Part shown: positions 1 through 64,000 of the stretch, in pieces
Layout: every line of letters starts with the position of its first letter
Position numbering within the stretch: the first letter of the stretch is position 1
The notes under the pieces: generated by a model
Databases searched by the model: none
Told to the model about the DNA's origin: nothing
The model's input: only the letters and a program-made list of their open reading frames with translations
Made by a program: the position numbers and the translations under genes
Assembly: GCA_017609105.1 (NCBI GenBank)
Contig: JAFCEQ010000001.1
Coordinates: forward strand, 47,407-111,406
Reading direction: 5' to 3'
Source of the DNA: Candidatus Parvarchaeota archaeon
Lineage (GTDB): Archaea > Nanobdellota > Nanobdellia > JAFCGN01
Length of the DNA stretch: 64,000 bases

Positions 1-775
1 TTTCTTTAAGAAGTTCTTCATAATTCTCTTTTAATATTTTTAGTGATTCATTAAACATTGTTTTTGCATCTAATTGCTCCCATGACTCAATTGTCATAAT
101 TATTTTTGTTTCATCCCATTCTATATTAATAATGTTTTTACAAGCTTCTAAGCAAGAATCCTTGATTTCACTTATCGCGAGATTAGTGTTATCAACAACA
201 ATTTTTCCTTTCTCTAATTTTATTGCTTCTGAAGTACAATTTTTTATGCATTCTTTTGCTTCTTTTTCAGTATGAGGTTTTACTTTAATTTTAGGAAAAT
301 AAGAGTATGAAACCATGCCTGGAACCCATTTTGCGTGTTCTAATCCTTTTCCTAATACTGCCACAGCTTTTAAGTTTATTTCCTGTCCTTCAAACAATTT
401 TGTTATTGGAATATCTTTTATTACTGGTTCAAAACCTGTTTCAGTTTTTAAATCTCCTGAATAAACTGTTTTAGGTCCTTTCTCTTTTAAATAAAACTCT
501 ACTCTGCATTTATTGCAGCCCTTGCCTTTGCATGAACATTTTTCAGGAAGTTTTAATAATTTTAAATCTGTTTTTAGTGGAATTAAACCAAGTCTTAAAG
601 CAATAACTTCATCATACATTGCACTTGAATTATTTGTAATAACCACATCTTCTATTGCAAGAGTTGGTACCTCAGAAATTATTGTTCTCCTAATAGCATT
701 CGCTTCTTCAGGCATTGTATCTTCAAGCAGAATTTTTGTTTTTATCTTATTTTCACTTATGATTTTTGCTTTCAT
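1..775 (-). CDS. rpoD: DNA-directed RNA polymerase subunit D (Rpo3), partial; the 3' end runs off the window
   Basis: Hand translation of the minus strand from the ATG at 775-773 gives [49 protein letters not shown]... with a Cys cluster [11 protein letters not shown] typical of the Rpo3 Fe-S domain. The start overlaps the rps11 stop (ATGA), and the position after rps13-rps4-rps11 is the conserved archaeal order. Confidence 0.75.
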
Positions 776-1329
776 ATTCTTCTACCTCTTCTACCTCCTT
801 TTTTCCTGCATCCATCATGAGGTAATGGTGTAACATCTTTTATCACGCCAATTCTAAGTCCTGCTCTCGCAAGAGCTCTTATTGCTGCTTGCGCTCCTGG
901 ACCCGGATGTTTAGGCCCATTATGTCCTCCAGGAGCCCTAACATAAATGTGCACTCCTCCAATTCCTTTTGCTAATATTTCTTGCGCTGCTTTTCTCGCA
1001 ACTTGCATTGCAGCTGTTGGAGATGATTCAAGTCTTGAGGATTTAACAACGTGTCCTCCGCTTACTCTTGCAAAAGTCTCGCTTCCTGTTAAATCAGTTA
1101 CATGAACCATTGTGTTATTATAACTTGAAAAAATATGAGCTATTCCCCACCTAATTTGTCTTTCTTTTCTTCTTTCCTTCTTCTCTTCCATCTTGCTTTC
1201 CTCTTTTTTGTTTTCCTTGACTTCAATTTTTACTTTTTTCTCTTGCGTGTTTTCTTTTTTTTCTTTCTTTGATTCTTGTTTTTCTGCACTAACTGCTTTT
1301 ATTTCTTTTTTTTCTTCATTCTTATTCAT
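772..1329 (-). CDS. rps11: 30S ribosomal protein uS11 with a K/E-rich N-terminal extension
   Basis: The C-terminal 130 aa ([33 protein letters not shown]...[19 protein letters not shown]) is canonical uS11. The start overlaps the rps4 stop; an internal Met would remove the ~45-aa lysine-rich leader. Confidence 0.9.
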
Positions 1330-1900
1330 TTTCCTTCACTTTTTCCTCTTTTTTTTCTTCTTTTTTCTCTTCTTTTTGAACTTCAACTTTCATTTTTGAA
1401 GTTTCTTCTTTTTTTTCAGCTTTTATTTTTGGCGCGATTCTTATTTGCGCTTCTTCTTTTAGTGTCACAAGCCTTCCTGGTGAAGAAACAACTTTGTCAC
1501 CAATCATTATTTTTTTATGAACTATCATTTGCCTTGCTTGCTTTATTGTTGAAGCAAGTTGTTTTTTATAAACAAGTGTTTGAAGTCTTCTATCAAGGAA
1601 TTGTTCAACAGTTAAGCTAAGCACATCATCTAATTCTGCTTTTGGGTTATCAAGCAATCCTTTATTATATAAGGAAGTTATTAGTCCTTTCTTTTCTTTT
1701 TCAGCTTGTTCACCAACAGCTGAAATAAGTTTTCTTGCTTGAGCTCTCACTCTTCTTAACTCACTCATTACTTTCCATACTTCTGTTTTATTCTTGAAGC
1801 CATACTTTTTTTTCAATCTTATTTCTTCTTTAATTCTTAATTTTTGCCATGGATGGCCAGGTTTTGAATATTTTCTTTTTGGTTTTTTTGGATCTCCCAT
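1322..1900 (-). CDS. rps4: 30S ribosomal protein uS4 (S9e-type) with a K/E-rich C-terminal tail
   Basis: The N-terminus [19 protein letters not shown] and the S4 RNA-binding domain pattern are present. It lies between rps13 and rps11. Confidence 0.9.
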
Positions 1901-1916
1901 TAGTCAGAACACCTTT

Positions 1917-2399
1917 TTACTTCTTTTTCTTTTTAACTCCCATTACAGCTCCTCTTCTTGATTTCCTGTATGGTGGTCTTGTATACCCTGCCTTTGTTCT
2001 TTGTCCTCTTAAAGGCAGATGATTGGAATGTCTTATTCCCTTATATGTTTTTAATTTTTGCATGTCTTTTATATCAAATTGAACTCTTAAATCAAGATCT
2101 GAACTAATTAAATGTTCATCCTTCCCTGTAATCTTATTCCTTCTACGATTTAATAAATAAGAAGGAATCTTGTATTTTTGAGGATTTTTAATAACTTCTA
2201 TTATGGAATTTAATTGTTCTTTTGTTAAATTCCCTACTTTTTCATCATAATCAATATTTAATACTTTTAGTATGGCATTAGCGAAAACATAACTAACTCC
2301 ATAAATCTTAGTCAAGCCTATGCTTATCTTGGTATCTCCTTTTAAATCTACTCCTCCAACACGCACTATTGTTTTTTGTTCTTTTACCATTTTCAACAC
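1917..2399 (-). CDS. rps13: 30S ribosomal protein uS13
   Basis: Residues VRVGGVDLKGDTKISIGLTKIYGV...GIRHSNHLPLRGQRTKAGYT are diagnostic of uS13. Confidence 0.9.
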   Translation of the reverse strand: MLKMVKEQKTIVRVGGVDLKGDTKISIGLTKIYGVSYVFANAILKVLNIDYDEKVGNLTKEQLNSIIEVIKNPQKYKIPSYLLNRRRNKITGKDEHLISSDLDLRVQFDIKDMQKLKTYKGIRHSNHLPLRGQRTKAGYTRPPYRKSRRGAVMGVKKKKK

Positions 2400-2460
2400 T
2401 CTTGTTTGATTTTTTAAAAAACAATTAAACAGTATTTAAAGTTTTTTATTTGTTTCAGAG

Positions 2461-2544
2461 CGCCGGGGACGAGATTCGAACTCGCGCCTTCCGAGGAAGA
2501 CAGGCTTTCAAGGCCTGCGCGTTAGACCACTCCGCCACCCCGGC
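2461..2544 (-). tRNA. tRNA-Ser (anticodon TGA)
   Basis: Reverse complement is GCCGGGGTGGCGGAGTGGTCTAACGCGCAGGCCTTGAAAGCCTG + long variable arm TCTTCCTCGGAAGGC + GCGAGTTCGAATCTCGT CCCCGGC-G. It has a 7-bp acceptor stem, a TTCGAAT T-loop, an anticodon loop CTTGAAA and a long extra arm typical of Ser. Confidence 0.8.
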
Positions 2545-2615
2545 AATAACTAATTTTGAAGCATATCTCTTTTTAAAGCTTTTTCAAAAGAAAATTTTTT
2601 TGATTTGGATAAAAA

Positions 2616-4982
2616 TTATTTTCCAATTTTAATAACTGGTACTGCAACATATTCAGGTGGTTTTTTAATAAATTTAATGTAAATAATCACTGATATTAAT
2701 ATAATCGATGGCAGAACAATAACTAAGAAGAATATGAGCCATGGGAATTGTCTTTTTACAATGAACGGACGTGAGAATGTGCTTTCTCTCTGCCCTATTT
2801 TTGCTGTTACTTTTACATCATAATTTCCTTCTGAGTAATTCGTTAATACTGGGATTTTTTCTTCAAAATTCAGGGTTTTTCTTAAAAATTGTTGGTCGTG
2901 ATTCTCGTAAATGGATTTATTATCTTTTATTATTTCATAGTCAAGCAAGACTTTTGTAATATCCTCCCATGTTTTTGAAATTGTTACATTAAGCAGGAGG
3001 TCTTTGCCTGGTGCTGTTTTTTCTTTTGGAATGCTAATGTAAAGGTCAATCCAATCAATATTTAATGGGTTTGAAAAAGAAAAAAATCTTGCTTTATCTT
3101 CATCAGGGAATTGCATGAAATAATCAATTGAGTAAGAGTAATCTGAACTTGTTGCTTTTGTTTTATCAATTGTTACTTTGAATTGCATGGTTGTATTTGG
3201 TTCAATAGTCACGTTTTGTGGTTCAACAGTGTATTGTGTTTCATTTAGATTGTTTAATTTAATTATTGTATTATTCATGTATGCATTGTAAGGGTTAAGC
3301 ACTGAAATATAAAAACTTAAGTAAGTCGTGTTTTCTTCTGTAACATAAATGTATTGAGTTGTAACAGAGTTAACGCTTACACAACTTGCTTTGCATTCAT
3401 TATCACACCATTGCCCTCCCATTATTGTACAAGTAGTTTCATTATTGCACACTTCCAAGTGTTGAGGGCTGCAACAATATTCTTCTTCACAAGTTCCTGT
3501 AAGAGCACACCATTTCTTACCTAATGATTCGCATTCTGTTTGATTGCATAAACTTAAATGATACTCATCACAACAAGAAGTGTTTCCACAAACACCATTA
3601 CAAAAGTATCCTCCCATATTATAACAATCAGTGACATTCGTGCAAGCTGTTAAATTGCTTATATGACAAGTCAAACAAGGCGAGCTCGAACAATAATTCC
3701 CGCACCAATTACATCCTACGTTTTCACAATCAGTTTTAGTATTACAAGCTGTATCACAATTTGAATAAGAGCAAGTTTCTTCTCCTTCTCCAACAACAAA
3801 AGCACCAATAAAAGTTGATGCTGTTAAAGTGTTAGCGCTTTCATCTTTTGTTGCACTAATGCTTGACCAACTTCCTGTGCAAGTTCTTGAAGAGTAATCC
3901 CATGAAGAGCATCCTTTCATTTGCATTCTTGATTCTGTTACTCCACTATCATCATAAGTTATTTTCACTGTTGCGGAATTATAATTAATTATTCCTGAAT
4001 AAAGCCCTATTGCTTTTTGTGGTGTAAGAGTTAATGGAAGAGAATCATGAGGCACTGGAATATCATCAATTAAAAGAATTTCAGTAATATCATTATTTAT
4101 TGTTGCTGAATTAATTGTTATTTCATAGCTTCCGTAAGTTATTTTAAAAGTATAAGTGCCTTCTATTAAATCAAAAGAATAATCTCCTGTGTAATCTCCT
4201 GAAACAATTGTTCCTGAAGAATTTGTTATTTCTAAATTAACTGTGATAGGCGTTCCGTCTTTATCAACAAAACTACCGCTTACTGTGTGTATGGCTTGAG
4301 AAGATATTGTAAAATAATAAATATATTCTCCTGTCCTATATCCGTCTTTTTCAGCTTTAAAAGTAAAGTGATGACTTCCTGCAGTGTAACCTGATAAATC
4401 AACAGTTCCAACAAAACTACCTCCCTCTCCTGTCGTAACTGTTCCTATTAAATCACTGTCAACATAATATTTTAAATCTTGATTAGCCATTAATTGGCAG
4501 TAACAATCTGGTCCAGCATCTGGTTTGAAATTACAGCAAGCATTATCAACAATTCTTCCTGAAAACCCTACTTGAGCATTCTGCTCGTAAGGGGAGTAAG
4601 TATCAAGATTTAAAGTCAAGTTTAAAGCACCTTCGTAAACATCAACGTTTTTTGTTTTTATCTCATCTTCATAACCTGTTTTATGAGAACGCGTTGTTAA
4701 AACATAAGTTCCTACTTCATTCGGGGCTTCAAAACTTATTATGAATTCTCCACTGCTATTTGTGACAACCATTCCTGCAATGCTATTCACAAGACTTCCG
4801 TCTTTTGTAAGATTGTAATAAACTTCTGCATCACCAATATTCGTGTTTCCAGGAAAAGCTGTTGGTTTCCCTCTTAATGTAATGCCATTTTTTTCATCTC
4901 CTAATTCATGCGTTATTATTTCTGCATTAACTATTGAAATTAAAAAAAACAAGGCAATCATTGAGTAAGTTTTTTTAAGCAT
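2616..4982 (-). CDS. Large Cys-rich cell-surface protein with an N-terminal signal peptide, PEGA/carboxypeptidase-regulatory-like beta domains, four tandem ~30-aa Cys-rich modules and a C-terminal TM anchor
   Basis: Signal peptide MLKKTYSMIALFFLISIVNA. Repeated modules TDCENVGCNWCGNYC / TDCYNMGGYFCNGVC / TECESLGKKWCALTGTC / TTCTIMGGQWCDNEC. C-terminal hydrophobic stretch WLIFFLVIVLPSIILISVIIYIKF followed by KKPP. Confidence 0.5.
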   Translation of the reverse strand: MLKKTYSMIALFFLISIVNAEIITHELGDEKNGITLRGKPTAFPGNTNIGDAEVYYNLTKDGSLVNSIAGMVVTNSSGEFIISFEAPNEVGTYVLTTRSHKTGYEDEIKTKNVDVYEGALNLTLNLDTYSPYEQNAQVGFSGRIVDNACCNFKPDAGPDCYCQLMANQDLKYYVDSDLIGTVTTGEGGSFVGTVDLSGYTAGSHHFTFKAEKDGYRTGEYIYYFTISSQAIHTVSGSFVDKDGTPITVNLEITNSSGTIVSGDYTGDYSFDLIEGTYTFKITYGSYEITINSATINNDITEILLIDDIPVPHDSLPLTLTPQKAIGLYSGIINYNSATVKITYDDSGVTESRMQMKGCSSWDYSSRTCTGSWSSISATKDESANTLTASTFIGAFVVGEGEETCSYSNCDTACNTKTDCENVGCNWCGNYCSSSPCLTCHISNLTACTNVTDCYNMGGYFCNGVCGNTSCCDEYHLSLCNQTECESLGKKWCALTGTCEEEYCCSPQHLEVCNNETTCTIMGGQWCDNECKASCVSVNSVTTQYIYVTEENTTYLSFYISVLNPYNAYMNNTIIKLNNLNETQYTVEPQNVTIEPNTTMQFKVTIDKTKATSSDYSYSIDYFMQFPDEDKARFFSFSNPLNIDWIDLYISIPKEKTAPGKDLLLNVTISKTWEDITKVLLDYEIIKDNKSIYENHDQQFLRKTLNFEEKIPVLTNYSEGNYDVKVTAKIGQRESTFSRPFIVKRQFPWLIFFLVIVLPSIILISVIIYIKFIKKPPEYVAVPVIKIGK

Positions 4983-5014
4983 ACTAATTTATAGTCATTA
5001 CTTTTTAAAAAGAA

Positions 5015-5689
5015 TTGCTAATTTTTTTAAATAAGAAATGTGCTTTCTCCACTATGAATAATAAGAAATCTTTTGAACAACCGCATTATTTTAGTAAAAT
5101 TCAGACTAGCAAACCAAAATTTGGTTATTTAGAAATAACTAATTTGCGTGGTAAAAATTTGAGATTACTAACTTGTTCTGGTGTTTTTAATTACAAAAAA
5201 ATTGATAGGGGCTCTTGGGTGTTAATTGAGCACATGAAATTAAAAGGGAAAAAAGTGCTTGATTATGGTTGCGGTATTGGAGTGATTGGCATAATGTATA
5301 AGATTCTTGTGCCAAAATCTGAGGTCTTGCTTATTGATAGTAATTCTAGAGCTGTTATGGTTGCTAATAAAAACATTAAACTCTTGAAATTAAAAAATAT
5401 TAAAGCAATTAGAAGCACTTTTCTTAGAAGAGTAAAGAATAAAAGTTTTGATAATATTTTGACTGCACCCCCTATTAGTGCTGGAATGAAGTGTTGTGAA
5501 AGAATTATTAGGGAGAGTTATGAAGCTCTTGAAGAAGAAGGTTTATTTCAATTTGTTGCAAGACATAATATAGCAGGAAAAAGATTAATGAATTATGCTA
5601 AAGAATTGTTTGGGAATTGTGAAGTGCTTGCGAAGAAAGGAGGGTTCTGGGTTTATTGTTGTGTTAAGAATAAACGCCTTGTTCCATAA
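5015..5689 (+). CDS. Class I SAM-dependent methyltransferase (small-domain RsmC/Mtq2-like)
   Basis: Motif I VLDYGCGIGVIG, an acidic motif II LIDSN and a motif IV-like TAPPISAG. The true start is possibly the internal Met (MNNKK). Confidence 0.5.
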   Translation: MLIFLNKKCAFSTMNNKKSFEQPHYFSKIQTSKPKFGYLEITNLRGKNLRLLTCSGVFNYKKIDRGSWVLIEHMKLKGKKVLDYGCGIGVIGIMYKILVPKSEVLLIDSNSRAVMVANKNIKLLKLKNIKAIRSTFLRRVKNKSFDNILTAPPISAGMKCCERIIRESYEALEEEGLFQFVARHNIAGKRLMNYAKELFGNCEVLAKKGGFWVYCCVKNKRLVP

Positions 5690-6608
5690 TCACTCTGCGT
5701 GTTTTTGCTGCTCTTCCTTTTCTTTTCTTTTTCATTTCGTTTGAACTCATTAATGCTTCAGCAAGCGCGACGAGTTCCCCTTTTAAACTCATTATTGCGA
5801 TTAGTTCTTCTTTTTTAATATCCTCATCTATCTTGCATACTCCTGGAAGATTAAGTTGTGCTCCTTGACATATTGTTTTAACAGCGGAATCTGATATCCA
5901 TATTTTTTTTAAATGAGAAACAGCTACTTCTATTGGAAGAATGCAGTAACGCAAATATTTTTCGTTCTTATTTTTTTTGTAAAAATGCATTGCATCAATT
6001 AAATCTTGAAGAGTAACTAAATTCGTTTCTTCAGTGAAGGGTCCTGCTTTTATTCTTCTTAACTCCTGCATGTTCGCCCCGACTTTAAGAAACTCGCCCA
6101 TATCATGAATTAGTTTTCTTATGTATGTTCCTGCTTCGCATTCAATAATCATTAAAACATCATTTCCTTTCATTTCTAGGATTTCAATATTGTAAACTTT
6201 TCTTTTTCTCTTAACTCTTTTTACATTGCTTTTCTTAGGAGGTAATTGAATGATTTCGCCTGTGAATTGTTTAATAGCAAGTTTAAGTTGTTTTTGCGTT
6301 ATTTTTTTGTGAAAATGAGCTAAACACACATATTTCTTGCTTGCTTTAAGCACTGCTTGAATTGCTTTTGTGCCTTTTCCAAGCATTATTGGTAGAACAC
6401 CATTAACTTTTGGATCAAGTGTTCCACTATGTCCTGCTTTATTGATTTTAAGAATTTTTTTAACACTTTCCACTACTTGATGGCTTGTTGGTCCTGATGG
6501 CTTATCAAGGTTCACAACCCCGTATTTCAAGAGTTCGTCTACGGTTCTCATCATGGGTTTTTTTCCATATTCTGGGTTTGTTTGTGATTCGTTTAATGTT
6601 ATAGCCAT
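5664..6608 (-). CDS. cbf5: H/ACA RNP pseudouridine synthase Cbf5 (TruB family) with a C-terminal PUA domain
   Basis: TruB catalytic motif KPSGPTSHQVVESVKKIL...AGHSGTLDPKVNGVLPIMLGKGTK. The context is downstream of the cmk-rpl14e cluster, as in many archaea. Confidence 0.85.
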   Translation of the reverse strand: MAITLNESQTNPEYGKKPMMRTVDELLKYGVVNLDKPSGPTSHQVVESVKKILKINKAGHSGTLDPKVNGVLPIMLGKGTKAIQAVLKASKKYVCLAHFHKKITQKQLKLAIKQFTGEIIQLPPKKSNVKRVKRKRKVYNIEILEMKGNDVLMIIECEAGTYIRKLIHDMGEFLKVGANMQELRRIKAGPFTEETNLVTLQDLIDAMHFYKKNKNEKYLRYCILPIEVAVSHLKKIWISDSAVKTICQGAQLNLPGVCKIDEDIKKEELIAIMSLKGELVALAEALMSSNEMKKKRKGRAAKTRRVIMEQGVYS

Positions 6609-6623
6609 TGTTTTTCACAAATT

Positions 6624-7181
6624 TTATTCTTTTAAATGATTTATTATTAAATTAAATTCTTTTTCAGTTATTTCAGGCCATTGAAGTTTGTTTAAGAGGT
6701 AATCTAAACTCATAATTTTTATTGGTTTTGATTTAACAAATCTTATTATTATTTTATTGTTTTTTATTTTAAAAGAGAAATCTTCAAAATCAGGGAATTC
6801 TTTTAAAATATGTTTTAAGTTTTCTATTCTTATTTTAGTTCTTGGATTATAATCTTTTTCAAAATAATAATTTTTGCACATTTTAGTAGTGTTTGTTTTG
6901 AATTTGTATTGAGTATTGTAAAGCGCGATTTCATCTAGAAATGCTTTGCCATCTTTGATTTTAACATTTTTGTTAGAAAGAAAAATGAAGTAATCATTTG
7001 TTAAGTTTTTCTTTTTTATTGAGTGTCCCGCTTTTTCTGCATAAATAAAGGATTGGTAAATAGTTGAAGAAATTATTAGAATTGTTAAGAATGTTAAAAG
7101 AAAATCAATATTATTGATTTCTATGATAATTATTAATGCTAACAATAATAATATAGTTATTTTAAAAAAATGTTTTTTCAT
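6624..7181 (-). CDS. Hypothetical protein with an N-terminal membrane anchor
   Basis: ORF with an N-terminal hydrophobic segment ITILLLLALIIIIEI. No recognisable motif. Confidence 0.35.
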   Translation of the reverse strand: MKKHFFKITILLLLALIIIIEINNIDFLLTFLTILIISSTIYQSFIYAEKAGHSIKKKNLTNDYFIFLSNKNVKIKDGKAFLDEIALYNTQYKFKTNTTKMCKNYYFEKDYNPRTKIRIENLKHILKEFPDFEDFSFKIKNNKIIIRFVKSKPIKIMSLDYLLNKLQWPEITEKEFNLIINHLKE

Positions 7182-7291
7182 GAAGAATATTAAACAAATT
7201 TTGGATTAAAAGATTTTGTTAAAATTTTGATGAAATATTTTTTTTGAAAAAGTATTAATTTTATGATAGCCTTATTAAATAGGGGGTTTTT

Positions 7292-7690
7292 TTGTGGAGT
7301 AAGGAAGAAGAGGATTATGTGAGGATTGAAATCTCTATTCATAATGTTATTCTTGCTAATAATATTTTAATTGGTTCTGAAAAGAATAGGGTGAGCACAT
7401 CTTATTTGTTGTTGAATTATCTTGGCGGTAATTTTGAGAACTTGAAGGCAATTGATGAAAAAAGCGTGTCGTATAAGAGAGAAAAAAGGCATTGGTTCTT
7501 GTTTCTTAATAATTTGGGCGGGCAGTATTATTTAAGTGATTGTGATAATTTTTTTTTAAAAAGCATTGAAAGAGGTTCTTTAGAAGAAGTTTATTATTTA
7601 ACTAAGGATGTTTGTAAAACTTTTGGAAGTCAAGAATGTGATAGTAATGCTAAGAATCTTTTAAATTTTTTGAAAACATTAAAAAAGTAG
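7292..7690 (+). CDS. Hypothetical protein
   Basis: Isolated 132-aa ORF with ordinary composition and no recognisable motif. Confidence 0.3.
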   Translation: MWSKEEEDYVRIEISIHNVILANNILIGSEKNRVSTSYLLLNYLGGNFENLKAIDEKSVSYKREKRHWFLFLNNLGGQYYLSDCDNFFLKSIERGSLEEVYYLTKDVCKTFGSQECDSNAKNLLNFLKTLKK

Positions 7691-7699
7691 TTTAAAAAT

Positions 7700-8066
7700 T
7701 GATTTCTTTATTTTCTCTCTTGCCTTGCTTTTAATTATTTTTTCCTGTCCTTCTTTCACTTTGCCTTATTTTTTATTTTCTTTCTTTTCTTTCTTCTCGC
7801 TTTTTCTTGTCCTTTAACTTTCCCTTATTTTTTTCTGCTGACTTATTCTTTATTTTTCTTAATTTTTTTCCTTTGCTTTCTTTATTTTTTACTTTTCCTG
7901 CTGCGCTTTATTCTTTATTTTTCTTAATTTTTTTCCTTTTTATTTTCTTGCTTTGTTTTGTTTGCCTTATTTTTTCCTGCTGTTTTATTCTTTGTTTTCT
8001 TTCTTTCCTGCCCTTTAACTTTTTATTTTCTTTCTTCTCGCTTTTTCTTGTCCTTTAACTTTTCCC
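7700..8066. repeat. Pyrimidine-rich (purine-rich on the coding strand) degenerate tandem repeat tract 3' of rpl14e, with units of ~65-70 nt related to the rpl18/rpl19e leader element
   Basis: Repeated cores such as ttattctttatttttcttaatttttttccttt occur twice, tttctttcttctcgctttttcttgtcctttaactt occurs twice and tttgccttatttttt(c)ctgc occurs three times. They share the gccttatttttttcctgc-ttattctttatttt core with the 14372-14534 and 15166-15326 copies. Confidence 0.6.
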
Positions 8067-8378
8067 TTATTTTTTTTCTTTTTTTGCTGTTGTTTTTTTC
8101 TTAGTTTTTTCTTGTTTCTTTTCTTTTCTTGTTTTCTTGTCTTTTGTTTTTAATTTGAATCCTGCTTCAATCAATGCTTTTCTTGTTTCTTCTGTGCTTG
8201 CATTCTTTTTTATTTTTAAGATTACTGGCGCGAAATCAAGGTGTGCTATATTGCATTTCCTTCTTTTCACATCGCCATCAATAATCACGAACTTATCATC
8301 AAGTTTGTCTATAATAACGCAAACACGTCCGGCTTCTCTTCCTGCAATTTTAATACAAACTCTTCCAATTTCTATCAT
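8067..8378 (-). CDS. rpl14e: 50S ribosomal protein eL14 (KOW domain) with a K-rich C-terminal tail
   Basis: MIEIGRVCIKIAGREAGRVCVIIDKLDDKFVIIDG is the eL14 KOW signature. The cmk-rpl34e neighbourhood matches. Confidence 0.8.
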   Translation of the reverse strand: MIEIGRVCIKIAGREAGRVCVIIDKLDDKFVIIDGDVKRRKCNIAHLDFAPVILKIKKNASTEETRKALIEAGFKLKTKDKKTRKEKKQEKTKKKTTAKKEKK

Positions 8379-8434
8379 AAATGTTTTAACATAAGAAACT
8401 ATTTTAAAAAGTTTTTGGAAATCAATTTATTTTT

Positions 8435-9112
8435 TTAAGTTATCTTTTTTTTCATTTTTTTTAATTCTTTTAAATAACAAACAATAGTTTTTTCTAAACT
8501 TTTTGTGTTGAGCACGCTCGCATCTAAGATTAAATCAAAAGGTGAGAGGTCTTTTCCGTATTCAAAACCGTATAATTTTTTGTATAATTCTGTGTTTTTT
8601 TTATCTCTTTCTTTAATCACTTCTCTCGCTTCTTCAAATGATAAGTTATCTCTGAGCATGCAACGATTAATACGTGTTTCATCATCTACTTTAAGCCATA
8701 TTTTTATACCGTACTTGCTTAGCCAAGGCATTGTCCAACTTGTAATTACAATATTTCCGTTGTTAATTTTTTTAATAAGTTTTTCATCAATTCTTTTATC
8801 TATTTTGTTGTCTTTTTTTCTTAGAGCAAGGAATTTCATTCCTTCTTTAGTACTCCACCAATTTTTTTTATTAACTTCTTCTTTTGAGAACCCGTCTTCA
8901 ATTGCAATTTCTTTCATTGCTTTTTTAATCATGTCTCCTCCATCAACATAAGTTAAACCCATTTTTTTTGAAATTTTTTTTGCAATTGTTGATTTACCAC
9001 TGCAAGGCATTGCTGAAATAATTATTGAAAGCTTATTATTTGGGAAATAAGTGTTTAATCGCGTTTTATTAAGAATTTTTAAATCTTTTATTTTTACTTG
9101 TTTTAATATCAT
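8435..9112 (-). CDS. cmk: Cytidylate kinase (archaeal type)
   Basis: P-loop SAMPCSGKSTIAKKI, and conserved placement between rpl34e and rpl14e. The ORF carries ~34 extra N-terminal codons, and the true start is probably the Met preceding PCSGKST (near 9010). Confidence 0.75.
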   Translation of the reverse strand: MILKQVKIKDLKILNKTRLNTYFPNNKLSIIISAMPCSGKSTIAKKISKKMGLTYVDGGDMIKKAMKEIAIEDGFSKEEVNKKNWWSTKEGMKFLALRKKDNKIDKRIDEKLIKKINNGNIVITSWTMPWLSKYGIKIWLKVDDETRINRCMLRDNLSFEEAREVIKERDKKNTELYKKLYGFEYGKDLSPFDLILDASVLNTKSLEKTIVCYLKELKKMKKKIT

Positions 9113-9151
9113 TATCTTTTGTTTAAAAAAAATTAAGAAATATAAGTTTTT

Positions 9152-9394
9152 TTAAAACTTCTCTTTAATTTTTTGAATTATTTTTTTTCTACTGCAAGAA
9201 GAACATAATTCTGGGTATGGTCTTTCAGGTCTTCTCTTAGTTTTTGCTCCTTCTTTCCTGCCGTGCAAGGGTTTCTTACACTCAGCGCACACTGGTTTTT
9301 TGTTCTTTTTTTTAGCAAAAACTTTTTTTGTTTTACTTCCAGGTGTTCTAACAAATTTTCTTCTTAAGGAAGTTACTCTTCTGCTTGGCCTCAT
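9152..9394 (-). CDS. rpl34e: 50S ribosomal protein eL34
   Basis: MRPSRRVTSLRRKFVRTPGSK...CAECKKPLHG is the eL34 signature with a Zn-ribbon. Confidence 0.8.
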   Translation of the reverse strand: MRPSRRVTSLRRKFVRTPGSKTKKVFAKKKNKKPVCAECKKPLHGRKEGAKTKRRPERPYPELCSSCSRKKIIQKIKEKF

Positions 9395-9444
9395 TTTTTA
9401 CCACTAACTTCTTCAATATTTAACGCTTTAAAAATTTTACTCAT

Positions 9445-9894
9445 TTACCATAAATATTTTTCAAAAACTTTTTTAGTGATAACACTAAAAAATAAGGAGA
9501 AAAGAATGTAAGTTCCGAGCCAACCAAAACCAATTCCGAACAAGGGTATTTTAAACCCCCAACTTAATACTGTTCCTGCATTCTTGAAAAGCTTGCTCAT
9601 ATAAGCAAAAACTATCCAAAAAGGCATGAGCGTAATAAAAGTTGGTTTCATGCTTATTCTGCTCATTTTCAAGCTCTTGTTAACCATGTGTTTTTGTTTT
9701 TTCATGTAATCCGGGTGAGTTGGATGGATTTGTTTTAATTCTTTTTTAAGAGAATCAATTTCTTCTTTTATTTTTTTGAATTCTTTTGTGTCAACCATGA
9801 ATTTGAAGACAACTTGATTTAAGAGTGATAATGTTAAAGAAAATATTGCTATAAGCAAAAGATTATTCACTGCCATTCCAAATATTAATGCCAT
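9445..9894 (-). CDS. DUF106 / EMC3-YidC-like membrane insertase homolog
   Basis: Three TM segments with a charged coiled-coil (KEFKKIKEEIDSLKKELKQI) between TM1 and TM2. It occupies the conserved secY-(adk)-DUF106-cmk slot. Confidence 0.6.
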   Translation of the reverse strand: MALIFGMAVNNLLLIAIFSLTLSLLNQVVFKFMVDTKEFKKIKEEIDSLKKELKQIHPTHPDYMKKQKHMVNKSLKMSRISMKPTFITLMPFWIVFAYMSKLFKNAGTVLSWGFKIPLFGIGFGWLGTYILFSLFFSVITKKVFEKYLW

Positions 9895-9958
9895 TCTTAA
9901 TCTAACTTTTTTTCTTTATTTAAATATTTTCTTAATCTTATAAAAAATTTTTAATTTT

Positions 9959-10795
9959 TTAAAGATAATAATTAGAAATTATTTCTTTTTCAAAAGAAAG
10001 ATCATTGATAGTTTTGTGTTTTGCTGAAATAAGATTTTGTTCAAATTTTTTTATGATTTCTACATCTAAAAAATTTCCTTTAATGGTTTTATCATTTTTT
10101 GTTTTTAATCCAGGAACATTATACGCGTTTTCAGAACTAAATTCAAAATCAAAAGCTTGTGGGGATAAACACAAAGAAATATTACGTTTTCCATTTTCTA
10201 CGAGTTCAATATCTTGTTTAATAAAAAAGGAATTATTATTATCTAAAGTTCTTGAAATCACTACAGGGATTTCAGCTTCATTTTTAATAAATTTCAATAA
10301 AGAGTTGTCGCCTTTCACAAGATAAGCATCAGAAAATTGTTTTAAATAAAAATAAGAATTTGTAAGTGCAAGAACAGGTTTTTTATTAATATTCTTAACT
10401 TTATTATAGGATTCCAAAGCATTATCAATTGTGTTTTGGTCTAATAAAAGCATATTAATTATTGATGAAGTAATAAAAGGAGTTTCATTAGGTACTATAA
10501 TGTTTTCAGGAAAATCAATTAAAGGTTTTTTAGAATAACCTAAAAGAATAATTCTTCTTTCTCTTTCCAGGGAATCATTTAATTTAGTTAAAGATTCAAA
10601 AAAAGTGTTGTTATAAGGAGCATCCAAAAAAATTAATGTTGCTTCATCTTTTTTTTCATTAATAAAATGTGAAAGATTTTGAAAATAAGGAGAGTCATGA
10701 GTAAAACTATCATTAGCTAAAATCGTGATTAAATTTTCTTTTTCAATTTTCATTATAATATCCTCTCTATACTTAATAATATTCAATATTTTCAA
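9959..10795 (-). CDS. Hypothetical protein occupying the slot where archaeal adk normally sits; it has no P-loop
   Basis: 278-aa ORF between secY and the DUF106 gene, with no Walker A motif or other recognised motifs. Confidence 0.4.
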   Translation of the reverse strand: MKILNIIKYREDIIMKIEKENLITILANDSFTHDSPYFQNLSHFINEKKDEATLIFLDAPYNNTFFESLTKLNDSLERERRIILLGYSKKPLIDFPENIIVPNETPFITSSIINMLLLDQNTIDNALESYNKVKNINKKPVLALTNSYFYLKQFSDAYLVKGDNSLLKFIKNEAEIPVVISRTLDNNNSFFIKQDIELVENGKRNISLCLSPQAFDFEFSSENAYNVPGLKTKNDKTIKGNFLDVEIIKKFEQNLISAKHKTINDLSFEKEIISNYYL

Positions 10796-10799
10796 AGAG

Positions 10800-10952
10800 T
10801 TAATTCTTCTTGTTTTCTAAAGATTTAATGTATTCTTTTGCTTGTTTTCTGCTAAACCCATACCTGACTAATTGGTTTTCCAAAAAACTGAAATTATTAA
10901 CTCTTCCTTCTTTAATTGGAGGAGGTTGTCTTGCCATTTTTTTACCACCCAT
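10800..10952 (-). CDS. Possible small ORF (~50 aa) immediately downstream of secY
   Basis: Hand translation gives MGGKKMARQPPPIKEGRVNNFSFLENQLVRYGFSRKQAKEYIKSLENKKN. It is below the ORF-track cutoff and has no motif support. Confidence 0.2.
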   Translation of the reverse strand: MGGKKMARQPPPIKEGRVNNFSFLENQLVRYGFSRKQAKEYIKSLENKKN

Positions 10953-11054
10953 AAGTAATATCTATTTAGAATAAGAAAGAAAAACTACTATTTAAATGTT
11001 ACTATTTTATAGTGATAATTTAAAAAGTGTTGTGTGTGGATTGTTTTAGTTTTC

Positions 11055-12425
11055 TTATTTTTTGCTTAATTTTTTTATGAGTGAAATATTGCTTGTTCCT
11101 ATTTCTGGTTTTGCTCTTTCATAGAAGTCATATAATATCATGACTGTTAGGAGTATTCCTGTTCCTCTGCTTAATGCATCGAATAGGTCTGCTGTTACTG
11201 CGAGCAATCCTACTACGAATCCTCCCATCACGCTTAATGGTTTTATGTATCTGTTGAGTATTCTTTCTAATATTCTTTTGTCTCTTCTGAATCCTGGAAT
11301 GCTTAAACCGCTTGAAATGATTTGTTCTGCAACAGTGCCTGCGTCTTGTCCTCCTATGCTTACCCATAACACGCTGAATAGTATTGAGCCGAAAAGCATG
11401 AAGATTAGGTATACTAAAAGGTTTAGTCCTTGTTCTCCAAACAATCCGTAGTTTATTATCCTGCTTAGTTGTGGTTGTTGTATGTATTTTACTAATCCTG
11501 TTGCTGGAACATCTATTCCATTGCTTTTTTCAAAAGTTCCTAGTATTGGAACTCCCATTTTGTATAGTGATAATCCCCAGAATTGCATGCTTGCCATGAA
11601 TGCTGCGATAAGAATTACTGGTATGTTGCTTGTGTAAATAAATTTTAGGGGCCATGATATATTGTATCCTCTGATTCTTCCGTAACTTAGTGGAATGTTT
11701 ATTTTAATACTTTGAACGAATATGGAGAGTGCGAAAACAATAATTGTTGATAGGATTCTCATTATTGGCCAAAGAGTTTCTTTTACCATGCCTTGACTTA
11801 TTAAAATAATGATTGTTGGCAGGCTCCCAATAGGGTATCCTGTTGGTCCTTGTACAAAGGAAAACGCGTTTGTAAAAATTTGTTGGCTTACTCCTGCTGC
11901 TATGAATAAGCTTATCCCGGATCCAATACCCCACTTGCTTACGAGTTCATCAAGAAGCATTATGATGAATCCTCCTAACACGAGTTGGATTGCAAGTAGT
12001 GTTATATTAAATATTGTTCCTGTTGCTGATGGTAATGCTCCGGAAACAACGTATAGTGTGTTTTCTATGATTATGAAACCTATGGAGAATAATTTTTGGA
12101 TTCCTTGATATCTTTTTTTTCCTTCTTTTGTGGTTGTGTCTATTTTTATGACTTCTGCTCCTGTAAGTAATTGGAGTATGATGCTTGCAGTGACTATTGG
12201 CCCAATACCTAGTGTTATTAGTGAGCCAAATTTTGCTGCTAATAAAACACTTAGTGTTTCGAATTGTGCTTTGTAACCAGGATCTAATCCGTAGAGTGGT
12301 ATTAGTGATAGAATAAAATATGATATGAGTGCTAATCCTGTCCATTTAAGTTTTTCATCAAAGGATAATTTTTTTTTTGGAGAACTAACTTCAGGAAGGT
12401 TGTAGATAACTGTGTCAAAATTCAA
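11055..12425 (-). CDS. secY: Preprotein translocase subunit SecY
   Basis: 456 aa with ten predicted TM segments, at the conserved position after rpl15. Confidence 0.9.
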   Translation of the reverse strand: MNFDTVIYNLPEVSSPKKKLSFDEKLKWTGLALISYFILSLIPLYGLDPGYKAQFETLSVLLAAKFGSLITLGIGPIVTASIILQLLTGAEVIKIDTTTKEGKKRYQGIQKLFSIGFIIIENTLYVVSGALPSATGTIFNITLLAIQLVLGGFIIMLLDELVSKWGIGSGISLFIAAGVSQQIFTNAFSFVQGPTGYPIGSLPTIIILISQGMVKETLWPIMRILSTIIVFALSIFVQSIKINIPLSYGRIRGYNISWPLKFIYTSNIPVILIAAFMASMQFWGLSLYKMGVPILGTFEKSNGIDVPATGLVKYIQQPQLSRIINYGLFGEQGLNLLVYLIFMLFGSILFSVLWVSIGGQDAGTVAEQIISSGLSIPGFRRDKRILERILNRYIKPLSVMGGFVVGLLAVTADLFDALSRGTGILLTVMILYDFYERAKPEIGTSNISLIKKLSKK

Positions 12426-12795
12426 TTGCCTTGCCCCCTATTTTTTCTATTTTTTCTTTTGCTTTTTTAGTAAAGGATTGTGCTTTGATTGTTATTGCGT
12501 GTTTTAATACGCCGTTTCCTAATACTTTTGTTTTTGGGAGTTCTATGTTTTTGGTTTCTAATCTTTCTGTTAGAATATTTAATTGAGTTAAATTAATGTT
12601 AGCGAGTTTTGGCCTTATTTTTTTTGCTGTAAAACCACTGGGTTTTGTTTTTGGTGTGAGTTTCATCTTTTTTTGAGCGCTTCTTTTTCCGTGTCCTGCT
12701 CTTCCGAATCCTCCTCTATTTCCACTGCCTCTTCTTCTTAAACCCATTCTTCTTTGGTTTCCTCTTTTTTTTCGGCTTTTTTTTCTGCTTGTCAT
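12415..12795 (-). CDS. rpl15: 50S ribosomal protein uL15
   Basis: The Gly/Arg-rich N-terminus RRGSGNRGGFGRAGHGKR and operon position match uL15. Confidence 0.85.
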   Translation of the reverse strand: MTSRKKSRKKRGNQRRMGLRRRGSGNRGGFGRAGHGKRSAQKKMKLTPKTKPSGFTAKKIRPKLANINLTQLNILTERLETKNIELPKTKVLGNGVLKHAITIKAQSFTKKAKEKIEKIGGKAIEF

Positions 12796-12802
12796 TTTAG
12801 TT

Positions 12803-13141
12803 TCATCTCATTCGTTTGAATAATTCGTTTATTTTTTCTTTTTTGTCTCCTAATTCTCCTTTTTTCCCTGATAATCTTGTTTCTTTTTTGAATCCTCCTT
12901 TTGGAGGTTTTAATCTTAAAACTTTTTGATTATTGAACGCGTTTATTGTGTTTTCATCAGCAATTCCGTAAGCAACATAATCTTTTATTTTCTTTAAAAT
13001 TCCTTTTGTTGTTTCATTATTATCAAGTAAAACAGCATTAAATTTTTTTTTTAATCCAATAAGCTCCATTGCTTTTTTTATTCCTGTTTTTATTCCTACT
13101 TGTCCTCTTATTCTTATTACTAATATTTTGTTTGGTGTCAT
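12803..13141 (-). CDS. rpl30: 50S ribosomal protein uL30
   Basis: ILVIRIRGQVGIKTGIKKAMELIGLKKKFNAVLL is the uL30 fold signature. Confidence 0.85.
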   Translation of the reverse strand: MTPNKILVIRIRGQVGIKTGIKKAMELIGLKKKFNAVLLDNNETTKGILKKIKDYVAYGIADENTINAFNNQKVLRLKPPKGGFKKETRLSGKKGELGDKKEKINELFKRMR

Positions 13142-13872
13142 TCTTCTTTTCCTCCTTCTATGATTCCAGCTTGTTTAGCAAATTTTTTGTGATACTTTGT
13201 TTTTGTTAATTTTTTTAATGCTCTCATTGTTGCTATGGTTAGGTTAATCCTGCTGTTTGTTTGTCCTTTTGTTCTTGACCACACGTCTTTTATTCCAGCA
13301 AGTTCTAGTATTTTTTTTGCTTCATCATGAACTACTAATCCTACTCCTTTTGGCGCAGGTAGTAAATCAATTCTAACGCTTGAGCATCTGCCGCTTACTT
13401 TGAAGGGTATTGAATGAGTTTCTCCGCAATTACACTCCCATGAACCGCATCCTCTTTTTATTCTTATTAAGTTTAATTTTGCTTTTTTTAGGGCTTTTTC
13501 TCTTGCTGGGAATGTTTCGTGGCTTCCTGCCATTCCAACACCAACATAACCGTTCCTGTTTCCTACAACCACCATTACACTGAATTTTGGCTTGTTTCCT
13601 TCTGCTGTCTTTTTTTGTGTTTGTTTAAAGGCTCTTCTTTGGCCTCCTCCGAATTTTCCTTTTGCTTGTCCGATGAGTATTAAATCATGTTCTAGATTAG
13701 GCATTAATTTATCTATGATTTCTGGTTCTCTTATTACATATCCTTTGTTAAAAATTTCATCAATATTAGTTATTTCTGCGTTTTTTACTTTTTTACCTAG
13801 TTCTGTTTTTGGAATCCATGAATCTGTTTCTGAAATTGTTTCAACTTTGTTTTTATTTTTTCTTTCTGCCAA
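13138..13872 (-). CDS. rps5: 30S ribosomal protein uS5
   Basis: VVVGNRNGYVGVGMAGSHETFPAREKALKKAKLNLIRI...GVGLVVHDEAKKILELAGIKDVW is canonical uS5. Confidence 0.9.
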   Translation of the reverse strand: MAERKNKNKVETISETDSWIPKTELGKKVKNAEITNIDEIFNKGYVIREPEIIDKLMPNLEHDLILIGQAKGKFGGGQRRAFKQTQKKTAEGNKPKFSVMVVVGNRNGYVGVGMAGSHETFPAREKALKKAKLNLIRIKRGCGSWECNCGETHSIPFKVSGRCSSVRIDLLPAPKGVGLVVHDEAKKILELAGIKDVWSRTKGQTNSRINLTIATMRALKKLTKTKYHKKFAKQAGIIEGGKEE

Positions 13873-14371
13873 ACTTCATCTCCTCTATTGTTTTTTTTAT
13901 TTTTTCAAAATCTTGTTTAATTTTTAAATGCTCTCCTTTTATTCTTTCTTCTGAAGGCATGATTTCAGGGTCATAATTTATTTTTATTCCACCGTCTGTT
14001 ATTCCTTTGATGAATGCCATGATTGAACATCCTTTGATTATGAAATGTAATCCTGTGTCAGGAACTACTTCTTTTATTTTGTTGTTTAATGCTTTTTTTG
14101 CAAGTAAGTAGCCTGTTAAGTATGATGCTGTTATGTTTTTCGTGTTTTCTCCTTTCCAACCGAGATTTAGTAATTCTTTTGAGTTTACTGTTATTAGGAT
14201 TTTATCTCCTTTTTCATTGTATTCAGCGATTTGCCCGATTACGCGTTTGTTTGTTTTTCTTATGATTAATCTTGGTTTTCTGCTTTTTAATAATGCTAAT
14301 CTCTTCTTATAATTAGTTTTTTGTTCTCTTCTTCTCCTGTATTTCACCACATATGTTGCTTTTTTTGCCAT
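13853..14371 (-). CDS. rpl18: 50S ribosomal protein uL18
   Basis: YRRRREQKTNYKKRLALLKSRKPRLIIRKTNKRVIGQI is the uL18 N-terminus. Confidence 0.9.
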   Translation of the reverse strand: MAKKATYVVKYRRRREQKTNYKKRLALLKSRKPRLIIRKTNKRVIGQIAEYNEKGDKILITVNSKELLNLGWKGENTKNITASYLTGYLLAKKALNNKIKEVVPDTGLHFIIKGCSIMAFIKGITDGGIKINYDPEIMPSEERIKGEHLKIKQDFEKIKKTIEEMKFGRKKK

Positions 14372-14534
14372 TTTTCCACCAATTTCATTCTTAATTACTC
14401 TTTTATTTTACCTTATTTTTTTCCTGCCACCTTATTCTTTATTTTCTTTTTTCTCCTCTTGCTTACCTTATTTTTCTCTTCTCCATCCCCTATTTTTTGT
14501 TTTCTTTTTTCTCCCTTTGTTTTGCCTTATTTTT
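14372..14534. repeat. ~160-nt leader/intergenic element, copy A (5' of rpl18, 3' of rpl19e); near-identical to copy B
   Basis: catttttccaccaatttcattcttaattactcttttattttaccttatttttttcctgccaccttattctttattttcttttttctcctcttgcttaccttatttttctcttctccatcccctattttttgttttcttttttctccctttgttttgccttattttt matches 15166-15326 with only a few substitutions and indels. Confidence 0.7.
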
Positions 14535-15165
14535 TTGTCTTTTTTTCTTTTTTCTCTGTGTTTTTCTTTGTTTTACTTGTTTTCGCGCGTTCTTCTTGTT
14601 TTACTTGTTTTTTTTGTGTTTCTTGTTTTTTTTGTTTCTTGTTTTGGTTTTCTTTTTCTTGTGCTTTGTTTTTTAGTAGTTCTTTTAATTTTTTTTCTTT
14701 GTTTTCTTTGTATTTGGTTAAATCTTTTTTCATTGTTTTTGTTAGGTAGAGTTCAAGGTGTGAGATGCTTCTGAAAAAGTTTCCTTTTGATTTTAAGTAT
14801 AATTCTCTGTATTCTTTGTTAGTGATTATTTTTGAGTTTTTTAATTCTTTTAGGAATCTTCTTTGAGGTCTTATCTTATTTATCCATCTTCTTTTCTTTG
14901 GATTTCTTGCTTTGAAGGTTCCTTTTCTTTTGCCTTGCCCGCTTCTTCTTCCTTTTCTTTTTTGTGCTAGTACTTTTTTCTTTCTTCCTGAGCTTATTCC
15001 TTTTTTTTGTTTTTTTGTTATGATTTTGTTTTTTATTAATGAACGAACATCTGCTCTTGTGATTGCTTCTTTTATTTCTTTGAGTTTTTCAACATTGAAT
15101 TTAACTCTTTTTTTTCCTGCTTTCAGTAGTTTTGCTCCTAATCTTTTTTGTGTTCTTAATTTCAT
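14527..15165 (-). CDS. rpl19e: 50S ribosomal protein eL19 with a K-rich C-terminal tail
   Basis: MKLRTQKRLGAKLLKAGKKRVKFN...GRRSGQGKRKGT matches eL19. Confidence 0.9.
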   Translation of the reverse strand: MKLRTQKRLGAKLLKAGKKRVKFNVEKLKEIKEAITRADVRSLIKNKIITKKQKKGISSGRKKKVLAQKRKGRRSGQGKRKGTFKARNPKKRRWINKIRPQRRFLKELKNSKIITNKEYRELYLKSKGNFFRSISHLELYLTKTMKKDLTKYKENKEKKLKELLKNKAQEKENQNKKQKKQETQKKQVKQEERAKTSKTKKNTEKKEKKTKK

Positions 15166-15326
15166 TTATTCCACCATTTCATTCTTAATTATTCTTTTTT
15201 GCCTTATTTTTTTCCTGCCACCTTATTCTTTATTTTCTTTTTTCTCCTCTTGCTTACCTTATTTTTCTCTTCTCCATCCCTATTCTTTGTTTTCTTTTTT
15301 CTCCCTTTGTTTTGCCTTATTTTTTA
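15166..15326. repeat. ~160-nt leader/intergenic element, copy B (5' of rpl19e, 3' of rpl32e)
   Basis: Near-identical to 14372-14534, including the SD-like GGTGG immediately upstream of the ATG. Confidence 0.7.
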
Positions 15327-15372
15327 TTTTTCCTGCCTTTGCTTGCCCTGCACCTTGTTTTCGGATTTTTTT

Positions 15373-15984
15373 TTATCTTCCTCTGTTGCTATCGCCTTTG
15401 AAAGATTTTGTTTCTTTTGTTGTTCTTGTTGTTTTTTTAATTTTGTTAATGCTTTGTTTTTCTTCTGTTATTTCTTTTTGTTCTTGCTTTATTTCTGGTT
15501 TTCCTGTTTTTGCTTTTTCTTTTTCAGCTTTTTCTTTTGCTTTTTTCATTCTTTCTTTCTTTTTGTTTTTTCTTTGTTCTGATTTCTTTTTTCTTTCTTT
15601 GATTTCTTTTTGTATTTTCTCTAATTTTTTTTCAATTTTTTTAGTGTTCGCTATTCTTATTTTGAGTTTTAAAGCATTTTCTAGGATTTCTTTTATTGTT
15701 TTTTTGCTGAGTTTTGAGTTTAAGACGAATATGTAATTGTTAAGAGTGTCTTTTTTTTCTTCTATTATTTTTTTAAATTGTTTTTTTGAGTTAATGATTA
15801 TTTGTTCTAATCCTGATGGGTGTTTGAATCTTTGGTTTTTTGGTTTCATAAAGCTTGGGTCTGGCATTTTAAAAGTTTTTTTCTCTTTTCTTCTGACTTT
15901 TGAGTGCATGCCTTTTGGTTTCCTCCATGCCATGCTAAGTTTTTTTCTTTTATGAAATTCTCTTCTATGAAATTTTTTACTCAT
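15373..15984 (-). CDS. rpl32e: 50S ribosomal protein eL32 with a long K/E-rich C-terminal tail
   Basis: WRKPKGMHSKVRRKEKK...KHPSGLEQ...IRIANTK matches the eL32 core (WRKPRG..N.VRR, PSG, I.VTN). It lies between rpl6 and rpl19e. Confidence 0.85.
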   Translation of the reverse strand: MSKKFHRREFHKRKKLSMAWRKPKGMHSKVRRKEKKTFKMPDPSFMKPKNQRFKHPSGLEQIIINSKKQFKKIIEEKKDTLNNYIFVLNSKLSKKTIKEILENALKLKIRIANTKKIEKKLEKIQKEIKERKKKSEQRKNKKKERMKKAKEKAEKEKAKTGKPEIKQEQKEITEEKQSINKIKKTTRTTKETKSFKGDSNRGR

Positions 15985-15989
15985 TCAAA

Positions 15990-16520
15990 TCACACTTTTT
16001 TATCATGTTTTTTTGTTATGAATATCCCGTCTTGGAATACTCTTTTATCATATCCTATTACTCTTGTAGCATTTTCTATGTTCGCAGCGCTTTGTGCTAC
16101 GTGTTCTATGTTATGTCCTTTTATGGTAATCGTATCTCCTTTAATATCTATTTTAACGTCTGGAAAGATTTTTGTTTTTCTTGGTTTTTTTTCTCCTAAA
16201 AAGTTTTTAATTATGATTTCTGTTCCTTTATTCTCTACTGTCATTGGAAAATGTTTATAACAAATTTTGAGTTGGTATTCAAAATCTTCTAAAAGTCCTT
16301 TAATCATGTTTTTTATGTGTGAAACATTTGTTTTCAATATTCTTTTCATTTTTCTTGTTTCTCCTTTTACTTCTAGTATTATTTTGTTTTCTTTTAATTG
16401 AACAGAAAGAAGAGGGTTATTGAAAATTCTTTCATTTGTCTTCCCGTCTTTAGTTAGGATTAGTTTTTTTTCTTTGTATTCTCCTGTTATGCCTTCTGGG
16501 ATTATAATTTCTTCTTTCAT
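15990..16520 (-). CDS. rpl6: 50S ribosomal protein uL6
   Basis: Two-domain uL6 pattern: PEGITGEYKEKKLILTKDGKT...KGDTITIKGHNIEHVAQSAANIENATRV. Confidence 0.9.
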   Translation of the reverse strand: MKEEIIIPEGITGEYKEKKLILTKDGKTNERIFNNPLLSVQLKENKIILEVKGETRKMKRILKTNVSHIKNMIKGLLEDFEYQLKICYKHFPMTVENKGTEIIIKNFLGEKKPRKTKIFPDVKIDIKGDTITIKGHNIEHVAQSAANIENATRVIGYDKRVFQDGIFITKKHDKKV

Positions 16521-16532
16521 TCATGAACACCT

Positions 16533-16937
16533 TTAATAAACATAAGCGAGTAAGATTCCTCCAAGTCCTTGTTTTCTTGCTTCTTCATGAGTCATTATTC
16601 CTTTTGAAGTGCTGACAATTAAGAAGCCAAAACTTTTTGCTGGTAGATATCTTTTCTCATATTTCTCAATTTCATCTTTTTTGAATGGGATTCGTGGTTT
16701 TATTACTGCGCACTTATTTATTTTTGAAATTAATTGTAATCTTATTTGTCCTCCTCTCTTGTCATCAATGTATTCAAAATCACCAACATAATTGTTTTGA
16801 TTTAAGATTTTTAATATTCTTCTTATTACATTTGATACTGGTTTAAGTAAAACTTCTTTTTTCCTAACTCTTTCTGCATTATTTATTTTGCTTAAAACAT
16901 CTGCTAATACATCATGTCTCATTTTTTTATACCTCAT
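16533..16937 (-). CDS. rps8: 30S ribosomal protein uS8
   Basis: [23 protein letters not shown]...[31 protein letters not shown]. Confidence 0.9.
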
Positions 16938-17166
16938 GTCCTTTTTTTCTAAATCCTAATTCGTGCGCTATTTCCCTGAAACATTGTCTGCAAACATTAA
17001 GATCGTATTTTCTTATGTGAGCACCGTATCTACCGCATCTTGAACATTTTCTTGCTCCGATTCCTTGTTTTCTTTTTTTAGGAATATTATGCTTTTTGAA
17101 CCTAACAACTTTATTTTTTTTATGCTTTATTTGTTTCAATATTTTTTCATATGAGCCTGTTGTCAT
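16927..17166 (-). CDS. rps14: 30S ribosomal protein uS14 (zinc-binding type)
   Basis: [25 protein letters not shown] Zn-ribbon. Confidence 0.9.
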
Positions 17167-17678
17167 ACTATTTCAACTCCGAAATTTTTTTTCATGTATT
17201 CTATTGCTTCTTCTTTTGTAATCTTGTGTTTTTTTCCTATTTTATTCTTTTTTCTTGCTCTTTTCTTTACTCTGTACCCGGGTCGTTCTAAGGTTATGCA
17301 AACATTAAATCCAATTATTCCAATATCTGGCATGTATTTAGCGTCAGGAATGTCTATATATTCTTTAATACTAAAATTGATATTGCCGTTATTGTCAAAA
17401 TTGCTTTGTTTTAATTTATTGCCAAGTGCTTTTAATAGTTTTTTTAATGATTCTTCTGCTTTTTTACCTCTTAATGTTGTTTTAATGCCAATAGTTAATC
17501 CTGGTCTCACGCCCCACGCTGGAATTCTTTTTTTTGTTGTTGTCTTAATTGCTTTGTGTTCAAACAAGGTTTCAATAAGTTTTTGAGCTTTCTCTAATCT
17601 TGGGCCTGCTTCCCCTACGCCTATGTTTATTGTAATTTTTTCTATTTTCGTGTTTTTCATGGGATTCATTATTTTCAC
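17163..17678 (-). CDS. rpl5: 50S ribosomal protein uL5
   Basis: [12 protein letters not shown]...[21 protein letters not shown]. Confidence 0.9.
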
Positions 17679-18388
17679 CTTATTTTAATTGCAGGCTTCT
17701 CCTTACCAACCACAAAAGCGTAGTTTTCAAGAGTATCGTATTCTTTATTATTTTCTCCAATAAGTGCTACTTTATTTTTTTGAGGGCCTTTATATTCTAT
17801 TATTTCTTTTATTTTTGCTATTTCACCAGCGTGTTTTCCTGCTAAAATCATTACTTTCATTCCTTTTTCAAAAGGCATGTATTCTATGATTTTTTGTTCT
17901 GGGAGTTGAATGAGTAAGGAAGCTTCTGTTTTGTATTTTTTTGCTTCTTTGTCAGCGAGTTTTATGTTTCTCCCGTCATTTAAGTTTAATTGAGTGAATC
18001 CTTTCTTTAATTTTGTCTTGTTTATTATCATTACAATTTTTTTATTGTTTTCTGCTTCATTTATTTCTATAGGCCATAATCTTCCTTTTTCATTGAGCGT
18101 GATTCTATAATATTTTTTTATTTTTGGAAATTCTATTACATCCATGAAGCCCACTGGGAATTTATGACTCTTAACTTTTCTTTTATCAACAAGCACTTCT
18201 TTATCATTGATTAATCTTTTAACTTCTTTTAATGAACTTGCAAAACCAAGAACATCTCTTAAAAGTATTGCTATTGGCATTGCATGTTTTTTATTATGAG
18301 GTCCTGGAAGTAGGGATATTACAAATTTTTTTTCTTTTCTTTTGATTCCCCAAGTTTTTGGGGCTTTTAATGTTTTTAAATGACTCAT
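17675..18388 (-). CDS. rps4e: 30S ribosomal protein eS4
   Basis: MSHLKTLKAPKTWGIKRKEKKFVISLLPGPH...FPVGFMDVIEF. Confidence 0.9.
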   Translation of the reverse strand: MSHLKTLKAPKTWGIKRKEKKFVISLLPGPHNKKHAMPIAILLRDVLGFASSLKEVKRLINDKEVLVDKRKVKSHKFPVGFMDVIEFPKIKKYYRITLNEKGRLWPIEINEAENNKKIVMIINKTKLKKGFTQLNLNDGRNIKLADKEAKKYKTEASLLIQLPEQKIIEYMPFEKGMKVMILAGKHAGEIAKIKEIIEYKGPQKNKVALIGENNKEYDTLENYAFVVGKEKPAIKIR

Positions 18389-18759
18389 TTATTTTTCACC
18401 TTCTCTGAACTTTTTGTTGTTTTCTTATTAAATCTCTTACTATCATTCGTGTTTGGATTAATTATTAAAAGATTTGAAACATGAATTGGTCTTTTAACTT
18501 TTGAACCGTCATTTTTTATTAATTCAACTCCGCTTACAAAAGCTGTTGATTTCTTTAAATCTACTTTTTCAACTTTTCCTTTTATTCCTTTGAAATCTCC
18601 TCTCATCACAATAACTTCATCTCCTTTTCTTAATTGAAGTTTTTTTCCGTAAAGTTTTCTTCCTTCTTTTGAAACCTTAGCATGAGCCATTTTTTGTTTT
18701 TTATGAAGAGGCGCGTTTCTTGCTCTTCTTCTTTGTTTTCTTGGACTAATTGTTTTCAT
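18385..18759 (-). CDS. rpl24: 50S ribosomal protein uL24 (KOW)
   Basis: LRKGDEVIVMRGDFKGIKGKVEKVDLKKSTAFVSGVE. Confidence 0.9.
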   Translation of the reverse strand: MKTISPRKQRRRARNAPLHKKQKMAHAKVSKEGRKLYGKKLQLRKGDEVIVMRGDFKGIKGKVEKVDLKKSTAFVSGVELIKNDGSKVKRPIHVSNLLIINPNTNDSKRFNKKTTKSSEKVKNK

Positions 18760-18762
18760 TTT

Positions 18763-19167
18763 TTACACCACGATATTAGCTATTTTTCCGATTTTAGGCC
18801 ATCTTTCTATTACTTCTTTTGCAACAGGGCCTTTGATAATAGAACCTTTTGGAAGCCCTTCTTTAACATCTCTTAAAACAATTGCAGCATTATCATGAAA
18901 TTTTATTCTTGTTCCGTCAGGACGTCTTATTTCTCTTCTTTGCCTAATTATAACGCAATTAACTATTTTGTGTCTCATATCAGGATTTCCTGTTTTAACA
19001 GAGCAAAGCACGAGATCCCCGATTCCTGCACTAGCAATTCTTCTCTTAACTCCTTTGTAATTCTTAACACCAATTATTTCCACAATCTTAGCACCGCTAT
19101 TATCAGCTACTGTTAGTCTTGCTCCTACGGGAAGCCCTCGTGTTATTTTTGATGATATTGCTTTCAT
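18763..19167 (-). CDS. rpl14: 50S ribosomal protein uL14
   Basis: [21 protein letters not shown]...[17 protein letters not shown]. Confidence 0.9.
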
Positions 19168-19174
19168 TTTTCAA

Positions 19175-19540
19175 TCACATTTTTTGTATTATCACAAATT
19201 TTTTGGTTTTGCTTAAAGGCCTGCACTCCATTATCTTAACTTTATCTCCTACTTCAATGTTAATGCATGGAGGAACATGAACTGTTATCTTGCTTCTTTT
19301 TTTCATGTATCTTTCGTATTTTGGAACTTTAACAAGCCTATTCCATGAGACAACAGCGGATTTGTCCATTTTGTTGGAAACAACTTTTGCTTCCAATATT
19401 TTTCCTCTTACAGTTAATTTACCGTGAAAGGGACAATTAATATCATTGCAAGTTTTTTCTGGAGGAACAATATTTAAGATGCCTATGTTCCTGCTTGTGC
19501 TATTTTTTTCTTTTTTTATTTCTTTTTTTGTGTTTTTCAT
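19175..19540 (-). CDS. rps17: 30S ribosomal protein uS17
   Basis: GKLTVRGKILEAKVVSNKMDKSAVVSWNRLVKVPKYERYMKKRSKITVHVPPCINIEVGDKVKIMECRPLSKTKKFVI. Confidence 0.9.
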   Translation of the reverse strand: MKNTKKEIKKEKNSTSRNIGILNIVPPEKTCNDINCPFHGKLTVRGKILEAKVVSNKMDKSAVVSWNRLVKVPKYERYMKKRSKITVHVPPCINIEVGDKVKIMECRPLSKTKKFVIIQKM

Positions 19541-19556
19541 TTACTCCACCTTTTTT

Positions 19557-19820
19557 TTATTTTTTCAACCTTTCTTCTGGCCTTCCGAATATGTCTTCTC
19601 CTTTCACAATTGTTTCTTTTTTGTTGCCAAATTTTATTTTAAATTTATTTCCTTTTTTTAGTATTTTTTTTTCTTTTCCTTTTGTTTCAATGATTATGAG
19701 ATTTTTTGTTTCATTAATTATTCTTCCTTGTGTTTCATTCAAATCCTTGTTTTTTGAAATCACTTCTACTTTTAATCCGATTAGTTCGTGTTTTCTAATG
19801 TTTTTTTCATTTCTTGGCAT
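19557..19820 (-). CDS. rnp1: RNase P protein component 1 (Rpp29/Pop4)
   Basis: 87 aa with HELIGLKVEVISKNKDLNETQGRIINETKNLIIIET, matching the Rpp29 Sm-like barrel pattern. It sits in the conserved rpl29-sui1-rnp1-rps17 order. Confidence 0.6.
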   Translation of the reverse strand: MPRNEKNIRKHELIGLKVEVISKNKDLNETQGRIINETKNLIIIETKGKEKKILKKGNKFKIKFGNKKETIVKGEDIFGRPEERLKK

Positions 19821-19826
19821 ATGCTT

Positions 19827-20153
19827 TCACTTTTCTTCTATGGATGATTCTGTGAATCCGTATTTAATGAGTTCTTTTTTTACTTCTGTTTTGTGCTCGC
19901 CTTGAAGTATGATTGAGTCTTTTTTTGCTGAACCACCGCAAGCAAATTTTTGCTTGAGTTTTTTTGCTAAATCCTTGATATCTATTTGTTTTGTGTCAAT
20001 CCCGCTTATTTCTGTTACAAGTTTGCCGTATCTTTTTTTTGCTGTTCTTATCACAATTTTTTGCTGTTCTTTTGCTAATGTCTCGCATACGCAAAGTTCT
20101 TTTGGTAACCCGCATTTTGAACAAATTCCTGTTTTTTCATTACCTTCGCTCAT
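19827..20153 (-). CDS. Translation initiation factor SUI1/eIF1 (YciH)
   Basis: CGGSAKKDSIILQGEHKTEVKKELIKYGF is the SUI1 core. An N-terminal CSKCGLPKELCVC Zn-ribbon is present. Confidence 0.8.
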   Translation of the reverse strand: MSEGNEKTGICSKCGLPKELCVCETLAKEQQKIVIRTAKKRYGKLVTEISGIDTKQIDIKDLAKKLKQKFACGGSAKKDSIILQGEHKTEVKKELIKYGFTESSIEEK

Positions 20154-20157
20154 TCTT

Positions 20158-20370
20158 TTAATTTACACCTCTTTTCGTTTTTTCTCTTAATTTTGTTAAT
20201 ATTCTTGCTATTGTTTTTTTTATTTCTTTTACTTGTCCAGGATTATCTGGATTTGCTTTATTAGCTATTTGAGCATTAATCTTAATTAAATCTCTTCTAA
20301 GCTGAGCTAATTTTTTTTCAAGCTCTTTTCTTCCCATTTCATTAAGTTCTTTTTTTCTTATTATTGCCAT
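20158..20370 (-). CDS. rpl29: 50S ribosomal protein uL29
   Basis: KELNEMGRKELEKKLAQLRRDLIKINAQIA. Confidence 0.8.
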   Translation of the reverse strand: MAIIRKKELNEMGRKELEKKLAQLRRDLIKINAQIANKANPDNPGQVKEIKKTIARILTKLREKTKRGVN

Positions 20371-20398
20371 TTCTTATCCCTTTAATTCAATTTTTTTC

Positions 20399-21250
20399 TT
20401 ATTCTGCCTTGTTTGGCTCTTTCTCTTTGCCTTGTTTTTCCTTGTTTTGTTCTTTTTTTGGTTGTGCGTGTTCTTTCTGACTTTCTTTTTCGTTTTTTTC
20501 CTTTTTTTTCTTAACTTCTTCTTTTTTAGTTTCTTCTACTTTCGTTTCTTCTGTTTTAGCTTCCTCTGTTTTTGCTTCTTCCACTTTTGCTTCTTCTGTT
20601 GTAGTTTCCTCTGTTTTTGCTTCTTCTACTTTCTTTTTTATTTCACTAACTTCTTCTAATGTGTAAGTAATATCATCAGGCATTTTCAAAGCAGGCGGAA
20701 GTATTTTCACTGTAACGCCAACCACTCCGATTTTTAGTTTTGCTTCTTTAAACCCTATTTCCACGAGTTCATCGCTTGGTTCTCCGCATTTCGGAAGGAA
20801 TCCTTTGTAAAACCTCCAATACCTTGCTCTTTTTCCAGGCACTTTTCCTGAAATCTTTATTTCAACGCCTTGCGCTCCTGCTTTCATTACTTCTGCAATG
20901 CTTCTGTGCCCTATTGATTTGAATCTTCCTACGCCAAAGTGTGTTAATTGATTTGCTATTTTTTCAGCAACGATTTGAGCATCTAAATAAGGTTCAGTAA
21001 TTTCTCTTACTTCTACTTGCGGTGAGTCAAGTTTGAATTTTTTTGTAAGAGTTTCAGTAATATTTCTTATATTTTCACCGCCCCTGCCAACAATAAGTCC
21101 TGGCTTGCTAGTGTAAATAACAACTTTAACACCCACAGGTGTTTTCACTATTTCTACTCTGCTGAATTCTGTTTTTTCTAAATTATTCTCAAACCATTCT
21201 TTAATTATTTGTTCTCTAATTCTTTGTTGAATGAATTTTTTTTCAATCAT
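20399..21250 (-). CDS. rps3: 30S ribosomal protein uS3 with a ~70-aa E/K/T-rich C-terminal tail
   Basis: KH domain VVIYTSKPGLIVGRGGENIRNITETL and C-terminal GVEIKISGKVPGKRARYWRF match uS3. Tail is TEETTTEEAKVEEAKTEEAK... Confidence 0.9.
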   Translation of the reverse strand: MIEKKFIQQRIREQIIKEWFENNLEKTEFSRVEIVKTPVGVKVVIYTSKPGLIVGRGGENIRNITETLTKKFKLDSPQVEVREITEPYLDAQIVAEKIANQLTHFGVGRFKSIGHRSIAEVMKAGAQGVEIKISGKVPGKRARYWRFYKGFLPKCGEPSDELVEIGFKEAKLKIGVVGVTVKILPPALKMPDDITYTLEEVSEIKKKVEEAKTEETTTEEAKVEEAKTEEAKTEETKVEETKKEEVKKKKEKNEKESQKEHAQPKKEQNKEKQGKEKEPNKAE

Positions 21251-21756
21251 TTTTCATTCTCTCCTTCTTGTTTTTTTTCCTCTTCCTTTTTTGCTTTTTT
21301 TGCTTTGCTTTCTGCTTTTTCTTTTGTTTTTTCTTTTTTCTTTAATACTGCTCCTTTTTTTGGAACACCAATTATTTCAATATGAGTTGATTTTCCTAAT
21401 CTTCTTGTTGCCATTTTTTCTTTGCTTACTGCTCTGTTCACAATAACTTTTGATATCATAATGTCTTCTTCATCAAAATACATGTTTGTTGCGTTCGCAA
21501 TCAAATTCTTCAAAACCTTGATTATTTCTTTTGATGCTTTCACAGGATATCTGCCTGCACTTATTCCTCTTTTATGCCCCATGTCCTTATTGAATTTCAT
21601 GAATTTAATTGGTTTCTTTAATATAGAAACTTCTTCTAATAATTGAATTGCTTTTTTAACATTCATTCCTTTTATGTTCCTACCTATCATTACGCTTTGC
21701 TTAAAGCTTATTGGCAAGTACGTGCCTTTTGCTTTTATTTCATTTTTTTCCTTCAT
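21247..21756 (-). CDS. rpl22: 50S ribosomal protein uL22 with a K/E tail
   Basis: KGTYLPISFKQSVMIGRNIKGMNVKKAIQLLEEV. Confidence 0.85.
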   Translation of the reverse strand: MKEKNEIKAKGTYLPISFKQSVMIGRNIKGMNVKKAIQLLEEVSILKKPIKFMKFNKDMGHKRGISAGRYPVKASKEIIKVLKNLIANATNMYFDEEDIMISKVIVNRAVSKEKMATRRLGKSTHIEIIGVPKKGAVLKKKEKTKEKAESKAKKAKKEEEKKQEGENEK

Positions 21757-21768
21757 TATTCATCACTT

Positions 21769-22161
21769 TTACTTTATTGGAACGAATTTGGAACTTCTTG
21801 ATGCTCCTACTCCTGGCGAACTATGCTTAACAACTTTTCTTGTGTGAGCAAATTCTCCTAAATAGTGTCCGAGCATTTCAGGAATAATATTTACTTTTAC
21901 AAATTCCTTACCATTATGAACTTCTATTGTTAAACCAAGCATTTTTGGAACAATAATCATATCCCTAACATGAGTTCTGATTTTCTTAATTTTTCCTTCT
22001 TTTGCTTTCTGCACTTTTTTCATCAAAATTTTTTGTTGTTCAGTAAGCCCTCTTTTTAAACTTCTTTTCTGTCTTGCATTAAGTAACTCTGCGAATTCTT
22101 TTAAATCCATTTTCTCTAATTCTTCAATTGTTTTTCCCCTTAATTTGAATTCTTTGCTCAT
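21769..22161 (-). CDS. rps19: 30S ribosomal protein uS19
   Basis: [46 protein letters not shown]. Confidence 0.9.
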
Positions 22162-22172
22162 TATCTCACCTT

Positions 22173-22889
22173 TTATTTCTTCTTCTTCCCAGTTCTTTTT
22201 GCTGCTATGCTTCCAACTCTTGCACCTCTAGGCGCTCTTCTTGAAGTTGTGAAACGTTTTCCTGGTCTTCCAGTACCGCCTCCTAATGGGTGGTCTATTG
22301 CGTTCATTGCTGTTGCACTAACTCTTGGCCACACTTTTGAACGAACTCTCATAGCATAATGCTTTTTTCCTGCTTTAACAAATGGTTTTTCTTTTCTGCC
22401 ACCGCCAGCGACTTTTCCTATAATTGCTCGGCAGCGAGGATTAAAAACCACAGTTTTCTTGCTTGGAAGAGAAACAATGACTTTGTCTTTCTCTTTTGTT
22501 ATAATCTTTGCTGAACTGCCTGAAGAACGAACTAATTTTCCTTTATCTCCAGGTTTTTTTTCAATATTAAATATGTTTGTTCCTTCAGGTATTGACGATA
22601 AAGGAAGAATATTTCCAACTTGAATTGGCGCGCTTAATCCTTCTGAAATCACTTGTCCTTCATAAACACCTTCTGGAGCAGGAAGAAGTGCTTCTGAATT
22701 ATCCTCATATTTTATTTTTATTAAAGGTGCTGTTCTGCCTCTATCATGCAATATTTCTACAATTCTGCCTGTTATAAGATCTTTAGGTTCTCTTGCAACA
22801 AAACCTGCTTCTCCTGCAAATCTGTGAGACTTAGCAGTATATTTTGGTTTTCCTTTTCCTCTTCTTTGCATTTTTGTTCTTCTTGGCAT
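22173..22889 (-). CDS. rpl2: 50S ribosomal protein uL2
   Basis: [14 protein letters not shown]...SGSSAKII...[17 protein letters not shown]. Confidence 0.9.
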
Positions 22890-22894
22890 TTTAT

Positions 22895-23152
22895 TTACAC
22901 CATTCCTAATTCAGTTGCAACATCTAAAGCATTTGAATCTTTTCCTAAAACAACATATGCTTTCTTTTTTTTACCTTCATTTACTATTCTTACTTTTTCA
23001 ACATTTACTTTGAAAAGTTTTTCAACTGCTTTTTTTATTTGATTCTTATTTGATTTTTCATTAACTATGAATGTTATTGTATTATTTGATTCCATTAATC
23101 TAACTGCTTTTTCAGTGCTAACAGGGTTCTTAATAATTTCTTCTGCGTTCAT
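22895..23152 (-). CDS. rpl23: 50S ribosomal protein uL23
   Basis: IKNPVSTEKAVRLMESNNTITFIVNEKSNKNQIKKAVEKLF. Confidence 0.85.
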   Translation of the reverse strand: MNAEEIIKNPVSTEKAVRLMESNNTITFIVNEKSNKNQIKKAVEKLFKVNVEKVRIVNEGKKKKAYVVLGKDSNALDVATELGMV

Positions 23153-24033
23153 TTCTTCTCACCTTTTTTTATTTTCTTTTCTTTTGTTTCTGCTTTCTTT
23201 TCTTGTTTTTCTTCTTTTTTTTCTAATTTCTTATTTTCTTCTAAATACAATTTTTTTTCTTTTAATTCCTTGATAGCGCTTTCAGTGAATAAGCATAAAC
23301 GCCCTGGCATTGTTCCTGGTGCTAAGAGTTCAGCGCTTAATCTATTAACACTTCTTACTTGAACTCCAGGAATATTTCTTCCTGCTTTGCTTAGCTTGCA
23401 TGACTTGCTCACTACAATAAGAGGCCCGATTTTTTTCTTATATTTTCTTCCTCTCATTTTTCCTTTTCCTGCTCTTATCTTTTTTTCAGAACATCTTTCT
23501 AATTCTTTTTCAAGCCCTAATTTCAAAAGCGCTTCCTTAACTTCTTTTGTTTTGCTTAAGGATTCAAAAGAATCATTTATGATTAAAGGAGTTTCACCAT
23601 CATATTTGTGTCCTCTTCTTGTAACAATTTCTTTTTTAGCGCATGCTGAGAGAGCGCTTCTGATTGCAAATAATCTTTCTTTCTTGTTTATTTTCTTAAC
23701 AATAATTTTTCTTGTTTCAGGTGGGTGCGCGACTCTTCCTCCTTTTGTCATAGGTGCTGTTGCTCCTTCATACCCGAATTGCATTCCTCTTCTCCACATA
23801 ACTTTGCTTGGTGTTCTTGATTTTCCTCTTCCATAAGTGCCTCTGTATTTTCTTCTTCTCTTGCTTAAGAAACTGCTTTTTCTTAAACCTGCTAATAAAT
23901 TAGTGCCGTAAGGAGTTAATTTCTTTGATTGCGAAGCTATAACTGCTTTTTTTATTATGTCTTGTCTTATTTCTTCCTTAAATTGTTCTGGAAGTTCAAT
24001 TGTTTTTGAAGTGCCTTGTATTTTTCTTTTCAT
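23149..24033 (-). CDS. rpl4: 50S ribosomal protein uL4 with a K/E tail
   Basis: Long globular uL4 core (SKTKEVKEALLKLGL...RAGKGKMRGRKYKK) followed by KLEKKEEKQEKK. Confidence 0.85.
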   Translation of the reverse strand: MKRKIQGTSKTIELPEQFKEEIRQDIIKKAVIASQSKKLTPYGTNLLAGLRKSSFLSKRRRKYRGTYGRGKSRTPSKVMWRRGMQFGYEGATAPMTKGGRVAHPPETRKIIVKKINKKERLFAIRSALSACAKKEIVTRRGHKYDGETPLIINDSFESLSKTKEVKEALLKLGLEKELERCSEKKIRAGKGKMRGRKYKKKIGPLIVVSKSCKLSKAGRNIPGVQVRSVNRLSAELLAPGTMPGRLCLFTESAIKELKEKKLYLEENKKLEKKEEKQEKKAETKEKKIKKGEKK

Positions 24034-24042
24034 ATTAAATCA

Positions 24043-25032
24043 CTACTGCTTGCTCTTTCTTGATATTTCAATTAATGATACATTTAATAATTTCCCGCTT
24101 GTTCTCTTGCCTGTTCTTAATTTAATTAATCTCTTAACAGGCCCTGGAACGCTTCCTTTAAGAAGCAAGTAATCATTTTTGACAAAACCATATTTTAAAA
24201 ATCCTCCTTCAGGATTTACTTCTTCTGGTTTATCTCCAATTTTAAGTATTACTTTATTATGTTCTGTTCTTGCAAAATAACCTAATTGCCCGTGCTGTGG
24301 GGTTCTATAAGATGTTTTAGCAGGATGCCATGAACCAAGAGAACCAACTTTTCTTCTGTTTTTTTCAGCCTTGTTTTGAAGAAGCTTAACATGAAATCTT
24401 TTTACACTGCCTTGGAATCCTTTTCCTTTTGTGATTGATGCTACATCAATTTCTTCTTTTTCTTCAAAAACATCAGAAACTCTTAATTCTTTTCCAAGAT
24501 TCTCTTTTGCATATTCAATTTTTTCATTAATGCTTCCGCCAAGCCCGATTTCAATTAATTCAGGCTTCTTCTTAAAACCTATTTTATTAGGTTGTGTTAA
24601 ACCATATAATGTTAAATCATGAATTTTATCTTTGTTTTCTTCAATAATTTTGTTCAAATCCTTATCTTTCTTTATTGGACTTAATAATCTTTTAAAGAAA
24701 TTATCTTCATTTTTCATTAAGTATTGAGTTAAAACTTTTATTCCTACAGGCGTTTTCTCATAAAATCTTATGCCAACAATTTTAATAGGAGGGCATTCAA
24801 TTACTGTTACTGGAATGCTTATTTCTTTTTTTCTTGTTGAACTTATTTTTCTATTATCATAAGCAATAACATGAGTCATTCCTGACTTATACCCTGCAAA
24901 AAGCAATGGTTTGACTTCACTAATTTCTGGAAATTTTCTTATTCTTGCTGTTGTTCTCTTGCTTCTTTTATGAGGCCAAAACTGCAAGCTACCTCTATGT
25001 GGTCTCTTTCTTCTGCTTATTTTATGTCCCAT
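24043..25032 (-). CDS. rpl3: 50S ribosomal protein uL3
   Basis: MGHKISRRKRPHRGSLQFWPHKRS...AGYKSGMTHV is the uL3 N-terminus, and it is the first gene of the operon. Confidence 0.9.
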   Translation of the reverse strand: MGHKISRRKRPHRGSLQFWPHKRSKRTTARIRKFPEISEVKPLLFAGYKSGMTHVIAYDNRKISSTRKKEISIPVTVIECPPIKIVGIRFYEKTPVGIKVLTQYLMKNEDNFFKRLLSPIKKDKDLNKIIEENKDKIHDLTLYGLTQPNKIGFKKKPELIEIGLGGSINEKIEYAKENLGKELRVSDVFEEKEEIDVASITKGKGFQGSVKRFHVKLLQNKAEKNRRKVGSLGSWHPAKTSYRTPQHGQLGYFARTEHNKVILKIGDKPEEVNPEGGFLKYGFVKNDYLLLKGSVPGPVKRLIKLRTGKRTSGKLLNVSLIEISRKSKQ

Positions 25033-25059
25033 TTTTTTCGCCTTTTTTTTAACTTAAAT

Positions 25060-25110
25060 TTTAATCATTAATTTCTTTTTAAATCTTATTATATTTTTTT
25101 ATTGCTTACT
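25060..25110 (-). promoter_or_regulatory. Candidate archaeal promoter (A/T-rich TATA-like TTTAAAAAG in gene orientation) for the rpl3 operon
   Basis: The plus-strand motif ctttttaaatcttatta resembles the cttttttaaagattacta element found upstream of tuf and the Cas4-like gene. A 284-nt AT-rich intergenic region precedes the first operon gene. Confidence 0.3.
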
Positions 25111-25316
25111 TTTTATTTCTTTTTAAACCTAACTGGCATTAAAAACACGTAGAATTTTTGATTACGAAACCTTCATTTACTTCCTAAAATTAATTAGTTT
25201 ATAAATATTGCTCTTTATTTTTAACAAAAATAAGCATGCATTAATTTGAAAAATAAGTTTATTGAAAAATAAGTTTAAAAGAAATTTATTTAATAAAAGA
25301 ATTTTAACAATTAATT

Positions 25317-25853
25317 ATGAAAAAAGATTCAAATAATAATTTAGAAGAAATGCTTAGTGAATTTTATCCAGAATTAGATAATAAAACAAAAGATAATATT
25401 CAATATTTTTGTGCAATTGGGGAATTCAAAATTTATGATCCTAAAAAATTCTTTAAATATTATAAAAAGGATTATAACTTATTTTTTTCAGAAACAATTG
25501 TTAGATTAAATGATTTAACTAATTTGCTTTACCCATTTTTTGAGTTTGAAAATTTTATTCAAAAAAAAAGTGAAGAAAAAAAATTGTATGTAGATGTTTT
25601 TTATAAAAAAGGCACAAAAACAATAAAGTATTTAACAAATCTTCTTCAAGCAGTTATTGTTGCAAGTAAGATTTCTTCTCCAGAAAATATTCTTGCTTTT
25701 GGCTCATATGATAGCAATGAAGTTAAAGTAATTGAAATTGAAAGATTTTCAGATAAAACAAGACAAGAAATTGAAATGTTAGCTCAATTTCATAAAAAAC
25801 CATTTTTATTTCAAAACAATAAATCAAAATATGATTATGAGGGTTTTGTTTAA
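25317..25853 (+). CDS. Hypothetical protein
   Basis: 178-aa ORF with no motifs. A 17-nt tandem direct repeat (ttgaaaaataagttta x2) lies ~45 nt upstream. Confidence 0.35.
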   Translation: MKKDSNNNLEEMLSEFYPELDNKTKDNIQYFCAIGEFKIYDPKKFFKYYKKDYNLFFSETIVRLNDLTNLLYPFFEFENFIQKKSEEKKLYVDVFYKKGTKTIKYLTNLLQAVIVASKISSPENILAFGSYDSNEVKVIEIERFSDKTRQEIEMLAQFHKKPFLFQNNKSKYDYEGFV

Positions 25854-25877
25854 AAAAATTTTTTTAAGCAGAATAAA

Positions 25878-27419
25878 TCAAATTTTTTCTTTAAGAAGGG
25901 CTTCAATAGAATACCTATTCTCTCTTGTTATTTTTTCAGGATTTGTTACATGAAGAAAGGTTATTTTTTCTTCATCAAATCCTATCCTATTTCTTTCCTC
26001 ATCTATTTTTACTACTTTCTTCCATCTTCTCATATCTTCTTTTATTTCTTTTAATTCAATGTTTAAGTCTTTCAATATTTTTCTGAATTCTTTTCTAAAG
26101 TTTTTAAAATTTTCAGGAAGTTTATTATCTTCTTTTCTTATCCTATAAGCAGTAATTTCTTTTTTATTAGGAGGTTTAACTTTTACTTCTTCTAATAACC
26201 CTGCTTTTTTTGCAACGAGCAAGTGCAAATTAATTGAATTTTTTGAAGCATGCATAAATGTTTGTAGATAATTCTTTGTTTTGAATGATTTATGTCTTAA
26301 AATATCTGTTAAAAAATAAAATCTAAGCAATGAAGAATTATTACTGAATTCTTGATTATATTCAAAAGATGACATAAAATATTTGTATTCTTCTTCATTC
26401 ATTACTTGAGAAGCAAGTTCACTTAATGGTGGAATAAAGAATTTCACAGCTTCAAAATTATAATTTTTTTCTTTTAAAACAGCGGATTTGCTGAGAATTG
26501 CTTCAATTCCTACTGTTCTTATCTCACCAATTCTTCTGAAACCTCCTTTCGGGTCTCTTGTTAAAACTTTTCTCCCCCTATTAATTAATGAGTACACACT
26601 CATTGGATCGCAGAAATCATTTATTAAACAAGAATTACAAGCATTTTTATCATAAATATCTAAAAAAGTTGGCTTGTTTTTTTTTAATTCTAAAAGCTCG
26701 GAATGCGTTTTTCTAACTTTCTCTTCAAGAAGTTCTTCTCTTCCAAACCTTTGTATTTTAATTCCAGAACTCTCCTTATTAAATAAAAAGTTAATTAAAA
26801 GTCCTTCATCAGACGGAAGATTATATTCTTCTTCGCAAAGAATATTATATAATAAAAGTTGTAATTTAGGTTTTTCAAAATTTGTTTCATTTACTTTTAA
26901 ATCAATAGGCACTGCTTGTTTCTTGTTTTCTCCCCAAAACTCAATTTTATCAGGAACTCCTACAAGTTTTTTATTTAATCCTTTTAATCTTTCAATTCTT
27001 CCATCAAGAAGGATTGCGTCCTCAAAAACTCCTTCCACAGAGTATAAATTAAATTTCTCGTCTAATGCAGAAACATACCTAGCGTAGTTCAAAGAAGATA
27101 ATTCATTAATAAACGCGTTTATCACGTTTTCTTGCAATTCAAAAGATATGAGTTTTGGTTTTGGAATTAAAAAATTGTTTTCATATGATTCTTTGAAATC
27201 TGAAAAAAAGATTTCATCATTAAATCTTTTATGAACAAGTTGTTTATCAATCCTAATTGATTGAGAAAACAAATTATGAGCAAGAGTATCAATTTCAATT
27301 ACAGGAGTGTAAATATGCCTTCCTTTTCCTAACCAATGCCTCCAAAGCCAATAATTATAACATGTGCTGAAATCCACGAGTTCTGACACACTATTATAAT
27401 TTCTTCTGCCTTTTTTCAT
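25878..27419 (-). CDS. Cas4-like / RecB-family PD-(D/E)xK nuclease with Fe-S cysteines, fused to a ~250-aa C-terminal domain of unknown function
   Basis: N-terminal Cys in SELVDFSTCYNYWLW, motif II ILLDGRIERL, motif III VPIDLKV, QxxxY motif KLQLLLY, and three-Cys cluster CNSCLINDFC (C-x2-C-x5-C) at ~aa 260. The protein continues ~250 aa further. Confidence 0.6.
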   Translation of the reverse strand: MKKGRRNYNSVSELVDFSTCYNYWLWRHWLGKGRHIYTPVIEIDTLAHNLFSQSIRIDKQLVHKRFNDEIFFSDFKESYENNFLIPKPKLISFELQENVINAFINELSSLNYARYVSALDEKFNLYSVEGVFEDAILLDGRIERLKGLNKKLVGVPDKIEFWGENKKQAVPIDLKVNETNFEKPKLQLLLYNILCEEEYNLPSDEGLLINFLFNKESSGIKIQRFGREELLEEKVRKTHSELLELKKNKPTFLDIYDKNACNSCLINDFCDPMSVYSLINRGRKVLTRDPKGGFRRIGEIRTVGIEAILSKSAVLKEKNYNFEAVKFFIPPLSELASQVMNEEEYKYFMSSFEYNQEFSNNSSLLRFYFLTDILRHKSFKTKNYLQTFMHASKNSINLHLLVAKKAGLLEEVKVKPPNKKEITAYRIRKEDNKLPENFKNFRKEFRKILKDLNIELKEIKEDMRRWKKVVKIDEERNRIGFDEEKITFLHVTNPEKITRENRYSIEALLKEKI

Positions 27420-27447
27420 TTTAATTACAACTTATAAATTCAAAACA

Positions 27448-27471
27448 CTTTTTTTAAAGATTACTAATTAA
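27448..27471 (-). promoter_or_regulatory. Promoter-like element shared with tuf (22-nt identity ttttttaaagattactaattaa on the plus strand; TTAATTAGTAATCTTTAAAAAA in gene orientation)
   Basis: Identical 22-mer at 43537-43558 upstream of EF-1alpha. It ends in the TATA-like CTTTAAAAA ~35 nt before the Cas4-like ATG. Confidence 0.35.
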
Positions 27472-27579
27472 CAACTAAGGCCTCTTAATAATAAAAGTGT
27501 ATAATTCAATATATGTTTTATAAATCAATATTCAATGTGAATAATTGTTTAAAAAAGATGACAGGATTTTATAGTAATA

Positions 27580-30096
27580 ATGAGTGGTGGATTGGAGGAA
27601 AATTTAGAAGATTTAGTTAAAGAGAACGTGTTTGGTTCTAAAATTTTTAGAAAAAACAGTCAAAAAATAATAGCGATTAGCAATCCTTTTTTTAGTGATA
27701 AAGGCATAGCTGTTTCTTTAGAAAGATGGGAGGATTATTGTAAAGTAATTGATAAGTTTTTTGATAAAAAAGGAGATTTTTTTATTCTTGGAGGAGCAAT
27801 AAGCCCAACAAGATTTCATTATTCTAAAAAAAATGTTAAAACCTTGGAACAAGAAATGATGCCTAAGAACCTTGAAGAAATGTTTCCTACTAAGAAAGCT
27901 TTTGAACAAAAACTTTACTATAAAATTGAAAGATTAAAAAAATATATAGAAAAAATTCCTGCAAAAGCAAATATTTATTATCTTATGACAGACACTGATA
28001 ATAAAACAATTGAGGACATCACAAATTTTTATGTTGACTTATTTACTCAAAGAATAACATTAATAAAAAAGAATTTAGATAAATTCCAAGAACTTTATTT
28101 AAAATGGGATGAATTTGATAATGAATTCCAACAAATATTAGAATTGCAAGCAGCAATAGGTAAAAAACTTGGTGGCAATCGTTCTGGTTTGGCAAAAACA
28201 AAAAATGAAAAAACAAAAAAAAGATTGGAAAAAAACATAAAGAGGTTGGAAAAAGAGTTAAAGAACGGGGAGAAAACTATTGAAAAATTTGAAAACAAAA
28301 AACAGAATTATTATAATAAAATAAAACAGAAGTTTGAATTTGTGAACAAATTAAATGAAGAATTAAAAAGCAAGAATTTGTTTTTTATGGAAAAAGAGTT
28401 AACAGATATTGTCAATTCTTTTAATGAAATCAATCCATATTCAGAGTCAATTCTTTCAGAAATAAGCGTTCTTGATTCAAAAATTAGTGATTATTTAAAT
28501 AATCTTGAAAGAAAAATCACTTTTAATGAATGGAATAAGAATTCAAGAATAACTAAAAGGGATTTACCAAATGATATTTTAGCTAAAATAAATGAAACAG
28601 CTAAAAGAGAATATGTTACTCTTTTAGAAAGTGCTGGACTGAATATTATAACACCTGAAATTAAAAAAGAATTAGTTGATAAATTAATTAATGTTTCTTA
28701 CACTCCAATGAGAGTGTTGAAATCTAATGTAAAGAATTTCAGACAAGAACTTGCTATAGAAAAAATGAATAGAGAGATTAAAGAGCGGGTTTTTTTAGTT
28801 GGGAATGATTATTGCTTTAGAGCTCAATCCTTTGTAGTTAATAATAAAGGAGATTTTGTTTATGAAATTACTGTAGGGCCTTTTTTTAATACAAAAAAAG
28901 CAAGAGAACTTTCAAAAAAAGGAATTAAAACAGAAGCAACAAAATTAGTTAATTCATTTGAATCAGTTCAAGGAATGGTTTTCATAGATTATGATCCGAA
29001 AACAACAGCAAGATTTTGTTTCTTACAGGATCATGAATTAGAAACATTTCTTCAACATTTAGAAAAAGAAGATAAAGAAAATTTATTATGCATTGCTCAT
29101 ATTTCAGACCAACATAATACAAAGAGAAATTCAAGAAGAGACCTAATTTTAGGAACAAAACTATTTTTAAGAGAAGATAATAGCCTTGAGAAATTAATTG
29201 AGACAGGAGATTTAACGCAAGGTGTTGGTAATTTCAGCGGAGAACAACTTGCAGGAGTTAATATGCGTCTTGAAGACCAAGTATATGTTGCTGCAAAATC
29301 ATTATTTAACATGTCACTTCCAATAATAAGAAGATCTAGATTAAAACAACCAATCACAACAATAGAAGGAAATCATGCAAAAGGAACAACAAGAATTGGT
29401 TTTAGACCTACTGTTGCTATAACAAATATTTGTAACTTAATTTATAGTATTTCAAACACAAATCAAACAATAAAAAAAACAATTGAAGTAGAAAAAAATG
29501 ATTTACTAATAGAAGAAGGTTTAATACCTCCAGAAAAACCGTTTTACACTGTTTTCTCAAACGGGCCTGAAACAGGAGGATTTATTGATTTTAAATTAAA
29601 GAATAATGAAAGTTTTGGACAAGCTTATGTTAGTCATAAAACTCCAGGAAGAGCTGATAAAGCAGACCCAACTTTAAGAGCTTTTTCTCATTTCAAGGAA
29701 TTAGGAAGATTAAATAAAAACGTTAGAATGGTGTATTTCGGGCACTCGCATCTTCCAGCAACAGCATTAATTGGCGGACTTCACTTGCAATGCGGCGGAA
29801 GTTATGAAGGAATGGATTACAATATTGAATTCCCTCACAAAAATGATTCTTCTTATGCTTACATGGCAGGATTCCCTCCTGCAGCAATGGGTTTTTGGAA
29901 GAACTATGTGGCTAAAGGCAATAATGGCATACAAGGGTTTGTTGTTTCAGAATTCATAAGCCACAAATTATTAGATAGAATAGTTAATGAATATAAAATA
30001 GAAGACAAAACAATTAGAGATATTTTAATTGAGAACGCACTAGAACCAAATGAACTTCCTTCTTCTATTCTTGCAAGATATAAGAAGATTATTTAA
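27580..30096 (+). CDS. Large protein with a K/E-rich coiled-coil segment and a C-terminal Mre11/SbcD-like metallophosphoesterase domain
   Basis: Motif I CIAHISDQHN (aa ~500), II ETGDLTQG (~541), III IEGNHA (~598), V/VI YFGHSHLP (~716). The spacing resembles Mre11. Coiled-coil KKRLEKNIKRLEKELKNGEKTIEKFENKKQNYYNKIKQKFEF at aa ~210-260. No Walker A. Confidence 0.55.
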   Translation: MSGGLEENLEDLVKENVFGSKIFRKNSQKIIAISNPFFSDKGIAVSLERWEDYCKVIDKFFDKKGDFFILGGAISPTRFHYSKKNVKTLEQEMMPKNLEEMFPTKKAFEQKLYYKIERLKKYIEKIPAKANIYYLMTDTDNKTIEDITNFYVDLFTQRITLIKKNLDKFQELYLKWDEFDNEFQQILELQAAIGKKLGGNRSGLAKTKNEKTKKRLEKNIKRLEKELKNGEKTIEKFENKKQNYYNKIKQKFEFVNKLNEELKSKNLFFMEKELTDIVNSFNEINPYSESILSEISVLDSKISDYLNNLERKITFNEWNKNSRITKRDLPNDILAKINETAKREYVTLLESAGLNIITPEIKKELVDKLINVSYTPMRVLKSNVKNFRQELAIEKMNREIKERVFLVGNDYCFRAQSFVVNNKGDFVYEITVGPFFNTKKARELSKKGIKTEATKLVNSFESVQGMVFIDYDPKTTARFCFLQDHELETFLQHLEKEDKENLLCIAHISDQHNTKRNSRRDLILGTKLFLREDNSLEKLIETGDLTQGVGNFSGEQLAGVNMRLEDQVYVAAKSLFNMSLPIIRRSRLKQPITTIEGNHAKGTTRIGFRPTVAITNICNLIYSISNTNQTIKKTIEVEKNDLLIEEGLIPPEKPFYTVFSNGPETGGFIDFKLKNNESFGQAYVSHKTPGRADKADPTLRAFSHFKELGRLNKNVRMVYFGHSHLPATALIGGLHLQCGGSYEGMDYNIEFPHKNDSSYAYMAGFPPAAMGFWKNYVAKGNNGIQGFVVSEFISHKLLDRIVNEYKIEDKTIRDILIENALEPNELPSSILARYKKII

Positions 30097-30187
30097 TTGA
30101 GATTCATAATTCTAAAAAAAATAAGTTCGCTTAAATGCAATCTTAATTAATGATTTTCCTTAATTCTTTTTATGAATTAAAAATCAT

Positions 30188-31627
30188 TCAACCTTTTATA
30201 ACACCAATAGGCGTTAGTTTAACAACTCTTCGAGCTATTCCTGTTTTTTCACTAACCATTGCTACTTCATTAATATCCTTATACGCTATTGGAGCTTCTT
30301 CTGCAACAACCCTCCATGAATGCGCTTTAAGAGTTATATTCTTTTTATTCAATTGTTTTTGTATTTCCTCGCCTTTCACTTTGTTCTTTGCTGCATGCCT
30401 GCTCAAAACCCTTCCTGCTCCATGCGCTGTGCTGCCAAACGTTTTCTCCAAACCTTCTTTTGTTCCAACTAAAACATAACTCGAGGTTCCCATACTCCCT
30501 GGTAATAAAACAGGATGCCCATAATTCTTGTATGCTTCCGGCACTTCTTTATGCCCTGCTGGGAACGCTCTCGTCGCTCCTTTTCTATGCACGAAAACTT
30601 CTTTTGTTACTCCTTCAATCTTGTGTTTTTCTTTTTTAGCAATATTATGGCAAATATCATACACTTGCTGTAATTCACTGTTTGGAAAAACTTTTTCAAA
30701 TGCTTGTCTTGCCCAATAAAGAATTAATTGCCTGTTATTCCAAGCAAAATTAGCAGCAGAATTCATTGCTAAAAAATATTTATTACATAAATCAGTGCCT
30801 GCTGGAGCATAAATAAGCTCTCTGTCAGGAAGAGAATTTATTAAATCAGGAAAAGTTCTTTCCATTTCACGCAAATAATCAGAACACACTTGATGGCCTA
30901 AACCCCTGCTCCCAGTGTGAATCATTAAAACAATTTGGTTATCCTCTAATTTAAATGCTTTAGCTGTTTTCTCATCAAAAATTTTCTCTACTTTTTGGAT
31001 TTCCATAAAATGATTTCCTGCTCCTAAACTGCCTAATTGCTTAGCACCTCTTGCTTTTGCTTTATCACTCACAAACAAAGCGTTCGCGTTTAATCTTCCA
31101 TTACTTTCTGTGTGTTTTAAATCATTTTTAGTAGCATAATCCCTCTCATAAGCCCAGGTCGCACCTAAATTAAGAACATTATTAATTTCATCTTTTGTTA
31201 ATCTCCCAAGCCTTCCTTCACTACCTAAACCCGCTGGAATGAATTCATAAATTTTTTTTATAATCTCCTTAATTTTTGGAATAACCTCTTCATAAGTTAA
31301 ATTAGTTCTTACTAAACGAACTCCGCAATTAATATCATAACCAACGCCTCCAGGACTCAAACCACCTGTTTTACTATCTAATGCAACAACACCGCCAATG
31401 CAAAAACCGTATCCTTGATGAGCGTCAGGCAAAGCAATTGAGTATTTATAAATTCCAGGCATTGATGCCATGTTCTTTAATTGTTCAAGAGTTCTATCAT
31501 GACTTATGCTTTCCAAAAGCTTGGTGCTTGCAAAAATTCTTCCAGGAACCTTCATATCTTTAGTTTTAGGTATTTCCCATTCAAATTCATTCAATTTCTT
31601 TAATTTTACTTCCATTCCATTCACCAA
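30188..31627 (-). CDS. rtcB: RNA-splicing ligase RtcB (tRNA ligase)
   Basis: Full-length RtcB signature: ALPDAHQGYGFCIGGV, GYDINCGVR, GAGNHFMEIQ, MIHTGSRGLGHQV, HNIA and a C-terminal HGAGR. Confidence 0.9.
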   Translation of the reverse strand: MVNGMEVKLKKLNEFEWEIPKTKDMKVPGRIFASTKLLESISHDRTLEQLKNMASMPGIYKYSIALPDAHQGYGFCIGGVVALDSKTGGLSPGGVGYDINCGVRLVRTNLTYEEVIPKIKEIIKKIYEFIPAGLGSEGRLGRLTKDEINNVLNLGATWAYERDYATKNDLKHTESNGRLNANALFVSDKAKARGAKQLGSLGAGNHFMEIQKVEKIFDEKTAKAFKLEDNQIVLMIHTGSRGLGHQVCSDYLREMERTFPDLINSLPDRELIYAPAGTDLCNKYFLAMNSAANFAWNNRQLILYWARQAFEKVFPNSELQQVYDICHNIAKKEKHKIEGVTKEVFVHRKGATRAFPAGHKEVPEAYKNYGHPVLLPGSMGTSSYVLVGTKEGLEKTFGSTAHGAGRVLSRHAAKNKVKGEEIQKQLNKKNITLKAHSWRVVAEEAPIAYKDINEVAMVSEKTGIARRVVKLTPIGVIKG

Positions 31628-31718
31628 AAATATGTTAAGTATTAAACAACCCTAAGTGTTAAACAACCCCTACTTATTTATAAAGCAAAAACAAAGGAAA
31701 TATTTAAACTCAACTCTC

Positions 31719-32138
31719 TTAAATATCAAGCGTGAACTTTATCATTGTCTTGTTTTTTTCTTCTTTAATTTCCATTCCAAAATAAGTCATTGCTTTAACA
31801 ACAGATTTTGGAGTATGTTTTTTCTCATTAAATTTTTCACCTCTTGCAGTGCAAATTAAAGAAAAATTTTTTTTGTCTATCATTACTTTGTAATCACAGA
31901 AAAGCAAGTGCTTCATTTCAAAAACATGAATTAATTCATCAATAAAATCATAAAGCAAGGATTTAATATCTTCTGCTTTTATTTTAAATTTATACTCTTT
32001 TTTAGGTTTTATTTGATTTAAATCCACCATTACATTAGTGAATGCTTTAGCACTTTCCTCAAACGCTTCCTCAACACTCTTGCCTTCAGCAACAACAGCA
32101 ATGTCAGCAGTAGCTTCCTCACAAAGATATTTAAACAT
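31719..32138 (-). CDS. Archease (RtcB activator)
   Basis: 139 aa with the N-terminal FKYLCEEATADIAVVAEGKSVEEAFEESAKAF pattern (E.TAD...G...EEAF) typical of archease. It is immediately upstream of rtcB. Confidence 0.75.
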   Translation of the reverse strand: MFKYLCEEATADIAVVAEGKSVEEAFEESAKAFTNVMVDLNQIKPKKEYKFKIKAEDIKSLLYDFIDELIHVFEMKHLLFCDYKVMIDKKNFSLICTARGEKFNEKKHTPKSVVKAMTYFGMEIKEEKNKTMIKFTLDI

Positions 32139-32255
32139 GTAAAAAAAAAGGAAACAAGCATTATTAACATTTATTAAAAAAAATAATAAACAATAATAAA
32201 CACAAAAAAAAGAAGTAACAAAAAGTATTTAAATAAGATTTTTTACTACTATAAA

Positions 32256-32810
32256 GTGATTTCCATGTTACCAAGGGATGTTATTTGGGCTTTAAAAACT
32301 CTTAATGCAAGGAAAGGTGTTTTTGATAAAAAAGCTTTAACAAGACTTTATATTAGTTCTACTAATAACACTCTTAATGCTAAAACAGAACACTTGAAAG
32401 CTTTTGAAATTTTACAAGAGTATGTGAAAAAAAAAGGTTCAATAAAATATGATGAATCTGAGAGTTTAGAATCTTATTTAAATTTTGAAGTAACTCCTTC
32501 AAATGATTATTCTGTTAATTTCAAATTTTATGATGAAAAGCCATTAACAATTGATGAATCAATTGTGGATTATATTCAAACTAGTGAAAAAAAGTTTTTT
32601 CCTGGAATTGAAGAAGTGCTTGTTAAAGAAAATAACCCTATTTATTTATTAAAACTTGGAAAACAAATCAAAAAACTAATTAATTTAGGTGAGGACTTGT
32701 TTATTGAATCAAAAAAAGAATATGAAGAAAAATTAGAAGAAATCCTCACTGCTTACCATAATTATTTAGAACTAACTGAAACATTTCTTAGTTTTTATAA
32801 GCATGATTAA
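32256..32810 (+). CDS. Hypothetical protein
   Basis: 184-aa ORF with no motifs. Confidence 0.35.
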   Translation: MISMLPRDVIWALKTLNARKGVFDKKALTRLYISSTNNTLNAKTEHLKAFEILQEYVKKKGSIKYDESESLESYLNFEVTPSNDYSVNFKFYDEKPLTIDESIVDYIQTSEKKFFPGIEEVLVKENNPIYLLKLGKQIKKLINLGEDLFIESKKEYEEKLEEILTAYHNYLELTETFLSFYKHD

Positions 32811-32842
32811 GTTTTTTTAATTGCTTTGTTTATTTTATTAAA

Positions 32843-33355
32843 ATGAAAAAAGAAATTTTAGCAAAGAATTATTATGATGAAATTAGTAAAAACTATGATG
32901 AATTATATGGTAGTGAGCAGGAAGAAAAAATAAGAGTGATTACTCAAAAATTTAAAGAAATAATCCTGTGTTCTGAAAGAATTTTGGATGCTGGTGCTGG
33001 AACAGGTATTTTAAACAATTTTTTAAAAAACAAGGATTTAACAAGCTTGGATGTAAGCCCTAAAATGCTTGAAAAAAACAAGAATAACAAGAAAATAATA
33101 GGTTCCATTACTAACATGCCTTTTAAAAACAAGGAATTTGATTTAGTTTTTTGTATTACAGTGCTTCAAGATTTGAATGAAAATGAAATTGAAAAAGCAA
33201 TAAAGGAAATTAAGAGAATAAGTGAAAAAGCAATTATTAGTTTTCTTAAAAGAAGTTCAAAAAAAGAAACAATCATTAAATTTCTTAAAAAACTTACGAA
33301 AATAGATAAGATAGTGGAACTCAAAAAAGATATTGTTTTATTAGTAATTTTTTAA
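32843..33355 (+). CDS. Class I SAM-dependent methyltransferase (Methyltransf_11-like)
   Basis: Motif I ILDAGAGTGIL, motif II TSLDVS, and motif post-I EFDLVFCITVLQD. Confidence 0.55.
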   Translation: MKKEILAKNYYDEISKNYDELYGSEQEEKIRVITQKFKEIILCSERILDAGAGTGILNNFLKNKDLTSLDVSPKMLEKNKNNKKIIGSITNMPFKNKEFDLVFCITVLQDLNENEIEKAIKEIKRISEKAIISFLKRSSKKETIIKFLKKLTKIDKIVELKKDIVLLVIF

Positions 33356-33457
33356 TAATCTGAATTAACCAAGAATAGAAAGGGAAAATACTGTTATCAT
33401 TACTTGTTTTTTAAATTATCAAAATTATTATAAAGAGTAATCGTTGTTTTTTGTAGT

Positions 33458-34093
33458 ATGGTAAAGGGTCTTGGGTGGTTGTTTAAATTAAATAATTGGT
33501 TTTCATCTATTTTTAAAAGAAAAAAAAGTGTTAAGTTAGGGCTTTACGGAAGCACTAATGCTGGGAAAACAACTCTCGCGAATAGAATAAGTCTTGATTG
33601 GCTTGGTGAGGAAGTAGGAAGTGTTAGTAATGTACCGCATGAAACAAGAAAAGTTCAGAAAAAAGAAAACATAACTATTGAAAGCGGGGGAAAAAAATTA
33701 AACATGACTTTAATTGACACTCCTGGAATTGCTACGCGCATTGATTTTGAAGATTTTAAGAAGTACGGAATTAAAACTAAAGAAGCAAAGAACAGGGCTA
33801 AAGAAGCAACTCAAGGAATCATTGAAGCAATAAAATGGCTTGATGACATGGATGTTGTGATTGCTGTGATGGACGCTACTCAAAATCCTTACACGCAAGT
33901 TAATCTCACGATTCTCGGCAATTTGGAAGCAAGAAAAACTCCAGTGATAATAGCAGCGAATAAAATTGATTTAAAAAATGCGAAAGTTAAAAGAATAGAA
34001 AATGCTTTCCCACAGTATAAAGTGATTGGTATTAGCGCAAAAAACGGAGATAATATTGAAGAATTGTACAAAGCAATATCCAAATTGGTTTGA
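33458..34093 (+). CDS. Small GTP-binding protein (Ras-like/Era-like GTPase)
   Basis: G1 GSTNAGKT, G3 DTPG, G4 ANKID, G5 SAK. Confidence 0.65.
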   Translation: MVKGLGWLFKLNNWFSSIFKRKKSVKLGLYGSTNAGKTTLANRISLDWLGEEVGSVSNVPHETRKVQKKENITIESGGKKLNMTLIDTPGIATRIDFEDFKKYGIKTKEAKNRAKEATQGIIEAIKWLDDMDVVIAVMDATQNPYTQVNLTILGNLEARKTPVIIAANKIDLKNAKVKRIENAFPQYKVIGISAKNGDNIEELYKAISKLV

Positions 34094-34479
34094 GGTGTTC
34101 AAAGATAAAAAAAGAACTTTCATTAAAATTCATAACATTTGAAAAATTTAATAACATGGATTCTCAAGAAATGATTGATTTTATCATAAAAGAAACAAGA
34201 AAAGAAAACATTATTGTGATTGAAGGAAGTCTTAATTCTATTGAAGAAGCTAATTTAATTCAAGCAACAATGGAGAACATTGACAAAAAGTTTCCTGGTA
34301 TTGAAATCGCTAATTTGCATTCAAATAATATTGAAAACCTGAGTTTTAAAGAAAAAGCTAAAAGGTTTATTGTGAACAAACTTTATGGTAAAAAAAGAGG
34401 GCTTACAATAATAGGGCCTGCTAAATTAGTGAAACAAATAAAAAGAGACCCTAATAATGTAATTCTTAAAATGATGTAA
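34090..34479 (+). CDS. Hypothetical protein translationally coupled to the GTPase (possible DUF2073-like partner)
   Basis: 4-nt overlap with the GTPase gene. Family assignment is from recalled archaeal gene-neighbourhood knowledge only. Confidence 0.35.
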   Translation: MRCSKIKKELSLKFITFEKFNNMDSQEMIDFIIKETRKENIIVIEGSLNSIEEANLIQATMENIDKKFPGIEIANLHSNNIENLSFKEKAKRFIVNKLYGKKRGLTIIGPAKLVKQIKRDPNNVILKMM

Positions 34480-34573
34480 TGAAACTTTCTTAACTAATTA
34501 GTTTTAATTTCTTTTAAGAAATCATAAGTGCATTAAAGAAATTGTTATAAAAGGAGGAATTAATTAATTAATT

Positions 34574-34924
34574 ATGCCACATAAATGCGTTAGGTGCGGT
34601 GCGTTATACCCTGATGGAGCTAAGCAATTGCTTAGTGGTTGTGATAATTGCAGTGGGAAATTCTTTTATTTTATAAAAGAAGAAAATCTTCATAAAAAAC
34701 TACCGAAATTAAGTCCAAAAGAAATTGAAGAAATAGAGAATGATATTAAAGAAGTTATTGGGATTAATGAGAAGAATGACAAACCCATTGTGTTAGATTT
34801 AGAAACAATCACTGTTTTGAAGCCTGGGAAGTACGAAATTGATCTTGTGAAAGTTTTTGATAAAAAACGCCCTGTTGTGTTCAAAATAAAGGACGGTAAA
34901 TACTTAATTGACTTAAGAAATTAA
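34574..34924 (+). CDS. Zn-ribbon-containing protein (possible COG3364/DUF2072-like)
   Basis: CVRCG...CDNCSG four-Cys Zn-ribbon at the N-terminus, following the GTPase pair. Confidence 0.4.
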   Translation: MPHKCVRCGALYPDGAKQLLSGCDNCSGKFFYFIKEENLHKKLPKLSPKEIEEIENDIKEVIGINEKNDKPIVLDLETITVLKPGKYEIDLVKVFDKKRPVVFKIKDGKYLIDLRN

Positions 34925-35532
34925 ATCTCCATTGCTTTAAATTCTTCTTTTAGTTCTTGCTTAATTTTTTTAAGCACTTCTAATAAGAGAATTCTTTTAG
35001 CGAACTTAATATTCTCATTATCAAACAAGATTTCTTCAAATTTTTTAGATAATTCTTCATAACCTATTTTTCTAAGCCATGAAATTACTTTTTTCATTTC
35101 TGTTTTATTAAAATCTAATTCCATTAAGTGTTCTGCTAAATCTTCTAAATCCCGGAATTCAAAACCATTTATTCTTATAACGTTTATTTCTCTTATAGCA
35201 CTCAAAATCTTATACTTATCAGCACTTGCAATTAAACGACAACCCTTGAAAAGTGCTTCAATGCGATTCTTATTTCTTTTTGGAATAAGTTTTTTTGTTT
35301 TAATTAATTTCACGAAATCTCTTGTTTTTAATTTAATTGTTAAGCTTAGAGAATCACACCAAAAAACTTTTTTTATGTTTAAGTCTTCAAGTTCTTTTAA
35401 AGCTCTTATCATAATTTCAGAATTTCTTTTTTCTTTTTCATATTTGTTTATGTAATCTTTTACTGAAATGAATTCTTCTATTTTCTTTTTTTCAGTAATG
35501 AACTCTCTTAATTCTTCTAATTCCATAATCAT
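34921..35532 (-). CDS. Hypothetical protein, overlapping partner of the MinD-like ATPase
   Basis: 4-nt overlap with the upstream minD-like gene. Mostly helical and charged. Confidence 0.35.
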   Translation of the reverse strand: MIMELEELREFITEKKKIEEFISVKDYINKYEKEKRNSEIMIRALKELEDLNIKKVFWCDSLSLTIKLKTRDFVKLIKTKKLIPKRNKNRIEALFKGCRLIASADKYKILSAIREINVIRINGFEFRDLEDLAEHLMELDFNKTEMKKVISWLRKIGYEELSKKFEEILFDNENIKFAKRILLLEVLKKIKQELKEEFKAMEI

Positions 35533-36305
35533 AACCCAACCTTGCTTCTTATAATTCCAAAAATATCTTGCTTGTATTCAACATTTATTAAATCCGCTGC
35601 TAATCTCTTAAACGCAAGAGAACTTTTTGAATAAGGTTTGTAATGCGTTACAGGTATTTTAGCAGATATGCTTTTTGGAACGTTTTTGTCTTCTGGGATT
35701 AAAGAAATAATTGGCACATTACAAATTTTATAAATTTCAGAAAGGGATAAACTCCCGTTCTTATTATACTTATTCACTACGATTCCAAGAACATGAACAT
35801 CATATTCTCTTGATAACTTAATCATTTTTAATGCTTCTATTACAGAAGGCAAATCAGGGTTTGTAACAATGATTGCTTCATCACAGCATTTTAAACTCCA
35901 TATTGTTTCAGAGCCAATGCTTGGTGCAGTATCTAATAATATAATATCACTTATTTGACTTACTTGTTCTATTATTTGCGGTAATCTTGAATGATCAATA
36001 AAACTATCGCTTAATCTTAAACTTGCTGGAATAACCTTCATATTAGAACCGTGCACTTCTATTATGTCTTCAACATCACTCTCACCTTTTAAAGCTGAAT
36101 TAATTGTTAATGGAGAAAAATGAAGTCCAAGGTGTAAAGCCAAACAACTACTACTAGTGTTTGTGTCAATAACAGTGACGTTTTGGTTGAATTCGTAAGA
36201 GAGCGTGGCACCCAAATTCACGGTTGTTGTTGTTTTTCCTACTCCCCCTTTTCCTGAAAACACTCCTATAACTCGAGCCATACCAAAAAATAAAAGCATA
36301 ATCAT
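35529..36305 (-). CDS. MinD/ParA-family ATPase (deviant Walker A)
   Basis: GKGGVGKTTTTVNLGATL deviant Walker A, with DTAPS as Walker B. Confidence 0.75.
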   Translation of the reverse strand: MIMLLFFGMARVIGVFSGKGGVGKTTTTVNLGATLSYEFNQNVTVIDTNTSSSCLALHLGLHFSPLTINSALKGESDVEDIIEVHGSNMKVIPASLRLSDSFIDHSRLPQIIEQVSQISDIILLDTAPSIGSETIWSLKCCDEAIIVTNPDLPSVIEALKMIKLSREYDVHVLGIVVNKYNKNGSLSLSEIYKICNVPIISLIPEDKNVPKSISAKIPVTHYKPYSKSSLAFKRLAADLINVEYKQDIFGIIRSKVGL

Positions 36306-36379
36306 TAATAAATCTTGCTCTCTTTTGTAAAATTTTTTTTGTAATAATTTTTAAAAAAGAAAAAAATCAAAAAAAGGGT

Positions 36380-36811
36380 ATGGAGTGCGATTATTTTTTT
36401 ATCCTGTACAATAATATTAATTATGGTTTTGCTTTAATATTTGATAAAAGAGTTTATAGAACTAATTTAGAGAATTTTTTGAGAAGTATTGGATTTAAAT
36501 TTAAAAATGAGTTAAGACCGAATTATGTTAAGAATGCTTTGCTGAACTATGATTTTCTTCAAATATATGATTTTGATAGGATTAATGGATGTTTGTTTGT
36601 TGAATCAACGTTTAAAACAAAAAAAATTATTGGTAAGAATAATGTTTGTTTTAGTATTAAATTCTCTTTTTTTGATGAAACTGAACGCGTTGAAACAATA
36701 TTTGATTTAGAAAAAATTTTAAAATCATGTTTAAAACCAATCACTTTAGAAGAGCTCATAAAAGAAGTTCAAGAACATTATAAAAGAAACATATTAGAAG
36801 CACATGTTTAA
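36380..36811 (+). CDS. Hypothetical protein
   Basis: 143-aa ORF with no motifs. Confidence 0.3.
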   Translation: MECDYFFILYNNINYGFALIFDKRVYRTNLENFLRSIGFKFKNELRPNYVKNALLNYDFLQIYDFDRINGCLFVESTFKTKKIIGKNNVCFSIKFSFFDETERVETIFDLEKILKSCLKPITLEELIKEVQEHYKRNILEAHV

Positions 36812-36921
36812 AAAAAATACTAATAACAAATAATAACTCCTTAATAATTGATTGCTTGTTATTATTTTTGTCTAACAAAATCTTTAAAAAACAGTAATAA
36901 TATTTAATTATTAATATGCTC

Positions 36922-36947
36922 CCTGCCATTGCTTCGGCAACGGCAGG
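36922..36947 (+). terminator. GC-rich hairpin with a UUCG tetraloop followed by a T-tract (terminator-like or a small structured RNA)
   Basis: cctgccattgc-ttcg-gcaacggcagg, then ttcttatcttttgttatatttttttt. It lies 110 nt downstream of the 36380-36811 ORF. Confidence 0.35.
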
Positions 36948-37028
36948 TTCTTATCTTTTGTTATATTTTTTTTGTTAATACCTACCCATAACATAAAATT
37001 AATATTTATATAAAATTTCAATTTGTAA

Positions 37029-37565
37029 ATGGAAAGAGTTTGTGTATTTATTGATGGAAGCAATTTCTATTATGGATTGAAATCTCTTAATCTAAACAAC
37101 AAAAAATTGGATTTTTTTAAATTAGGTGAATTGCTTGCTGGAAAGAAAAGAAAACTTATAAGAGTTTACTACTACAATGCTCCTTTGGATCAAGCAATGA
37201 ATAAGGAAAAGTACAAGGCACAACAACGTTTTTTTGAAGAGTTGAAAAAAACAAAAAAAGTAAGTATTATTCTTTGCAGAATGCAAAAAAGGAAAGTAGA
37301 TGGGAGGATTATTTATGCTGTTAAAGAAGATGATATTCGTATTGCTGTAGATATGTTAAGATACGCTTATAACAATGCATACGATACTGCAATCCTTGTT
37401 AGTGGGGATGGAGATTTTGTGCCAGCAGTAACTGCTGTTCAAGAACTTGGAAAATCTGTTGAACACGCTTATTTTAAGATAGGTCATTCTTATCATTTAA
37501 GACAAATATGTGATGATTCCTTCCTGTTAGATAAGAAATTCATAAAAAAATGCTTAAAAGAATAA
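37029..37565 (+). CDS. NYN-domain (LabA/DUF88-like) PIN-fold ribonuclease
   Basis: VCVFIDGSNFYYG...AILVSGDGDFVPAV match the NYN acidic motifs. Confidence 0.65.
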   Translation: MERVCVFIDGSNFYYGLKSLNLNNKKLDFFKLGELLAGKKRKLIRVYYYNAPLDQAMNKEKYKAQQRFFEELKKTKKVSIILCRMQKRKVDGRIIYAVKEDDIRIAVDMLRYAYNNAYDTAILVSGDGDFVPAVTAVQELGKSVEHAYFKIGHSYHLRQICDDSFLLDKKFIKKCLKE

Positions 37566-37595
37566 GAAAGAACATGAACTGTAAGAGAAAAACAG

Positions 37596-37680
37596 CGCCA
37601 GGGACGAGATTCGAACTCGCGCCCTCAAGAAGAGGACAGGCTCTCCAGGCCTGCGCGTTAGACCACTCCGCCACCCTGGC
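37596..37680 (-). tRNA. tRNA-Ser (anticodon GGA)
   Basis: Reverse complement GCCAGGGTGGCGGAGTGGTCTAACGCGCAGGCCTGGAGAGCCTG + long variable arm + GCGAGTTCGAATCTCGT CCCTGGC-G, with anticodon loop CTGGAGA. Confidence 0.8.
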
Positions 37681-37735
37681 ACAAGTTTAAAAAATATAAG
37701 AATACTTTAAAAGCTTATCTTTCTTTTTTTGCAAG

Positions 37736-38779
37736 TTATTTTTTTGATTTTTTATTCAAAGTGAATTTTAATATAAGAAAACCTGAAAAACAAATTATTG
37801 CAATAATAAAATTAATTATTGTTAAAGCAATAAGCGGTGTTCTCAATAAAGCATTAAAAATCATTGACATTACTGATTGCATTTCCACTGGGATGCTAAG
37901 TTTTAAACTTGAAAAAAACACTTCTTGTATTTTTGGGAAAAGCAGGATAATTGTTAAAGAAAAAACGCCTGAGAATAAAAAAGATGCGAAAAGTTTTTTG
38001 AAAATAGCTTTTGGAAACTCCCTCTTCTCAACAGAAAATAAGAATGCAATGCCAAGCAAAAACAAGATAATAACTGTAACTAATTTAGAGTAAAACCTTG
38101 TTTTATTATTAATTAATTCTAAAGAGATTGTGGAATTAAACGGTGAAATGCCTTGAGTAAGAGTGTTATTCACATTATTCGTGTATAATGAATAAAAAGT
38201 TTGATTAAGACATTGTTCTGGTTTTGAATACATTTTTAGGTCTTGACAATTCAAGCAAGGAACTTCAAAACCAAAAGAATTGTTTTCCTCGCAGAAATCA
38301 GAGAGAAGAGTTAAAAAAGTGTTTATTGAATTTATTCCTTCAATTTTATTCCTATAATTAATTACGCATTCAGAACCATTATTAAATTTTAATAAACTCT
38401 CGCAAGTAAAACAAGGAAGAGATGGCAAGGAATTAGAAGTTATGCCTTTAAAAGGAACACCATATACCTCGCAATCATGATGCATATCATTAAAATTTAT
38501 ACCATTAGATTGATTTAATTGATAGAGTTCAAGCAAAGGAGCAGTTAAGTTTGTTTTATCTAAGAGTAAAGGAATTAAACTATCCCCTGCTTTCATAATG
38601 GTTTCAAACAAGTAATTATAAGAGTAATAGTGATTTAATATAAGCATTATTATAAGTGAGGTTATTAAAATTACAGAAGTGTTTAAGCAAAAACCTGATG
38701 CAATTCTTCTTAAAAATTTTAACATATTAATAATGTATATTGCATAAATATTAAAATGTTTAGGAAGTTTTAACAACAT
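37736..38779 (-). CDS. Hypothetical multi-pass membrane protein with a Cys-containing extracytoplasmic region
   Basis: N-terminal TM, a central Cys-rich region, and C-terminal TM segments. Confidence 0.35.
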   Translation of the reverse strand: MLLKLPKHFNIYAIYIINMLKFLRRIASGFCLNTSVILITSLIIMLILNHYYSYNYLFETIMKAGDSLIPLLLDKTNLTAPLLELYQLNQSNGINFNDMHHDCEVYGVPFKGITSNSLPSLPCFTCESLLKFNNGSECVINYRNKIEGINSINTFLTLLSDFCEENNSFGFEVPCLNCQDLKMYSKPEQCLNQTFYSLYTNNVNNTLTQGISPFNSTISLELINNKTRFYSKLVTVIILFLLGIAFLFSVEKREFPKAIFKKLFASFLFSGVFSLTIILLFPKIQEVFFSSLKLSIPVEMQSVMSMIFNALLRTPLIALTIINFIIAIICFSGFLILKFTLNKKSKK

Positions 38780-38929
38780 TCCTTGTTTTATTAATAATTC
38801 ATAACAATTTTTTAAGCAAGAGAGGAGTTCTTAAAAAAAATCATACTAAGTAATAAAAATAAAATAAAAAATCGAAAGTAATTTAAATAAGATTGTATTA
38901 TAAAAATGTTAAGAGCGCCTAGGAGGGGT

Positions 38930-39148
38930 TCAAGGCGTCTCTTTTTTATTTTTTTTTAAATTTTTTTTAAACCCAATCCAACATGTTTTACAATATTTTG
39001 TGGAATGTTTTAAGGAGAAAGAATTTTTTATTTCATAATAATTTTCTCCTTTTCTAATAATGTTTTGACACTTAAAGCACCTATGAGGTTTTCTTGCTTT
39101 GCGAATGAAAACGAGGTTTCCTCTTTTTGTTTTAAAAACTCTTGGCAT
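38930..39148 (-). CDS. Small basic Zn-ribbon protein
   Basis: 72 aa with CFKCQN...CKTCW (two CxxC pairs). Confidence 0.3.
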   Translation of the reverse strand: MPRVFKTKRGNLVFIRKARKPHRCFKCQNIIRKGENYYEIKNSFSLKHSTKYCKTCWIGFKKNLKKNKKETP

Positions 39149-39202
39149 TAAGGAATTAGTAAGGGATAGTTATTAATAATTGTTTGTGAATAATTTAATT
39201 GT

Positions 39203-39979
39203 ATGATGTTAAGAGTCACGCCTGAATTAAATGAGGTTAAGGATATAGTAAGTGTTGGTGTTAGGAATAAATGGTTAGTAGTATTAGTAGGAGTTTTCGG
39301 AGTGAATTATAAGGGCAGGGCTATTAGTGAATTAAGCTGTGGTGAGCGTTTACTGATTATTAAGCCGGATGGTTGCGTGTTAATTCATAATAGCGAGGGT
39401 GTTAATCCTATTAATTGGATGAGAGAGGGTTCAAGTATTAATGCAAAGCTTGATGAAGAAGTTCTTAACATTAAAGTTCTTAACATTAATCCTAGGGAGG
39501 AGTTAGTATTAAGGATTCAAAAAGTTAGCGTGGTCTTCACTAATGGTTTTAGTAGTGTTGGTGAGTTGCGCGTTATTGGGAGTGAAGCTGATATGGCAAG
39601 AAAGATTTATGAGAATCCCAGTGTTATCTCCAAGAATTTTAAGCCTGTTAGTTTGGAAGAGCAAACCAAGTACGGTTTCATTGATGTTCTTGGGTGTGAA
39701 GGAGAGGATTATGTGGTAGTGGAGTGCAAGCGTTATAGAGCTGGTTTAAGCGGGGTTCAACAATTACGCAGGTATGTTGAGAAGTTTAAGAAAGCGCGCG
39801 GGATTAATAATGTTAAAGGAGTTCTCGCAGCTCCAAGTATTACGAAGAACGCTTTTAAAATGCTTACTGATTGGGGTTTCAGTTATAAGCGTGTTGAACC
39901 TCCGATGCACTTAATTGGTGAGAAAACAGTTCAAGAAAAATTAAGTAAGTTCTTGCATGAGAATGAAACTAAGAATTAA
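39203..39979 (+). CDS. nucS: Endonuclease NucS / EndoMS (mismatch-specific RecB-like nuclease)
   Basis: The C-terminal domain GFIDVLGCEGEDYVVVECKRYRAGLSGVQQLRRYVEKF matches the NucS catalytic D...E.K + QxxxY core, and the size is ~250 aa. The gene is visibly G-rich compared with its neighbours. Confidence 0.65.
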   Translation: MMLRVTPELNEVKDIVSVGVRNKWLVVLVGVFGVNYKGRAISELSCGERLLIIKPDGCVLIHNSEGVNPINWMREGSSINAKLDEEVLNIKVLNINPREELVLRIQKVSVVFTNGFSSVGELRVIGSEADMARKIYENPSVISKNFKPVSLEEQTKYGFIDVLGCEGEDYVVVECKRYRAGLSGVQQLRRYVEKFKKARGINNVKGVLAAPSITKNAFKMLTDWGFSYKRVEPPMHLIGEKTVQEKLSKFLHENETKN

Positions 39980-39990
39980 AAAAAGTTTTT

Positions 39991-41091
39991 TTATTTCTCG
40001 TAAGCATTGATTATCTCAGCATAAGAGTATTCAGGGGTTTTGTAAACAAGTGTTTTCGCCCAAACCTTTAAAATAAATGGTTTATCCTGAACATTGTAAT
40101 TAATATCAAATTCAAAATCCCTCCACTCCTTGAATCCTTTTTCTTTTGAAAAAGAAATTTTTTCTGTCTTATTTGTTAATACACTCCCGTCTTCTCCTAT
40201 TAATTCAATCTTAACACTTGTTATGTTATAAACATCTATGAAACCAATTTTTTCTAATTCAACGTATAAATCTTTTTCTCCTACAAAAGGCAACCACTTT
40301 GGAGCATGAGAAGTTAATCCCCAATTATCTTCATAATGAGCTTCTTGCACTTCTTCTGGAAGGTCCTTGAATAAGGGCATGTCGCAGTAAATCTTGCCTC
40401 GCACTCTTGTTTTATTATTAATTATTTTATATGTTAAGTTCTCAATATTGCAAAGCGTGTTATATTCTGTTTTGTTTTCACTCCACTTAATTGTTTCAGG
40501 CATAGTATTGTTAAAGAATTTTTCAGAAATCTGAAATGTTTTATTACTTCCATTAGCATTAATGAGAATATAGCCTTTGCAAGAAGAAACAATAGAATCA
40601 TCCCTATTCTTAAATTGCAGAACATAAGGAACTCTTGTTGTAAACCAAGAAGAATGATTGCTAAGATTTGTTAAATTAATGTTAATATTTGTTTTAAGTG
40701 TTTTCTTGCCTTTAACAAAATTATCAGAAAGTGAAATGCTAATGCAATTAAAACAAGTATTTGAACTATTTTCTAAAAAAAGTTTTTCAAATCTTTGAAT
40801 CTCATAATCATCAGTTATTATTATTGACTCGTTTGGAATAACTTCAAGGAATTTATCATTGCAATAAACATTATCTGCTTTTACAGGAAGTGAAAAAACG
40901 CTTTTATTCATAATATCTGTGGCATTAATTGTAAGATTAAAATCAGTGCAAACTGGATTAGTTTCTTCAATATCTCTTGCACAACCTAAACCTTCTCTGT
41001 CAAAAACAACCATTCCTGTAGTATTAGTGCACCCAAATAAAAAAGAAACTAAGAAAATGCTAATAAAAAAAATCATTTCTTTTTTAATCAT
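39991..41091 (-). CDS. Secreted or lipoprotein-like hypothetical protein
   Basis: Signal-like N-terminus MIKKEMIFFISIFLVSFLFGCTNTTG, with many N-x-S/T sequons. Confidence 0.4.
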   Translation of the reverse strand: MIKKEMIFFISIFLVSFLFGCTNTTGMVVFDREGLGCARDIEETNPVCTDFNLTINATDIMNKSVFSLPVKADNVYCNDKFLEVIPNESIIITDDYEIQRFEKLFLENSSNTCFNCISISLSDNFVKGKKTLKTNININLTNLSNHSSWFTTRVPYVLQFKNRDDSIVSSCKGYILINANGSNKTFQISEKFFNNTMPETIKWSENKTEYNTLCNIENLTYKIINNKTRVRGKIYCDMPLFKDLPEEVQEAHYEDNWGLTSHAPKWLPFVGEKDLYVELEKIGFIDVYNITSVKIELIGEDGSVLTNKTEKISFSKEKGFKEWRDFEFDINYNVQDKPFILKVWAKTLVYKTPEYSYAEIINAYEK

Positions 41092-41154
41092 GTATCTTTA
41101 AAAAAAATTCACTTTTTAAAAGCTTTTTTAAAATTCTCAGCTTTTTTAAAATTT

Positions 41155-41463
41155 TTAATCAACTATTTGCATTTCAATATTAACATCTTTTGGGATTTGA
41201 ATTTTAATTATTAATCTTAATGCTCTTTCATCAGCTTGTAAATCAATTAATCTTTTATGCACTCTTAATTCCCAAGTTTCATAAGATTCTCTTCCACTCC
41301 CGCAAGGACTTCTTCTTACAGGAACTTTTAATTTTTTTGTCGGAAGTTTTATTGGACCTTTTAATGGAACTCCTGCTCTTTCAGCAATGCTTTTAATTTG
41401 CTCGCATAAAGCATCTAATTTCTTTGGATCCGTACTTAATAATTTAACTCTTGCTTTTGACAT
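41155..41463 (-). CDS. rps10: 30S ribosomal protein uS10
   Basis: [50 protein letters not shown]...HKRLIDL. Confidence 0.9.
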
Positions 41464-41479
41464 AACGAGATATCACAAC

Positions 41480-41510
41480 AGTTTAATTTAAAAAGTTTAT
41501 GCTACTTATA
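41480..41510 (-). promoter_or_regulatory. Candidate rps10 promoter (TATA-like TTTTTAAAT in gene orientation preceded by the conserved AAGTAGCATAAAC motif)
   Basis: A 16-nt motif aaagtttatgctactt on the plus strand is shared with the EF-2 upstream region at 45958-45973. The TATA-like box lies ~30 nt before the ATG, so the mRNA is probably leaderless or has a short leader. Confidence 0.35.
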
Positions 41511-41586
41511 TTTTTATAAGGACAATATAATATAAGTAAGTGAAAAAAACAAAAAAATTAAGTAATTAATGAACATGGGGGAATAA

Positions 41587-42138
41587 ATGAGAGCATTAAA
41601 ACTTTATGTTAATACTTCAAACCTTTTTACTAATAAGGGGATTAAAGTTTCTGAAATAGAAAAGGATTTTCTTTTTTCAAAGGATTATTTGTTTTTTGAG
41701 AATACAAAAAAAATTGATTTTGAAGAATTTAAGGGATTCATTAATCTTATTAAAAGAAATTCTTTTAGTGTTGAAAATTTTTCAGAAGGAGGTAATAAAG
41801 TTTTTGAGATTATGAGAAAAAAAAATTTAACAATGTTAAGTGTTTCAAAAAAAGGGCTTGAAGAATTTCTTGAAATCCTGATTCCTTATAGGAATGTTTT
41901 GTCTTTTGAAAACAAAGAACATTATTTAATAAAAAACAAGGAGTTATATTATATTTATTCAAGTAATAAGAGGAGGAAGTTAAGATTTGAAGAAATGTTT
42001 TTGGATGTTGGGAGTTTTAAATTTGAAAAATCGCGGGTACTGCCTTTGTTTCCAAAATTAAGCAATAAAAATTCTTTGCACGCGACTTATAAAAAGTATT
42101 TTAAGAATAAATTATTAGAAGAAATAATTCTTTGGTAA
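41587..42138 (+). CDS. Hypothetical protein inserted on the opposite strand between tuf and rps10
   Basis: 183-aa ORF with ordinary composition. It is flanked downstream by a hairpin plus T-tract. Confidence 0.35.
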   Translation: MRALKLYVNTSNLFTNKGIKVSEIEKDFLFSKDYLFFENTKKIDFEEFKGFINLIKRNSFSVENFSEGGNKVFEIMRKKNLTMLSVSKKGLEEFLEILIPYRNVLSFENKEHYLIKNKELYYIYSSNKRRKLRFEEMFLDVGSFKFEKSRVLPLFPKLSNKNSLHATYKKYFKNKLLEEIILW

Positions 42139-42181
42139 AACCTTTTCAAAAAATTTTTTTAAAATAATAAAAATAAAGGTT

Positions 42182-42204
42182 AAAGGCGTTTCCGCCTTTT
42201 TTTT
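42182..42204. terminator. Bidirectional hairpin terminator between convergent tuf and the 41587-42138 ORF
   Basis: aaaggcg-tttc-cgccttt followed by a T-run on the plus strand. The reverse complement is likewise followed by a T-rich stretch. Confidence 0.4.
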
Positions 42205-42212
42205 AATTGTTT

Positions 42213-43484
42213 TTACGCTTTTTCTATAATGTCTATGCAAACGCCAGCTCCAATAGTTGAGCCCATGTCCCTGATTGCAAAACTTGATAATTGTGGTATA
42301 TCTGATTTCTTTTCAATAACCATTGCTTTTGTTGGTTCTATTTCAACAATTGCTGCGTCTCCTGTTCTTAAAACATCAGGGTTTTCTTCTAAAACTGCTC
42401 CTGTTTTTGGATCAAGTTTTTGCAATAATTTTGTGAATTTGCATGCAACTTGACTTGTGTGGCAGTGGAATACTGGTGTGTATCCTACTGTTATAACAGT
42501 TGGATGATTAAGCACTATGATTTGTGCTTTGAATTTCTTAGCCACTGTTGGTGGGTTATCCACTGGACCTAAAACATCTCCTCTCTTAATTTGGTCTTTT
42601 CCAACGCCTCTTATATTGAATCCGATATTGTCGCCAGCTTCTGCTTTTTGATATGATTCATGATGCATTTCTATGCTTTTCACTTCTCCAACAACATTGC
42701 CAGGTTGCACAACAACTTTTTGCCCTACTTTCATTTCTCCAGTTTCAATCCTGCCAACAGGAACTGTTCCAATACCTGTTATTGAATAAACATCTTGGAT
42801 TGGAAGTCTTAATGGCAAATTAACTGGTGGTTCAGGCACTTCAAACAAGTTAAGTGCTTCAACAAGTGTTGGTCCATTATACCATTGCATTTTATCGCTT
42901 TTCTTTACTATGTTATCTCCCATTAATGCGCTTACAGGCACGAAATGCATTTTTTCTACATTATACCCTATTCCTCTAAGAAGTTTTGATAATTCTTCTT
43001 TTACTTCATTGTATCTTTTCTCATCATAATTCACAGTATCCATTTTATTGATTGCTACATTAATTTGTTTAACTCCTAAGACCTTACTAAGGTATGCGTG
43101 TTCTTTTGTTTGTGGCATTATACCGTCTTTTGCATCAACAACTAAGATCGCTGCATCAGCTTGGCTTGCTCCTGTGATCATGTTTTTAACAAAATCCCTG
43201 TGTCCTGGAGCGTCAATAACAGTAAAGTAGTACTTGTCTGTTTCAAATTTTCTGTGCGCTAAGTCAATTGTAACTCCTCTTTTTCTTTCTTCTTTTGTTG
43301 CATCAACAGCATAAGCGAACTCCCAAGTTCCCTTTCCATATTCTTCTGCTTCTTTTTTGAATTTTTCAAGATCTTGTTGAGAAAGTGCTCCTGTTTCATA
43401 GAAAACTCTACCAATAAGAGTTGATTTTCCGTGGTCTACATGTCCTATGAAGACCAAGTTCATGTGTGGTTTATCTTTTGCCAT
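42213..43484 (-). CDS. tuf: Translation elongation factor EF-1alpha (aEF1A)
   Basis: [18 protein letters not shown] and NKMD G-motifs, with full-length collinear EF-1A sequence. Confidence 0.95.
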
Positions 43485-43536
43485 AATTACATCACCTATT
43501 TTATCATGAGTTTGCTTTATTGAATAAAAATCAATT

Positions 43537-43558
43537 CTTTTTTAAAGATTACTAATTA
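43537..43558 (-). promoter_or_regulatory. Candidate tuf promoter element (22-nt identity with the Cas4-like gene upstream region)
   Basis: ttttttaaagattactaattaa on the plus strand. An AGGTGAT SD lies 8 nt before the tuf ATG. Confidence 0.35.
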
Positions 43559-43601
43559 ATTTATTTTTATTATTAATAATCTTTTATTAGTATTGATTTT
43601 T

Positions 43602-45785
43602 TTATTGGTTTATGCCTTTTCGTTGTTTTATTTTCTTTATTGTTTCTTCTTGTAATTCTCTTGGGATTCTCTCGAACTCTGAGTCCTTTAAAGACCAAAC
43701 GCCTCTTCCTTCAGTTTCACTTCTTAAAGCACTTGTAAACCCGAACATTTCTGCGACAGGCACTTTTGCTGTAATAACAACAAGAGATGGTTGTTGTTCC
43801 ATGTCTATTAATTGTCCTCTTCTTGATTGAATGAGTTTGTTCACAGAGCCCATAAAATCTGTTGGAACATCTATTCTTATTGTTTGAATTGGTTCAAGCA
43901 AGGTGTATTCAGTGCTCATAATCGCGCTTTTAATAGCATCTCTAACAGCAGGAATTACTTGTCCCGGTCCTCTGTGTATTGCATCTTCGTGAAGTTTTAC
44001 GTCCACAAGTTTTACTTTAATCCCGCTTACTGGTTCTTTAGCAACAGGACCTGCTTTCATCACGTCTTCAAATCCTTGCATAACCATTTCTATAACTTCT
44101 TTTATGTGAACTTCTCCTTTTGTCATGTCTAAAAGCAAGTTTCCGTTGTAAATATCAACTACTGACCTGCTTTCTTCTTTTGAAAGTCCTGCTTCTTGTA
44201 ATTTTGTCTGTAATTCAGGAAGTTTCTTTTTAATTCTTCTTTCTTGAATATCCCCTTTCATTATTGCTTCATAAACTTCTTTTTCAAGTGGTTCAACAAA
44301 AATGTAGAACTTATTGTGTTTGTTCGGAGATTTTCCTTCCATTGTCTCGCTTTGTTTTTGAACAGTTTCTCTATAAACTACAAGGGGTTCGCTTGTGATA
44401 ATCTTTATACCTCTGTCTCTTTCAATAATATGTTCTTTTATTTCAAGATGTAATTCTCCAAGCCCGCTGATTAAATGCTCGCCTGTTTCCTCATTTATTT
44501 CTACTTTTAATGTTGGGTCTTCTTTTACAAGATCTCTTAAAACCCTTATTAATTTTGGAAGGTCTTTTGGGTTTTTCGCTTCAATTGCTTTTGTTACAAC
44601 TGGTTCAAAAATGTGTTTAATGTCTTCAAATGGTGTTAATTCTTTTTTTGTAGTTAATGTTTCTCCACTGCTTGCGTTCTTAAGTCCAGAAAGTCCTACA
44701 ATGTTTCCTGCTGGAACTTCTTCCATTGAAAATTTATGATCTCCTTTAAAAATGTATATTTGTTGGATTCTTTGATCACTTATAGCTTTAACAAGATGAA
44801 TGTCCATTCCGCTTCTTAAAGTGCCGCTGAAAATCCTGCCAACAACTAATTCTCCTGCTTGAGGGTCTACAATAACTTTTATTGCACAAAAAATAGCAGG
44901 TCCTTTTTCATCACAATTAAGCAATGCTTTTCCTTCAGGACTTTCTAAATCTCCTTGCCAAATTTTTGGAATCCTGTATTTTTGTGCTTCCACAGGATTT
45001 GGGTAATGATGCACTGCCATATCAAGCACTGCTTCATGAAGAGGTGCTTTTTCTTGTAATTTTTTTAATGCTTCTTTTCTTTCCTCTTCTTCTAAAGCAT
45101 ATGCATTATAAACATCTTTAAAGTTTATTCCTTTCTTTTTCATTATAGGAACACTTAAAGCCCATTTATCAATAGCACTGCCAAATGCTACAGTCCCGTT
45201 ATCAACGCGCACTTGCCATTCATTCTTAAATTCTTTTGGTGCAAAGGAATAAATTAACTTGTTTATTTTGCCAATCATTTGAGTTAATCTTTCTTGCATT
45301 TGCTCAGGCGTTAATTTTAATTCATTTATTAACCTGTCAACCTTGTTTATGAATAAAACAGGTTTTACTTTTTCTTTTAATGATTGTCGTAAAACTGTTT
45401 CTGTTTGAGGCATTGCACCTTCAACAGCGCATACAACAACAAGAGAGCCGTCCACTGCTCTCATTGCTCTTGTAACATCTCCTCCAAAATCAACGTGTCC
45501 TGGAGTATCAATTAAGTTAATTAAATATTCCTTGCCATCAACTTCGTGCACCATGTTCGCTGTTGCGCTTTGAATCGTAATCCCTCTTTGCTGTTCTTCA
45601 TCCATTGTGTCAAGAGCTCTTTGTTGTCCTGCAGTCTCATAAGAAAGCATTCCTGCTCCTGCTAAAAGAGAATCAGAAAGAGTTGTTTTTCCATGATCAA
45701 TATGAGCGATTATTCCCATATTCCTTATTCTTTCTTTTAATCCAATCAATCGTTTAACTTTATCAATCATTGTTTCCTTTGCCAT
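43602..45785 (-). CDS. fusA: Translation elongation factor EF-2 (aEF2)
   Basis: AHIDHGKTTLSD, DTPGHVDF, NKVD and the diphthamide-region residues. Confidence 0.95.
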   Translation of the reverse strand: MAKETMIDKVKRLIGLKERIRNMGIIAHIDHGKTTLSDSLLAGAGMLSYETAGQQRALDTMDEEQQRGITIQSATANMVHEVDGKEYLINLIDTPGHVDFGGDVTRAMRAVDGSLVVVCAVEGAMPQTETVLRQSLKEKVKPVLFINKVDRLINELKLTPEQMQERLTQMIGKINKLIYSFAPKEFKNEWQVRVDNGTVAFGSAIDKWALSVPIMKKKGINFKDVYNAYALEEEERKEALKKLQEKAPLHEAVLDMAVHHYPNPVEAQKYRIPKIWQGDLESPEGKALLNCDEKGPAIFCAIKVIVDPQAGELVVGRIFSGTLRSGMDIHLVKAISDQRIQQIYIFKGDHKFSMEEVPAGNIVGLSGLKNASSGETLTTKKELTPFEDIKHIFEPVVTKAIEAKNPKDLPKLIRVLRDLVKEDPTLKVEINEETGEHLISGLGELHLEIKEHIIERDRGIKIITSEPLVVYRETVQKQSETMEGKSPNKHNKFYIFVEPLEKEVYEAIMKGDIQERRIKKKLPELQTKLQEAGLSKEESRSVVDIYNGNLLLDMTKGEVHIKEVIEMVMQGFEDVMKAGPVAKEPVSGIKVKLVDVKLHEDAIHRGPGQVIPAVRDAIKSAIMSTEYTLLEPIQTIRIDVPTDFMGSVNKLIQSRRGQLIDMEQQPSLVVITAKVPVAEMFGFTSALRSETEGRGVWSLKDSEFERIPRELQEETIKKIKQRKGINQ

Positions 45786-45870
45786 AATTTATAACCTCTA
45801 CTTATTTGTTTTTTAAAACAAACTTGAAAAATAATTTATTTTTTTAAAAAGCTTTCGAGAGTTAATTCCC

Positions 45871-45925
45871 AGCAAGGATGAAAGAATTGGATGGGGGATG
45901 ACAAAAAAAGACTTCCATCCTTGCT
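45871..45925 (-). ncRNA. Stem-loop (14-bp inverted repeat, one mismatch) within the ~250-nt EF-2 leader/intergenic region; a possible structured regulatory RNA element
   Basis: agcaaggatgaaag ...27-nt loop... cttccatccttgct. A GAGGT SD-like motif lies 9 nt before the EF-2 ATG. Confidence 0.3.
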
Positions 45926-45944
45926 AAGAATGATTTTAATCACA

Positions 45945-45975
45945 AAAGAAGTATTTAAAGTTTATGCTACTTTTT
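45945..45975 (-). promoter_or_regulatory. Candidate promoter upstream of EF-2 carrying the conserved motif shared with rps10
   Basis: aaagtttatgctactt (45958-45973) is identical to 41492-41507. In gene orientation it is AAGTAGCATAAACTTTAAATAC (TATA-like). Confidence 0.3.
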
Positions 45976-46035
45976 TAACATGTTTAAAATTTTTTTCCTC
46001 TTAACTTCCCTAGTTTTTAGTTATTAAATTTTTTT

Positions 46036-46659
46036 TTACCTGCTTGCTTTTGCTTGTCTTTCAACTTCCATGCGTTTGTTCACAGAAAAACTTTTTGAAT
46101 CATTCTGGCTTGCAAGAATGAGTTCATTAGCAAGTGCTTTTGCGAAACTTAATTTTTTTCCTGCACTTGCTTGATAACTTGATTGAGTTATCCACCTAAG
46201 AGCTAAATCAACTCTTCTTTGAGGCGCAACATCAACGCATTTAGGGTGTCTTGCACCACCATACTCAATAACTGTTGTTTCTTGCATTGGAGCGCTGTTT
46301 TCAACTGCTCTAACAATTACTTCAACAGGGTTTTTGTTTGTTTTTTCTTCAATTATTTTCATTGCTTCTCTAACAATGTTTGTTGCTAAAGAATATTTTC
46401 CAACGTTTTTTCCGCTTGAACGCTTATGTTTTTTGCCTCTGTGCCCTGTAATACCTACTTTATTTATTAATCTTTCAACAATGTGCATCTTGCTTTTCCC
46501 AAACCTCTTACTATTATGTTTTCCTGCTGTTCTTGGAACAATAATAGGTGTTAAATTAATGTATTCTCGAAGTCCTCTATCTCTCACAATAATGTTAGAA
46601 TCATAAAGATTGAAGAGAAGTATTTTTTCAATTTCTTTTTTATCTTCTGTTTTATTCAC
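46036..46659 (-). CDS. rps7: 30S ribosomal protein uS7
   Basis: YDSNIIVRDRGLREYINL...GKKHKRSSGKNVGKYSLATNIVREAMKIIEEKT. Confidence 0.9.
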   Translation of the reverse strand: MNKTEDKKEIEKILLFNLYDSNIIVRDRGLREYINLTPIIVPRTAGKHNSKRFGKSKMHIVERLINKVGITGHRGKKHKRSSGKNVGKYSLATNIVREAMKIIEEKTNKNPVEVIVRAVENSAPMQETTVIEYGGARHPKCVDVAPQRRVDLALRWITQSSYQASAGKKLSFAKALANELILASQNDSKSFSVNKRMEVERQAKASR

Positions 46660-46660
46660 T

Positions 46661-47098
46661 TTATCTCACCGGTTTTTGTTTTCTTCCCCTAACTAATTCT
46701 TTTAAAGAAGTTCCAACAACTTTTATAACTTTAAATTTAACTCCTGGCATGTCACCTGCACTGCCTCTTTGAGGTCCTCCAACTCTTGTAATTAATACTT
46801 CATTATGTTCGTCCACGAATTTCATTGCTCCTTCTCCTGGCAAGTGTGCTGTAACTGTTTCCCCTGTTTTAGCGAGTTGGACTTTCACACATTTTCTTAA
46901 ACCACTGTGAGGCTGTTTAACTTCAACTTGCACTTTTTCTAAAACAATGCCTCTTCCTTGAGGACTTCCTCTTAAAGGATCGTTTTTCTTATAAGTTTTC
47001 ATAATCATTTGATAAGCATTCTTTTTAGCAAATCTGAATTTTTTTCTTCTTTTCAGTAATTTTCTTGCTGCAAATAATCCTCTTGTTTTTTTAGCCAT
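46661..47098 (-). CDS. rps12: 30S ribosomal protein uS12
   Basis: SPQGRGIVLEKVQVEVKQPHSGLRKCVKVQL...VTAHLPGEG. Confidence 0.9.
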   Translation of the reverse strand: MAKKTRGLFAARKLLKRRKKFRFAKKNAYQMIMKTYKKNDPLRGSPQGRGIVLEKVQVEVKQPHSGLRKCVKVQLAKTGETVTAHLPGEGAMKFVDEHNEVLITRVGGPQRGSAGDMPGVKFKVIKVVGTSLKELVRGRKQKPVR

Positions 47099-47221
47099 GA
47101 GAAAATAAAATTCTCAATTCATTTAAAAATGTTTTGATATTGTTTCCTCTTAGTTTATTTATTTCTTCTTAATTTATTAAAAAAAAAGTATTTATTAAAA
47201 AAAGAAATAATTAAGGTTATT

Positions 47222-47512
47222 ATGATAACTTGTTATCATGTTTTTTTTAGGGGAAGAGTTCAAGGAGTGTGCTTTCGTGCTTTTTGCAAGAGTGTTGTTG
47301 ATGAATTCAATAAATTAAATAAAAAAGTAACGGGTTTTGTGAGGAATTTAGAGAATGGTGAAGTTGAATTGCTTCTTCAAGGTGAGGAAGGGATTGTTAG
47401 AAAAGTGTTTGAGAGAATAAGAAAAGGCAATGATTATTGCAGTATTTCAGAAATTAATTTAAGAAAAGAAGATCCTCAAAAAAAATATGAGGATTTTATT
47501 ATATTATATTAA
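47222..47512 (+). CDS. acyP: Acylphosphatase
   Basis: GRVQGVCFRAFCKSVVDEF...GFVRNLENGEVELLLQGEE is the acylphosphatase signature. Confidence 0.7.
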   Translation: MITCYHVFFRGRVQGVCFRAFCKSVVDEFNKLNKKVTGFVRNLENGEVELLLQGEEGIVRKVFERIRKGNDYCSISEINLRKEDPQKKYEDFIILY

Positions 47513-47520
47513 ATTTTTTT

Positions 47521-47949
47521 TTAATTAAATTTGATTTCATCAATATTGTAATATTTTTTTATGAATTCTTCAGCTCTTTTCATTTTCACTTTAGCAAGCA
47601 TTCTTGTTTTAGTTATTGTTGCGTTCAAAATTTTGTTCCCGTCTTGATCCTCGCTTAAATAAGGATTTTTTATTTCTATTGGCTTAAATAATTTTATTAA
47701 GAATTTAATAGGATCCTTACTGAATTCAATTATTTCTATTTTTTTGTTAAATTTTTCAGTTAGTGTTTTAACATTCATTCCTTTTTTTCCAATAGCTATT
47801 CCTGCATGCCCTTCTTTAACTACAAAAGTTATTTTATTATCTAAGGGAATGCAATCAACAACATGTGCTTTCGTGAGTTTTTCAAAAAGACTTATGTAAT
47901 GTATTGCTTCTGTGTCTAATCTAATTCTTGCTTTCAATAAAAATTTCAC
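47521..47949 (-). CDS. nusA: Archaeal NusA-like transcription termination factor (KH domains)
   Basis: KH GxxG loop AGIAIGKKGMNVKTL. Position between rpl30e and rps12 as in archaeal RNAP operons. Confidence 0.75.
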   Translation of the reverse strand: MKFLLKARIRLDTEAIHYISLFEKLTKAHVVDCIPLDNKITFVVKEGHAGIAIGKKGMNVKTLTEKFNKKIEIIEFSKDPIKFLIKLFKPIEIKNPYLSEDQDGNKILNATITKTRMLAKVKMKRAEEFIKKYYNIDEIKFN

Positions 47950-48209
47950 CCCTTTATTGCTATTACTGAAATATTAAAAGGTTTCTTACAAAGAATTCCA
48001 AGTTCTTTGTTGTTTCCTTTAAACATTTTTATTGGAATATTAGTTATTTTTGAAATACTCTCTAATTCTTCTTTCACATTTATTGGTGTATTCTGCGCGA
48101 AAATCACGAGTTTGCATTTCTTGTTCTTCATTAAATTTATTGATTCTTTCGTGCCTATTATTGCTTTGTTTGATTTAACTGCATTAATTATTTCTTTGTT
48201 TAAATCCAT
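47946..48209 (-). CDS. rpl30e: 50S ribosomal protein eL30
   Basis: 87 aa with KLVIFAQNTP...ELGILCKKPFNISVIAI. Context rpoA''-rpl30e-nusA. Confidence 0.8.
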   Translation of the reverse strand: MDLNKEIINAVKSNKAIIGTKESINLMKNKKCKLVIFAQNTPINVKEELESISKITNIPIKMFKGNNKELGILCKKPFNISVIAIKG

Positions 48210-48212
48210 TTT

Positions 48213-49364
48213 TTATTCACCTTTTTTCTTCTTATCCTTGATTGTTTTTTTATTATTTTCTGCTTCATTCACAACTAATTTCACAATTCCTGTTCCTACT
48301 GGTACTGTTTGGTTTATCATAATATTCTCTATAACTCCTTTAAGTTCATCCTTTTCTTTTCTTGTTGCAGCATTATATAAGTGTTTTAAAGGAACTTCAA
48401 AACTTGCTCTTGCAAGAACGCTCTCCTGTTTTTTACTCACGCCATATCTTGTTACTCCTCTTATCATGCCTTCAAGCGTCATTGTGTCAGCGATAAGCAT
48501 TATGTGTCTTAAATTAACGTTTAATCCTTGATCCTTTAAAGTTAAGATTATTTCCCTGATTATTGCGTTTCTCGCAGCTTCAATGCCTAAAACGCTTGCT
48601 ACTTCAAAAATATTATTGCTTATAGTTTTTGTTGGATCCACTTCTTCCATAAGCAATATTTTCTTAAGATTAGTTCCTGCTGTTTGGATTATCCATCCTC
48701 TTGTTTTTTTTATTGGAAGAACTTGAGTTATTCCTTTTATTCCTCTTATATGAATATCTTTTAATTTTGTTTTTAATTTATATAAGTCAATAACTTCTAT
48801 TTCTTTTTTAGGAGTTATTTTAACTAATCCTTTTTTTAAAACCTTAACATCTTCTTCACTGAATATGTTTTTCAAAGTTTTTTCCACATCTTCAAGAGTT
48901 AAAGCATAATTTTCTAAAGATTCCATAGAAATTTGAGCTTCAATCCTAAAATCAAGAAGATTAACAGTAATGCTTTCCATAATATCTTCAAACTTGATTT
49001 CAAGGATTTTTGCTGCAATTTTTTTAACAGCTTCCTCATCATCTCTGTAAGGTTCTTTTAAAAAGATTGTCATGGTTGGCGTGCTTGGCTCTTTTTTCGC
49101 ATCAAAGATTTCTATTAAACGCGGTAATCCTTGCGTAACACTCATTTCAGCAACTCCTGCGAAGTGTTTAGTGTTTAAAGTCATTTGCGTTCCTGGTTCT
49201 CCTAAGGATTGTGCTGCTATCACTCCTATTGCTTCTCCAGGAGTAATCTTTGCTTTTTCATAACTCTCATTTAATTCTTTAAGAATTTTTTTTGCTTCAG
49301 AACTTGAATACTTCTTATTAATCTCATTAATTATGATTTTTGGAATTATTAAATCCTCACTCAT
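48213..49364 (-). CDS. rpoA2: DNA-directed RNA polymerase subunit A'' (Rpo1C)
   Basis: C-terminal third of the largest subunit: [29 protein letters not shown]. Confidence 0.9.
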
Positions 49365-51934
49365 TTTTTATCACCTTCATAGATTTTTCCGCCTTTTGAT
49401 TTAGTTACATCAACCTTGTCATCACCGTACTCAAATTGCACTATTTGTCCTGAAGCATTTCTTACGCTTCCGTCCTTCCATACTTTTAAATCAAGCATGG
49501 CGTTCACTAATCTTCTTTGTAAGTAACCGCTTTTTGGAGTTCTCATACCAGTGTCCATCATACTATCTCTTCCTGCCATTGCATGAAAGAAGAATTCAGT
49601 TGCATTAAGCCCTCCTTTATACCCGTGTTTTACGAAACCTCTTGCCATAGGGCCTAAATCTTCTTTTTCAAAATGAGGCAAAGCTCTTTTCTTATAACCT
49701 TTATTAATTCTCGTACCTCTTAATGCTTGTTGCCCAACTGTTGCAGCAATTAATGCTAAATTAAGAGCGCTTCCTCTTGCTCCTGATTCTGCCATCACAA
49801 TTGTTGGATTTTCTTTAAGATTCTTTTCAACAATATTACTTATTTCATTACGCGCTCTATTCAGGATATCCATTATTTTTACTTCAAGCGTTTCTCTTAA
49901 AGTTCTTCCAGGATATGCTTCCATGTTATTACTCTTGTATTTAGCAATAACTTCATACGCTTGATTTTCTGCTTCTTCTAATCTTTGTTTTATTTTCTTA
50001 ACAAGTTCTTGAGATAAATCAGTGTCTGAAATATAAACGCTGAAACCTCTTTGAGCCAAGTAATTAATGCCTAATAAAGAAATTGCTTGTAAGAATTGTG
50101 ATGTTTTTTCAGGCCCGTACTTAGTGTAGAATTCTTGTAATAAAATACCTTTTCCTGCTCCAATTATTTTTGCATCAATTGTTCCTTCAACAAGTTCTCC
50201 TTTCTTAATCACAACTTTTTCATCAGACTTATTTATTGTTTCAAAATTCAAATCCTTTGGAAGCAATATTGAAAAGATTTGTTTTCCTGTCCAAAACTCT
50301 TTGCCATCTCTTATTTTCTTAGGTTTTGGCAAGGACTCAATATTAAACCCTCCTAATGATGAAAGCAAATTAATTGCTTCTTTTTTTTCTAAATAAACTT
50401 CATTTTTTGTTAAAAGATAATTTCCTGTTATTTGATCTTGTATTGCACCAATGATTGGCAAACCATAACGTGGTGTTATCATATTGTTTATAACATTCAT
50501 TAAAACCTCAACTTCTGAACGAGCCTCATCATTTTGAGGAATGTGAAGATTCATTTCATCACCGTCAAAATCCGCGTTATAAGGCCTTGTTACGCATAAA
50601 TTAAGTCTGAAGGTTTTATAAGGAAGAATTTTGACTTTATGCCCCATCATACTCATTTTATGAAGGCTTGGTTGCCTATTGAATATTGCCCAATCCCCAT
50701 TAATTAAATGCCTCTCAACTATGTACCCAGGAGCTAATTCTTTTAGCACAACCTCTTTTGTCTCATCTGTTATTTTCTTTCTCTTCCCTTCTTTCGTAAT
50801 CACGTAATTCGCTCCAGGATATTTTTTTGGACCGTTCTCAACAAATTTTTTTAACCATTTAATATTCCATTCAGTAACAGTTTCAGGAAATGTTAAATCC
50901 ATTGCCATTAAAATTGGAATACCAACTTCATTAATCTTTATTCGTGGATCAGGACTAATAACAGTTCTTGCACTGAAATCAACTCTCTTGCCTGCTAAAT
51001 TCTTTCTGAACCTTCCTTCTTTGCTTTTTATTCTTTCTTCCAAAGTTTTTAAAGGCCTTCCGCTTCTATGCCTTGCAGGAGGTATTTGATTTATATTATT
51101 CGTAAAAAAAGTTGTCACGTGATATTGAAGTAAATCCCATAAATCTTCTATTATGATTTCAGGAGCTCCTGCATTAAGGTTTTCATAAAGTCTTTGATTT
51201 GTCCTGACAATATCGCCTAACTTATGTGTTAAATCATCTTCGCTTTTAGCGCCTGTTTCTAAAGTAATTGAAGGTCTAGCTGTTACTGGTGGAACAGGTA
51301 ATAATGTTAATATCATCCATTCAGGCCTGCCTGCTTCAGGATTTAAACCAAGATACTCTAAATCATTATCAGGAATGCGTTCTAATCTTTCTCTAATATC
51401 AATGGGTGTTAATCTTGTTCCTTCCTCATTAAAAAAAGAGGGTTTATCAAATTTTATTTTTAATTGTTCTTCCTCACAATGAGGGCACTTCTTAACGTTT
51501 TTAGCTTTTTTTATTATTTCCTTAATAAACGCCCATTTATCAATATCTCCTTTCTGAAGTGAAATATTTTTTAATTTTTCATCATATTTTCTTAAAACCT
51601 CATCACTTAATAAGATTCTTCCGCATTTTCTGCAAGTGCTTGTTAAAAAATTATTTATCCAATTAATATACTTTATGTGAATAACAGGTCTTGCTAATTC
51701 TATTACTCCAAAATGCCCTAAACACTCTTTAACTTTAGAACCGCAAGTCCTGCATCTTAAACCAGGATCAACAACACCCATTCTTAAATCCATTAATCCT
51801 CCATCCACTGGATAACTATCAATATCATAAAGTTCAGGAGTTGTTATCTTCACTACTCCCATTTTTTGAATCATTTTAGGGGACATTAATCTAAATTCTA
51901 TGCTTCCTATTTTTTCTTTTACTAAATCATTCAT
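49361..51934 (-). CDS. rpoA1: DNA-directed RNA polymerase subunit A' (Rpo1N)
   Basis: Zn-finger [16 protein letters not shown], catalytic [12 protein letters not shown], 857 aa. Confidence 0.95.
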
Positions 51935-51948
51935 TTTTTATTCACCAT

Positions 51949-53766
51949 TTACATCTTATCCTTAAGATTAAGTTTTGGATAAATGCATAAAGATTTTAGT
52001 TCATCCAATAAAAGCTTGAATGCATAACTCATCTCCACAAAACCTATTTCAGTGTTTTCTCCGCATATAAGACACATTCCTTTCTTCCTGAATTTATTGT
52101 ATATAGCAACATTACCGCATTTCTTGCACACAGGGATTTTTGTTTTATCTGAATCAAATCTCTCTTTTAAAAGCAAAGAAGCTCCGTGCGCTACAAAGCA
52201 ATGATTCTCCATTTCTCCAAGCCTTAATCCTCCTTCTTTACTTCTTCCTTCTGTTGGTTGTCTTGTTAATAATTGTATTGGTCCTCTTGAACGACTATGT
52301 ATTTTATTTGCAACCATGTGCTTTAATTTTAAATAAAATGAATTACCTATGAAGATTCTTGCTTTATATTGTCTTCCTGTTTTTCCATCATACATAATCT
52401 CAGTGCCATCATCCTTGAATCCTAATTCAATAAGCGTGTCTCTTAATTCCCTTTCAGATTCTGAACTGAATGGTGATGCATCAACAAACTTTCCTGATAA
52501 CGCTCCTACTTTTCCGCCAATAATTTCAAGTAATTGCCCAACAGTCATACGACTTGGTATTGAATGAGGACTGAAAATAACATCAGGTACTACCCCGCTT
52601 GCTGTAAAAGGCAAGTCTCTTTGAGGGACTAACATGCCGATAACACCTTTTTGTCCGTGCCTTGATGAGAATTTATCACCGATTTCAGGAATTCTTTGAT
52701 CCCTTATTCTCACTCCAACGAGTTTGTTCCCAGCATCACTATCTGTTAAAAGAACTGAATCAACAATGCCTTTTTCTTTAAATCTTACAGAAACGCTTGT
52801 CTCCCTTCTCTCTTCAACACCCATCTTGAATTCTTCTAAACTTGTTAAAAACCTTGGAGGGCTTGTTTTACCAACTAACACATCACCGGAATTAACAACT
52901 GCTTCTGGATAAATAATGCCATCTTCTTCAAGATGCCTGTAAACTTTTTCAGTTCTATATCCTTTTACTTCTTTGCTTGGTATTTCAATAGAATCTAATT
53001 GTCCTCCAGGATACCTTAATTCTTCTGTGAAATAAGGTCTGAAATACGTGCTCCTAAATAATCCTCTTTCAACACTTGATTTATTAAAAATTATTGCATC
53101 CTCCATATTATACCCGTGCCAACTCATTACTGCAATAACCATGTTTTGCCCGACAGGATGAGAATCATAATCCATTACATCATAAATGTAAGTATTAACA
53201 ATAGGTCTTTGAGGATAATGAAGAATATTAGCATCAGTATCCATTCTTAACAAATAATTAGAAGCGTAAACACCGATTCCCTGCTTCATTGTTTTAGCGC
53301 CAATCATTACTCTAACAGATAAATTATGCTCAGGGAAAGGCACCATGCTTGCTTTGCTTCCGAAAATTATTGCAGGACTTAATTCAAGATGCGTGTGTTT
53401 CGGGGTTAATTGAGATTCATCCAAAGCAATAAGCGTGTTCTCTTCTTCTTCTGCATCCAAGTACTCAATAACTCCTTGTTTAACTAAATCATTAAAATCA
53501 ATTTCACCTTTTTTCAATTGTTCATAAAGCTCTGTTGTAAACAAGGATTTACCATTTTTAACAACAATTAAAGGTCTTCTTGCTCTTCCTTTCTCAGTAT
53601 TTATGAAAACAATATTTTGATCCTCATCATAAGCAACATTAACTTCTTTAGGAAGATTGCCAATCCTTCTTTGTTCTCTTATGAATTCCACCCATTCCTT
53701 TGGATTATCACAACATCCTTCAAGCCTGCCATTTATATACACGTCTGCCATTTTTTTAATCACCAT
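51949..53766 (-). CDS. rpoB1: DNA-directed RNA polymerase subunit B' (Rpo2C, C-terminal half of B)
   Basis: GDKFSSRHGQKGVIG and a C-terminal Zn-ribbon CKKCGN...CLICG. Confidence 0.95.
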   Translation of the reverse strand: MVIKKMADVYINGRLEGCCDNPKEWVEFIREQRRIGNLPKEVNVAYDEDQNIVFINTEKGRARRPLIVVKNGKSLFTTELYEQLKKGEIDFNDLVKQGVIEYLDAEEEENTLIALDESQLTPKHTHLELSPAIIFGSKASMVPFPEHNLSVRVMIGAKTMKQGIGVYASNYLLRMDTDANILHYPQRPIVNTYIYDVMDYDSHPVGQNMVIAVMSWHGYNMEDAIIFNKSSVERGLFRSTYFRPYFTEELRYPGGQLDSIEIPSKEVKGYRTEKVYRHLEEDGIIYPEAVVNSGDVLVGKTSPPRFLTSLEEFKMGVEERRETSVSVRFKEKGIVDSVLLTDSDAGNKLVGVRIRDQRIPEIGDKFSSRHGQKGVIGMLVPQRDLPFTASGVVPDVIFSPHSIPSRMTVGQLLEIIGGKVGALSGKFVDASPFSSESERELRDTLIELGFKDDGTEIMYDGKTGRQYKARIFIGNSFYLKLKHMVANKIHSRSRGPIQLLTRQPTEGRSKEGGLRLGEMENHCFVAHGASLLLKERFDSDKTKIPVCKKCGNVAIYNKFRKKGMCLICGENTEIGFVEMSYAFKLLLDELKSLCIYPKLNLKDKM

Positions 53767-55280
53767 AATTCTTTCATTCCGTTCTTTTTGAAAAAATTAA
53801 ATAATTCTTCTTCGCTTACCTCAGGCTCAGTACTAATCTCTGAAGTAACAGCTAAATTTTTTCTTAAACCAACATTCGGGCCTTCAGGTGTTTCACTCAC
53901 GCATAACCTGCCCCAATGAGTAGGATGTAAGTCTCTTGCTTCAAAATTCTCCCTGCTTGAAGTAAGTAAAGAAACAACTCTTCTTAAATGAGATATCATT
54001 GAATAATGATTTATCCTATCTAAGTGTTGGCTTACTCCTTCTCTTCCTCCCATCCATTCTCCTGTTGCAAGCGCGCTTTTTATTCTTGAAGTAAGCAAAC
54101 TCGCTCTCGTAATCCCTGCTAAAGAAGGAGTTCTTCCTCTTTTAACAAGTCTTTCAAAATTATACTTCATATCACCTACAAGCATTCTGAAACTATACCT
54201 GAACAAGGTTTCCATTAAATCCCCTGACAACTTTAATCTCTTATTTGCATAATGATCCTTATCATCAGGTCTAAGTCTTCCATAACTAACAAGAAGCAAT
54301 TTTTTCACAGCCCTTCCTAAGAAAAAAGCTTTCTTCTTCCTATGCTTCACATCCTTTCCAATATGAGGTAATAAGAATTTATCAATAACTTCTTCTGCTT
54401 TTTCAACAGCTCTCTCTTCAGAATGCACTACTCCCATTTTCTTACCTATCATCATAAGTGCTTTCTTTTGAGAATCTATCTCATTTGCTTTATACAAGTT
54501 AATGTAAAGGTCTCCTTGAAGTTCTTCACCAACATTAATGGCATCAGAGATTTCTTTATCCTTCACTAAACCTAATGCTTTCATCACATAAACAAGAGGA
54601 ATTCTTTTAAGACGAGTAAAAGTCAAATAAATTATGCCATCCTTTCCTTTTTCAAAAACATGAGGAATCCTATACTGCCCGTCATCACTAAATACTTTAG
54701 CAACCCATGGGTAAGGTCCTGTTGTTTTCTTATCTTCCACAAACACTTTGTTCTGCGCTAAATCCTCTATTATAACAATCACTCTTTCAGTGCCATTAAC
54801 AATAAAATAACCTCCAGGATCTGTAGGGTCTTCATTATTTTTTATTAATTCTTGCTTATTAAGTCCTTTTAAATAACAATTATCAGATTTTAATAATATT
54901 GGGAGTTCACCAATTTGCACTGTGCTTTTCTCAGTTTCAACACCGTCTTTTATCATCTTCATTTCAAGCATTATTGGTGCTGCATACGTTAATTTTCTTA
55001 ACCTCGCTTCCACTGGCATTATCCTTCTTCTTGTTCCATCAGCTTCTCTCACATACGGTTTTTCAACCCATATTCTTCCAAAAACAATTTTTAATTCATT
55101 AACTCTTTCAGGAATTATGTCAGGAACTATTTCTTTAACTTCATCAACAACTCTCTGCATTCCTTTAAATAAAAACTTATTAAAAGAATCTATGCTATGC
55201 CCTACAAGCCCTCTATTCTCAAAATATTTTATTAACAACATATTATTATCATTTTTAACAACATTATTGTTTTCACTCAT
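53760..55280 (-). CDS. rpoB2: DNA-directed RNA polymerase subunit B'' (Rpo2N, N-terminal half of B)
   Basis: N-terminal RpoB domains. The gene overlaps the rpoB' start, and the split gene arrangement is present. Confidence 0.9.
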   Translation of the reverse strand: MSENNNVVKNDNNMLLIKYFENRGLVGHSIDSFNKFLFKGMQRVVDEVKEIVPDIIPERVNELKIVFGRIWVEKPYVREADGTRRRIMPVEARLRKLTYAAPIMLEMKMIKDGVETEKSTVQIGELPILLKSDNCYLKGLNKQELIKNNEDPTDPGGYFIVNGTERVIVIIEDLAQNKVFVEDKKTTGPYPWVAKVFSDDGQYRIPHVFEKGKDGIIYLTFTRLKRIPLVYVMKALGLVKDKEISDAINVGEELQGDLYINLYKANEIDSQKKALMMIGKKMGVVHSEERAVEKAEEVIDKFLLPHIGKDVKHRKKKAFFLGRAVKKLLLVSYGRLRPDDKDHYANKRLKLSGDLMETLFRYSFRMLVGDMKYNFERLVKRGRTPSLAGITRASLLTSRIKSALATGEWMGGREGVSQHLDRINHYSMISHLRRVVSLLTSSRENFEARDLHPTHWGRLCVSETPEGPNVGLRKNLAVTSEISTEPEVSEEELFNFFKKNGMKELW

Positions 55281-55659
55281 TAACTACCACCCTATAATAC
55301 TTCACAACACCAGCGAGCTTGCTTTTCCTTGTTATTTCAATAACATCTCCTTCCTTAACACCTTCAATATTCCTAATCCCTGGATCATTTTTAAAAATCT
55401 TAGGCAAATCACTTAAAGAACAATTATATTTTTTTAAAACCTCTTCTACTTCTTTATCAGTCATTAATCTATGCTTTGGAACAAAAACATGCTCAAAAAT
55501 ATCAAATTTTTTTTCTTTTTCTGATTTTTTTTTAGAATCTGTTTTTTTAACCATCTTAACACCCAAGGAACAAGTTTTTAACTCTTTTTTTGCATTTAAA
55601 TTCTTTTCTATGTAAGAACTCATTAAAGAGTTCTTAACCCTTTTTTTTGATTCAAGCAA
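55273..55659 (-). CDS. rpoH: DNA-directed RNA polymerase subunit H (Rpo5) with a K-rich N-terminal extension
   Basis: The C-terminal 75 aa FEHVFVPKHRLMTDKEVEEVLKKYNCSLSDLPKIFKNDPGIRNIEGVKEGDVIEITRKS match RpoH. The true start may be the internal Met (MVKKTD). Confidence 0.8.
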   Translation of the reverse strand: MLESKKRVKNSLMSSYIEKNLNAKKELKTCSLGVKMVKKTDSKKKSEKEKKFDIFEHVFVPKHRLMTDKEVEEVLKKYNCSLSDLPKIFKNDPGIRNIEGVKEGDVIEITRKSKLAGVVKYYRVVVNE

Positions 55660-55671
55660 GCAACTTTATTA

Positions 55672-55745
55672 TGGGCCGTGAGGGATTTGAACCCCCGACC
55701 CTCTGGTTAAAAGCCAGATGCTCTGCCAGACTGAGCTAACGGCCC
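55672..55745 (-). tRNA. tRNA-Lys (anticodon TTT)
   Basis: Reverse complement GGGCCGTTAGCTCAGTCTGGCAGAGCATCTGGCTTTTAACCAGAGGGTCGGGGGTTCAAATCCCTCACGGCCCA, with anticodon loop CTTTTAA. Confidence 0.85.
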
Positions 55746-55927
55746 AACAGTTTTTTTTGCTTGTTAAATTCTCCATTTCCTATTTAATAACTTTTCGGAT
55801 AATTAACTAATTTTAAAAAATCTTCAAAGCAGGGAACCTCATTTTTAGAAAAAAGAAACTACTTATTAGTTTAAAAAATTTTGGGTTACTGCTATTAAAT
55901 CCTATTTTCAAATTACCATAATCATTT

Positions 55928-56521
55928 TTATAATAAATTATCATAATACTTGATTTCATTTCCTGAAGAATTTAATGGAGGCACGTACCTGCATAAATAA
56001 TATTGCGGGGTCTTGCTTGTTAATTGAAATGAATGCGGTGTTTTATCAGTCCTATGAATTAAAAAACAATTATTAAACCCTTTTAATAACATGAATTCAG
56101 AATTTTTTTTGTATAGCTCATTATTAGATATTGTTCTTAAATCTCTTTTAACAATTCTTTCCTGAAAATATTTAACAAAATACATTTCAGAAGGCATAAG
56201 CAATAATTCTTCAATACCTATCGCTCCTTTTTGCAAGAATGTTTGCGGAAAATAAATAGTGAAGCCCTTAGGTTTTGTCATAAAATTAAGAATTCTTATT
56301 TCAGGCAATAAAAGATTTTTTTTAATTAATGGTCTTTCAAGAGAGTATGGCACTCCATCACCATATGCTTTAACAATATTTATTTCTTGAACAGCGTTTT
56401 CCTTAATTGTTTTATTACCGTACTCATCAAAGTAGAAGGGTAAATACTCTTTTTTTTCTTTTCTTGTTTCAAACCAAGAACTTTTTTTAAAATCAGAATT
56501 AATGATTATCACGTCATTCAT
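55928..56521 (-). CDS. Hypothetical protein
   Basis: 197-aa ORF with no motifs. Confidence 0.35.
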   Translation of the reverse strand: MNDVIIINSDFKKSSWFETRKEKKEYLPFYFDEYGNKTIKENAVQEINIVKAYGDGVPYSLERPLIKKNLLLPEIRILNFMTKPKGFTIYFPQTFLQKGAIGIEELLLMPSEMYFVKYFQERIVKRDLRTISNNELYKKNSEFMLLKGFNNCFLIHRTDKTPHSFQLTSKTPQYYLCRYVPPLNSSGNEIKYYDNLL

Positions 56522-56637
56522 TAAATATTACCAAACCCTGTTTTTTTACTAATAACAATTAATTATTAAAACACAAGACGTTTTTTGTTTAAAAAAATTT
56601 TTTCTAAAAAAAAATAAGCACTTAATATATTTTTGAG

Positions 56638-56757
56638 TCCCGCCTCCCGGATTCGAACCGGGAATCTCACGGTAACGGCTAATAAAGAACACGTGTTCGT
56701 GTTCAGCCCTTTAAACCTAACTACAGCCGTGCGCGTTAGCCATTACGCTAAGGCGGG
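56638..56757 (-). tRNA. tRNA-Tyr (anticodon GTA) with a 47-nt intron at the canonical 37/38 position
   Basis: Exons CCCGCCTTAGCGTAATGGCTAACGCGCACGGCTGTAG / ACCGTGAGATTCCCGGTTCGAATCCGGGAGGCGGGA. The C1-G72 pair is the archaeal Tyr identity element. Intron is TTAGGTTTAAAGGGCTGAACACGAACACGTGTTCTTTATTAGCCGTT. Confidence 0.75.
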
Positions 56758-56879
56758 TTAATTAATAGATAAAAATATGTTAAGTGATATTAAAAAGTTT
56801 TTCCTAAAAAAAAATTTCTTTAAAAGTTTTTTAAGTAAAGTTTTTAAAGATGTTTGTTAATAATCTTTTATTAAGTAAA

Positions 56880-56952
56880 GCCCTTGTAGTCTAGTGGCCT
56901 AGGATTCCGGCCTGTCACGCCGGCGACCCGGGTTCGAATCCCGGCGAGGGCG
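56880..56952 (+). tRNA. tRNA-Asp (anticodon GTC)
   Basis: GCCCTTGTAGTCTAGTGGCCTAGGATTCCGGCCTGTCACGCCGGCGACCCGGGTTCGAATCCCGGCGAGGGCG, with anticodon loop CTGTCAC. Confidence 0.85.
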
Positions 56953-57017
56953 CTCAAAAATTTTTTTTAAGAAAATTTTAAGAAAAATTAAAAAATTTTA
57001 TTTGAGTATTTAATTAT

Positions 57018-57443
57018 ATGGAAAAAGGAAATAATATTTCGGTTATTAGGGTTTATGAACAATCTTTTGTTGAATTATTATATGATATTGGTTTTTTTGG
57101 TGAGAGTGAAGAATTAATTGTTAAAAAAAGAGATCCGAATGTAATAAACTTGCCTGAAGAAGTTTATGGTTTTAGGTTTTTTGATAGAACGATTGCTGAA
57201 ATTCTTCGAAATGAAAATGGAAAGAGAAAAAATGAAAAGCTTTTTGGTGAAAAAAGAAATTATTCAAAAACGTATTTAATAGGAAGAGTTTACACGCTCA
57301 AAGAAGTTAAAGAACAAATGCCGGATAAAAAAGCGTTAATTTATAATATGGAAGTTAATAACGCTGATGAAGTTGTTAAAACAAGAACCGGGAGATTTAT
57401 TTTATTTGATAAATTAGAAGATATTCTTTGGAAAGAAGAATAA
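57018..57443 (+). CDS. Hypothetical protein
   Basis: 141-aa ORF. Confidence 0.3.
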   Translation: MEKGNNISVIRVYEQSFVELLYDIGFFGESEELIVKKRDPNVINLPEEVYGFRFFDRTIAEILRNENGKRKNEKLFGEKRNYSKTYLIGRVYTLKEVKEQMPDKKALIYNMEVNNADEVVKTRTGRFILFDKLEDILWKEE

Positions 57444-57554
57444 ATTAATAATTTGTAAAGAATAATAAATTAGTTAATAATCATAGTATTTTAAAAAAAT
57501 ATCCCACGATATTTTTTCACAAAAAAAAATAATTGACTTTTTAATCCTTCTTTT

Positions 57555-58970
57555 TTAGTTTTCATTTTTTTTGCGAGCAATTAAGGTAACCATATTTGAT
57601 TTTCTTAAATAAGTTCCTGTTTTGTCTTTAACAAAAACTTGTGTTGATGGGAAAACAATAGTTCCAATTATGTTCATCGTGCTTTGTATCTTATATGATA
57701 AGTGGATTTCTTCTCTTGGATTCAAGTTCTCTAAATTCCATATTAATCTCTTGGTTTGCCCAACACTCTTGAGTTCTGGTTTTAAGGAACCAAAGGAGTG
57801 TATTTTTTTGACAAAGGAAGGAATTCTTTCCACAACTTTTATTTTTTTTAATTTTGTTGTTCCAACATTCCTAATAATAATGCTTACAGTAGCTTCTAAT
57901 TCTTTATCTTCCTGCTTGTAATGTTTTATTGTTTTTGTTACACTCACTTTTCTTGTATTAAGGACTAAAACCCATAGAATTCCTAAGATTAAGAAAGGAA
58001 GAAGTAATAAAGGCACATAAGTTATTGAATAAGAGTAAGTTATTTGAGAGTATTGAATTTCATTGTTCTTGATTTCAGACGGAGGTAATGAATTAATACT
58101 CCACACTAATGATGTGCCTTCTTTTTTTGAGCCTCCTCCATCAACAACTAAAAGAGATTCTAAGAAGGAAAGTTCTTGTTTTAAATCATAATTTTCTAAA
58201 CTTTTTGTGCCATTATTTATTAGAATTATGTTAATTGTTTTCCCAAAAATTGTTTCATTCTTTTGAGTTAAGATTACTGGTTCTGAAAAAGGTTCTATTT
58301 CTACATTTCTTATTTCAGAATTAATCGTGCTTCCATAAAGCGTTTCTTTTGTTTCAAGAGTGTATTCTCCAGGCGTGAAAAGGTATGGAAGTGTTAAAGA
58401 GAAAGTGTAATTCTTAGAACCAAGTTCTATTTCAATTTCTCTTTGAAAAGATGTTATGTTCTCATTGTCTTTGTAAAAAGTGATTAACAAGCTTATTGGC
58501 TTTTTTTTATAAGTGTTTGTTATTTCAAAAGTTAGATTAAAAGGTTTTCTTGGATTAATTTTTTGCGGAGCATTAATTACTTTAATCTTAATTAATTCAT
58601 GAAGAGGTAATTCCACATAAGTTTTAAAGGATTTGCTTAAAGAACCTGTGCCGTAATCAAAATAAATAGTGCTTGAATATGTTCCGAGTTTAACATCTCT
58701 TTCATTAACTCCTACCGATAAATTAACTAATTTGTTTCCCCCGCTTTCTAAAAAGAATCTGTAAGGAATAGCAGAATAACTTCCAAAAGATGGAAACATT
58801 AAAATCGTGTAAGTTCTGTTCTGTATTTCCTCGCTCGTTAAGTTTAATAAATAACGTGCTGTTTCTCCTGGAGCAACTCTATCATCAATAGGTATGATAT
58901 CTATTTTTAAACCATAAGAATATGAAAAAAGTGCGAAAAGTATTATAAAACCAATTATTGTTTTTCTCAT
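57555..58970 (-). CDS. Hypothetical surface protein (signal peptide, internal TM anchor)
   Basis: MRKTIIGFIILFALFSYSYG signal, and a TM segment ITYVPLLLLPFLILGILWVLVL near aa 330. Confidence 0.4.
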   Translation of the reverse strand: MRKTIIGFIILFALFSYSYGLKIDIIPIDDRVAPGETARYLLNLTSEEIQNRTYTILMFPSFGSYSAIPYRFFLESGGNKLVNLSVGVNERDVKLGTYSSTIYFDYGTGSLSKSFKTYVELPLHELIKIKVINAPQKINPRKPFNLTFEITNTYKKKPISLLITFYKDNENITSFQREIEIELGSKNYTFSLTLPYLFTPGEYTLETKETLYGSTINSEIRNVEIEPFSEPVILTQKNETIFGKTINIILINNGTKSLENYDLKQELSFLESLLVVDGGGSKKEGTSLVWSINSLPPSEIKNNEIQYSQITYSYSITYVPLLLLPFLILGILWVLVLNTRKVSVTKTIKHYKQEDKELEATVSIIIRNVGTTKLKKIKVVERIPSFVKKIHSFGSLKPELKSVGQTKRLIWNLENLNPREEIHLSYKIQSTMNIIGTIVFPSTQVFVKDKTGTYLRKSNMVTLIARKKNEN

Positions 58971-59032
58971 AATGATAATTCAAATTATTATAATATTAAA
59001 ACTTTTTTGTATCCTGTTTTTTTATTTTATAA

Positions 59033-59605
59033 TTACTTAAAATTTTGTTTTTTTTTCAAAAATTTTGAAAGAAGATTGTCTATTTTCTTATGAAGTTCTA
59101 AAATCGTGCTTTCATTCATTATTTCCGCGCTTGCAAGCGAATAAGTTTCTTTAAGATTAAAAATCTTGTTTTCTTTTTTTTCTTGTTCTAAAAATTCTTC
59201 ATAAGAATTTGGTTTATCCTCCCTTCCTCTTCTCACTAATCTTTCATACCTTATTTTAGAAGAAGCATTAATGAGTATGAGCAGAAAATCTTTGCCAAAA
59301 ACTTGTTGAGGAATTCTTGCTTGATGAGGGTATCTTATGCCATCAATAACTACTTTTTCCCAAGCGTTTTTTTTTATTTTTTCAATAATGCTTTTAATAA
59401 TATAATGAGGGTCTTTTCTTCTTAATTCTGCTTGCACTTTATATGAATTCTCTCTTGTTATCTCCAAGTTTCTTTTTTTTAATTCCTCTCTAATTATGTC
59501 TCCAATAGTGATTATTTTAAACCCGTGTTTTTCTCTTAAATAATTGCTAACCGCTCCTTTCCCACAACCAATTGGTCCGACTAATCCAATAATAATTCTT
59601 CTCAT
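59033..59605 (-). CDS. adk: Adenylate kinase / NMP kinase family protein (short bacterial/eukaryotic-type)
   Basis: P-loop IIIGLVGPIGCGKGAVSNYLREKHGFKIITIGDIIRE (compare IILLGAPGAGKGTQ...ISTGDMLR) and the NMP-binding-like VIDGIRYPHQARIPQ (compare LDGFPRTIPQA). Confidence 0.55.
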   Translation of the reverse strand: MRRIIIGLVGPIGCGKGAVSNYLREKHGFKIITIGDIIREELKKRNLEITRENSYKVQAELRRKDPHYIIKSIIEKIKKNAWEKVVIDGIRYPHQARIPQQVFGKDFLLILINASSKIRYERLVRRGREDKPNSYEEFLEQEKKENKIFNLKETYSLASAEIMNESTILELHKKIDNLLSKFLKKKQNFK

Positions 59606-59661
59606 TTCTTATCTCACAATAAAAAAGAATAATAACAAGTATTAATTATTTTTTATTTAGG

Positions 59662-60069
59662 ATGAGCATTAAATATAAGAAAGATGAAGAAATTAAGAGA
59701 AGAGTAAATCAAATAATTGATATTCTAAATTGGAAGCATATTAAAAAGGAGAACATAATTTGTTTTAAAAGCGAAGGAACTAATAGTAAAAGAGTGATTG
59801 CTAGGTGTTGGGCTTTGCCGAAAATATTTCAACAAGCATTAAATACTGAAGCTCATTATTGTATTGAAGTCTTAAGTGAAAGATTTGATAAATTAAGTGA
59901 AAGTGAAAAAGATAAAGTGTTAATTCATGAATTAATGCATATTCCTAAAACTTTCGGCGGTGGATTAAAACACCATGGTCATGTTAATGCTCAAAACGTG
60001 AACAAAGAATTCCAAAAATATAAATTAAAAAAATCTAAAAAGGATTTGTTGAATTTACTTAAAATTTAA
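59662..60069 (+). CDS. Putative zinc metallopeptidase (HExxH motif)
   Basis: VLIHELMHIPKTFGGGLKHHGH. Confidence 0.35.
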   Translation: MSIKYKKDEEIKRRVNQIIDILNWKHIKKENIICFKSEGTNSKRVIARCWALPKIFQQALNTEAHYCIEVLSERFDKLSESEKDKVLIHELMHIPKTFGGGLKHHGHVNAQNVNKEFQKYKLKKSKKDLLNLLKI

Positions 60070-60174
60070 TGATTTGCTTAAATTAATAATTTAAGTTTAA
60101 TAATCTAAGTTTTATAAAAAAAAGAATGTTTAAAAGAAAATACTTAAAAACAATTTCTTTTTTTTTAAATAAAA

Positions 60175-60954
60175 ATGCCGTTTATTAAAGACACTTACTA
60201 TGAAGTAATTGGCAATGGATTTCCATTAATAATGATTCCGGGTTTAGGAAGTTATTGCGAGCAAGTAAGATTTTTTGCTGAAAAACTAAGCATTGAAGGG
60301 TTTAAAATAATTGTAATTGACTTGCCAGGATATGGTAAGAGCAAAAAAGTTCTAACAAGAAAATCATGGAATAAAAGAATTAATGAAATTATTCAAGCAG
60401 AAAAAATAAATGAATTCGGGATGATTGGGTATAGTAATGGCGGTCTTGTTTGTTTAAAATATTGCGAGAAAATAAGAAATCCAAAATTCCTAATTTTAAT
60501 TTCAACGCCTCTTAATAATTTCGGCAGAGTTGTTTTAACTAATTTAAACTTAGTTAAAAAATTTGTTAAAGATAATAAAACACGTTTTTATTCTTGGGAT
60601 TTATTCTGCGAGTACCGAACAAAAAAGAGTTTCACGCGAGAAGTTAAGAAAAAAGTTTTTGAAAAAAAATTGTTTTACATTAAAAAAACGGGTTTCTTAA
60701 AACAAGTTTATAATATTTGGCTTGCTTTCGGGAATAAACCAAACTTTAATAAAATAAACACGAACACATTACTCATTCACGGAGACAAAGATGTTATGGT
60801 TCCTCAAATTGATTTCATGAGTTTAAGCAAGAAATTAAGAAAGGAATCAAAAAAACATAAAAGAGTTGTTATTCCTGAACAAAATCATTTCGTGCTTTAC
60901 GAAAAACCTGACGAGATTATTGAAGAAATAAAAAAATTTGTTAAAGATTTATAA
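60175..60954 (+). CDS. Alpha/beta-hydrolase fold protein
   Basis: GxSxG nucleophile elbow IGYSNGG, with a C-terminal HGDKD...EQNHFV. Confidence 0.6.
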   Translation: MPFIKDTYYEVIGNGFPLIMIPGLGSYCEQVRFFAEKLSIEGFKIIVIDLPGYGKSKKVLTRKSWNKRINEIIQAEKINEFGMIGYSNGGLVCLKYCEKIRNPKFLILISTPLNNFGRVVLTNLNLVKKFVKDNKTRFYSWDLFCEYRTKKSFTREVKKKVFEKKLFYIKKTGFLKQVYNIWLAFGNKPNFNKINTNTLLIHGDKDVMVPQIDFMSLSKKLRKESKKHKRVVIPEQNHFVLYEKPDEIIEEIKKFVKDL

Positions 60955-60956
60955 AA

Positions 60957-62546
60957 TTAGTATTTTCTGATAAAAAAGATTAATAATCCTATTGACAATG
61001 GTAAAAAAGAGTTTGTTAATAATAACTTAATTTTAGAAAACAAAATGTATTTTGAACCAACGTAAGGATTATAAAAAGATGTAAAATCCATATTATTTTC
61101 TCCCAAGTAATAATTAATGGACATTCCGCATAAAGAACTGTCTTTTTCACAAATAACTCGCATCTTATCCTCTACTTTTCTTGCAAAAGAAAGATAGGTT
61201 TCTTCAAATTCTTCGCGAGAATTATAAATCATTGTGCTCACAAACTCGCACATATCCCCATAATAATTAAAATGAAGTATTACTAAAGGAAACAGTTTTT
61301 CATTCATTATGTTTTCTGTAATGTTTTTTCTTAAATTCTCATCAATCTGATGATTAATAAATAAATTATGTTCAAGCACGTTTATTGAATGATTTAAGTT
61401 ATCATAATTCTCCAAACCCTTAAATTGCTCATAAGATAGTTGCAAACCATTTATTCCTCTTTGAGTGCAAATTACTTTATTAGGCATGACTTCTATGAAA
61501 TCTGATAAAAAAATCATTGGATTAACTGGTTGTGTTATGATTAAAAAATAATATGTTAAGAAAACAAGAGAAAAAGAAGTTGAGATTACAAGCAATTCCT
61601 TTCTATATTTATTAAAAACTTCAAGAAAAGGCAAGAGCAAAGGGAATACTAAATTCAAGTAATAATCAGCACCGTCTTTTGATTGAGATAAAAAGAAAAA
61701 AATAAATGAGAGGAGTATGAAAAAACTTTTTTGCAATTCCTTTTTTGAAGCAATGAATAAACAAGTAATTAAAAGCATTGCAGGAAAAACATAATATGGA
61801 AAAGTGAAAAGAACATGAGTTCTAAAAGGAGTTAATAAATATTTAAAGAATAAGAATTCGCTTTCTGTGTGAGAAAGGAAAATTCTTTTAAAAGATTGTT
61901 TTAATCCGAAATAAGTTAATGGAAGAAAAAAAGTAAATAAGAGAATGAGTGTTTGAACACTTACTTTTTTAATAAATTCTTTAGTTAAAATTTTTTTTAT
62001 CTTAAAATCTTTTTCTTCCCATGCGAAATGAATTATTAATAAAAAAGCAGGAATAATCATTAATTGCTTGCTTAACGCGCTTAAAGCAAAAAACACGGGT
62101 AATAAATATTTATTATTCTTGTTTATAACTCCTAATAAGAAAAAGAAAGCAGATAAAGTTAAAGCCCATTCCACGCCAGGTATTAAAAGCACTAAAAGAT
62201 TTACAAGAAAAAAATGTTTTCTGAGTTTCGGAAAATAATGATAAGTTAGTATGAGCATTAATAAATGAGTGAAAAAATTAAGATAATTCATGAAAGCGCC
62301 TAAATAATTCCATGGAATAATCTTACTGAAAAAAAAGAGTAATAAAAAAGAGAGAGGAGCAGTATCAAAAGATTTTCTATAATAAAGACTCCTATCAGGA
62401 ATGAACTTTACAGATCCAGGCCAAAAATACCTATAACCCCCGTAATATTGAGTGTAAAACAAGATTTTGTAAAGAGGTATGATTAAAATTAAGAAAAGCA
62501 AGTAATACTTTAAGGGGTATTGTTTAAAGAGTTTTATTAAAGACAT
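60957..62546 (-). CDS. Integral membrane protein, multi-pass (possible GT-C-type glycosyltransferase; speculative)
   Basis: About 10 predicted TM helices in the N-terminal 340 aa, then a soluble domain and a terminal TM. Confidence 0.3.
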   Translation of the reverse strand: MSLIKLFKQYPLKYYLLFLILIIPLYKILFYTQYYGGYRYFWPGSVKFIPDRSLYYRKSFDTAPLSFLLLFFFSKIIPWNYLGAFMNYLNFFTHLLMLILTYHYFPKLRKHFFLVNLLVLLIPGVEWALTLSAFFFLLGVINKNNKYLLPVFFALSALSKQLMIIPAFLLIIHFAWEEKDFKIKKILTKEFIKKVSVQTLILLFTFFLPLTYFGLKQSFKRIFLSHTESEFLFFKYLLTPFRTHVLFTFPYYVFPAMLLITCLFIASKKELQKSFFILLSFIFFFLSQSKDGADYYLNLVFPLLLPFLEVFNKYRKELLVISTSFSLVFLTYYFLIITQPVNPMIFLSDFIEVMPNKVICTQRGINGLQLSYEQFKGLENYDNLNHSINVLEHNLFINHQIDENLRKNITENIMNEKLFPLVILHFNYYGDMCEFVSTMIYNSREEFEETYLSFARKVEDKMRVICEKDSSLCGMSINYYLGENNMDFTSFYNPYVGSKYILFSKIKLLLTNSFLPLSIGLLIFFIRKY

Positions 62547-62646
62547 GATGTGAAAAAAAAATGAATTATTAATTTATATATCTTATACGTTTTCTAAAAT
62601 CTTAAATAATAATTCAGTTAATTTGTAAAAAATTATTAAAAGTTAA

Positions 62647-62718
62647 AGCCCCTGACGAGATTTGAACTCGTGACCTCTGCGTTACCAACGCAGCGCTCTA
62701 CCACTGAGCTACAGGAGC
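62647..62718 (-). tRNA. tRNA-Thr (anticodon GGT)
   Basis: Reverse complement GCTCCTGTAGCTCAGTGGTAGAGCGCTGCGTTGGTAACGCAGAGGTCACGAGTTCAAATCTCGTCAGGGGCT, with anticodon loop TTGGTAA. Confidence 0.85.
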
Positions 62719-62763
62719 AATGAGTTTTTTAACATAATTAGCTTTTATTTTAAAAATTTTCTT

Positions 62764-63708
62764 TTAACTATAAATAAGTATTGTTCCCTCACCAGTGCTT
62801 AATTGAGGGTTTCGCCTAATGCCAATAACATAACCATTCACTGGAGAGTATAAAAAAGTTGACTCGCTTGAATAAGGATTATGTATTTCAGCAACAGGTT
62901 CGTTCTTCCTAACTTTTTCTCCTTCCTCTTTTAAGGAAACAAGCAAACCTCCTTTCGTGCTTCTCACATACCACCTGTCTTTTAATAAAATTTGTTGAAA
63001 TGTTTTTTTGAACTCTCCTTCAATCATGTTCAAATAAATCATTGTGTTAATAACTCCTTTAACACCGAGTTCAACGTATTCTTTTTCAAGCCTATTGCCT
63101 TCTCCAATTTCAACACAAATGCCTGGGATTTTTAATTGTTTGCGAGCAGTTGCTAAAAGAGTGAAAATGCCTTTGCGTTGAATAACAAATTTTAATCCGA
63201 ACGCTTTAGCCATATTAATTGCATCAAGATTGCTTGGATCAACTCTCACGTGAGGCGCTAACCTGAATTTAAACCCTCCTGAATGAAAATCAATAAGGTA
63301 ATCAGTTTTTCTTATCACGCTGTTAAACAAAGCATAAGCTATTTGGTAAGTTATTGAATCATTAAGTTTTCCAGGAAAACACCTGTTCAAATCAAGCCCG
63401 TCTAAAGGCGTTTTCCTCACCCTACTATTGAAAGCAAGAGGATTGCATATTGGTAAAAGAACAAGCGTTCCCTTAATATCTTCAGGATTCAGTTTTTGCG
63501 CTAATTGATAACAAACTTCGCTTCCATTAACTTCATCCCCGTGAATAGCAGCTGTTATTGTAAGAATAGGACCTTTTGAACCTCTAATAATTATTATTGG
63601 AACTAATACATCACTATTATCAGGTAATTCCCCAACTTTTAGAGCTGCAAAAATTTTTTGGCGCGGCTGAACTGATATATTATCAAGACGGATTTCTTTT
63701 TTTATCAT
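62764..63708 (-). CDS. Succinylglutamate desuccinylase / aspartoacylase (AstE/AspA, M14-like) family protein
   Basis: TITAAIHGDEVNGSEV zinc-ligand motif, and the size is ~310 aa. Confidence 0.55.
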   Translation of the reverse strand: MIKKEIRLDNISVQPRQKIFAALKVGELPDNSDVLVPIIIIRGSKGPILTITAAIHGDEVNGSEVCYQLAQKLNPEDIKGTLVLLPICNPLAFNSRVRKTPLDGLDLNRCFPGKLNDSITYQIAYALFNSVIRKTDYLIDFHSGGFKFRLAPHVRVDPSNLDAINMAKAFGLKFVIQRKGIFTLLATARKQLKIPGICVEIGEGNRLEKEYVELGVKGVINTMIYLNMIEGEFKKTFQQILLKDRWYVRSTKGGLLVSLKEEGEKVRKNEPVAEIHNPYSSESTFLYSPVNGYVIGIRRNPQLSTGEGTILIYS

Positions 63709-63743
63709 TTCAAATTAATTAAAGAACACTTCTTTTAAATTCA

Positions 63744-64000
63744 TTATTGATTTATAAAATCCAGAATGTCTTTGTAAAACTTTCTTGGCTTTTCAATAGG
63801 TATTACGTGCCAAGCATTCTTATAAATCTTGATTTTATAATTCTTCATTTTTTTTAAATCACTTAATACTAATGACTTATTCACTAAAGGGTCTTTTTCT
63901 CCGAGCAAAACAAGCGATGGTTTTTTGAATTTCTTAAAATCAAGTTTTAATCTGAAATAATTTAACAGAAAAAGTTGTTCAACAATGTTAATAACTTTGT
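63744..64000 (-). CDS. C-terminal fragment of an alpha/beta hydrolase (the 5' end lies beyond the window)
   Basis: Hand translation gives ...PSLVLLGEKDPLVNKSLVLSDLKKMKNYKIKIYKNAWHVIPIEKPRKFYKDILDFINQ*, matching the catalytic-His tail of alpha/beta hydrolases. Confidence 0.45.
   Translation of the reverse strand, partial: KVINIVEQLFLLNYFRLKLDFKKFKKPSLVLLGEKDPLVNKSLVLSDLKKMKNYKIKIYKNAWHVIPIEKPRKFYKDILDFINQ

Follow-up and report, generated by a model that had tools for sequence, protein, structure and literature searches.

The purine-rich DNA behind rpl14e is a non-coding and fast-evolving homopurine spacer that has, in our view, probably grown by local duplication and that is likely transcribed with rpl14e as a 3′ trailer. 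It represents a lineage-specific low-complexity spacer and not a new kind of element or mechanism. Nor is it the birthplace of the lysine- and glutamate-rich (K/E) tails of the ribosomal proteins (r-proteins), as an earlier note on this DNA had suggested; that idea survives only narrowly.

We analysed 64 kb of the host genome (the window, i.e., the whole stretch of 64,000 nucleotides) together with three close relatives. The window is an archaeal segment of low GC content (~30%) with r-protein genes on the minus strand, and judging from L14e homologues and related loci the host belongs among Woesearchaeota/Nanoarchaeota-type DPANN archaea. The order on the minus strand is L34e, cmk and rpl14e, followed by a gap of 376 nt, after which come ORF132 (7292–7690, plus strand), ORF185 (minus strand) and cbf5 (minus strand). 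The rpl14e coding sequence (8067–8378, minus strand; 103 aa) is identified by the ORF list, a match to the KOW motif and homologues named L14e, and its K-rich tail is encoded at roughly 8070–8150 on the same strand. ORF132 is a conserved, clade-specific gene that is convergent with rpl14e and shares 56% amino acid identity with its orthologue in the relative L032. Both ORF132 and ORF185 are clade-specific and conserved (56–57% identity to the orthologues of the nearest relatives), and neither matched a Pfam family. The repeats had previously been described as separating rpl14e from cbf5, which does not fit this gene order: the neighbour is the convergent ORF132, and both ORF132 and ORF185 intervene before cbf5 is reached.

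The spacer runs from the rpl14e stop to the ORF132 stop (7691–8066, minus strand; 376 nt) and is ~86% purine on the rpl14e sense strand. The longest strand-pure tract of the entire window is found at 7702–8157 (456 nt, 86% pyrimidine on the plus strand), and between 7700 and 8066 the plus strand counts 237 T, 77 C, 30 A and 23 G. Several duplicated blocks are recognizable, all given here on the minus strand. Block A is a 51-nt block whose two copies are identical at 50 of 51 positions, with one indel. Its copy 1 (AAAAAAATAAGGGAAAAGTTAAAGGACAAGAAAAAGCGAGAAGAAAGAAAA; 8026–8076) reaches across the end of rpl14e and takes in the final 7 nt of the coding sequence as well as the TAA stop (8067–8069), and its copy 2 (7785–7834) lies 241–242 nt downstream. 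At the composition of the tract, where the alignment base frequencies give a per-base match probability of ~0.46, such a 50/51 match is impossible as a chance event. Block C, which begins with AAAGGAAAAAAATTAAGAAAAATAAAGAATAA, has copies at 7905–7939 and 7840–7874 that are identical at 33 of 35 positions, with an offset of 65, and that contain an exact 32-nt pair (7843–7874 and 7908–7939). Block B copy 1 (7961–7998) holds the core AAAGAATAA-N4-GCAGGAAAAAATAAGGCAAA that is common to the leaders of L19e and L18; the exact pattern match is at 7961–7993, and there is a 43-nt alignment to the L19e leader. Block B copy 2 (7819–7856), which overlaps the start of Block A copy 2, matches the pattern with two mismatches, and a 34-nt pair links it to 7965–7998 (88% identity, offset 142).

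The best self-match offsets of this flank are 241, 65, 142, 201, 40, 59, 31 and 250, and the matches at 201, 40, 59 and 31 are weaker than those at 241, 65 and 142. The periods detected by TRF are 35 (3.3 copies, 69% matches), 31 and 22, with 63–81% matches overall, and the pieces between successive TAAGG motifs, as read from the sequence, measure about 31 to 78 nt. The tract is hence an irregular nested mosaic and not a regular 65–70-nt array. Of the original description, in which degenerate tandem repeats trail rpl14e as at least three units of ~65–70 nt, the duplicated blocks are real and far beyond chance. The tandem regularity is not, since there is a single pair at offset 65 and TRF finds no period of 65–70.

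The tract is non-coding, because it has stops in all frames and no period-3 signal, and because its repeat offsets are not multiples of 3. The three sense frames of the flank contain 4, 9 and 9 stops, with the in-frame one having the fewest, and after the rpl14e TAA the next in-frame stop comes after 3 codons. TAA accounts for 21 of the 30 T's on the flank sense strand, and its count of 21 exceeds an expectation of 12.5 ± 2.5, although the observed count is inflated by the duplicated copies. No ORF of at least 40 aa on the minus strand is present in the ORF list for 7691–8066. A period-3 signal is lacking in the flank as a whole (p = 0.77–0.83) and in its thirds, and it is likewise lacking in both the L19e and L18 leaders and in the spacers of the relatives. 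The idea that the tract is a coding low-complexity tail was rejected on the stop at 8067–8069, the 4/9/9 stops, and the lack of periodicity and of in-frame units. F/L-rich ORFs do exist on the pyrimidine strand (7807–8058 and 7958–8104), but we rejected them as an identity of the tract; they are to be expected there, since stops need purines and these are scarce on that strand.

True K/E tails look different in these respects. G shows periodicity at period 3 (p ≤ 0.011) in seven of eight of them, and the L14e tail of L032 is periodic as well; the L14e tail of the window itself has no period-3 signal. In seven of the eight true tails the best self-repeat offset is a short multiple of 3 (S3, 45/15; L19e, 18/9; L32e, 9; L4, 21; L22, 12; S4, 12; S11, 51), such that the tails consist of in-frame repeat units of 9–51 nt, mostly multiples of 3. 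In the flank, by comparison, a multiple of 3 occurs in one of the eight top repeat offsets.

The earlier note had also observed that purine-rich DNA stays open in frame downstream of the stops of rpl19e and rpl32e. These open frames exist (37 codons for rpl19e and 30 for rpl32e), and their in-frame translations include GKTKGEKRKQKIGDGEEK beyond the L19e stop and KKIRKQGAGQAK beyond the L32e stop, just as NTENRKKTRKK is included beyond the L14e stop in the L032 lineage. However, they do not go beyond chance: shuffled spacers give a probability of 0.09–0.17 for at least 30 open codons, such that purine bias explains the open frames, as the note itself had anticipated as a refutation.

We find that the flank is related to the spacers that precede L19e and L18. 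The L19e leader block (15163–15325, minus strand) carries a GGTGG Shine-Dalgarno (SD)-like motif and the ATG, as well as an internal 57-nt repeat in 2.2 copies. The L18 leader (14369–14535, minus strand) contains the rpl19e stop and ends at the L18 ATG. The two (15325 to 15163 and 14535 to 14369) share ~95% identity over ~165 nt, through GGTGG and up to the ATG, and an internal repeat of 57–58 nt is present in each. The L18 leader is a recent duplicate of the L19e leader. We rejected the possibility that this duplication reached into the tail codons of L19e, as the match there consists of just 10 nt (CGAAAACAAG, p about 0.04).

With an unweighted +1/−1 alignment, the flank and the leaders give z = 2.0–2.6, at which homology is not separable from composition. 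We therefore replaced the +1/−1 scoring by a log-odds matrix in which A:A matches weigh little and matches of T, C or G weigh much. In this composition-weighted Smith-Waterman comparison the flank matches the leaders with z = 4.8–6.2 under a first-order null (0/400 shuffles) and with z = 3.7–5.3 under a second-order null, where 0–2 of 400 shuffles reach the score. The shared core measures 33–43 nt, and the common 43-nt motif reads AAAGAAAAYAAAGAATAA-N4-GCAGGAAAAAA(A)TAAGGCAAA. Motif searches of the window returned matches essentially only in three spacers, namely the flank, the L19e leader and the L18 leader. As controls, seven segments encoding K/E tails were compared to the flank, and all stayed at the null (z ≤ 0.7). 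The previously proposed kinship of the tract with the rpl18/rpl19e leader is therefore borne out, with a similarity beyond composition at z = 4–6.

The nearest relatives are represented by three syntenic contigs, L031 and L032 (JGI) and L033 (ENA), which are 74–79% identical to the window at the nucleotide level, and whose core r-proteins mostly show 80–87% identity. A metagenome scan returned relatives at 39–67% identity among the matches listed. A purine-rich spacer follows L14e in all three contigs; it measures 131–138 nt as compared to 376 nt in the window, which has about 240 nt more. Between L32e and L19e, a purine-rich spacer of 161 nt (L031 and L032) or 225 nt (L033) is found. The corresponding gap in eight other lineages is −4 to +12 nt, so that the 161–225-nt spacer is limited to the clade of the window. 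The L19e–L18 spacer is absent from L031–L033, where the L19e stop overlaps the L18 ATG. Among 104 scored loci, a purine tract after the L14e stop was seen in the window, the three relatives and one further case of 37 nt.

The orthologous spacers of the window and of L032/L033 align no better than random sequence of matched composition (z = 0.2–0.5), and homologies between them that were apparent by eye were discarded on these statistics. In the relatives themselves, the flank shows no relation to the leader (z = −0.7 to −0.8). The position and the purine composition of the spacer are conserved, then, and its sequence is not, and the repeat family is confined to the host genome among the relatives compared. 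How quickly such spacers can change is illustrated by L032 and L033, which are 98.3% identical over 18 kb and nonetheless differ by 64 nt in their L32e–L19e spacers; the difference is made of local vocabulary, and the tail lengths are identical. A separate observation is that both lineages have kept a purine-rich spacer at these two positions, which, like the TAA excess, could indicate selection as opposed to neutrality.

As to transcription, a 21-nt BRE/TATA-like block (TTCCAAAAACTTTTTAAAATA; 8400–8420, minus strand) ends 21 nt before the rpl14e ATG and has the same sequence in the window, L032 and L033, while the neighbouring spacers are not conserved. We infer that this block is the rpl14e promoter. 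The archaeal TATA box usually lies at −26, and since the block ends 21 nt before the ATG, the rpl14e mRNA is probably leaderless; it also appears to be monocistronic. Transcription termination in archaea depends on oligo-T. On the rpl14e strand, no run of at least four T's occurs inside the spacer, and the first oligo-T runs (T5 and T6), a putative termination site, are found at 7681–7698 (minus strand), 368–380 nt past the rpl14e stop. On the ORF132 sense strand, by comparison, the 376-nt spacer holds 13 runs of at least five T's, the first of them at 7738–7775, so that an oligo-T terminator zone lies just behind the stop of ORF132, as opposed to rpl14e with its runs only at 368–380 nt. The relatives display the same asymmetry, with seven runs in 131–138 nt. 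Because archaeal termination is oligo-T dependent, the spacer may act both as the 3′ trailer of rpl14e and as a one-directional stop for transcription of ORF132.

Taken together, we envisage that the spacer of the host lineage once measured about 130 nt and reached 376 nt through several rounds of local segmental duplication, with slippage or unequal recombination acting on the low-complexity DNA. The rpl14e mRNA would be monocistronic, with its start at the BRE/TATA-like block, the spacer as its 3′ trailer and its end at the first oligo-T, and the oligo-T series on the opposite strand would halt ORF132 transcription before it enters rpl14e in antisense. Any role of the tract would rest on its composition and not on a specific sequence, in that it provides structure-free RNA with TAA in all frames. 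The extra ~240 nt are probably neutral growth, because the relatives manage with 131–138 nt and there is no evident benefit of a longer spacer. The core that is shared between flank and leaders would reflect recent copying between polypurine spacers within the host genome, and the same copying process would have put the ~165-nt L19e leader with its SD motif and ATG in front of L18, thereby providing a new rpl19e stop. The K/E tails, finally, would be a separate, older and coding class of low-complexity sequence.

This last point bears on the proposal of the earlier note that lysine/glutamate-rich tails are born from expansion of these repeats, with stop gain or loss setting tail length. In a broader form, the proposal sees in the spacers a reservoir of proto-tails, where losing a stop or shifting the frame lengthens a K/E tail and gaining a stop shortens it, with the boundary between coding and non-coding DNA shifting to and fro within the repeats. 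Two stops do lie inside duplicated spacer blocks: the rpl14e TAA is within the 51-nt block, the second copy of which lies 241 nt downstream, and the rpl19e TAA (14527–14529) is within the ~165-nt copy of the L19e leader that now precedes L18. The duplication of spacers has thus altered two proteins, at least in their final codons. Furthermore, the tail lengths of relatives differ, and do so only in low-complexity segments. L19e has 212 aa as compared to 181 aa in the relatives, with a 33-residue insertion and +31 aa overall, and the other differences are −4 for L14e, −5 for L32e, +4 for S4 and −6 for S11; all indels of r-proteins between the window and the relatives fall within K/E segments. 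The open codons after the stops of rpl19e, rpl32e and, in the relatives, rpl14e (37–38) would offer material for such extensions, and the L14e tail of the window not only lacks a period-3 signal, but its coding DNA is also marginally similar to the flank (z = 2.0–2.8).

Nevertheless, we consider such a reservoir unlikely. The seven other r-protein tails have no similarity to the repeats (the controls mentioned above), the tails carry period-3 signals and in-frame units that the spacers lack, and the open frames stay within the expectation from shuffles. The repeats are specific to the host, whereas the tails are common to the relatives and also to distant Woesearchaeota that lack the repeat family. 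Because the family is host-only and tails are present in the relatives and widely in Woesearchaeota L14e, the K/E tails predate the repeat family, and they grow by their own in-frame repeats of 9–45 nt. The L32e stop has not moved, because the C-terminus KSFKGDSNRGR is conserved. The comparison of orthologous loci, which had been suggested as a check, gave a divided answer: tail lengths do differ, but strains that are 98% identical vary in the spacer and not in the tail. The K-rich rpl14e tail, which had been thought to be encoded by the same tract, does adjoin it, but the repeat homology enters the coding sequence for only 7 nt plus the stop, and an extension of the 51-nt duplication into the tail codons was rejected (anchored extension score 0). 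What is left of the proposal is that the rpl14e and rpl19e stops lie within duplicated blocks.

One can also turn the argument around and regard the flank as the decayed remnant of a longer L14e tail that was cut by a nonsense mutation and then scrambled by duplications. L14e is indeed variable in length, ranging from 71 to 187 aa among the scored loci, where many tails measure 80–100 aa, and many Woesearchaeota have proteins of 150–185 aa. Also, the TAA in the relatives is followed by 37–38 open in-frame codons of K-rich-like content, as compared to 13–15 in the other frames, and in the window the in-frame stops of the flank are fewer than those out of frame. However, the frame bias is not significant by our estimates (~0.09 for the relatives, and a chi-square p of ~0.3 for the window), and neither the window nor the L032 flank has a period-3 signal. 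Furthermore, the same kind of spacer is found behind L32e, the C-terminus of which is conserved and not K-rich, and the flank showed no similarity to the tail-coding DNA tested. We therefore regard a decayed tail as improbable, too.

It is more doubtful still that the core (GCAGGAAAAAATAAGGCAAA and its neighbours) is a cis-regulatory element, to which a regulator, an r-protein or the decay machinery would bind in order to coordinate L14e, L19e and L18. The core is present only in three spacers of r-protein genes and always on the sense strand, its similarity is above composition, and TAA and TAAGG are over-represented. Yet, it is not conserved in the closest relatives, neither at the orthologous sites nor between their own flank and leader, and that the relatives lack the core speaks against a conserved binding site. 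Copies as similar as these are what recent duplication, and not constraint, would leave. The flank has no SD-like 5-mers, and in the leaders these are not significantly enriched. Structure is lacking as well: the MFE of the 376-nt sense RNA is −2.27 kcal/mol, which is weaker than that of shuffles (z = +2.0), and Rfam gave no match at gathering score and one chance-level match at E ≤ 1. On these two grounds we likewise rejected a structured cis-regulatory RNA or riboswitch.

That the extra ~240 nt and the leader copy stem from mis-assembled low-complexity reads is very improbable: the source is apparently a metagenome assembly, and low-complexity duplicated DNA is error-prone, but the copies have diverged (95% identity and lower, with indels) and are interleaved with unique sequence, spacers of this class are found at the corresponding sites of three independently assembled relatives, and the flanking genes are intact. 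Some further identities were considered and rejected. A CRISPR array, which should have near-identical repeats of 24–48 nt and unique spacers of similar length, does not agree with a single exact 32-nt pair and with inter-repeat segments that are themselves repeated low-complexity purine. A MITE or other small mobile element does not agree with the absence of inverted repeats in 7600–8250, nor with undefined ends and copies restricted to three r-protein spacers. A replication origin should show inverted ORB elements beside orc1/cdc6 and a skew switch; the tract has direct repeats only, its neighbours are rpl14e, ORF132, ORF185 and cbf5, and cumulative GC skew has no lasting turning point there.

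How does the tract compare to known systems? Low-complexity regions rich in K, E and A have been described at the termini of prokaryotic ribosomal proteins (Ntountoumi et al. 2019, PMC6821194). The neighbouring L14e, L19e, L32e, S3, L22, L4, S4 and S11 carry such regions, and these show indels between relatives and short in-frame repeats, as slippage or recombination predicts. The tract itself differs from them in that it is non-coding; it has the purine composition in common with these regions, but not the sequence or the codon periodicity. Apart from this general work on r-protein low-complexity regions, we found no literature on polypurine spacers in r-protein operons of DPANN archaea.

The tract also resembles a degenerate minisatellite or VNTR, in that pieces have been duplicated locally head to tail, close strains differ in length and the unit is not conserved between species. 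Unlike these, it has no constant period, being a nested mosaic of 31–78-nt pieces, and it is confined to the spacers of r-protein genes, where the homopurine is strictly on one strand and the purine always on the sense strand. Homopurine-homopyrimidine tracts and the purine loading of sense strands are known from Szybalski's rule, which usually describes a mild genome-wide bias. The strand purity of 86%, the purines on the sense strand of highly expressed genes and the unstructured RNA are in keeping with purine loading, from which the tract differs in forming discrete stretches of 150–450 nt that have arisen by duplication in one small clade.

Archaea are known, for instance from Term-seq work, to have long 3′ UTRs and intrinsic terminators made of oligo-T. 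The 13 runs of at least five T's on the ORF132 strand, and the first oligo-T for the rpl14e strand at the far end of the spacer, conform to this pattern, although the number of T-runs is far above what one terminator needs and the terminators here are putative, as deduced from the sequence. Eukaryotic eL14 (human RPL14) has a length-polymorphic, repeat-encoded C-terminal region. It belongs to the same protein family as archaeal L14e, which shows the same plasticity in length (71–187 aa), but the repeats of eL14 are coding, whereas those of the tract are behind the stop codon.

A bolder view, to which we assign a low probability, is that polypurine modules in this small Woesearchaeota clade are functional, copyable and structure-free mRNA segments that serve as leaders, as trailers and as occasional donors to tails. 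If this were true, leaders with an SD motif and ATG could be transplanted in front of another gene, as from L19e to L18, and 3′ trailers could tune the stability of r-protein mRNAs or insulate convergent genes. Furthermore, the modules would now and then donate stops or additional K/E/R-rich residues to r-protein tails, and coding tails and non-coding spacers would exchange material.

Irrespective of this, the locus provides a clean and dated example of low-complexity DNA remodelling a conserved ribosomal operon, in which a leader was duplicated in front of L18, a gene that was previously translationally coupled. The transplanted L18 leader, the two re-specified stops and the change in spacer length between strains of 98% identity are the details that stand out. 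Purine-rich tails and spacers are easily confused by gene callers and by readers in the AT-rich genomes of DPANN archaea, and composition-weighted alignment, period-3 analysis and repeat offsets modulo 3 offer criteria by which coding tails can be told from non-coding spacers.

Two of the three syntenic contigs most closely related to the window, L032 and L033, are 98.3% identical across 18 kb, and their L32e-L19e spacers measure 161 nt (L032:3325-3485) and 225 nt (L033:3261-3485). The difference of 64 nt is due to two insertions, the material of which belongs to the local purine vocabulary. The spacer is thus hypervariable in length at the level of strains.

Repeats are also found within the low-complexity tails of the ribosomal proteins. 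Compared to its orthologues in the most closely related genomes, L19e as a whole is 31 aa longer, and its tail (14530-14700, minus strand) contains a 33-residue insertion composed of degenerate in-frame 9- and 18-nt repeats of the CAAGAAAAA type. The tail of S3 (gene at 20399-21250, minus strand) displays a clean 15/45-nt in-frame repeat with EEAKT-type units and without indels, and S11 (772-1329, minus strand) has a K/E-rich extension of approximately 60 aa at its N-terminus.

Upstream of rpl14e, a 21-nt block, TTCCAAAAACTTTTTAAAATA (8400-8420, minus strand), is identical in sequence comparisons among the window, L032 and L033, whereas the adjoining spacers are not conserved. The block looks like a BRE plus TATA box of rpl14e, and, since it ends 21 nt before the ATG, it suggests that the rpl14e mRNA is leaderless and monocistronic. 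Between rpl14e and cbf5 lie two conserved hypothetical genes, ORF185 (6624-7181, minus strand) and ORF132 (7292-7690, plus strand), which are 56-57% identical to their orthologues in the relatives and match no Pfam family. The ORF185 product, whose N-terminal segment is hydrophobic, is probably membrane-anchored.

Elsewhere in the window, a cysteine-rich protein of 788 aa (2616-4982, minus strand) is encoded between the S13 cluster and a methyltransferase gene, with a signal-like segment at its N-terminal and a hydrophobic segment at its C-terminal end. It is conserved in L032 and L033 (790 aa), while L031, the third relative, has two shorter genes instead. Two long-arm tRNA genes (2461-2544 and 37596-37680), 35 kb apart, are ~91-94% identical. 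A third tRNA match (56638-56757) spans 120 nt, which suggests that it contains an intron.

The L18 leader (14369-14535, minus strand) is a duplicate, at ~95% identity, of the L19e leader (15163-15325, minus strand), and the duplicated stretch takes in the ATG as well as GGTGG, which is SD-like. This copy has been inserted at the point where, in the relatives, stop and start codons overlap, such that in this genome an independent initiation region has taken the place of translational coupling between L19e and L18.

Follow-up and report, generated by a model that had tools for sequence, protein, structure and literature searches.

What accounts for two nearly identical stretches of about 160 nt that lie inside an otherwise tightly packed ribosomal protein operon of an archaeon, one directly upstream of the gene for uL18 and the other directly upstream of that for eL19? 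The operon is of the S10/spc type and comprises 25 genes, from L3 (25032) to SecY (11055), within a stretch of 64,000 nt from a Candidatus Parvarchaeota archaeon (hereafter the window). An earlier note on this DNA had read the pair either as a transposed regulatory module, i.e., an internal promoter or an autoregulatory mRNA structure, or as a recent duplication that had also shaped the lysine-rich tails of eL19 and eL32. We find that the duplication is real but ordinary, a minor curiosity rather than a new regulatory element, and that it probably represents an unstructured, purine-rich, minisatellite-like intercistronic spacer that arose between eL32 and eL19 and was recently copied into the eL19/uL18 junction. 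The genes and spacers concerned, in the direction of transcription, are the following.

15373..15984, minus strand: eL32, 203 aa, with a K/E-rich C-terminal tail (Pfam PF01655, L32e)
15328..15372, minus strand: non-duplicated 5' part of the eL32-eL19 spacer, directly after the eL32 stop codon
15166..15327, minus strand: copy B, the duplicated 3' part of the eL32-eL19 spacer (from blastn and alignment)
14527..15165, minus strand: eL19, 212 aa (Pfam PF01280 and PF25476, L19e)
14372..14536, minus strand: copy A, the eL19-uL18 spacer together with the last codons and TAA of eL19 (from blastn and alignment)
13853..14371, minus strand: uL18, 172 aa, separated from eL19 by copy A (Pfam PF17144 and PF00861, L18/L5e)

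The similarity of the two copies is substantial. In a blastn search of the window with copy A (14372-14534, minus strand) as query, positions 15169-15324 matched over 161 nt with 95% identity (E 6e-68), and a global alignment of 14372-14536 with 15166-15327 gave 157 identical columns of 167, the copies differing by 3 substitutions and 5 small indel events, much as had been claimed. Their longest identical run is 79 nt (14411-14489 = 15202-15280), which, at 95% overall identity, places the pair well above low-complexity similarity; copy A scores at best 38-62 against other purine-rich tails in the window, compared with 295 bits against itself. The concern that the resemblance might be confined to short low-complexity runs was thus answered by self-comparison of the window. 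Similarity is lost upstream of AAAAAATAAGG in the alignment, copy B begins ~45 nt past the eL32 stop, and the two copies are direct repeats 790 nt apart. They had been described as intergenic, and for the most part they are spacer, but copy A starts within eL19, its first 8-10 nt being the last codons and TAA stop (14527-14529) of that gene and its non-coding part measuring 155 nt (14372-14526). The differences between the copies were not significantly clustered, as gene conversion might have left them (P about 0.09); given this value and the identical 79-nt core, gene conversion between the copies is not claimed.

The same survey bore out two further observations of the earlier note. The two spacers (155 and 207 nt) are the only gaps of more than 30 nt in the operon, all remaining junctions from L3 to SecY being overlaps or gaps of at most 28 nt, and the sense strand of the element is strongly purine-rich (86%, compared with 66% for the operon overall).

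Each copy is itself repetitive and contains a tandem array.

14408..14534, minus strand: tandem array in copy A, 2.2 copies of a 58-nt unit (TRF score 150, 80% matches)
15202..15324, minus strand: tandem array in copy B, 2.2 copies of a 57-nt unit (TRF score 158, 82% matches)

In copy A the units each begin with AAATAAGG, and the 57-58-nt units contain AAAUAAGG; a nhmmer profile built on the unit found no more than the four units in copies A and B. Minisatellites are characterized by units of 10-100 nt arranged head to tail, and the periods observed here fall within that range. Length polymorphism among close genomes, the other hallmark, is also present, in the sister species rather than in that of the window. 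The element therefore resembles prokaryotic minisatellites of the VNTR type in its 57-58-nt unit repeated ~2.2 times, in the lengths of 161 and 225 nt found within the sister species, and in its fast turnover, while it differs from them in being strongly strand-asymmetric (86% purine on the sense strand), in lying inside a ribosomal protein operon, and in its link to the lysine-rich low-complexity tails of its neighbors.

Beyond the two close copies, the 64-kb window holds one diverged relative, and all three are intergenic and share one orientation, adjoining purine-rich tails.

7812..7939, minus strand: a third member of the family, diverged (about 75-80% identical over 90-130 nt)
7691-8066: purine-rich non-coding trailer of 376 nt that holds the third relative, 3' of a KOW/L14e-like gene (8067-8378)

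This relative matched copy A at 80% over 89 nt in blastn, and its Smith-Waterman score of 89 was reached by none of 500 dinucleotide shuffles (54.6 +/- 6.9); it was detected by pairwise alignment only and not by the nhmmer unit profile. The KOW/L14e-like gene faces a convergent gene, with no cistron after the trailer, and a relative placed 3' of a gene in this way fits poorly with a dedicated 5' leader. Among the 25 genes of the operon, no ribosomal protein gene other than eL19 and uL18 carries the element at its 5' end, which runs counter to the expectation of a module shared by such genes. Elsewhere, no copies of the element were found in 185,579 species genomes, the source contig not being among them; a 30-nt degenerate core pattern matched nothing in species-genome contigs and nothing in metagenome contigs, and a looser 27-nt unit pattern had no match in viral contigs (IMG/VR) and one in JGI metagenomes. 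The latter falls in the lysine-rich end of an unrelated bacterial gene and is therefore attributed to chance. A literature search on lysine-rich extensions of DPANN ribosomal proteins returned nothing bearing on such spacers.

Comparison with related operons suggests which copy came first. The closest relatives have L18 proteins 84% identical to that of the window, the closest named one being a 'Candidatus Parvarchaeota' MAG, and coding DNA of the window is 78-81% identical to that of the nearest relative (55-66% at third-codon positions). Three of the relatives' loci (L001-L003) carry a purine-rich spacer at the eL32-eL19 junction that is barely alignable with that of the window; it is 161 nt long in L001 and L003 and 225 nt in L002, all of the same species. 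Overall, the sister-species spacer is 56% identical to that of the window, and only ~20 nt around the SD and ATG are conserved. Turnover within the sister species is fast: two strains that share the same L18 protein sequence show 64 nt of indels (4 events) and 4.3% substitutions in the spacer, against 0.9% divergence and 0 indels in the flanking genes (2.2 kb). In all of L001-L004 a spacer is present at eL32-eL19, but eL19 overlaps uL18 directly (TAATG). In four outgroup loci (L005-L008), 5-11 nt separate eL32 from eL19, and the eL19-uL18 gap ranges from -20 to +7 nt; the medians of these two gaps over 88 archaeal loci are 5 nt and -1 nt, respectively. In about 80 other archaeal loci the gaps measure about 0-10 nt, and no comparable purine-rich spacer occurs; the nearest outside case (L082) is a 114-nt gap of 77% purine, and no other lineage has a spacer of 85% purine. 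As judged from these loci, the spacer appears to be found only in one genus-level clade of AT-rich DPANN-type archaea. Copy A, on the uL18 side, appears to be the derived copy, young and lineage-specific, and copy B to occupy the ancestral spacer position, because relatives, outgroups, and the ~80 archaeal loci have no spacer at the uL18 site; the relatives have the TAATG overlap there, or, in the outgroups, the gap of -20 to +7 nt. The 3 substitutions in ~160 nt between the copies, set against 55-66% third-position identity to the relative, likewise support the recent duplication that had been proposed.

Both copies end in a putative start-site region.

14376..14380, minus strand: GGTGG SD-like site, 4 nt 5' of the uL18 ATG (14369-14371)
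15171..15175, minus strand: GGTGG SD-like site, 5 nt 5' of the eL19 ATG (15163-15165)

Copy A closes with GGTGG-AAAA-ATG and copy B with GGTGG-AATAA-ATG, so that of the identical SD and spacing reported before, GGTGG is indeed common to both and the distance to the ATG differs by one base. The GAAATGGTG..TAAATG context at the eL19 start is kept in relatives, and GGTG(A/G) occurs 4-8 nt upstream in about a dozen other genes of the operon. SD-like words (4- and 5-mers) within the element were not enriched over composition-matched shuffles (p 0.3-0.55), and a standby site built of multiple SDs was rejected on this ground.

The suggestion that the duplication had shaped the lysine-rich tails survives in part. 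The eL19 stop codon falls inside copy A, and the eL19 tail exceeds that of the sister species by 31 aa (the eL19 of L001 has 181 aa); however, alignment of the extra tail with the element or with the eL32 tail gave background scores (38-42) and no homology, and the eL32 tail is unaffected, its C-terminus (...KSFKGDSNRGR, then stop) being the same in relatives.

We propose that the spacer dates from the common ancestor of the window organism and the sister species, where it appeared between eL32 and eL19, and that in the lineage of the window ~160 nt of it would have been copied 790 nt downstream into the eL19/uL18 junction, which ancestrally would have been a TAATG stop/start overlap. Copying most likely took place where short purine-rich microhomologies allowed recombination or template switching, and there are candidates for these at both ends: on the 5' side, AAAAATAAGGC at the unit start and AAAAATAATGGC at the old eL19-stop/uL18-start, and on the 3' side, GGTG(A/G)AA..ATG before both genes. 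Either one template-switch event, or a tandem duplication of spacer plus eL19 followed by loss of the second eL19, could have produced the present arrangement. That the mechanism was microhomology-mediated is probable, as read from its end product. The case resembles known segmental duplication, template switching, or gene conversion of this kind between low-complexity tracts of prokaryotic genomes in its direct copies 790 nt apart with purine-rich boundary microhomologies, and in its near-identical copies amid DNA highly diverged from relatives. It differs in being known from the product alone, in having landed precisely between two essential, formerly overlapping genes, and in having apparently given eL19 a new stop codon while leaving uL18 with a working SD. 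eL19 now terminates at the TAA inside copy A, and uL18 would no longer be translationally coupled to it, starting instead from GGTGG on the same polycistronic mRNA. Of the whole spacer, the last ~20 nt (SD and start) alone would be functionally constrained, and the remainder would be tolerated, expansion-prone filler.

Some observations stand against so neutral a view of the filler. The spacer sits in the most highly expressed operon of a gene-dense genome, it has expanded in L002 and been duplicated in the window, and the keeping of at least 160 nt of it in a streamlined genome, in two diverged species, could mean that it is useful, possibly for translational uncoupling or as a landing site for proteins or ribosomes. 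Taken further, this becomes a selected translational module, in which an unstructured, purine-rich tract offers ribosomes a standby or landing site, or insulates, uncouples the translation of eL19 and of uL18 from the cistron upstream, and was duplicated to advantage. Such a module would account for a spacer that is wholly unstructured and ends in a GGTGG SD, for its persistence at eL32-eL19 in both of the clade's species although genomes there are streamlined, and for the exchange of a coupled TAATG junction for an SD-led start. We nevertheless consider it unlikely, if worth bearing in mind: SD-like 4- and 5-mers stay at shuffle level, the sister species conserves nothing beyond the last ~20 nt, a single species shows 64 nt of length variation, ~80 other archaeal operons lack the spacer, and a relative of the element occupies a 3' trailer that no cistron follows. 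Quite unlikely, in our estimate, is a broader version in which a lineage-specific, actively spreading minisatellite remodels ribosomal protein operons, is retained as a landing platform, and feeds lysine-rich tails. The unit could insert at the AAA-AAA-TAA ends of such tails and donate stop codons and SD sites, coupled gene pairs could thereby become independently initiated ones, the unstructured A/G-rich RNA could offer a platform for ribosomes or RNA-binding proteins, and the lysine-rich tail extensions that typify these organisms could be seen to stem from the unit. Two to three intergenic copies in 64 kb would also be explained by a small, non-autonomous mobile element, MITE-like or REP-like, that inserts between genes, but this reading deserves next to no weight, as neither terminal inverted repeats nor other inverted repeats or palindromes involve the element, no target-site duplication flanks the copies, the orientation is the same throughout, beside purine-rich tails, and the genome and IMG/VR searches yielded no copies and the JGI metagenomes only the chance match.

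The regulatory readings of the earlier note fare no better. An autoregulatory mRNA structure, i.e., a mimic of rRNA to which eL19, uL18, or a neighbor would bind, draws its sole support from the position upstream of ribosomal protein genes, and the folding results effectively refute it, so that we give it hardly any credence. The fold prediction that had been suggested found no stable structure: the 183-nt sequence had a minimum free energy of -0.7 kcal/mol (z +0.84) and the 227-nt one of -4.9 kcal/mol (z +0.56), 141-160 of 200 shuffles folded at least as well as each spacer, and the antisense strand came to 0 kcal/mol. At 86% purine the element offers hardly any bases to pair with; Rfam gave no match to it, whether at gathering thresholds or at E<=1 (only tRNAs elsewhere in the window), and the relatives lack the conservation in which covariation could be assessed. 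Internal archaeal promoters (BRE/TATA), one per copy, from which eL19 and uL18 would start their own transcripts, are in our view very unlikely. The only T-containing block of the element, TAATTAAG, is AT-rich, lies at -26..-19 from each ATG, and at such a distance could in principle bind TBP, but it is absent from the spacer of relatives. Of the genes in the window, 5-6 tRNAs and ~8 leading genes are preceded at ~25-38 nt by an AAAnyTTTAAA box, whereas the element contains no TTTAAA (a comparison by eye rather than with a scored model), and an SD suits an internal cistron, leading genes having leaderless starts. The transposed regulatory module is thus disfavored on fold, family, and promoter box alike, as well as by conservation of only ~20 nt in the sister species and by the empty 5' ends elsewhere in the operon. 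There is a slight chance that the repeat is the decayed or conditionally translated remnant of a lysine-rich tail (through premature stop, readthrough, or A-run frameshifting), in which case it would record the evolution of protein tails and not of RNA. The frame after the eL19 TAA stays open for 37 K/R/E/G-rich codons, that stop lies within the repeat, and K-rich tails have purine-rich trailers at three loci. Yet the frame is not preserved between copies, with stops in all three frames; the sole long open frame is shifted by a 1-nt indel (GGGG vs GGG), T-poor sequence gives open frames by chance, and mini-ORFs near the ATG differ (MKLVEKWQKKQHMW and MKWWNK, each followed by a stop). Further, the conserved eL32 C-terminus is followed by in-frame stops, and the extra eL19 tail aligns with the element at a score of 38, i.e., without homology. 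The chance is likewise small, though a little less so, that copy A was created in metagenome assembly, as an artefact or as a chimera of mixed strains: the window is apparently metagenomic and the identical L18 protein is recorded once, on a contig of 116 kb, low-complexity repeats are difficult to assemble, and a perfect 79-nt core could be a collapsed graph node. A graph loop would yield identical copies, however, and here the core is flanked on either side by substitutions and indels private to each copy; copy A is also continuous with the unique eL19 tail and uL18 start, so junction-spanning reads must exist.

The preferred reading, a minisatellite-like spacer recently copied, also sets the element apart from two familiar classes of intercistronic sequence. 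Leaders and autoregulatory sites of ribosomal protein mRNAs, such as the bacterial L10, L20, and S15 leaders in Rfam and the archaeal L1 and L7Ae sites, are structured rRNA mimics conserved across taxa. The element shares with them its place directly upstream of ribosomal protein cistrons; unlike them, it is unfoldable and without an Rfam match, and conservation fails already in the sister species. REP/BIME and ERIC sequences are palindromes that fold into stem-loops and number from tens to hundreds of copies. Like these, the element is non-coding, repeated, and set between cistrons of a single transcript, but it has no self-complementarity and only 2-3 detectable copies.

Together, these comparisons provide an example of low-complexity, purine-rich DNA beside lysine-rich tails that appears to have been copied inside an essential operon, where the copy would have broken a stop/start overlap conserved across Archaea and left both reading frames intact. 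For the annotation of DPANN genomes it counsels caution, since near-identical "leaders" are not necessarily regulatory. Should the spacer prove to tune the ratio of eL19 to uL18 synthesis, or the unit to spread to many tails, the finding would matter more, and it would then bear on how streamlined archaea gain ribosomal protein tail extensions and rewire translational coupling.

The S10/spc-type archaeal ribosomal protein operon of this window (30% G+C) comprises 25 minus-strand genes running from L3 (25032) to SecY (11055), with only two intergenic gaps longer than 28 nt, all other junctions overlapping or being no wider than that. Both gaps flank eL19, and the features discussed here are as follows (genes identified by Pfam):

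15373-15984, minus strand, eL32
eL32-eL19 gap, 207 nt, containing copy B of a purine-rich element (15166-15327)
14527-15165, minus strand, eL19
eL19-uL18 gap, 155 nt, lying within copy A (14372-14536)
13853-14371, minus strand, uL18
7691-8066, minus strand, purine-rich (85%) non-coding trailer of 376 nt, 3' of a KOW/L14e-like gene (8067-8378)

Long K/E-rich low-complexity extensions occur on ribosomal proteins at 772-1900 (minus strand) and in many genes of 8067-25032; S11 carries one of ~60 aa at its N-terminus, S4, eL32, eL19 and the L14e-like protein have C-terminal tails, and short tandem DNA repeats lie within such tails.

The earlier note had described a near-identical, purine-rich leader before uL18 and eL19, in the only sizeable gaps of a packed operon, and on these points it holds. 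By blastn against the window, 14372-14534 matched 15169-15324 at 95% identity (161 nt, E 6e-68), and global alignment of the full copies gave 157 identical columns of 167, with 3 substitutions, 5 small indel events, and no identical run beyond 79 nt. Sense-strand purine content is 86%, versus 66% operon-wide. Within each copy, a 57-58-nt unit opening with AAATAAGG is repeated 2.2 times in tandem, and the copy reaches the next gene's start codon, placing GGTGG 4 nt before the uL18 ATG and 5 nt before that of eL19; the usual Shine-Dalgarno arrangement in the operon is GGTG(A/G) at 4-8 nt, before about a dozen genes. The repeat itself is as described, but copy A is not purely intergenic, as it holds the last codons and TAA stop of eL19, while copy B begins about 45 nt past the eL32 stop.

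For the window L18, the database contains a single identical entry and a single close relative, P0002 (84% identity), encoded on contigs from a MAG named 'Candidatus Parvarchaeota archaeon' and on those of its strain variants; beyond this sister species, homologues bear DPANN names and do not exceed 60% identity (best BLASTP segment). A purine-rich spacer (85-87%) also occupies the eL32-eL19 junction of these relatives, though it is barely alignable with that of the window (56% global identity), only the last ~20 nt being conserved (GAAATGGTG..TAAATG). The spacer is hypervariable: sister-species strains differ in it by 4.3% substitutions and four indel events, versus 0.9% and zero indels in the flanking 2.2 kb of genes, and among strains with identical L18 proteins, two have a spacer of 161 nt and another one of 225 nt. 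At strain loci L001 (9295-9455) and L002 (9231-9455), this within-species length polymorphism amounts to 64 nt of indels.

At the other junction, the relatives' 181-aa eL19 directly overlaps uL18 as TAATG. In three genomes further removed, the eL32-eL19 gap is 5-11 nt and the eL19-uL18 gap -20 to +7 nt; medians across 88 archaeal loci are 5 and -1 nt, respectively. The ancestral eL19/uL18 junction was an overlap, and these comparisons set the polarity: the eL32-eL19 spacer originated in the common ancestor of this small clade, and the eL19-uL18 copy is new in the window lineage. The few larger gaps among the 88 loci had ordinary composition or an inserted gene, except in a Woesearchaeota MAG (L082, around 1935-2048) with a 114-nt, 77% purine eL32-eL19 gap. 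That gap consists of two tandem ~45-nt units adjoining a run of Ns in eL32, and may represent either an independent instance of a repeat spacer beside a tail or a fault of assembly. Another archaeal MAG (L032, 1921-2500) carries 580 nt of ordinary composition inserted between eL19 and uL18, apparently with an additional gene inside. The element is private to the window lineage: searches of 185,579 species-representative genomes and of IMG/VR found no copy, and JGI metagenomes yielded no true one, all collections lacking the source genome.

Both the duplication and its youth are established: judged by divergence, the eL19-uL18 copy is very recent, since 3 substitutions in about 160 nt compare with only 55-66% identity at third-codon positions between the window and sister species. 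The earlier note's suggestion of a recent duplication thus stands, while its regulatory mRNA structure does not. The element has no RNA fold (MFE -0.7 kcal/mol for 183 nt, z +0.84; -4.9 kcal/mol for 227 nt, z +0.56; 0 kcal/mol antisense), which effectively refutes a structured autoregulatory leader, and no Rfam match even at E<=1.

A relative of the element lies in the 3' trailer, which faces a convergent gene. Alignment of the segment at about 7812-7939 to the element scores 89, reached by 0/500 dinucleotide shuffles (54.6 +/- 6.9), against 38-62 for coding K-rich tails and for the spacers of the relatives. The relatives' trailer at this position is only ~130 nt, about a third as long. The window's trailer also contains AAATAAGG four times and has internal duplications spaced by about 243 nt. 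Finding a relative of the element 3' of a gene speaks against a role as a dedicated 5' leader and fits a repeat spreading between purine-rich tracts.

The most serious rival is a selected translational uncoupling or standby module, as a streamlined genome has kept the spacer in two species; however, its sequence is not conserved, its length varies within species, SD-like words are not enriched over same-composition shuffles (p 0.3-0.55), and a copy sits in that trailer. An internal promoter in each copy is considered unlikely, being unsupported by box comparison: an AAAnyTTTAAA box lies about 25-38 nt upstream of the window's tRNAs and leading genes, but TTTAAA is absent from the element, which offers only TAATTAAG at -26..-19. 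Mis-assembly appears unlikely from the private differences and unique flanks of each copy. Decayed or read-through tail coding is not supported, as the frame is not preserved (stops in every frame, the sole long open frame being shifted between copies by a 1-nt indel), and every hallmark of a mobile element among those tested is missing, inverted repeats included.

Regarding the tRNAs, an Rfam match at 56638-56757 (minus strand, 120 nt, 55 bits) not called by ARAGORN is probably an intron-containing tRNA, and tRNA-Ser adjoins a 788-aa cysteine-rich protein (2616-4982, minus strand) with a hydrophobic N-terminus and C-terminal hydrophobic anchor, probably a surface protein.

The element belongs to none of the r-protein leader families, promoter classes, or repeat-element families tested, and behaves like a prokaryotic minisatellite with microhomology-mediated segmental duplication. 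Microhomologies most likely allowed the copying, through recombination or template switching: AAAAATAAGGCAAAAC, at the start of the unit, is similar to AAAAATAATGGCTAAAA at the ancestral eL19-stop/uL18-start, and GGTG(A/G)AA..ATG precedes both eL19 and uL18. The present structure would result from one double template switch, or from tandem duplication of spacer plus eL19 with subsequent loss of the second eL19. The eL19 stop is now a TAA belonging to the repeat, and local 9/18/43-nt tandem expansions make the eL19 tail 31 aa longer than that of the sister-species protein. The observation is genuine and has a tidy explanation, yet is nothing out of the ordinary; we consider it quite improbable that the purine-rich unit is actively reshaping r-protein operons and tails and has been retained to serve as an RNA landing platform. 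For uL18, initiation would now proceed from its own SD, 155 nt past the preceding stop, replacing a presumed termination-reinitiation at the overlap, and the bulk of the spacer would be tolerated, expansion-prone filler, with constraint on the SD/start-proximal ~20 nt only.

What the first reader, a model, noticed from the sequence alone, without database searches (positions are those of the whole stretch)
25878..30096. Divergent two-gene nuclease module: Cas4-like Fe-S PD-(D/E)xK nuclease fusion plus a coiled-coil Mre11/SbcD-like phosphoesterase, with no CRISPR/cas context
The minus-strand gene 25878-27419 carries the full RecB/Cas4 signature: an N-terminal Cys (STCYNYWLW), motif II LLDGRIERL, motif III IDLK, QLLLY, and a C-x2-C-x5-C cluster. 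It is followed by ~250 extra residues of unknown function.

Head-to-head, 160 nt away, lies an 838-aa protein. Its last ~340 aa carry Mre11/SbcD-type phosphoesterase motifs (AHISDQH, GDL, GNH, GHSH) with Mre11-like spacing. Its first ~500 aa include a K/E-rich coiled-coil and no ATPase motif.

No Rad50, HerA, NurA, cas1/cas2 or repeat array is nearby. The pair sits in a ~5-kb non-core island wedged between the rpl3 operon promoter and archease-rtcB.

A nuclease plus phosphoesterase pair with a coiled-coil arm resembles a minimal DNA-end-processing or defence module (Mre11-like + AddB/Cas4-like) of a type I do not recognise as described.
Basis: partly seen in the sequence, partly recalled or inferred. 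Interest (0 to 1): 0.8.

Follow-up and report, generated by a model that had tools for sequence, protein, structure and literature searches.

The report
Two neighbouring archaeal nucleases, not a module
A tiny (DPANN) archaeon carries, side by side, an ordinary stand-alone Cas4-like iron-sulfur nuclease and a rare 838-residue protein whose catalytic end most resembles the proofreading exonuclease subunit of archaeal DNA polymerase D, but the two genes are neighbours only in this one lineage, so they are not a conserved two-gene system.

Summary
Both genes are under purifying selection (dN/dS 0.16-0.19).

**Protein 1 (513 aa)** passes the Pfam PDDEXK_1 cutoff. It has the conserved C...CxxCx5C cysteines and (D/E)xK/QxxxY motifs. 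It is a stand-alone ("solo") Cas4-like nuclease, a class already described as common in small archaeal genomes without CRISPR. It has a C-terminal extension that matches DUF7821 in its orthologues.

**Protein 2 (838 aa)** belongs to a very rare archaeal family: 10 remote relatives among 1.84 billion representative proteins.
- All calcineurin-type metal-binding motifs are invariant in the family.
- An OB-like beta domain precedes the catalytic domain.
- An N-terminal alpha/beta domain and a roughly 65-residue-per-arm helical hairpin are unique to the family.
- There is no ATPase motif and no zinc hook.

None of the remote protein 2 loci has a Cas4-like neighbour. The pair co-occurs only in sister genomes with identical synteny, inside housekeeping context. 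There is no cas gene, defence gene or mobile-element sign.

**Verdict:** two neighbouring nucleases. Protein 2 is a new variant of the DP1/Mre11-class phosphodiesterases.

The parts
25317..25853 (+). Small ORF (178 aa) of unknown function. It is a conserved neighbour of protein 1 (P1) in the sister genomes only.
   Evidence: 43% identity to L001 7767-8273. dN/dS is 0.55. No Pfam, NCBIfam, PADLOC or PHROG hit. Absent from all remote protein 2 (P2) loci.
25878..27419 (-). P1: a stand-alone Cas4-like (Pfam PF12705) PD-(D/E)xK nuclease with a predicted 4Fe-4S cluster and a C-terminal extension. 513 aa.
   Evidence: PDDEXK_1 scores 29.7 bits against a cutoff of 22. PADLOC Cas4 models give E = 4e-8. 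dN/dS is 0.19.
26607..27392 (-). P1 nuclease domain, aa 10-271. Features: C20; G-V-P-D157; D173-x-K175; Q187-x3-Y191; C261-x2-C264-x5-C270.
   Evidence: The Pfam match covers model positions 3-247 of 247. All listed residues are invariant in the 65%-identical orthologue.
25881..26582 (-). P1 C-terminal extension, aa 280-513. It is DUF7821-related. From the sequence pattern alone it is possibly a winged-helix DNA-binding region followed by a helical tail.
   Evidence: The orthologues in L001 and L014 pass the DUF7821 cutoff (24.0 and 25.0 bits against 23). The window copy is below detection. The winged-helix reading is inference only.
27420..27579 (.). 160-nt AT-rich divergent intergenic region shared by P1 and P2.
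   Evidence: Sequence read. Only chance-level promoter-like matches were found with a bacterial consensus. Archaeal promoters were not tested.
27580..30096 (+). P2: 838-aa member of a rare archaeal family. Architecture: N-domain, helical hairpin, helical region, OB-like domain, then an active phosphodiesterase domain.
   Evidence: Family found. AlphaFold model has pLDDT 79.3 and pTM 0.78. dN/dS is 0.16.
27601..27984 (+). P2 N-terminal alpha/beta domain, aa 8-135. It is family-specific. Conserved features include 'GDxFIxGG', 'SKxExxRL' and 'PxNVxxHY'.
   Evidence: Conserved in 10 of 12 family members. Most 10-residue blocks have pLDDT 81-96; blocks covering aa 81-110 are lower (44-57). No Pfam match. 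No detectable similarity to the C-terminal domain by hhalign.
27991..28371 (+). P2 antiparallel helical hairpin, helices aa 138-206 and 210-264. It is K/E/N-rich and has no zinc hook.
   Evidence: Secondary structure and pLDDT of 84-92. Composition is K 20% and E 12%, with no CxxC.
28390..28779 (+). P2 helical region, aa 271-400. It contains the family-invariant Y345 and the 'TKRxLP' motif.
28789..29028 (+). P2 OB-like beta domain, aa 404-483. Its order of elements is b1-b2-b3, two helices, b4-b5. It carries the invariant P434-F435 and G465.
   Evidence: Secondary-structure order comes from the model. The DP1 and B-subunit matches align more residues (240-255) than other metallophosphoesterases (163-206). 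The OB assignment is an inference, because model coordinates could not be inspected.
29083..29979 (+). P2 calcineurin-like phosphodiesterase domain, aa 502-800. Motifs: I D510-x-H512; II G543-D544; III G597-N598-H599; IV H686; V G721-H722-x-H724.

Best explanation
These are two separately distributed DNA-processing enzymes that happen to be divergent neighbours in one DPANN ('Parvarchaeota'-labelled) lineage. They are not a conserved two-gene system.

**Protein 1 (P1)** is a stand-alone Cas4-like (PF12705) PD-(D/E)xK nuclease.
- It is predicted to hold a 4Fe-4S cluster on C20/C261/C264/C270.
- It is predicted to cleave DNA with a metal bound by D157/D173/K175, like Cas4 and AddB end-processing nucleases.
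- A C-terminal DUF7821-type extension probably adds DNA or partner binding.

**Protein 2 (P2)** is a catalytically competent two-metal phosphodiesterase.
- Its OB-like-plus-PDE module is built like the PolD proofreading subunit DP1.
- I infer that it is a Mn/Fe-dependent 3'-5' exonuclease acting on single-stranded or frayed DNA 3' ends. H599 would be the proton donor and the OB-like domain would hold the strand.
- The family-specific N-domain and the roughly 65-residue-per-arm helical hairpin would serve oligomerisation or partner docking.

**Shown:** gene reality, selection, family membership, motif conservation, fold ranking, and lack of conserved linkage.

**Inferred:** the Fe-S cluster, the DNA substrate, the polarity, the OB role, and the role of the hairpin.
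For: **P1.**
- Pfam PDDEXK_1 scores above its cutoff over the full model. Nine PADLOC Cas4 models match.
- The Cys and catalytic motifs are conserved.
- Solo Cas4 and PF12705 nucleases outside CRISPR loci are described as over-represented in small archaeal genomes (PMC5704561).

**P2.**
- An exhaustive HMMER search gives 10 remote relatives, most of them 800-960 aa with the same architecture.
- All seven metal ligands and the catalytic His are invariant.
- 3 relatives pass the Pfam Metallophos cutoff and 5 of 12 match at E < 0.1.
- The model has pLDDT 79 and pTM 0.78.
- Foldseek's top hits are PolD chain A entries, E = 4e-5 with 408 alignment columns.
- Viral-structure hits include 'DNA polymerase II small subunit' proteins.
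- DP1 is an OB-plus-PDE 3'-5' exonuclease whose nearest structural relative is Mre11 (PMC4996933).

**Independence of the two genes.**
- No P1-like gene is present in any remote P2 locus.
- The pair occurs only in fully syntenic sister contigs.

**Housekeeping context.**

**Purifying selection.** dN/dS is 0.19 for P1 and 0.16 for P2, against 0.16 for archease and 0.08 for rtcB.
Against: - The window P2 itself has no Pfam metallophosphatase hit.
- The C-terminal family profile (A5) matches no PDB sequence at E <= 10; the full-length profile (A4) matches only coiled-coil and helical-bundle chains.
- The OB assignment could not be checked on coordinates.
- No biochemical data exist for any family member.
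- A functional link between P1 and P2 in this lineage cannot be excluded. They share a 160-nt divergent control region, and two nucleases of opposite expected polarity would be complementary.
- Flanks of several remote loci are short: L005, L007, L008, L012, L013 and L016.
- P1's own remote relatives could not be surveyed.
Confidence: 0.6

Rival explanations
1. Protein 1 (P1) and protein 2 (P2) would form a dedicated two-component DNA-end-processing or defence module. P1 would be a Cas4/AddB-like 5' nuclease and P2 a coiled-coil Mre11-like 3' nuclease, co-regulated from the shared divergent promoter.
For: - The genes are head-to-head, 160 nt apart.
- The arrangement is kept in two further contigs of a sister lineage, at 65% and 77-78% protein identity.
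- Both are predicted DNA nucleases with complementary expected polarities.
Against: - The sister contigs are syntenic over the whole 20 kb, so adjacency there carries no extra information.
- None of the nine independent loci with remote P2 homologues has a P1-like gene, and seven of them show the upstream side.
- P2 has no defence-model hit.
- The neighbourhood has no defence or mobile genes.
- There are no viral relatives.
Confidence: 0.2
2. P2 is not a nuclease. It would be a calcineurin-like phosphoesterase acting on a small molecule or a phosphoprotein, such as a cyclic nucleotide, a dinucleoside polyphosphate or a glycerophosphodiester. The helical hairpin would then serve as a scaffold or localisation device.
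For: - Foldseek ranks GpdQ and Rv0805 directly after PolD.
- The metal motifs are common to the whole superfamily.
Against: - Mre11 from five organisms and SbcD from two are all among the top 40.
- A beta domain with OB-like strand order directly precedes the PDE domain.
Confidence: 0.2
3. P2 is a polymerase-associated subunit. It would be a divergent paralogue of DP1 or the B-subunits that docks onto a DNA polymerase catalytic subunit (PolB or DP2) and supplies proofreading or scaffolding in these reduced genomes.
For: - The best structural matches are DP1 and the B-subunits of Pol delta, alpha and epsilon.
- Some DPANN lineages are reported to have rearranged PolD/PolB subunit sets (PMC12680538).
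- The genes sit in information-processing neighbourhoods.
Against: - No family member was labelled with Pfam DNA_pol_E_B (PF04042).
- No polymerase gene is adjacent in any locus.
- The family is extremely rare, with 11 clusters in 1.84 billion representatives. That does not fit a core replisome part.
- No known B-subunit has the N-domain and hairpin.
Confidence: 0.1
4. The roughly 5-kb stretch is a horizontally acquired island, carrying mobile-element or defence cargo.
For: - G+C is lower (0.21-0.27) than in the flanking r-protein operon and rtcB (0.30-0.35).
- The three genes have very few relatives.
Against: - Other non-ribosomal parts of the window have equally low G+C, 0.25-0.29.
- There are no flanking repeats beyond chance, and no adjacent tRNA or integrase.
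- The insertion point and content are the same in the sister lineage at dS of about 0.9-1.3, with purifying selection.
- There are no phage, PHROG or viral-contig relatives.
Confidence: 0.05

Closest known systems
PolD small subunit DP1 (P. abyssi, PDB 5IHE) and the eukaryotic polymerase B-subunits (Pol delta p50, Pol alpha B, Pol epsilon B)
   Same: - A beta/OB-like domain sits next to a calcineurin-like PDE domain.
- As in DP1, and unlike the eukaryotic B-subunits, all metal ligands and the catalytic His of motif III are intact.
   Different: - There is no sequence-level match to PF04042 or to any PDB chain.
- A 400-residue N-terminal part (alpha/beta domain, helical hairpin, helical region) has no counterpart.
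- No DP2 or polymerase gene is nearby.
- The family is very rare rather than universal in archaea.
- In DP1 the OB domain is inserted within the N-terminal part of the PDE domain (PMC4996933). Whether the same topology holds here could not be checked.
Mre11 / SbcD nucleases
   Same: - The same five phosphoesterase motifs are present, with the catalytic His after Asn in motif III.
- A long coiled-coil is part of the Mre11-Rad50 and SbcCD machines.
   Different: - They rank below DP1 and the B-subunits.
- No Mre11_DNA_bind or SbcD_C domain was detected.
- No Rad50/SbcC gene is adjacent.
- Here the coiled-coil sits in the nuclease polypeptide itself, is short (about 65 residues per arm), and has no zinc hook and no ATPase head.
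Solo Cas4 / PF12705 Cas4-like nucleases (Hudaiberdiev et al. 2017, PMC5704561)
   Same: - P1 passes the PF12705 cutoff and matches Cas4 models.
- It has the one-plus-three Cys pattern and the (D/E)xK and QxxxY motifs.
- It lies outside any CRISPR-cas locus, in a small archaeal genome.
   Different: - It is below the curated cutoffs of Cas4 proper: PF01930 18.8 against 22.7, and TIGR00372 25 against 65.
- It carries a C-terminal DUF7821-type extension of about 240 aa, not a helicase fusion.
- Only one close cluster of relatives was found.
Phage stand-alone DP1/Mre11-like phosphoesterases (for example Bxb1 gp47, a recombination directionality factor)
   Different: The phage proteins are short (about 250-470 aa) and lack the N-domain and hairpin. 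There is no sequence relationship to P2.

Membership tests
PD-(D/E)xK nuclease, Pfam PF12705 (PDDEXK_1; Cas4-like/AddB-like) | Profile score above the curated cutoff over the whole domain | tested here: met
   29.7 bits against 22, aa 10-271, model positions 3-247 of 247. The orthologue scores 29.8 bits.
PD-(D/E)xK nuclease, Pfam PF12705 (PDDEXK_1; Cas4-like/AddB-like) | Catalytic D...(D/E)xK plus QxxxY, and four Cys (one N-terminal plus CxxCx5C) for a 4Fe-4S cluster | tested here: met
   D157, D173-x-K175, Q187..Y191 and C20, C261, C264, C270 are present and invariant in the 65% orthologue. The Fe-S cluster itself is not testable here.
Cas4 proper (PF01930 / TIGR00372) | Score above the family's curated cutoff | tested here: not met
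   PF01930 scores 18.8 against 22.7. TIGR00372 scores 25 against 65.
Cas4 proper (PF01930 / TIGR00372) | Location in a CRISPR-cas locus, with cas1/cas2 and a repeat array | tested here: not met
   The 64-kb window has no array. Neighbours have no cas hits.
Calcineurin-like metallophosphoesterase superfamily (PF00149) | Five motifs: DxH, GD, GNH(D/E), H, GHxH | tested here: met
   All are present in protein 2 (P2) and invariant in 12 family members.
Calcineurin-like metallophosphoesterase superfamily (PF00149) | Profile score above the curated cutoff | tested here: inconclusive
   The window protein has no hit. Relatives P0005, P0006 and P0010 score 24.4, 33.9 and 23.8 bits against 21.5, and 5 of 12 members match at E < 0.1.
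Calcineurin-like metallophosphoesterase superfamily (PF00149) | Metallophosphoesterase fold | tested here: met
   [not shown]
Mre11 / SbcD | Mre11 or SbcD as the best structural or sequence match | tested here: not met
   [not shown]
Mre11 / SbcD | Accessory capping or DNA-binding domain (PF04152 Mre11_DNA_bind, or PF12320 SbcD_C) | tested here: not met
   No such Pfam hit was found in P2 or in any of 11 relatives.
Mre11 / SbcD | Partner Rad50/SbcC ATPase gene adjacent | tested here: not met
   None is present in the window neighbourhood or in any related locus. Presence elsewhere in the genome is not testable.
PolD DP1 / polymerase B-subunit family (PF04042) | Profile match to DNA_pol_E_B | tested here: not met
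   No hit was found in P2 or its relatives.
PolD DP1 / polymerase B-subunit family (PF04042) | OB domain combined with the PDE domain | tested here: inconclusive
   [not shown]
PolD DP1 / polymerase B-subunit family (PF04042) | Complex with a polymerase catalytic subunit (DP2 or a PolB C-terminal domain) | not testable with these tools
   No polymerase gene is present in any locus.
Rad50 / SMC-type coiled-coil ATPases | Walker A/B ATPase head and a zinc hook or hinge at the coiled-coil apex | tested here: not met
   The family has no Walker A and no CxxC, apart from a chimeric EF-Tu fragment in P0012 and a non-conserved match in P0007. The NCBIfam ASRP match is 18 bits against a cutoff of 300.
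Known anti-phage defence systems (PADLOC) | Match to a defence-system protein model, and a defence-island context | tested here: not met
   P2 has only LeoB at E = 0.069. P1 matches only Cas4 models. Neighbours have no defence hits, apart from a pVip-kinase/VakA model match to the 8435-9112 ORF, probably a nucleotide kinase.

The most novel reading that the evidence does not exclude
The protein 2 (P2) family would be a third, previously unrecognised branch of the DP1/B-subunit (OB plus phosphodiesterase) lineage that has kept an active site but left the polymerase. It would work as a self-contained, coiled-coil-bearing 3'-5' DNA-end exonuclease that stands in for Mre11-Rad50 in a few genome-reduced DPANN archaea. 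In this particular lineage it would have recruited a stand-alone Cas4-like 5' nuclease as a partner.
Probability: 0.1. Interest if true: 0.75.

Novelty: new variant of a known kind. Interest (0 to 1): 0.42.

Why it matters
If the fold assignment holds, protein 2 (P2) shows that the OB-plus-phosphodiesterase module can exist as an active enzyme outside a polymerase, in a new domain setting. Until now that module was known from the PolD proofreading subunit and from the inactive B-subunits of eukaryotic replicative polymerases. That bears on how DP1, the B-subunits and Mre11 are related, and on how DPANN archaea with minimal genomes process DNA ends.

The negative result also matters. The attractive 'Cas4 + Mre11-like module' is a neighbourhood coincidence confined to one lineage, so it should not be propagated as a new defence or repair system.

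Tried and rejected
1. AlphaFold on the 2-sequence alignment gave pLDDT 35 and was unusable. It was redone with 12 sequences.
2. The word-indexed homology search with the family alignment returned only the two close sequences, probably because coiled-coil words swamped it.
3. The PDB sequence and profile searches gave nothing for either protein. Full-length protein 2 (P2) hit only coiled-coil artefacts.
4. NCBIfam gave no hit on any of the 12 family C-terminal domains.
5. The genome-contig scan with the 12-sequence alignment failed for lack of a conserved 7-mer. The rerun with the 2-sequence alignment found only the Parvarchaeota sister MAG.
6. The metagenome scan with protein 1 (P1) re-found only the known sister contig.
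7. I tested whether the N-terminal domain is a degenerate duplicate of the phosphoesterase half. hhalign gave probability 0.1%, so the idea is rejected at sequence level.
8. Tests for a mobile-element or viral origin all came back empty: PHROGs, phage tblastn, viral contig scans and flanking repeats.
9. The AFDB Foldseek library was unavailable.
10. I looked for a conserved neighbour of the P2 family. None was found. An AAA_18 gene follows it in 2 loci only.

Full report
**1. Observation**

The two ORFs are as described: 25878..27419 (-), 513 aa, and 27580..30096 (+), 838 aa. They lie head-to-head with 160 nt between them. I call them protein 1 (P1) and protein 2 (P2).

To the left are a 178-aa ORF (25317..25853, +) and the rpl3-led ribosomal protein operon. 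To the right are rtcB and archease.

P2 has no Walker A motif and no CxxC.

The window has no CRISPR array. Its only repeats are low-complexity K/E-coding stretches. The surrounding genes are housekeeping:
- a methyltransferase, the OapA-type GTPase, OapB and OapC;
- MinD/ParA, a NYN-domain protein and NucS;
- SecY, EF1A and Cbf5/TruB.

Both genes are real and constrained. Against the orthologues in a sister contig, dN/dS is 0.19 for P1 and 0.16 for P2. That compares with 0.16 for archease and 0.08 for rtcB and L3.

**2. Organism and relatives**

The word-indexed search of 5.8 billion proteins found one relative for each protein, at 65% identity for P1 and 77% for P2. Both are on the same 135-kb metagenomic contig.

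That contig has exactly the same gene order from the ribosomal operon through rtcB, archease, the methyltransferase and OapA/B. A genome-collection scan found the same arrangement in a MAG titled 'Candidatus Parvarchaeota archaeon', which is a DPANN archaeon. These contigs are syntenic throughout, so the conserved adjacency of P1 and P2 in them does not show functional linkage.

**3. Protein 1**

- Pfam PDDEXK_1 (PF12705) matches aa 10-271 over the full model at 29.7 bits (cutoff 22). Cas_Cas4 (PF01930) and TIGR00372 are below their cutoffs. Nine PADLOC Cas4 models match aa 137-278 with E down to 4e-8.
- C20 and the C261-x2-C264-x5-C270 cluster are invariant in the orthologue. So are D157 (GVPDKIEF), D173-x-K175 and Q187-x3-Y191.
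This is an inference.
- The C-terminal 240 aa match Pfam DUF7821 just above cutoff in the two orthologues (24-25 bits against 23). The window copy is below detection. No paper mentions that DUF.
- Hudaiberdiev et al. 2017 (PMC5704561) describe this class: Cas4-family nucleases outside CRISPR loci, over-represented in small-genome archaea without CRISPR, with PF12705-type members not CRISPR-associated.

P1 is therefore a new member of a known kind.

**4. Protein 2**

*Sequence searches.* Pfam, NCBIfam, PADLOC, PHROGs and PDB sequence searches give nothing significant for the window protein.

An exhaustive HMMER search with aa 400-838 against 1.84 billion cluster representatives found only 10 further proteins, with E from 3e-36 to 4e-8. 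Most are 800-960 aa with the match at the C-terminus.

*Family conservation.*
- The full-length alignment shows that the N-terminal domain of about 160 aa is also conserved.
- The columns invariant in all 12 sequences (21-30% identity) include D510, H512, G543, D544, G597, N598, H599, H686, G721, H722 and H724. These are exactly the five calcineurin-type motifs, including the catalytic His that follows Asn in motif III.
- Three relatives pass the Pfam Metallophos cutoff, and 5 of 12 match at E < 0.1.

Superfamily membership and catalytic competence are therefore well supported, even though the window protein fails the Pfam test on its own.

*Structure model.* AlphaFold with two sequences failed (pLDDT 35). 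With the 12-sequence family alignment it gave pLDDT 79.3 and pTM 0.78. The secondary-structure map shows:

| Region (aa) | Element |
|---|---|
| 8-135 | alpha/beta domain |
| 138-206 and 210-264 | two long helices forming a hairpin |
| 271-400 | further helices |
| 404-483 | beta domain with strand order b1-b2-b3, two helices, b4-b5 (OB-like) |
| 502-800 | phosphodiesterase domain |

*Fold ranking.*
- Foldseek against the PDB ranks three P. abyssi PolD entries, chain A (DP1), first, at E = 4e-5 with 408 alignment columns. GpdQ, Rv0805 and SMPDL3 follow. Mre11 is not in the top 50.
- Next come MJ0936 (14.4, 163 residues), M. jannaschii Mre11 (14.2, 196 residues), further Mre11s (13.1-12.3), SbcD (12.4 and 11.0), and the Pol alpha and epsilon B-subunits (12.7-12.3).
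- The longer alignments, at higher rmsd, for the OB-plus-PDE proteins fit a two-domain match.
- Viral model hits include phage proteins annotated 'DNA polymerase II small subunit'.

Sauguet et al. 2016 (PMC4996933) describe DP1 as an OB domain combined with a PDE domain, with Mre11 as its closest structural relative.

The family lacks Mre11 and SbcD accessory domains, has no Rad50-type ATPase or zinc hook, and does not match PF04042. hhalign finds no similarity between the N-domain and the PDE domain.

**5. Is it a module?**

I fetched the genomic context of all ten remote P2 homologues: L003-L013 and L016, nine independent loci after merging duplicates.

All are archaeal housekeeping neighbourhoods. 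They contain ribosomal proteins, eIF2-alpha, EF1A, GatD/E, SecD/F, fibrillarin/Nop5, aminoacyl-tRNA synthetases, and DnaG-type Toprim proteins with Hjc. The neighbours differ from locus to locus.

- tblastn of P1 and of the small ORF at E <= 10 finds them only in the sister contigs.
- A scan of all ORFs of at least 100 aa for CxxCx5C finds the Cas4-type signature only in P1 and its close orthologues.
- Seven of the loci include the upstream side, where P1 sits in the window.

A lineage-specific partnership cannot be excluded, but nothing positive supports it beyond adjacency.

Nothing points to defence or mobility:
- P2 has no PADLOC hit.
- Neither protein has a PHROG, phage or viral-contig relative.
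- There are no flanking repeats beyond chance, no integrase and no adjacent tRNA.
- The low G+C is shared with other non-ribosomal parts of the window.

**6. Mechanism (best estimate)**

*P1.* A Cas4/AddB-like, Fe-S-stabilised, metal-dependent DNA nuclease, probably processing ssDNA ends. Its C-terminal extension would bind DNA or a partner.

*P2.* A two-metal phosphodiesterase that most likely removes nucleotides from DNA 3' ends, as DP1 and Mre11 do. An adjacent OB-like domain would hold single-stranded DNA. The N-domain and helical hairpin would mediate self-association or docking.

*What is shown:* family, motifs, fold ranking, selection and context.

*What is inferred:* substrate, polarity, the OB role, the Fe-S cluster and any partnership.

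*Rivals:* a true two-gene module (0.2), a non-nuclease phosphoesterase (0.2), a polymerase-associated B-subunit paralogue (0.1), and a mobile or defence island (0.05).

**7. Novelty and score**

P1 is ordinary. P2 belongs to a rare, undescribed family (11 clusters in 1.84 billion representatives). It combines a known catalytic module with a new N-terminal architecture, so it is a new variant of a known kind. The headline claim of a novel nuclease pair is not supported.

Interest is 0.42. It would be a moderate curiosity for specialists in archaeal replication and repair. It rests on a 12-sequence AlphaFold model and has no biochemical evidence.

Noticed in passing
L001 17063-21298 (compare window 34090-34924): The sister contig carries an insertion between oapB and oapC: a SLFN_AlbA_2/HATPase_c_4 gene plus two HEPN / nucleotidyltransferase pairs, which are toxin-antitoxin or defence-type genes. 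In the window oapB and oapC abut. This is a real variable island, unlike the region of the finding.
   Followed up: no
window 25246-25277: A perfect tandem duplicate of a 16-mer (TTGAAAAATAAGTTTA, two copies) lies in the intergenic region between rpl3 and the 178-aa ORF. It could be a regulatory or promoter element.
   Followed up: no
window 14416-14472 and 15207-15263: An exact 57-nt direct repeat sits inside the ribosomal-protein cluster, among T/C-rich (K/E-coding on the other strand) low-complexity repeats.
   Followed up: no
window 56638-56757 (-): Rfam calls a 120-nt tRNA (55 bits) that ARAGORN does not report. It is probably an intron-containing archaeal tRNA.
   Followed up: no
window 24043-25032; L003 1-732; L006 12288-13909; L016 92-550; L013 321-2374: Genes of the 838-aa protein's family lie within a few kb of translation-gene clusters in five of the ten contexts examined (the window plus nine remote loci): the L3 operon, S12/S7, S10/EF1A, S7, and L1/L10/L12. 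This may be chance in tiny genomes, or a remnant of ancestral position.
   Followed up: partly
L013 5053-5982 and 6048-7619; L016 1911-3887: In L013 the family gene is split into two ORFs, with the N-terminal part matching the upstream ORF. In L016 the called protein (P0012) starts with an EF-Tu GTP-binding fragment, so it is probably a chimeric gene call or an assembly artefact.
   Followed up: partly
L006 11141-11671; L008 3667-4113 and 4110-4991: A small AAA_18 (nucleotide-kinase-like) gene follows the family gene closely downstream in two unrelated loci (in L006 a 104-aa ORF lies between them). L008 additionally has a second, 293-aa Metallophos gene right after it.
   Followed up: no
window 2616-4982, 37736-38779, 39991-41091, 57555-58970, 60957-62546: Five sizeable ORFs (788, 347, 366, 471 and 529 aa) have no Pfam or PADLOC match at the thresholds used.
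   Followed up: no
window 8435-9112 (-): A 225-aa ORF in the region downstream of SecY matches PADLOC 'pVip-kinase' and VakA models (E = 4e-8 and 7e-4). It is most likely an ordinary adenylate or cytidylate kinase, not a defence gene.
   Followed up: no
window 39203-39979 and 37029-37565: NucS (mismatch endonuclease) and a NYN-domain ribonuclease are encoded about 7-9 kb downstream of the finding. They are other nucleic-acid enzymes in the neighbourhood, and both are well-known families.
   Followed up: no

Follow-up and report, generated by a model that had tools for sequence, protein, structure and literature searches.

A very rare archaeal protein family that joins a predicted DP1-like metallophosphoesterase domain to a coiled coil

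An unannotated 838-aa protein is encoded within the window, the whole 64,000-nucleotide stretch of Candidatus Parvarchaeota archaeon DNA analyzed here. On balance, we take this protein to be an active two-metal phosphodiesterase of new architecture, probably a single-strand nuclease. D510, H512, D544 (the bridging ligand), N598, H686, H722, and H724 would coordinate two metal ions, in a dimetal geometry that is predicted from the positions of the motifs. H599 would serve as proton donor, as its counterparts do in Mre11 and in DP1, the exonuclease of archaeal DNA polymerase D (PolD). The enzyme would then cleave phosphodiester bonds at single-stranded nucleic-acid ends, not in duplex DNA. This single-strand preference is proposed because the predicted fold is DP1-like, because the loop after motif II has the DP1 length and carries an aromatic residue, and because a second long loop is present. 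The features of the gene and of its product are as follows (flagged residues are those that the initial annotation regarded as atypical).

27580..30096, + strand: whole gene (P0001, 838 aa), an ORF of an unannotated rare family
27631..28059, + strand: N-terminal alpha/beta domain, aa 18-160, from family alignments (putative fold class only)
28060..28566, + strand: long helical, coiled-coil-like segment, aa 161-329, from helices of the full-length model and weak profile matches
28567..28785, + strand: helical linker, aa 330-402 (low confidence)
28786..29070, + strand: beta-rich module, aa 403-497 (model m40cf847a4eea, residues 1-95, pLDDT 74-89)
29071..30009, + strand: metallophosphoesterase (PDE) domain, aa 498-810
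29104-29115, + strand: motif I, SDQH, aa 509-512, with predicted ligands D510 and H512 (invariant in 12/12)
29206-29223, + strand: motif II, GDLTQG, aa 543-548, with D544 as predicted bridging ligand
29206..29280, + strand: motif II with its extended loop, G543-Q567 (Q547 flagged; F552 a conserved aromatic)
29368-29379, + strand: motif III, GNHA, aa 597-600, with predicted ligand N598 and catalytic His H599 (A600 flagged)
29632-29640, + strand: motif IV, SHK, aa 685-687, with the invariant predicted ligand H686 (H686-K687 at 29635..29640)
29740-29751, + strand: motif V, GHSH, aa 721-724, with predicted ligands H722 and H724 (S723 flagged)
29794..29889, + strand: second long conserved loop, aa 739-770, SLExxDxxVxxPxKTDSSYGxxxGF, a coil in the model

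Assignment of the window protein to the phosphoesterases is indirect, through the Pfam matches of its homologues and through its predicted fold. Searches of Pfam, NCBIfam, and PDB with the window protein, its C-domain, or the family profile yielded no metallophosphoesterase match, and the window protein fails to match Pfam PF00149 or PF12850 even at E<=10. Pfam Metallophos does match four of the 12 aligned family members; P0008 (33.9 bits), P0006 (24.4 bits), and P0010 (23.8 bits) exceed the 21.5-bit cutoff and P0014 falls below it. The predicted fold matches only metallophosphoesterases. The initial annotation was right to place the domain within the Mre11-like nuclease branch of these enzymes. 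In the model a two-sheet beta-sandwich is present and each motif lies at the C-terminal end of a predicted beta-strand, motif IV, for example, following the strand at aa 678-685. Such placement is a trait shared by all metallophosphoesterases.

SDQH, GDLTQG, GNHA, SHK, and GHSH are all in frame in the ORF at 27580..30096 (+), and thus the strings first reported for this region (GDLTQG, GNHA, and GHSH) are real and belong to one gene. The interval from which they were reported, 29080-29760, spans motifs I-V, with the domain continuing to about nt 30009. When all six frames of the 64-kb window are translated, the motif order D.H...GD...GNH...H...GH.H turns up a single time, at nt 29107, and none of 20,000 shuffled versions of the protein contains it. 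All 12 aligned members carry D510, H512, D544, N598, H599, H686, H722, and H724 without exception, and these residues align with D8/H10, D49, N84/H85, and H206/H208 of Pyrococcus furiosus Mre11; H599 is the counterpart of Mre11 H85 and of DP1 H451. Within the family alignment G543 and D544 of motif II are invariant, position 552 is F or Y in 12/12, the GNH of motif III is invariant, and motif V retains its G and both His residues throughout. In the second long loop, F765 never varies and S741 and S757 hardly do.

The three flagged residues do differ from the canonical strings against which the initial annotation compared them (GDLFD, GNHD, and GHEH), but they are not metal ligands. Q547, A600, and S723 occupy second-shell or variable positions as judged from the alignment, with Q547 being the family norm and A600 and S723 drifting freely. 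Position 547 is Q in 10 members, D in one, and E in one. Position 600 is unconstrained, the residue after GNH across the 12 members being A, S, D, G, E, D, L, D, S, I, E, and G (D/E in 5/12). The third residue of GHxH is S in six members, A in three, T in two, and I in one, and it is Ile in the active P. furiosus Mre11. Motif II of the latter protein is itself GDLFH, not GDLFD. A neutral residue also occupies the position equivalent to 547 in the ApaH-like phosphatases, an active subfamily (PMC8220851). Because the flagged positions are non-ligand and all seven ligands and the catalytic His are intact, neither the altered metal coordination nor the inactivated scaffold that had been suggested is supported. 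The initial annotation had anticipated such an outcome in what it named as a refutation. Loss of acidic partners (D to Q at 547 and no D/E at 600) could nevertheless reduce activity or shift the preferred pH or metal. The atypical residues are normal variation at non-ligand positions and matter little in themselves, and the site looks competent for catalysis; the protein is of more interest as a member of an unannotated, very rare family that joins a phosphoesterase resembling the PolD proofreading domain to a coiled coil.

At 50% identity this family forms just 11 clusters out of 1.84 billion representatives, and neither Pfam 2025, NCBIfam 2026, nor PADLOC has an entry for it. (A defense-system role was considered and rejected, with no PADLOC match.) Its proteins are ~520-960 aa long, 8 of the 12 aligned members being 800-960 aa, and share only 21-32% identity. 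The family architecture, read from the N terminus, is alpha/beta domain, long coiled coil, beta-rich module, and phosphoesterase domain. Archaeal marker genes are found on at least four of the member contigs, and the nearest genome record belongs to a DPANN archaeon. A scan for related loci with the single protein found one close relative only. The orthologue of the window gene is 77% identical with conserved synteny, and dN/dS is 0.16 for the whole gene and 0.10 for the phosphoesterase domain, its most constrained part. Given the strong purifying selection on the + frame, an 86-aa antisense ORF (29097..29357) was set aside. Neighbors of the window gene include a divergently transcribed Cas4-like nuclease, RtcB, and archease, and no conserved gene partner was found across nine contexts. 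The ~170-aa upstream ORFs of the window and of L012 bear no relation to each other.

The portions of the protein that precede the phosphoesterase domain are less well defined. A full-length AF2 model from 5 close sequences was unusable (pLDDT 37.6); helices 144-206 and 210-265 have pLDDT 72-84 in the full-length model, which is poor elsewhere. Profile scans of the coiled-coil segment gave weak coiled-coil-type matches only, and the segment is missing from the 620-aa family member P0008. A motif scan of the 838-aa protein found neither a Walker A motif nor a CxxC hook. The beta-rich module, immediately N-terminal of the phosphoesterase core, is predicted to run b1-b2-b3-helix-helix-b4-b5. This is the strand order of an OB fold, making the segment a putative OB module; no OB family match was found for aa 403-497. 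The N-terminal domain, which contains the conserved strings ISNPFF, ILGG, and YYLMTDTDN in the family alignments, may have arisen by duplication of the first half of the phosphoesterase domain and later degeneration. An hhalign comparison of the N-domain with the C-domain sets LGG on TGD and RLxQ on RxDDQ with E-values of 0.33-0.5, which are not significant; the duplication is kept as a hint because these registers agree with the prediction from reading the motifs. The spliced N-domains have no Metallophos match in Pfam, and the N-domain profile retrieved only a coiled-repeat artefact from PDB.

Comparison of structures places PolD DP1, a 3'-5' proofreading exonuclease (5ihe, 6t8h, 8ppt), and the eukaryotic polymerase B-subunits closest in fold, with Foldseek alignments to DP1 and the Pol alpha B-subunit extending over 450-480 columns. 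DP1 scores above any Mre11, and the phosphoesterase core is closest to DP1. Thus, the suggestion of a different subfamily or substrate is supported, and Mre11/SbcD does not hold up as the closest relative. Comparison of sequences is less informative: the family HMM scores 2.0 bits with DP1 and 6.6 bits with Mre11, neither significant and with no discrimination between them, and searches for homologous proteins with the family alignment and then with a DP1 fragment returned nothing. The loop after motif II matches a single-stranded (ss) DNA "selectivity loop" of DP1 in both length and pattern, with 22 residues from the bridging Asp to a DQ pair in each protein. A second selectivity loop of DP1 consists of residues 577-597 (PMC10721889), and the loop at aa 739-770 may be its counterpart, a correspondence that does not come from an alignment.

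A more specific version of the nuclease reading, which is offered tentatively and which we think is rather less than likely to be right in full, is that the PolD proofreading subunit gave rise to this family as a stand-alone protein not described before. In such a protein, the beta-rich (possibly OB) module and a DP1-type phosphoesterase with ssDNA-selectivity loops would have been fused to a coiled coil and to an N-terminal domain that is possibly a degenerate phosphoesterase copy. It would then work without a polymerase, as a nuclease for single-strand 3' ends, during DNA repair or end processing in genome-reduced DPANN archaea, and in the lineage of the window it may cooperate with the divergently transcribed Cas4-like 5'-3' nuclease. 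Were it truly a DP1-like nuclease on its own, this would be the first known case of a DP1-type phosphoesterase working outside a polymerase and an addition to the poorly known DPANN DNA-repair toolkit.

The alternative that survives best, although we consider it unlikely, is that the site is intact and hydrolyzes something other than nucleic acid, such as nucleotides, cyclic or dinucleotides, lipid-linked phosphates, or phosphoproteins. Metallophosphoesterase folds serve many functions; the fold search retrieved GpdQ, Rv0805, MJ0936, and 5'-nucleotidases among its good matches; and no conserved DNA-metabolism partner is present in the loci examined. It is considerably less probable that the protein is a highly diverged DP1 orthologue and hence the proofreading subunit of the PolD of this organism. 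Such an assignment would account for DP1 being the best structural match, for the loop pattern common to both proteins, and for the order of beta-rich module and phosphoesterase, which is collinear with the OB-PDE order of DP1. However, Pfam PF04042 (DNA_pol_E_B) matches none of the 12 members, and neither the ten largest window ORFs scanned nor the genes called in the fetched loci include a DP2. Furthermore, DP1 is a conserved, mostly single-copy replisome gene across DPANN (PMC12680538, PMC6355029), unlike a family of so few clusters.

Two other proposals carry very little weight. Vps29 and the eukaryotic polymerase B-subunits are metallophosphoesterase folds without catalysis, and the window protein might likewise have kept the Mre11/DP1 fold as a structural module only. 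Inactive metallophosphoesterases lose ligand residues. In this family, however, none of the seven ligands varies, nor does the catalytic His, despite identities as low as 21-32%, the phosphoesterase domain is under the tightest constraint in the gene, and D or E still follows GNH in five members, making a loss of catalysis most improbable. We regard as equally improbable that the protein is a divergent true Mre11/SbcD, the double-strand-break nuclease of the archaeon with its coiled coil replacing Rad50/SbcC, since no Mre11 or SbcD family matches in Pfam or NCBIfam scans, DP1 outscores every Mre11 in the structure comparison, the motif II loop is DP1-length rather than Mre11-short, the protein lacks an ABC-ATPase, Walker A, and zinc hook, no Rad50-like gene is present among the immediate neighbors or the ten largest window ORFs scanned, and a core repair factor would be much commoner than this family is.

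The active phosphodiesterase favored here can be set beside four known groups of proteins. The top viral structural matches are phage metallophosphatases annotated as "DNA polymerase II small subunit" (BFVD; E 1e-8 to 1e-5 at ~400 aa); their TM-scores are low (0.4) and they contain neither a coiled coil nor the N-terminal domain. Relative to generic calcineurin-like metallophosphoesterases (PF00149, PF12850; GpdQ, Rv0805, MJ0936), the window protein falls below every Pfam threshold and has extra loops and a multidomain, 838-aa architecture. Active-site loops are shortened in Mre11 (PMC10721889), and the short loops that admit double-stranded DNA, an Mre11 trait, are not seen in the window protein: the bridging Asp and the GNH Asn are 54 residues apart, versus 35 in P. 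furiosus Mre11 (1ii7). The window protein also differs from Mre11/SbcD in having no ATPase or zinc hook, and no capping domain was identified in it. From DP1 it differs in the absence of a PF04042 match and of significant sequence similarity, in having Gln rather than Asp at the fourth residue of motif II, in an insertion of ~40 residues between motifs III and IV together with a shorter gap between IV and V, in a 400-residue N-terminal extension that includes the coiled coil, and in a rare, patchy distribution, whereas DP1 is near-universal and mostly single-copy. Nevertheless, the loop after motif II is equal in length to DP1 403-427, and both proteins have the pattern GDxxxGxGx[YF]xG[QE]...DQ.

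The interval 29080-29760 falls within a single open reading frame (27580..30096, + strand) encoding 838 aa. This protein is a rare, unannotated, coiled-coil-bearing DPANN protein with a metallophosphoesterase (PDE) domain (aa 498-810) at its C-terminus. The motif strings reported by the initial annotation (GDLTQG, GNHA and GHSH) are present and in frame, as are SDQH and SHK:

aa 509-512, nt 29104-29115, + strand, in frame: SDQH
aa 543-548, nt 29206-29223, + strand, in frame: GDLTQG
aa 597-600, nt 29368-29379, + strand, in frame: GNHA
aa 685-687, nt 29632-29640, + strand, in frame: SHK
aa 721-724, nt 29740-29751, + strand, in frame: GHSH

Translated in all six frames, the 64-kb window contains the five motifs in this order a single time; shuffling the window protein 20,000 times never produced the pattern.

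The phosphoesterase assignment is supported, although direct searches were negative. With the threshold relaxed to E<=10, Pfam Metallophos (PF00149) still matches neither the whole protein nor its last 368 aa, the NCBIfam scan gave no metallophosphoesterase match, and the PDB sequence database returned nothing with the window protein, the family profile or the 620-aa family member P0008 as query. However, PF00149 matches the equivalent domain in four family members. The match to P0008 (5.4e-8) covers profile positions 4-190 of 191, from motif I to GHxH, and two further members (P0006 and P0010) likewise score above the gathering score. The 12-member alignment served to build an AlphaFold2 model of aa 403-838 (pLDDT 77.9, pTM 0.83), in which every motif lies at a strand end; pLDDT in the blocks that bear the motifs is 70-94. 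Two independent lines, the PF00149 matches in members and the AlphaFold2 model, establish the superfamily: the window protein is a metallophosphoesterase on motifs and fold, with a Pfam link that is transitive, via its relatives.

The initial annotation held that three residues of these motifs (Q547, A600 and S723) depart from Mre11/SbcD at the metal site, which could mean altered metal coordination, a different substrate or an inactivated scaffold. In the 12-sequence alignment the invariant columns are D510, H512, G543, D544, G597, N598, H599, H686, K687, K694, G721, H722 and H724, a set that contains all seven canonical metal ligands and the catalytic histidine. In the family HMM these residues are in register with P. 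furiosus Mre11 D8/H10, D49, N84/H85 and H206/H208. The metal ligands of DP1, the PolD proofreading subunit, are listed as the same set (two Asp, one Asn, four His), and in DP1 the essential proton donor is H451, the His of GNH, which corresponds to H85 of Mre11 (PMC4996933; PMC10721889).

The flagged positions lie elsewhere; each is either free to vary or carries the family norm, and none is a ligand. Position 600, after GNH, shows no constraint (A, S, D, G, E, D, L, D, S, I, E and G in the 12 members), position 723, the x of GHxH, is variable (S in six, A in three, T in two, I in one), and Gln is the norm at position 547, the fourth residue of motif II (Q in ten, D and E in one each). The strings do differ from GDLFD and GHEH. 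However, active P. furiosus Mre11 itself reads ADIHLG / AGDLFH / EGNHD / GHIH in its PDB sequence, which shows that Mre11 proteins themselves do not all carry GDLFD and GHEH. A hydrogen bond links the second Asp of GDxxD to the catalytic His in PP1, calcineurin and lambda phosphatase; Gln in place of that Asp retains a hydrogen-bond acceptor. A neutral residue at the position equivalent to 547 is also found in ApaH-like phosphatases, including an active decapping enzyme (PMC8220851). Relative to the orthologue in the close-relative locus L001, the PDE domain has a dN/dS of 0.10, the lowest among the gene segments (whole gene, 0.16). With ligands and catalytic His invariant, neither altered coordination nor an inactivated scaffold finds support. 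An intact site, with none of the flagged residues among its ligands, is very likely, and from the sequence we conclude that the site would be built for two-metal binding and catalysis. The motifs are real, but the interpretation first placed on them largely falls away.

The rest of the protein is organized as follows:

aa 18-160: conserved alpha/beta domain
aa 161-329: long helices, the sole confident part (pLDDT 72-84) of a poor full-length model
aa 330-402: helical segment
aa 403-497: b1-b2-b3-helix-helix-b4-b5, confidently predicted, directly N-terminal to the PDE core

A motif scan of the aa 161-329 helices found neither a Walker A motif nor a CxxC hook, and the segment is missing from P0008. 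The predicted strand order of aa 403-497 is that of an OB fold, making this a candidate OB domain; the OB domain of DP1 sits at the matching place. The N-terminal parts may be a degenerate copy of the PDE, perhaps an ancient internal duplication with ligand loss. By hhalign, 27631..28059 aligns in consistent register with 29071..29400, the first half of the PDE (E 0.33), and the best registers are those that a reading of the motifs predicts (LGG on TGD, RFxYSK on NYxGxxT, RLxQ on RxDDQ, VFLVGNDYCFR on VYFGHSHLPA). However, the N-terminal versus C-terminal scores are sub-significant (E 0.33-0.5), and N-domain searches in Pfam and PDB were negative.

A word-indexed protein search found the window protein itself and one 77%-identical orthologue, nothing else. 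Scanned exhaustively by HMMER with aa 381-838, a set of 1.84 billion cluster representatives yielded just 11 clusters; the ten others are 23-32% identical to the window protein, and most are 800-960 aa. One 658-aa member (P0013) has an EF-Tu GTP-binding fragment (aa 6-57, Pfam 9.3e-11) ahead of its coiled-coil and PDE part, which is most likely a chimera produced by gene calling or assembly and not a genuine fusion.

The window is core archaeal DNA (30% G+C). It encodes SecY and, judged from synteny with L001, includes an operon of ribosomal proteins; other genes are:

25878..27419, - strand: Cas4-family PD-(D/E)XK nuclease, 513 aa, upstream of and divergent from the phosphoesterase gene
30188..31627, - strand: RtcB RNA ligase (Pfam 1.3e-162), directly downstream of and convergent with the phosphoesterase gene
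31719..32138, - strand: archease, the RtcB activator (Pfam 2.8e-38), adjoining RtcB
42213..45785: EF-2 and EF-1alpha
48213..55280, - strand: RNA polymerase operon, with RpoB split in two genes (506 and 605 aa), then RpoA' (857 aa) and RpoA'' (383 aa)

The polymerase operon and elongation factors are typical archaeal core-gene content and bear out that the DNA is archaeal. Three large ORFs on the - strand (2616..4982, 57555..58970 and 60957..62546; 788, 471 and 529 aa) lack a meaningful Pfam match; the first has a sub-threshold CooC_C match. The nuclease domain of the Cas4-like protein is its N-terminal half (about aa 10-271), and the Fe-S cysteines (C...CX2CX5C) are visible in translation as Cys20 and CNSCLINDFC. 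Its C-terminal extension of ~240 aa has no Pfam match in the window copy; the L001 orthologue has a weak DUF7821 match.

The arrangement with the divergent Cas4-family gene is conserved in relatives of 77-81% identity but absent from distant family members, and the RtcB-archease adjacency is retained only in the close relatives (loci L001 and L002). In these two, the downstream stretches (L001 15063..17924, L002 7519..10380) carry a SLFN/AlbA_2-HATPase_c_4 gene and a toxin-antitoxin-like HEPN and Pol-beta nucleotidyltransferase pair. The neighbours of distant members are unrelated; several contexts contain archaeal markers, for example aEF-1alpha, GatD/E, Nop5 and fibrillarin, and one member adjoins Hjc, DnaG-type Toprim proteins and an OB-fold protein. 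No conserved partner gene was found across the family contexts, and PADLOC gave no defence-system match. In two distant loci the family gene has a small AAA_18 (nucleotide-kinase-like) gene immediately downstream of it (L007 3667..4991, L006 9141..9671), and in L007 a canonical Metallophos gene of its own (293 aa) comes next; with 2 of 9 contexts, this recurrence is too weak for any interpretation.

Among known systems, identity as Mre11/SbcD is rejected: there is no family model match, the protein has no ATPase or hook, no Rad50/SbcC partner was seen among its immediate neighbours or the ten largest window ORFs, and it has long loops. Counted from the bridging Asp to the Asn of GNH, the spacing is 35 residues in P. 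furiosus Mre11, 46 in DP1 and 54 in the window protein. Foldseek with the predicted structure gave DP1 chains as its top five PDB matches, and matches in BFVD were phage metallophosphatases, several annotated 'DNA polymerase II small subunit'. Around motifs I-III, P. abyssi DP1 reads AGDVVDGIGIYPGQYSDLVIPDIFDQ and the window protein TGDLTQGVGNFSGEQLAGVNMRLEDQ; the two have a Gly/Gly/aromatic/Gly pattern in common and the same 22 residues from the bridging Asp to a conserved DQ pair. The loop aromatic is F or Y in all 12 family members. In DP1 this stretch, at residues 403-423, is one of two 'selectivity loops', which touch the single-stranded primer, keep out duplex DNA and are shortened in Mre11 (PMC10721889). 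A second long, conserved, unstructured loop follows motif V (aa 739-770, F765 invariant), roughly where the second DP1 selectivity loop would be expected. The family HMM scores both a DP1 fragment (2.0 bits) and Mre11 (6.6 bits) low, so the preference for DP1 rests on predicted structure and loop pattern.

The mechanism best supported for the window protein is that of an active phosphodiesterase with two metals and with access loops resembling those of DP1; such loops would probably make it a nuclease on single strands, a role for the PDE domain that we propose tentatively. DP1 is a conserved replisome gene, mostly in single copy, and DPANN archaea have it. There is a modest probability that the window protein descends from the PolD proofreading subunit as a stand-alone form. 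It would work like DP1 yet is not classed as DP1: PF04042 does not match, DP2 was not seen among the ten largest window ORFs or the genes called in the family loci, and the distribution (11 clusters in 1.84 billion) is wrong.
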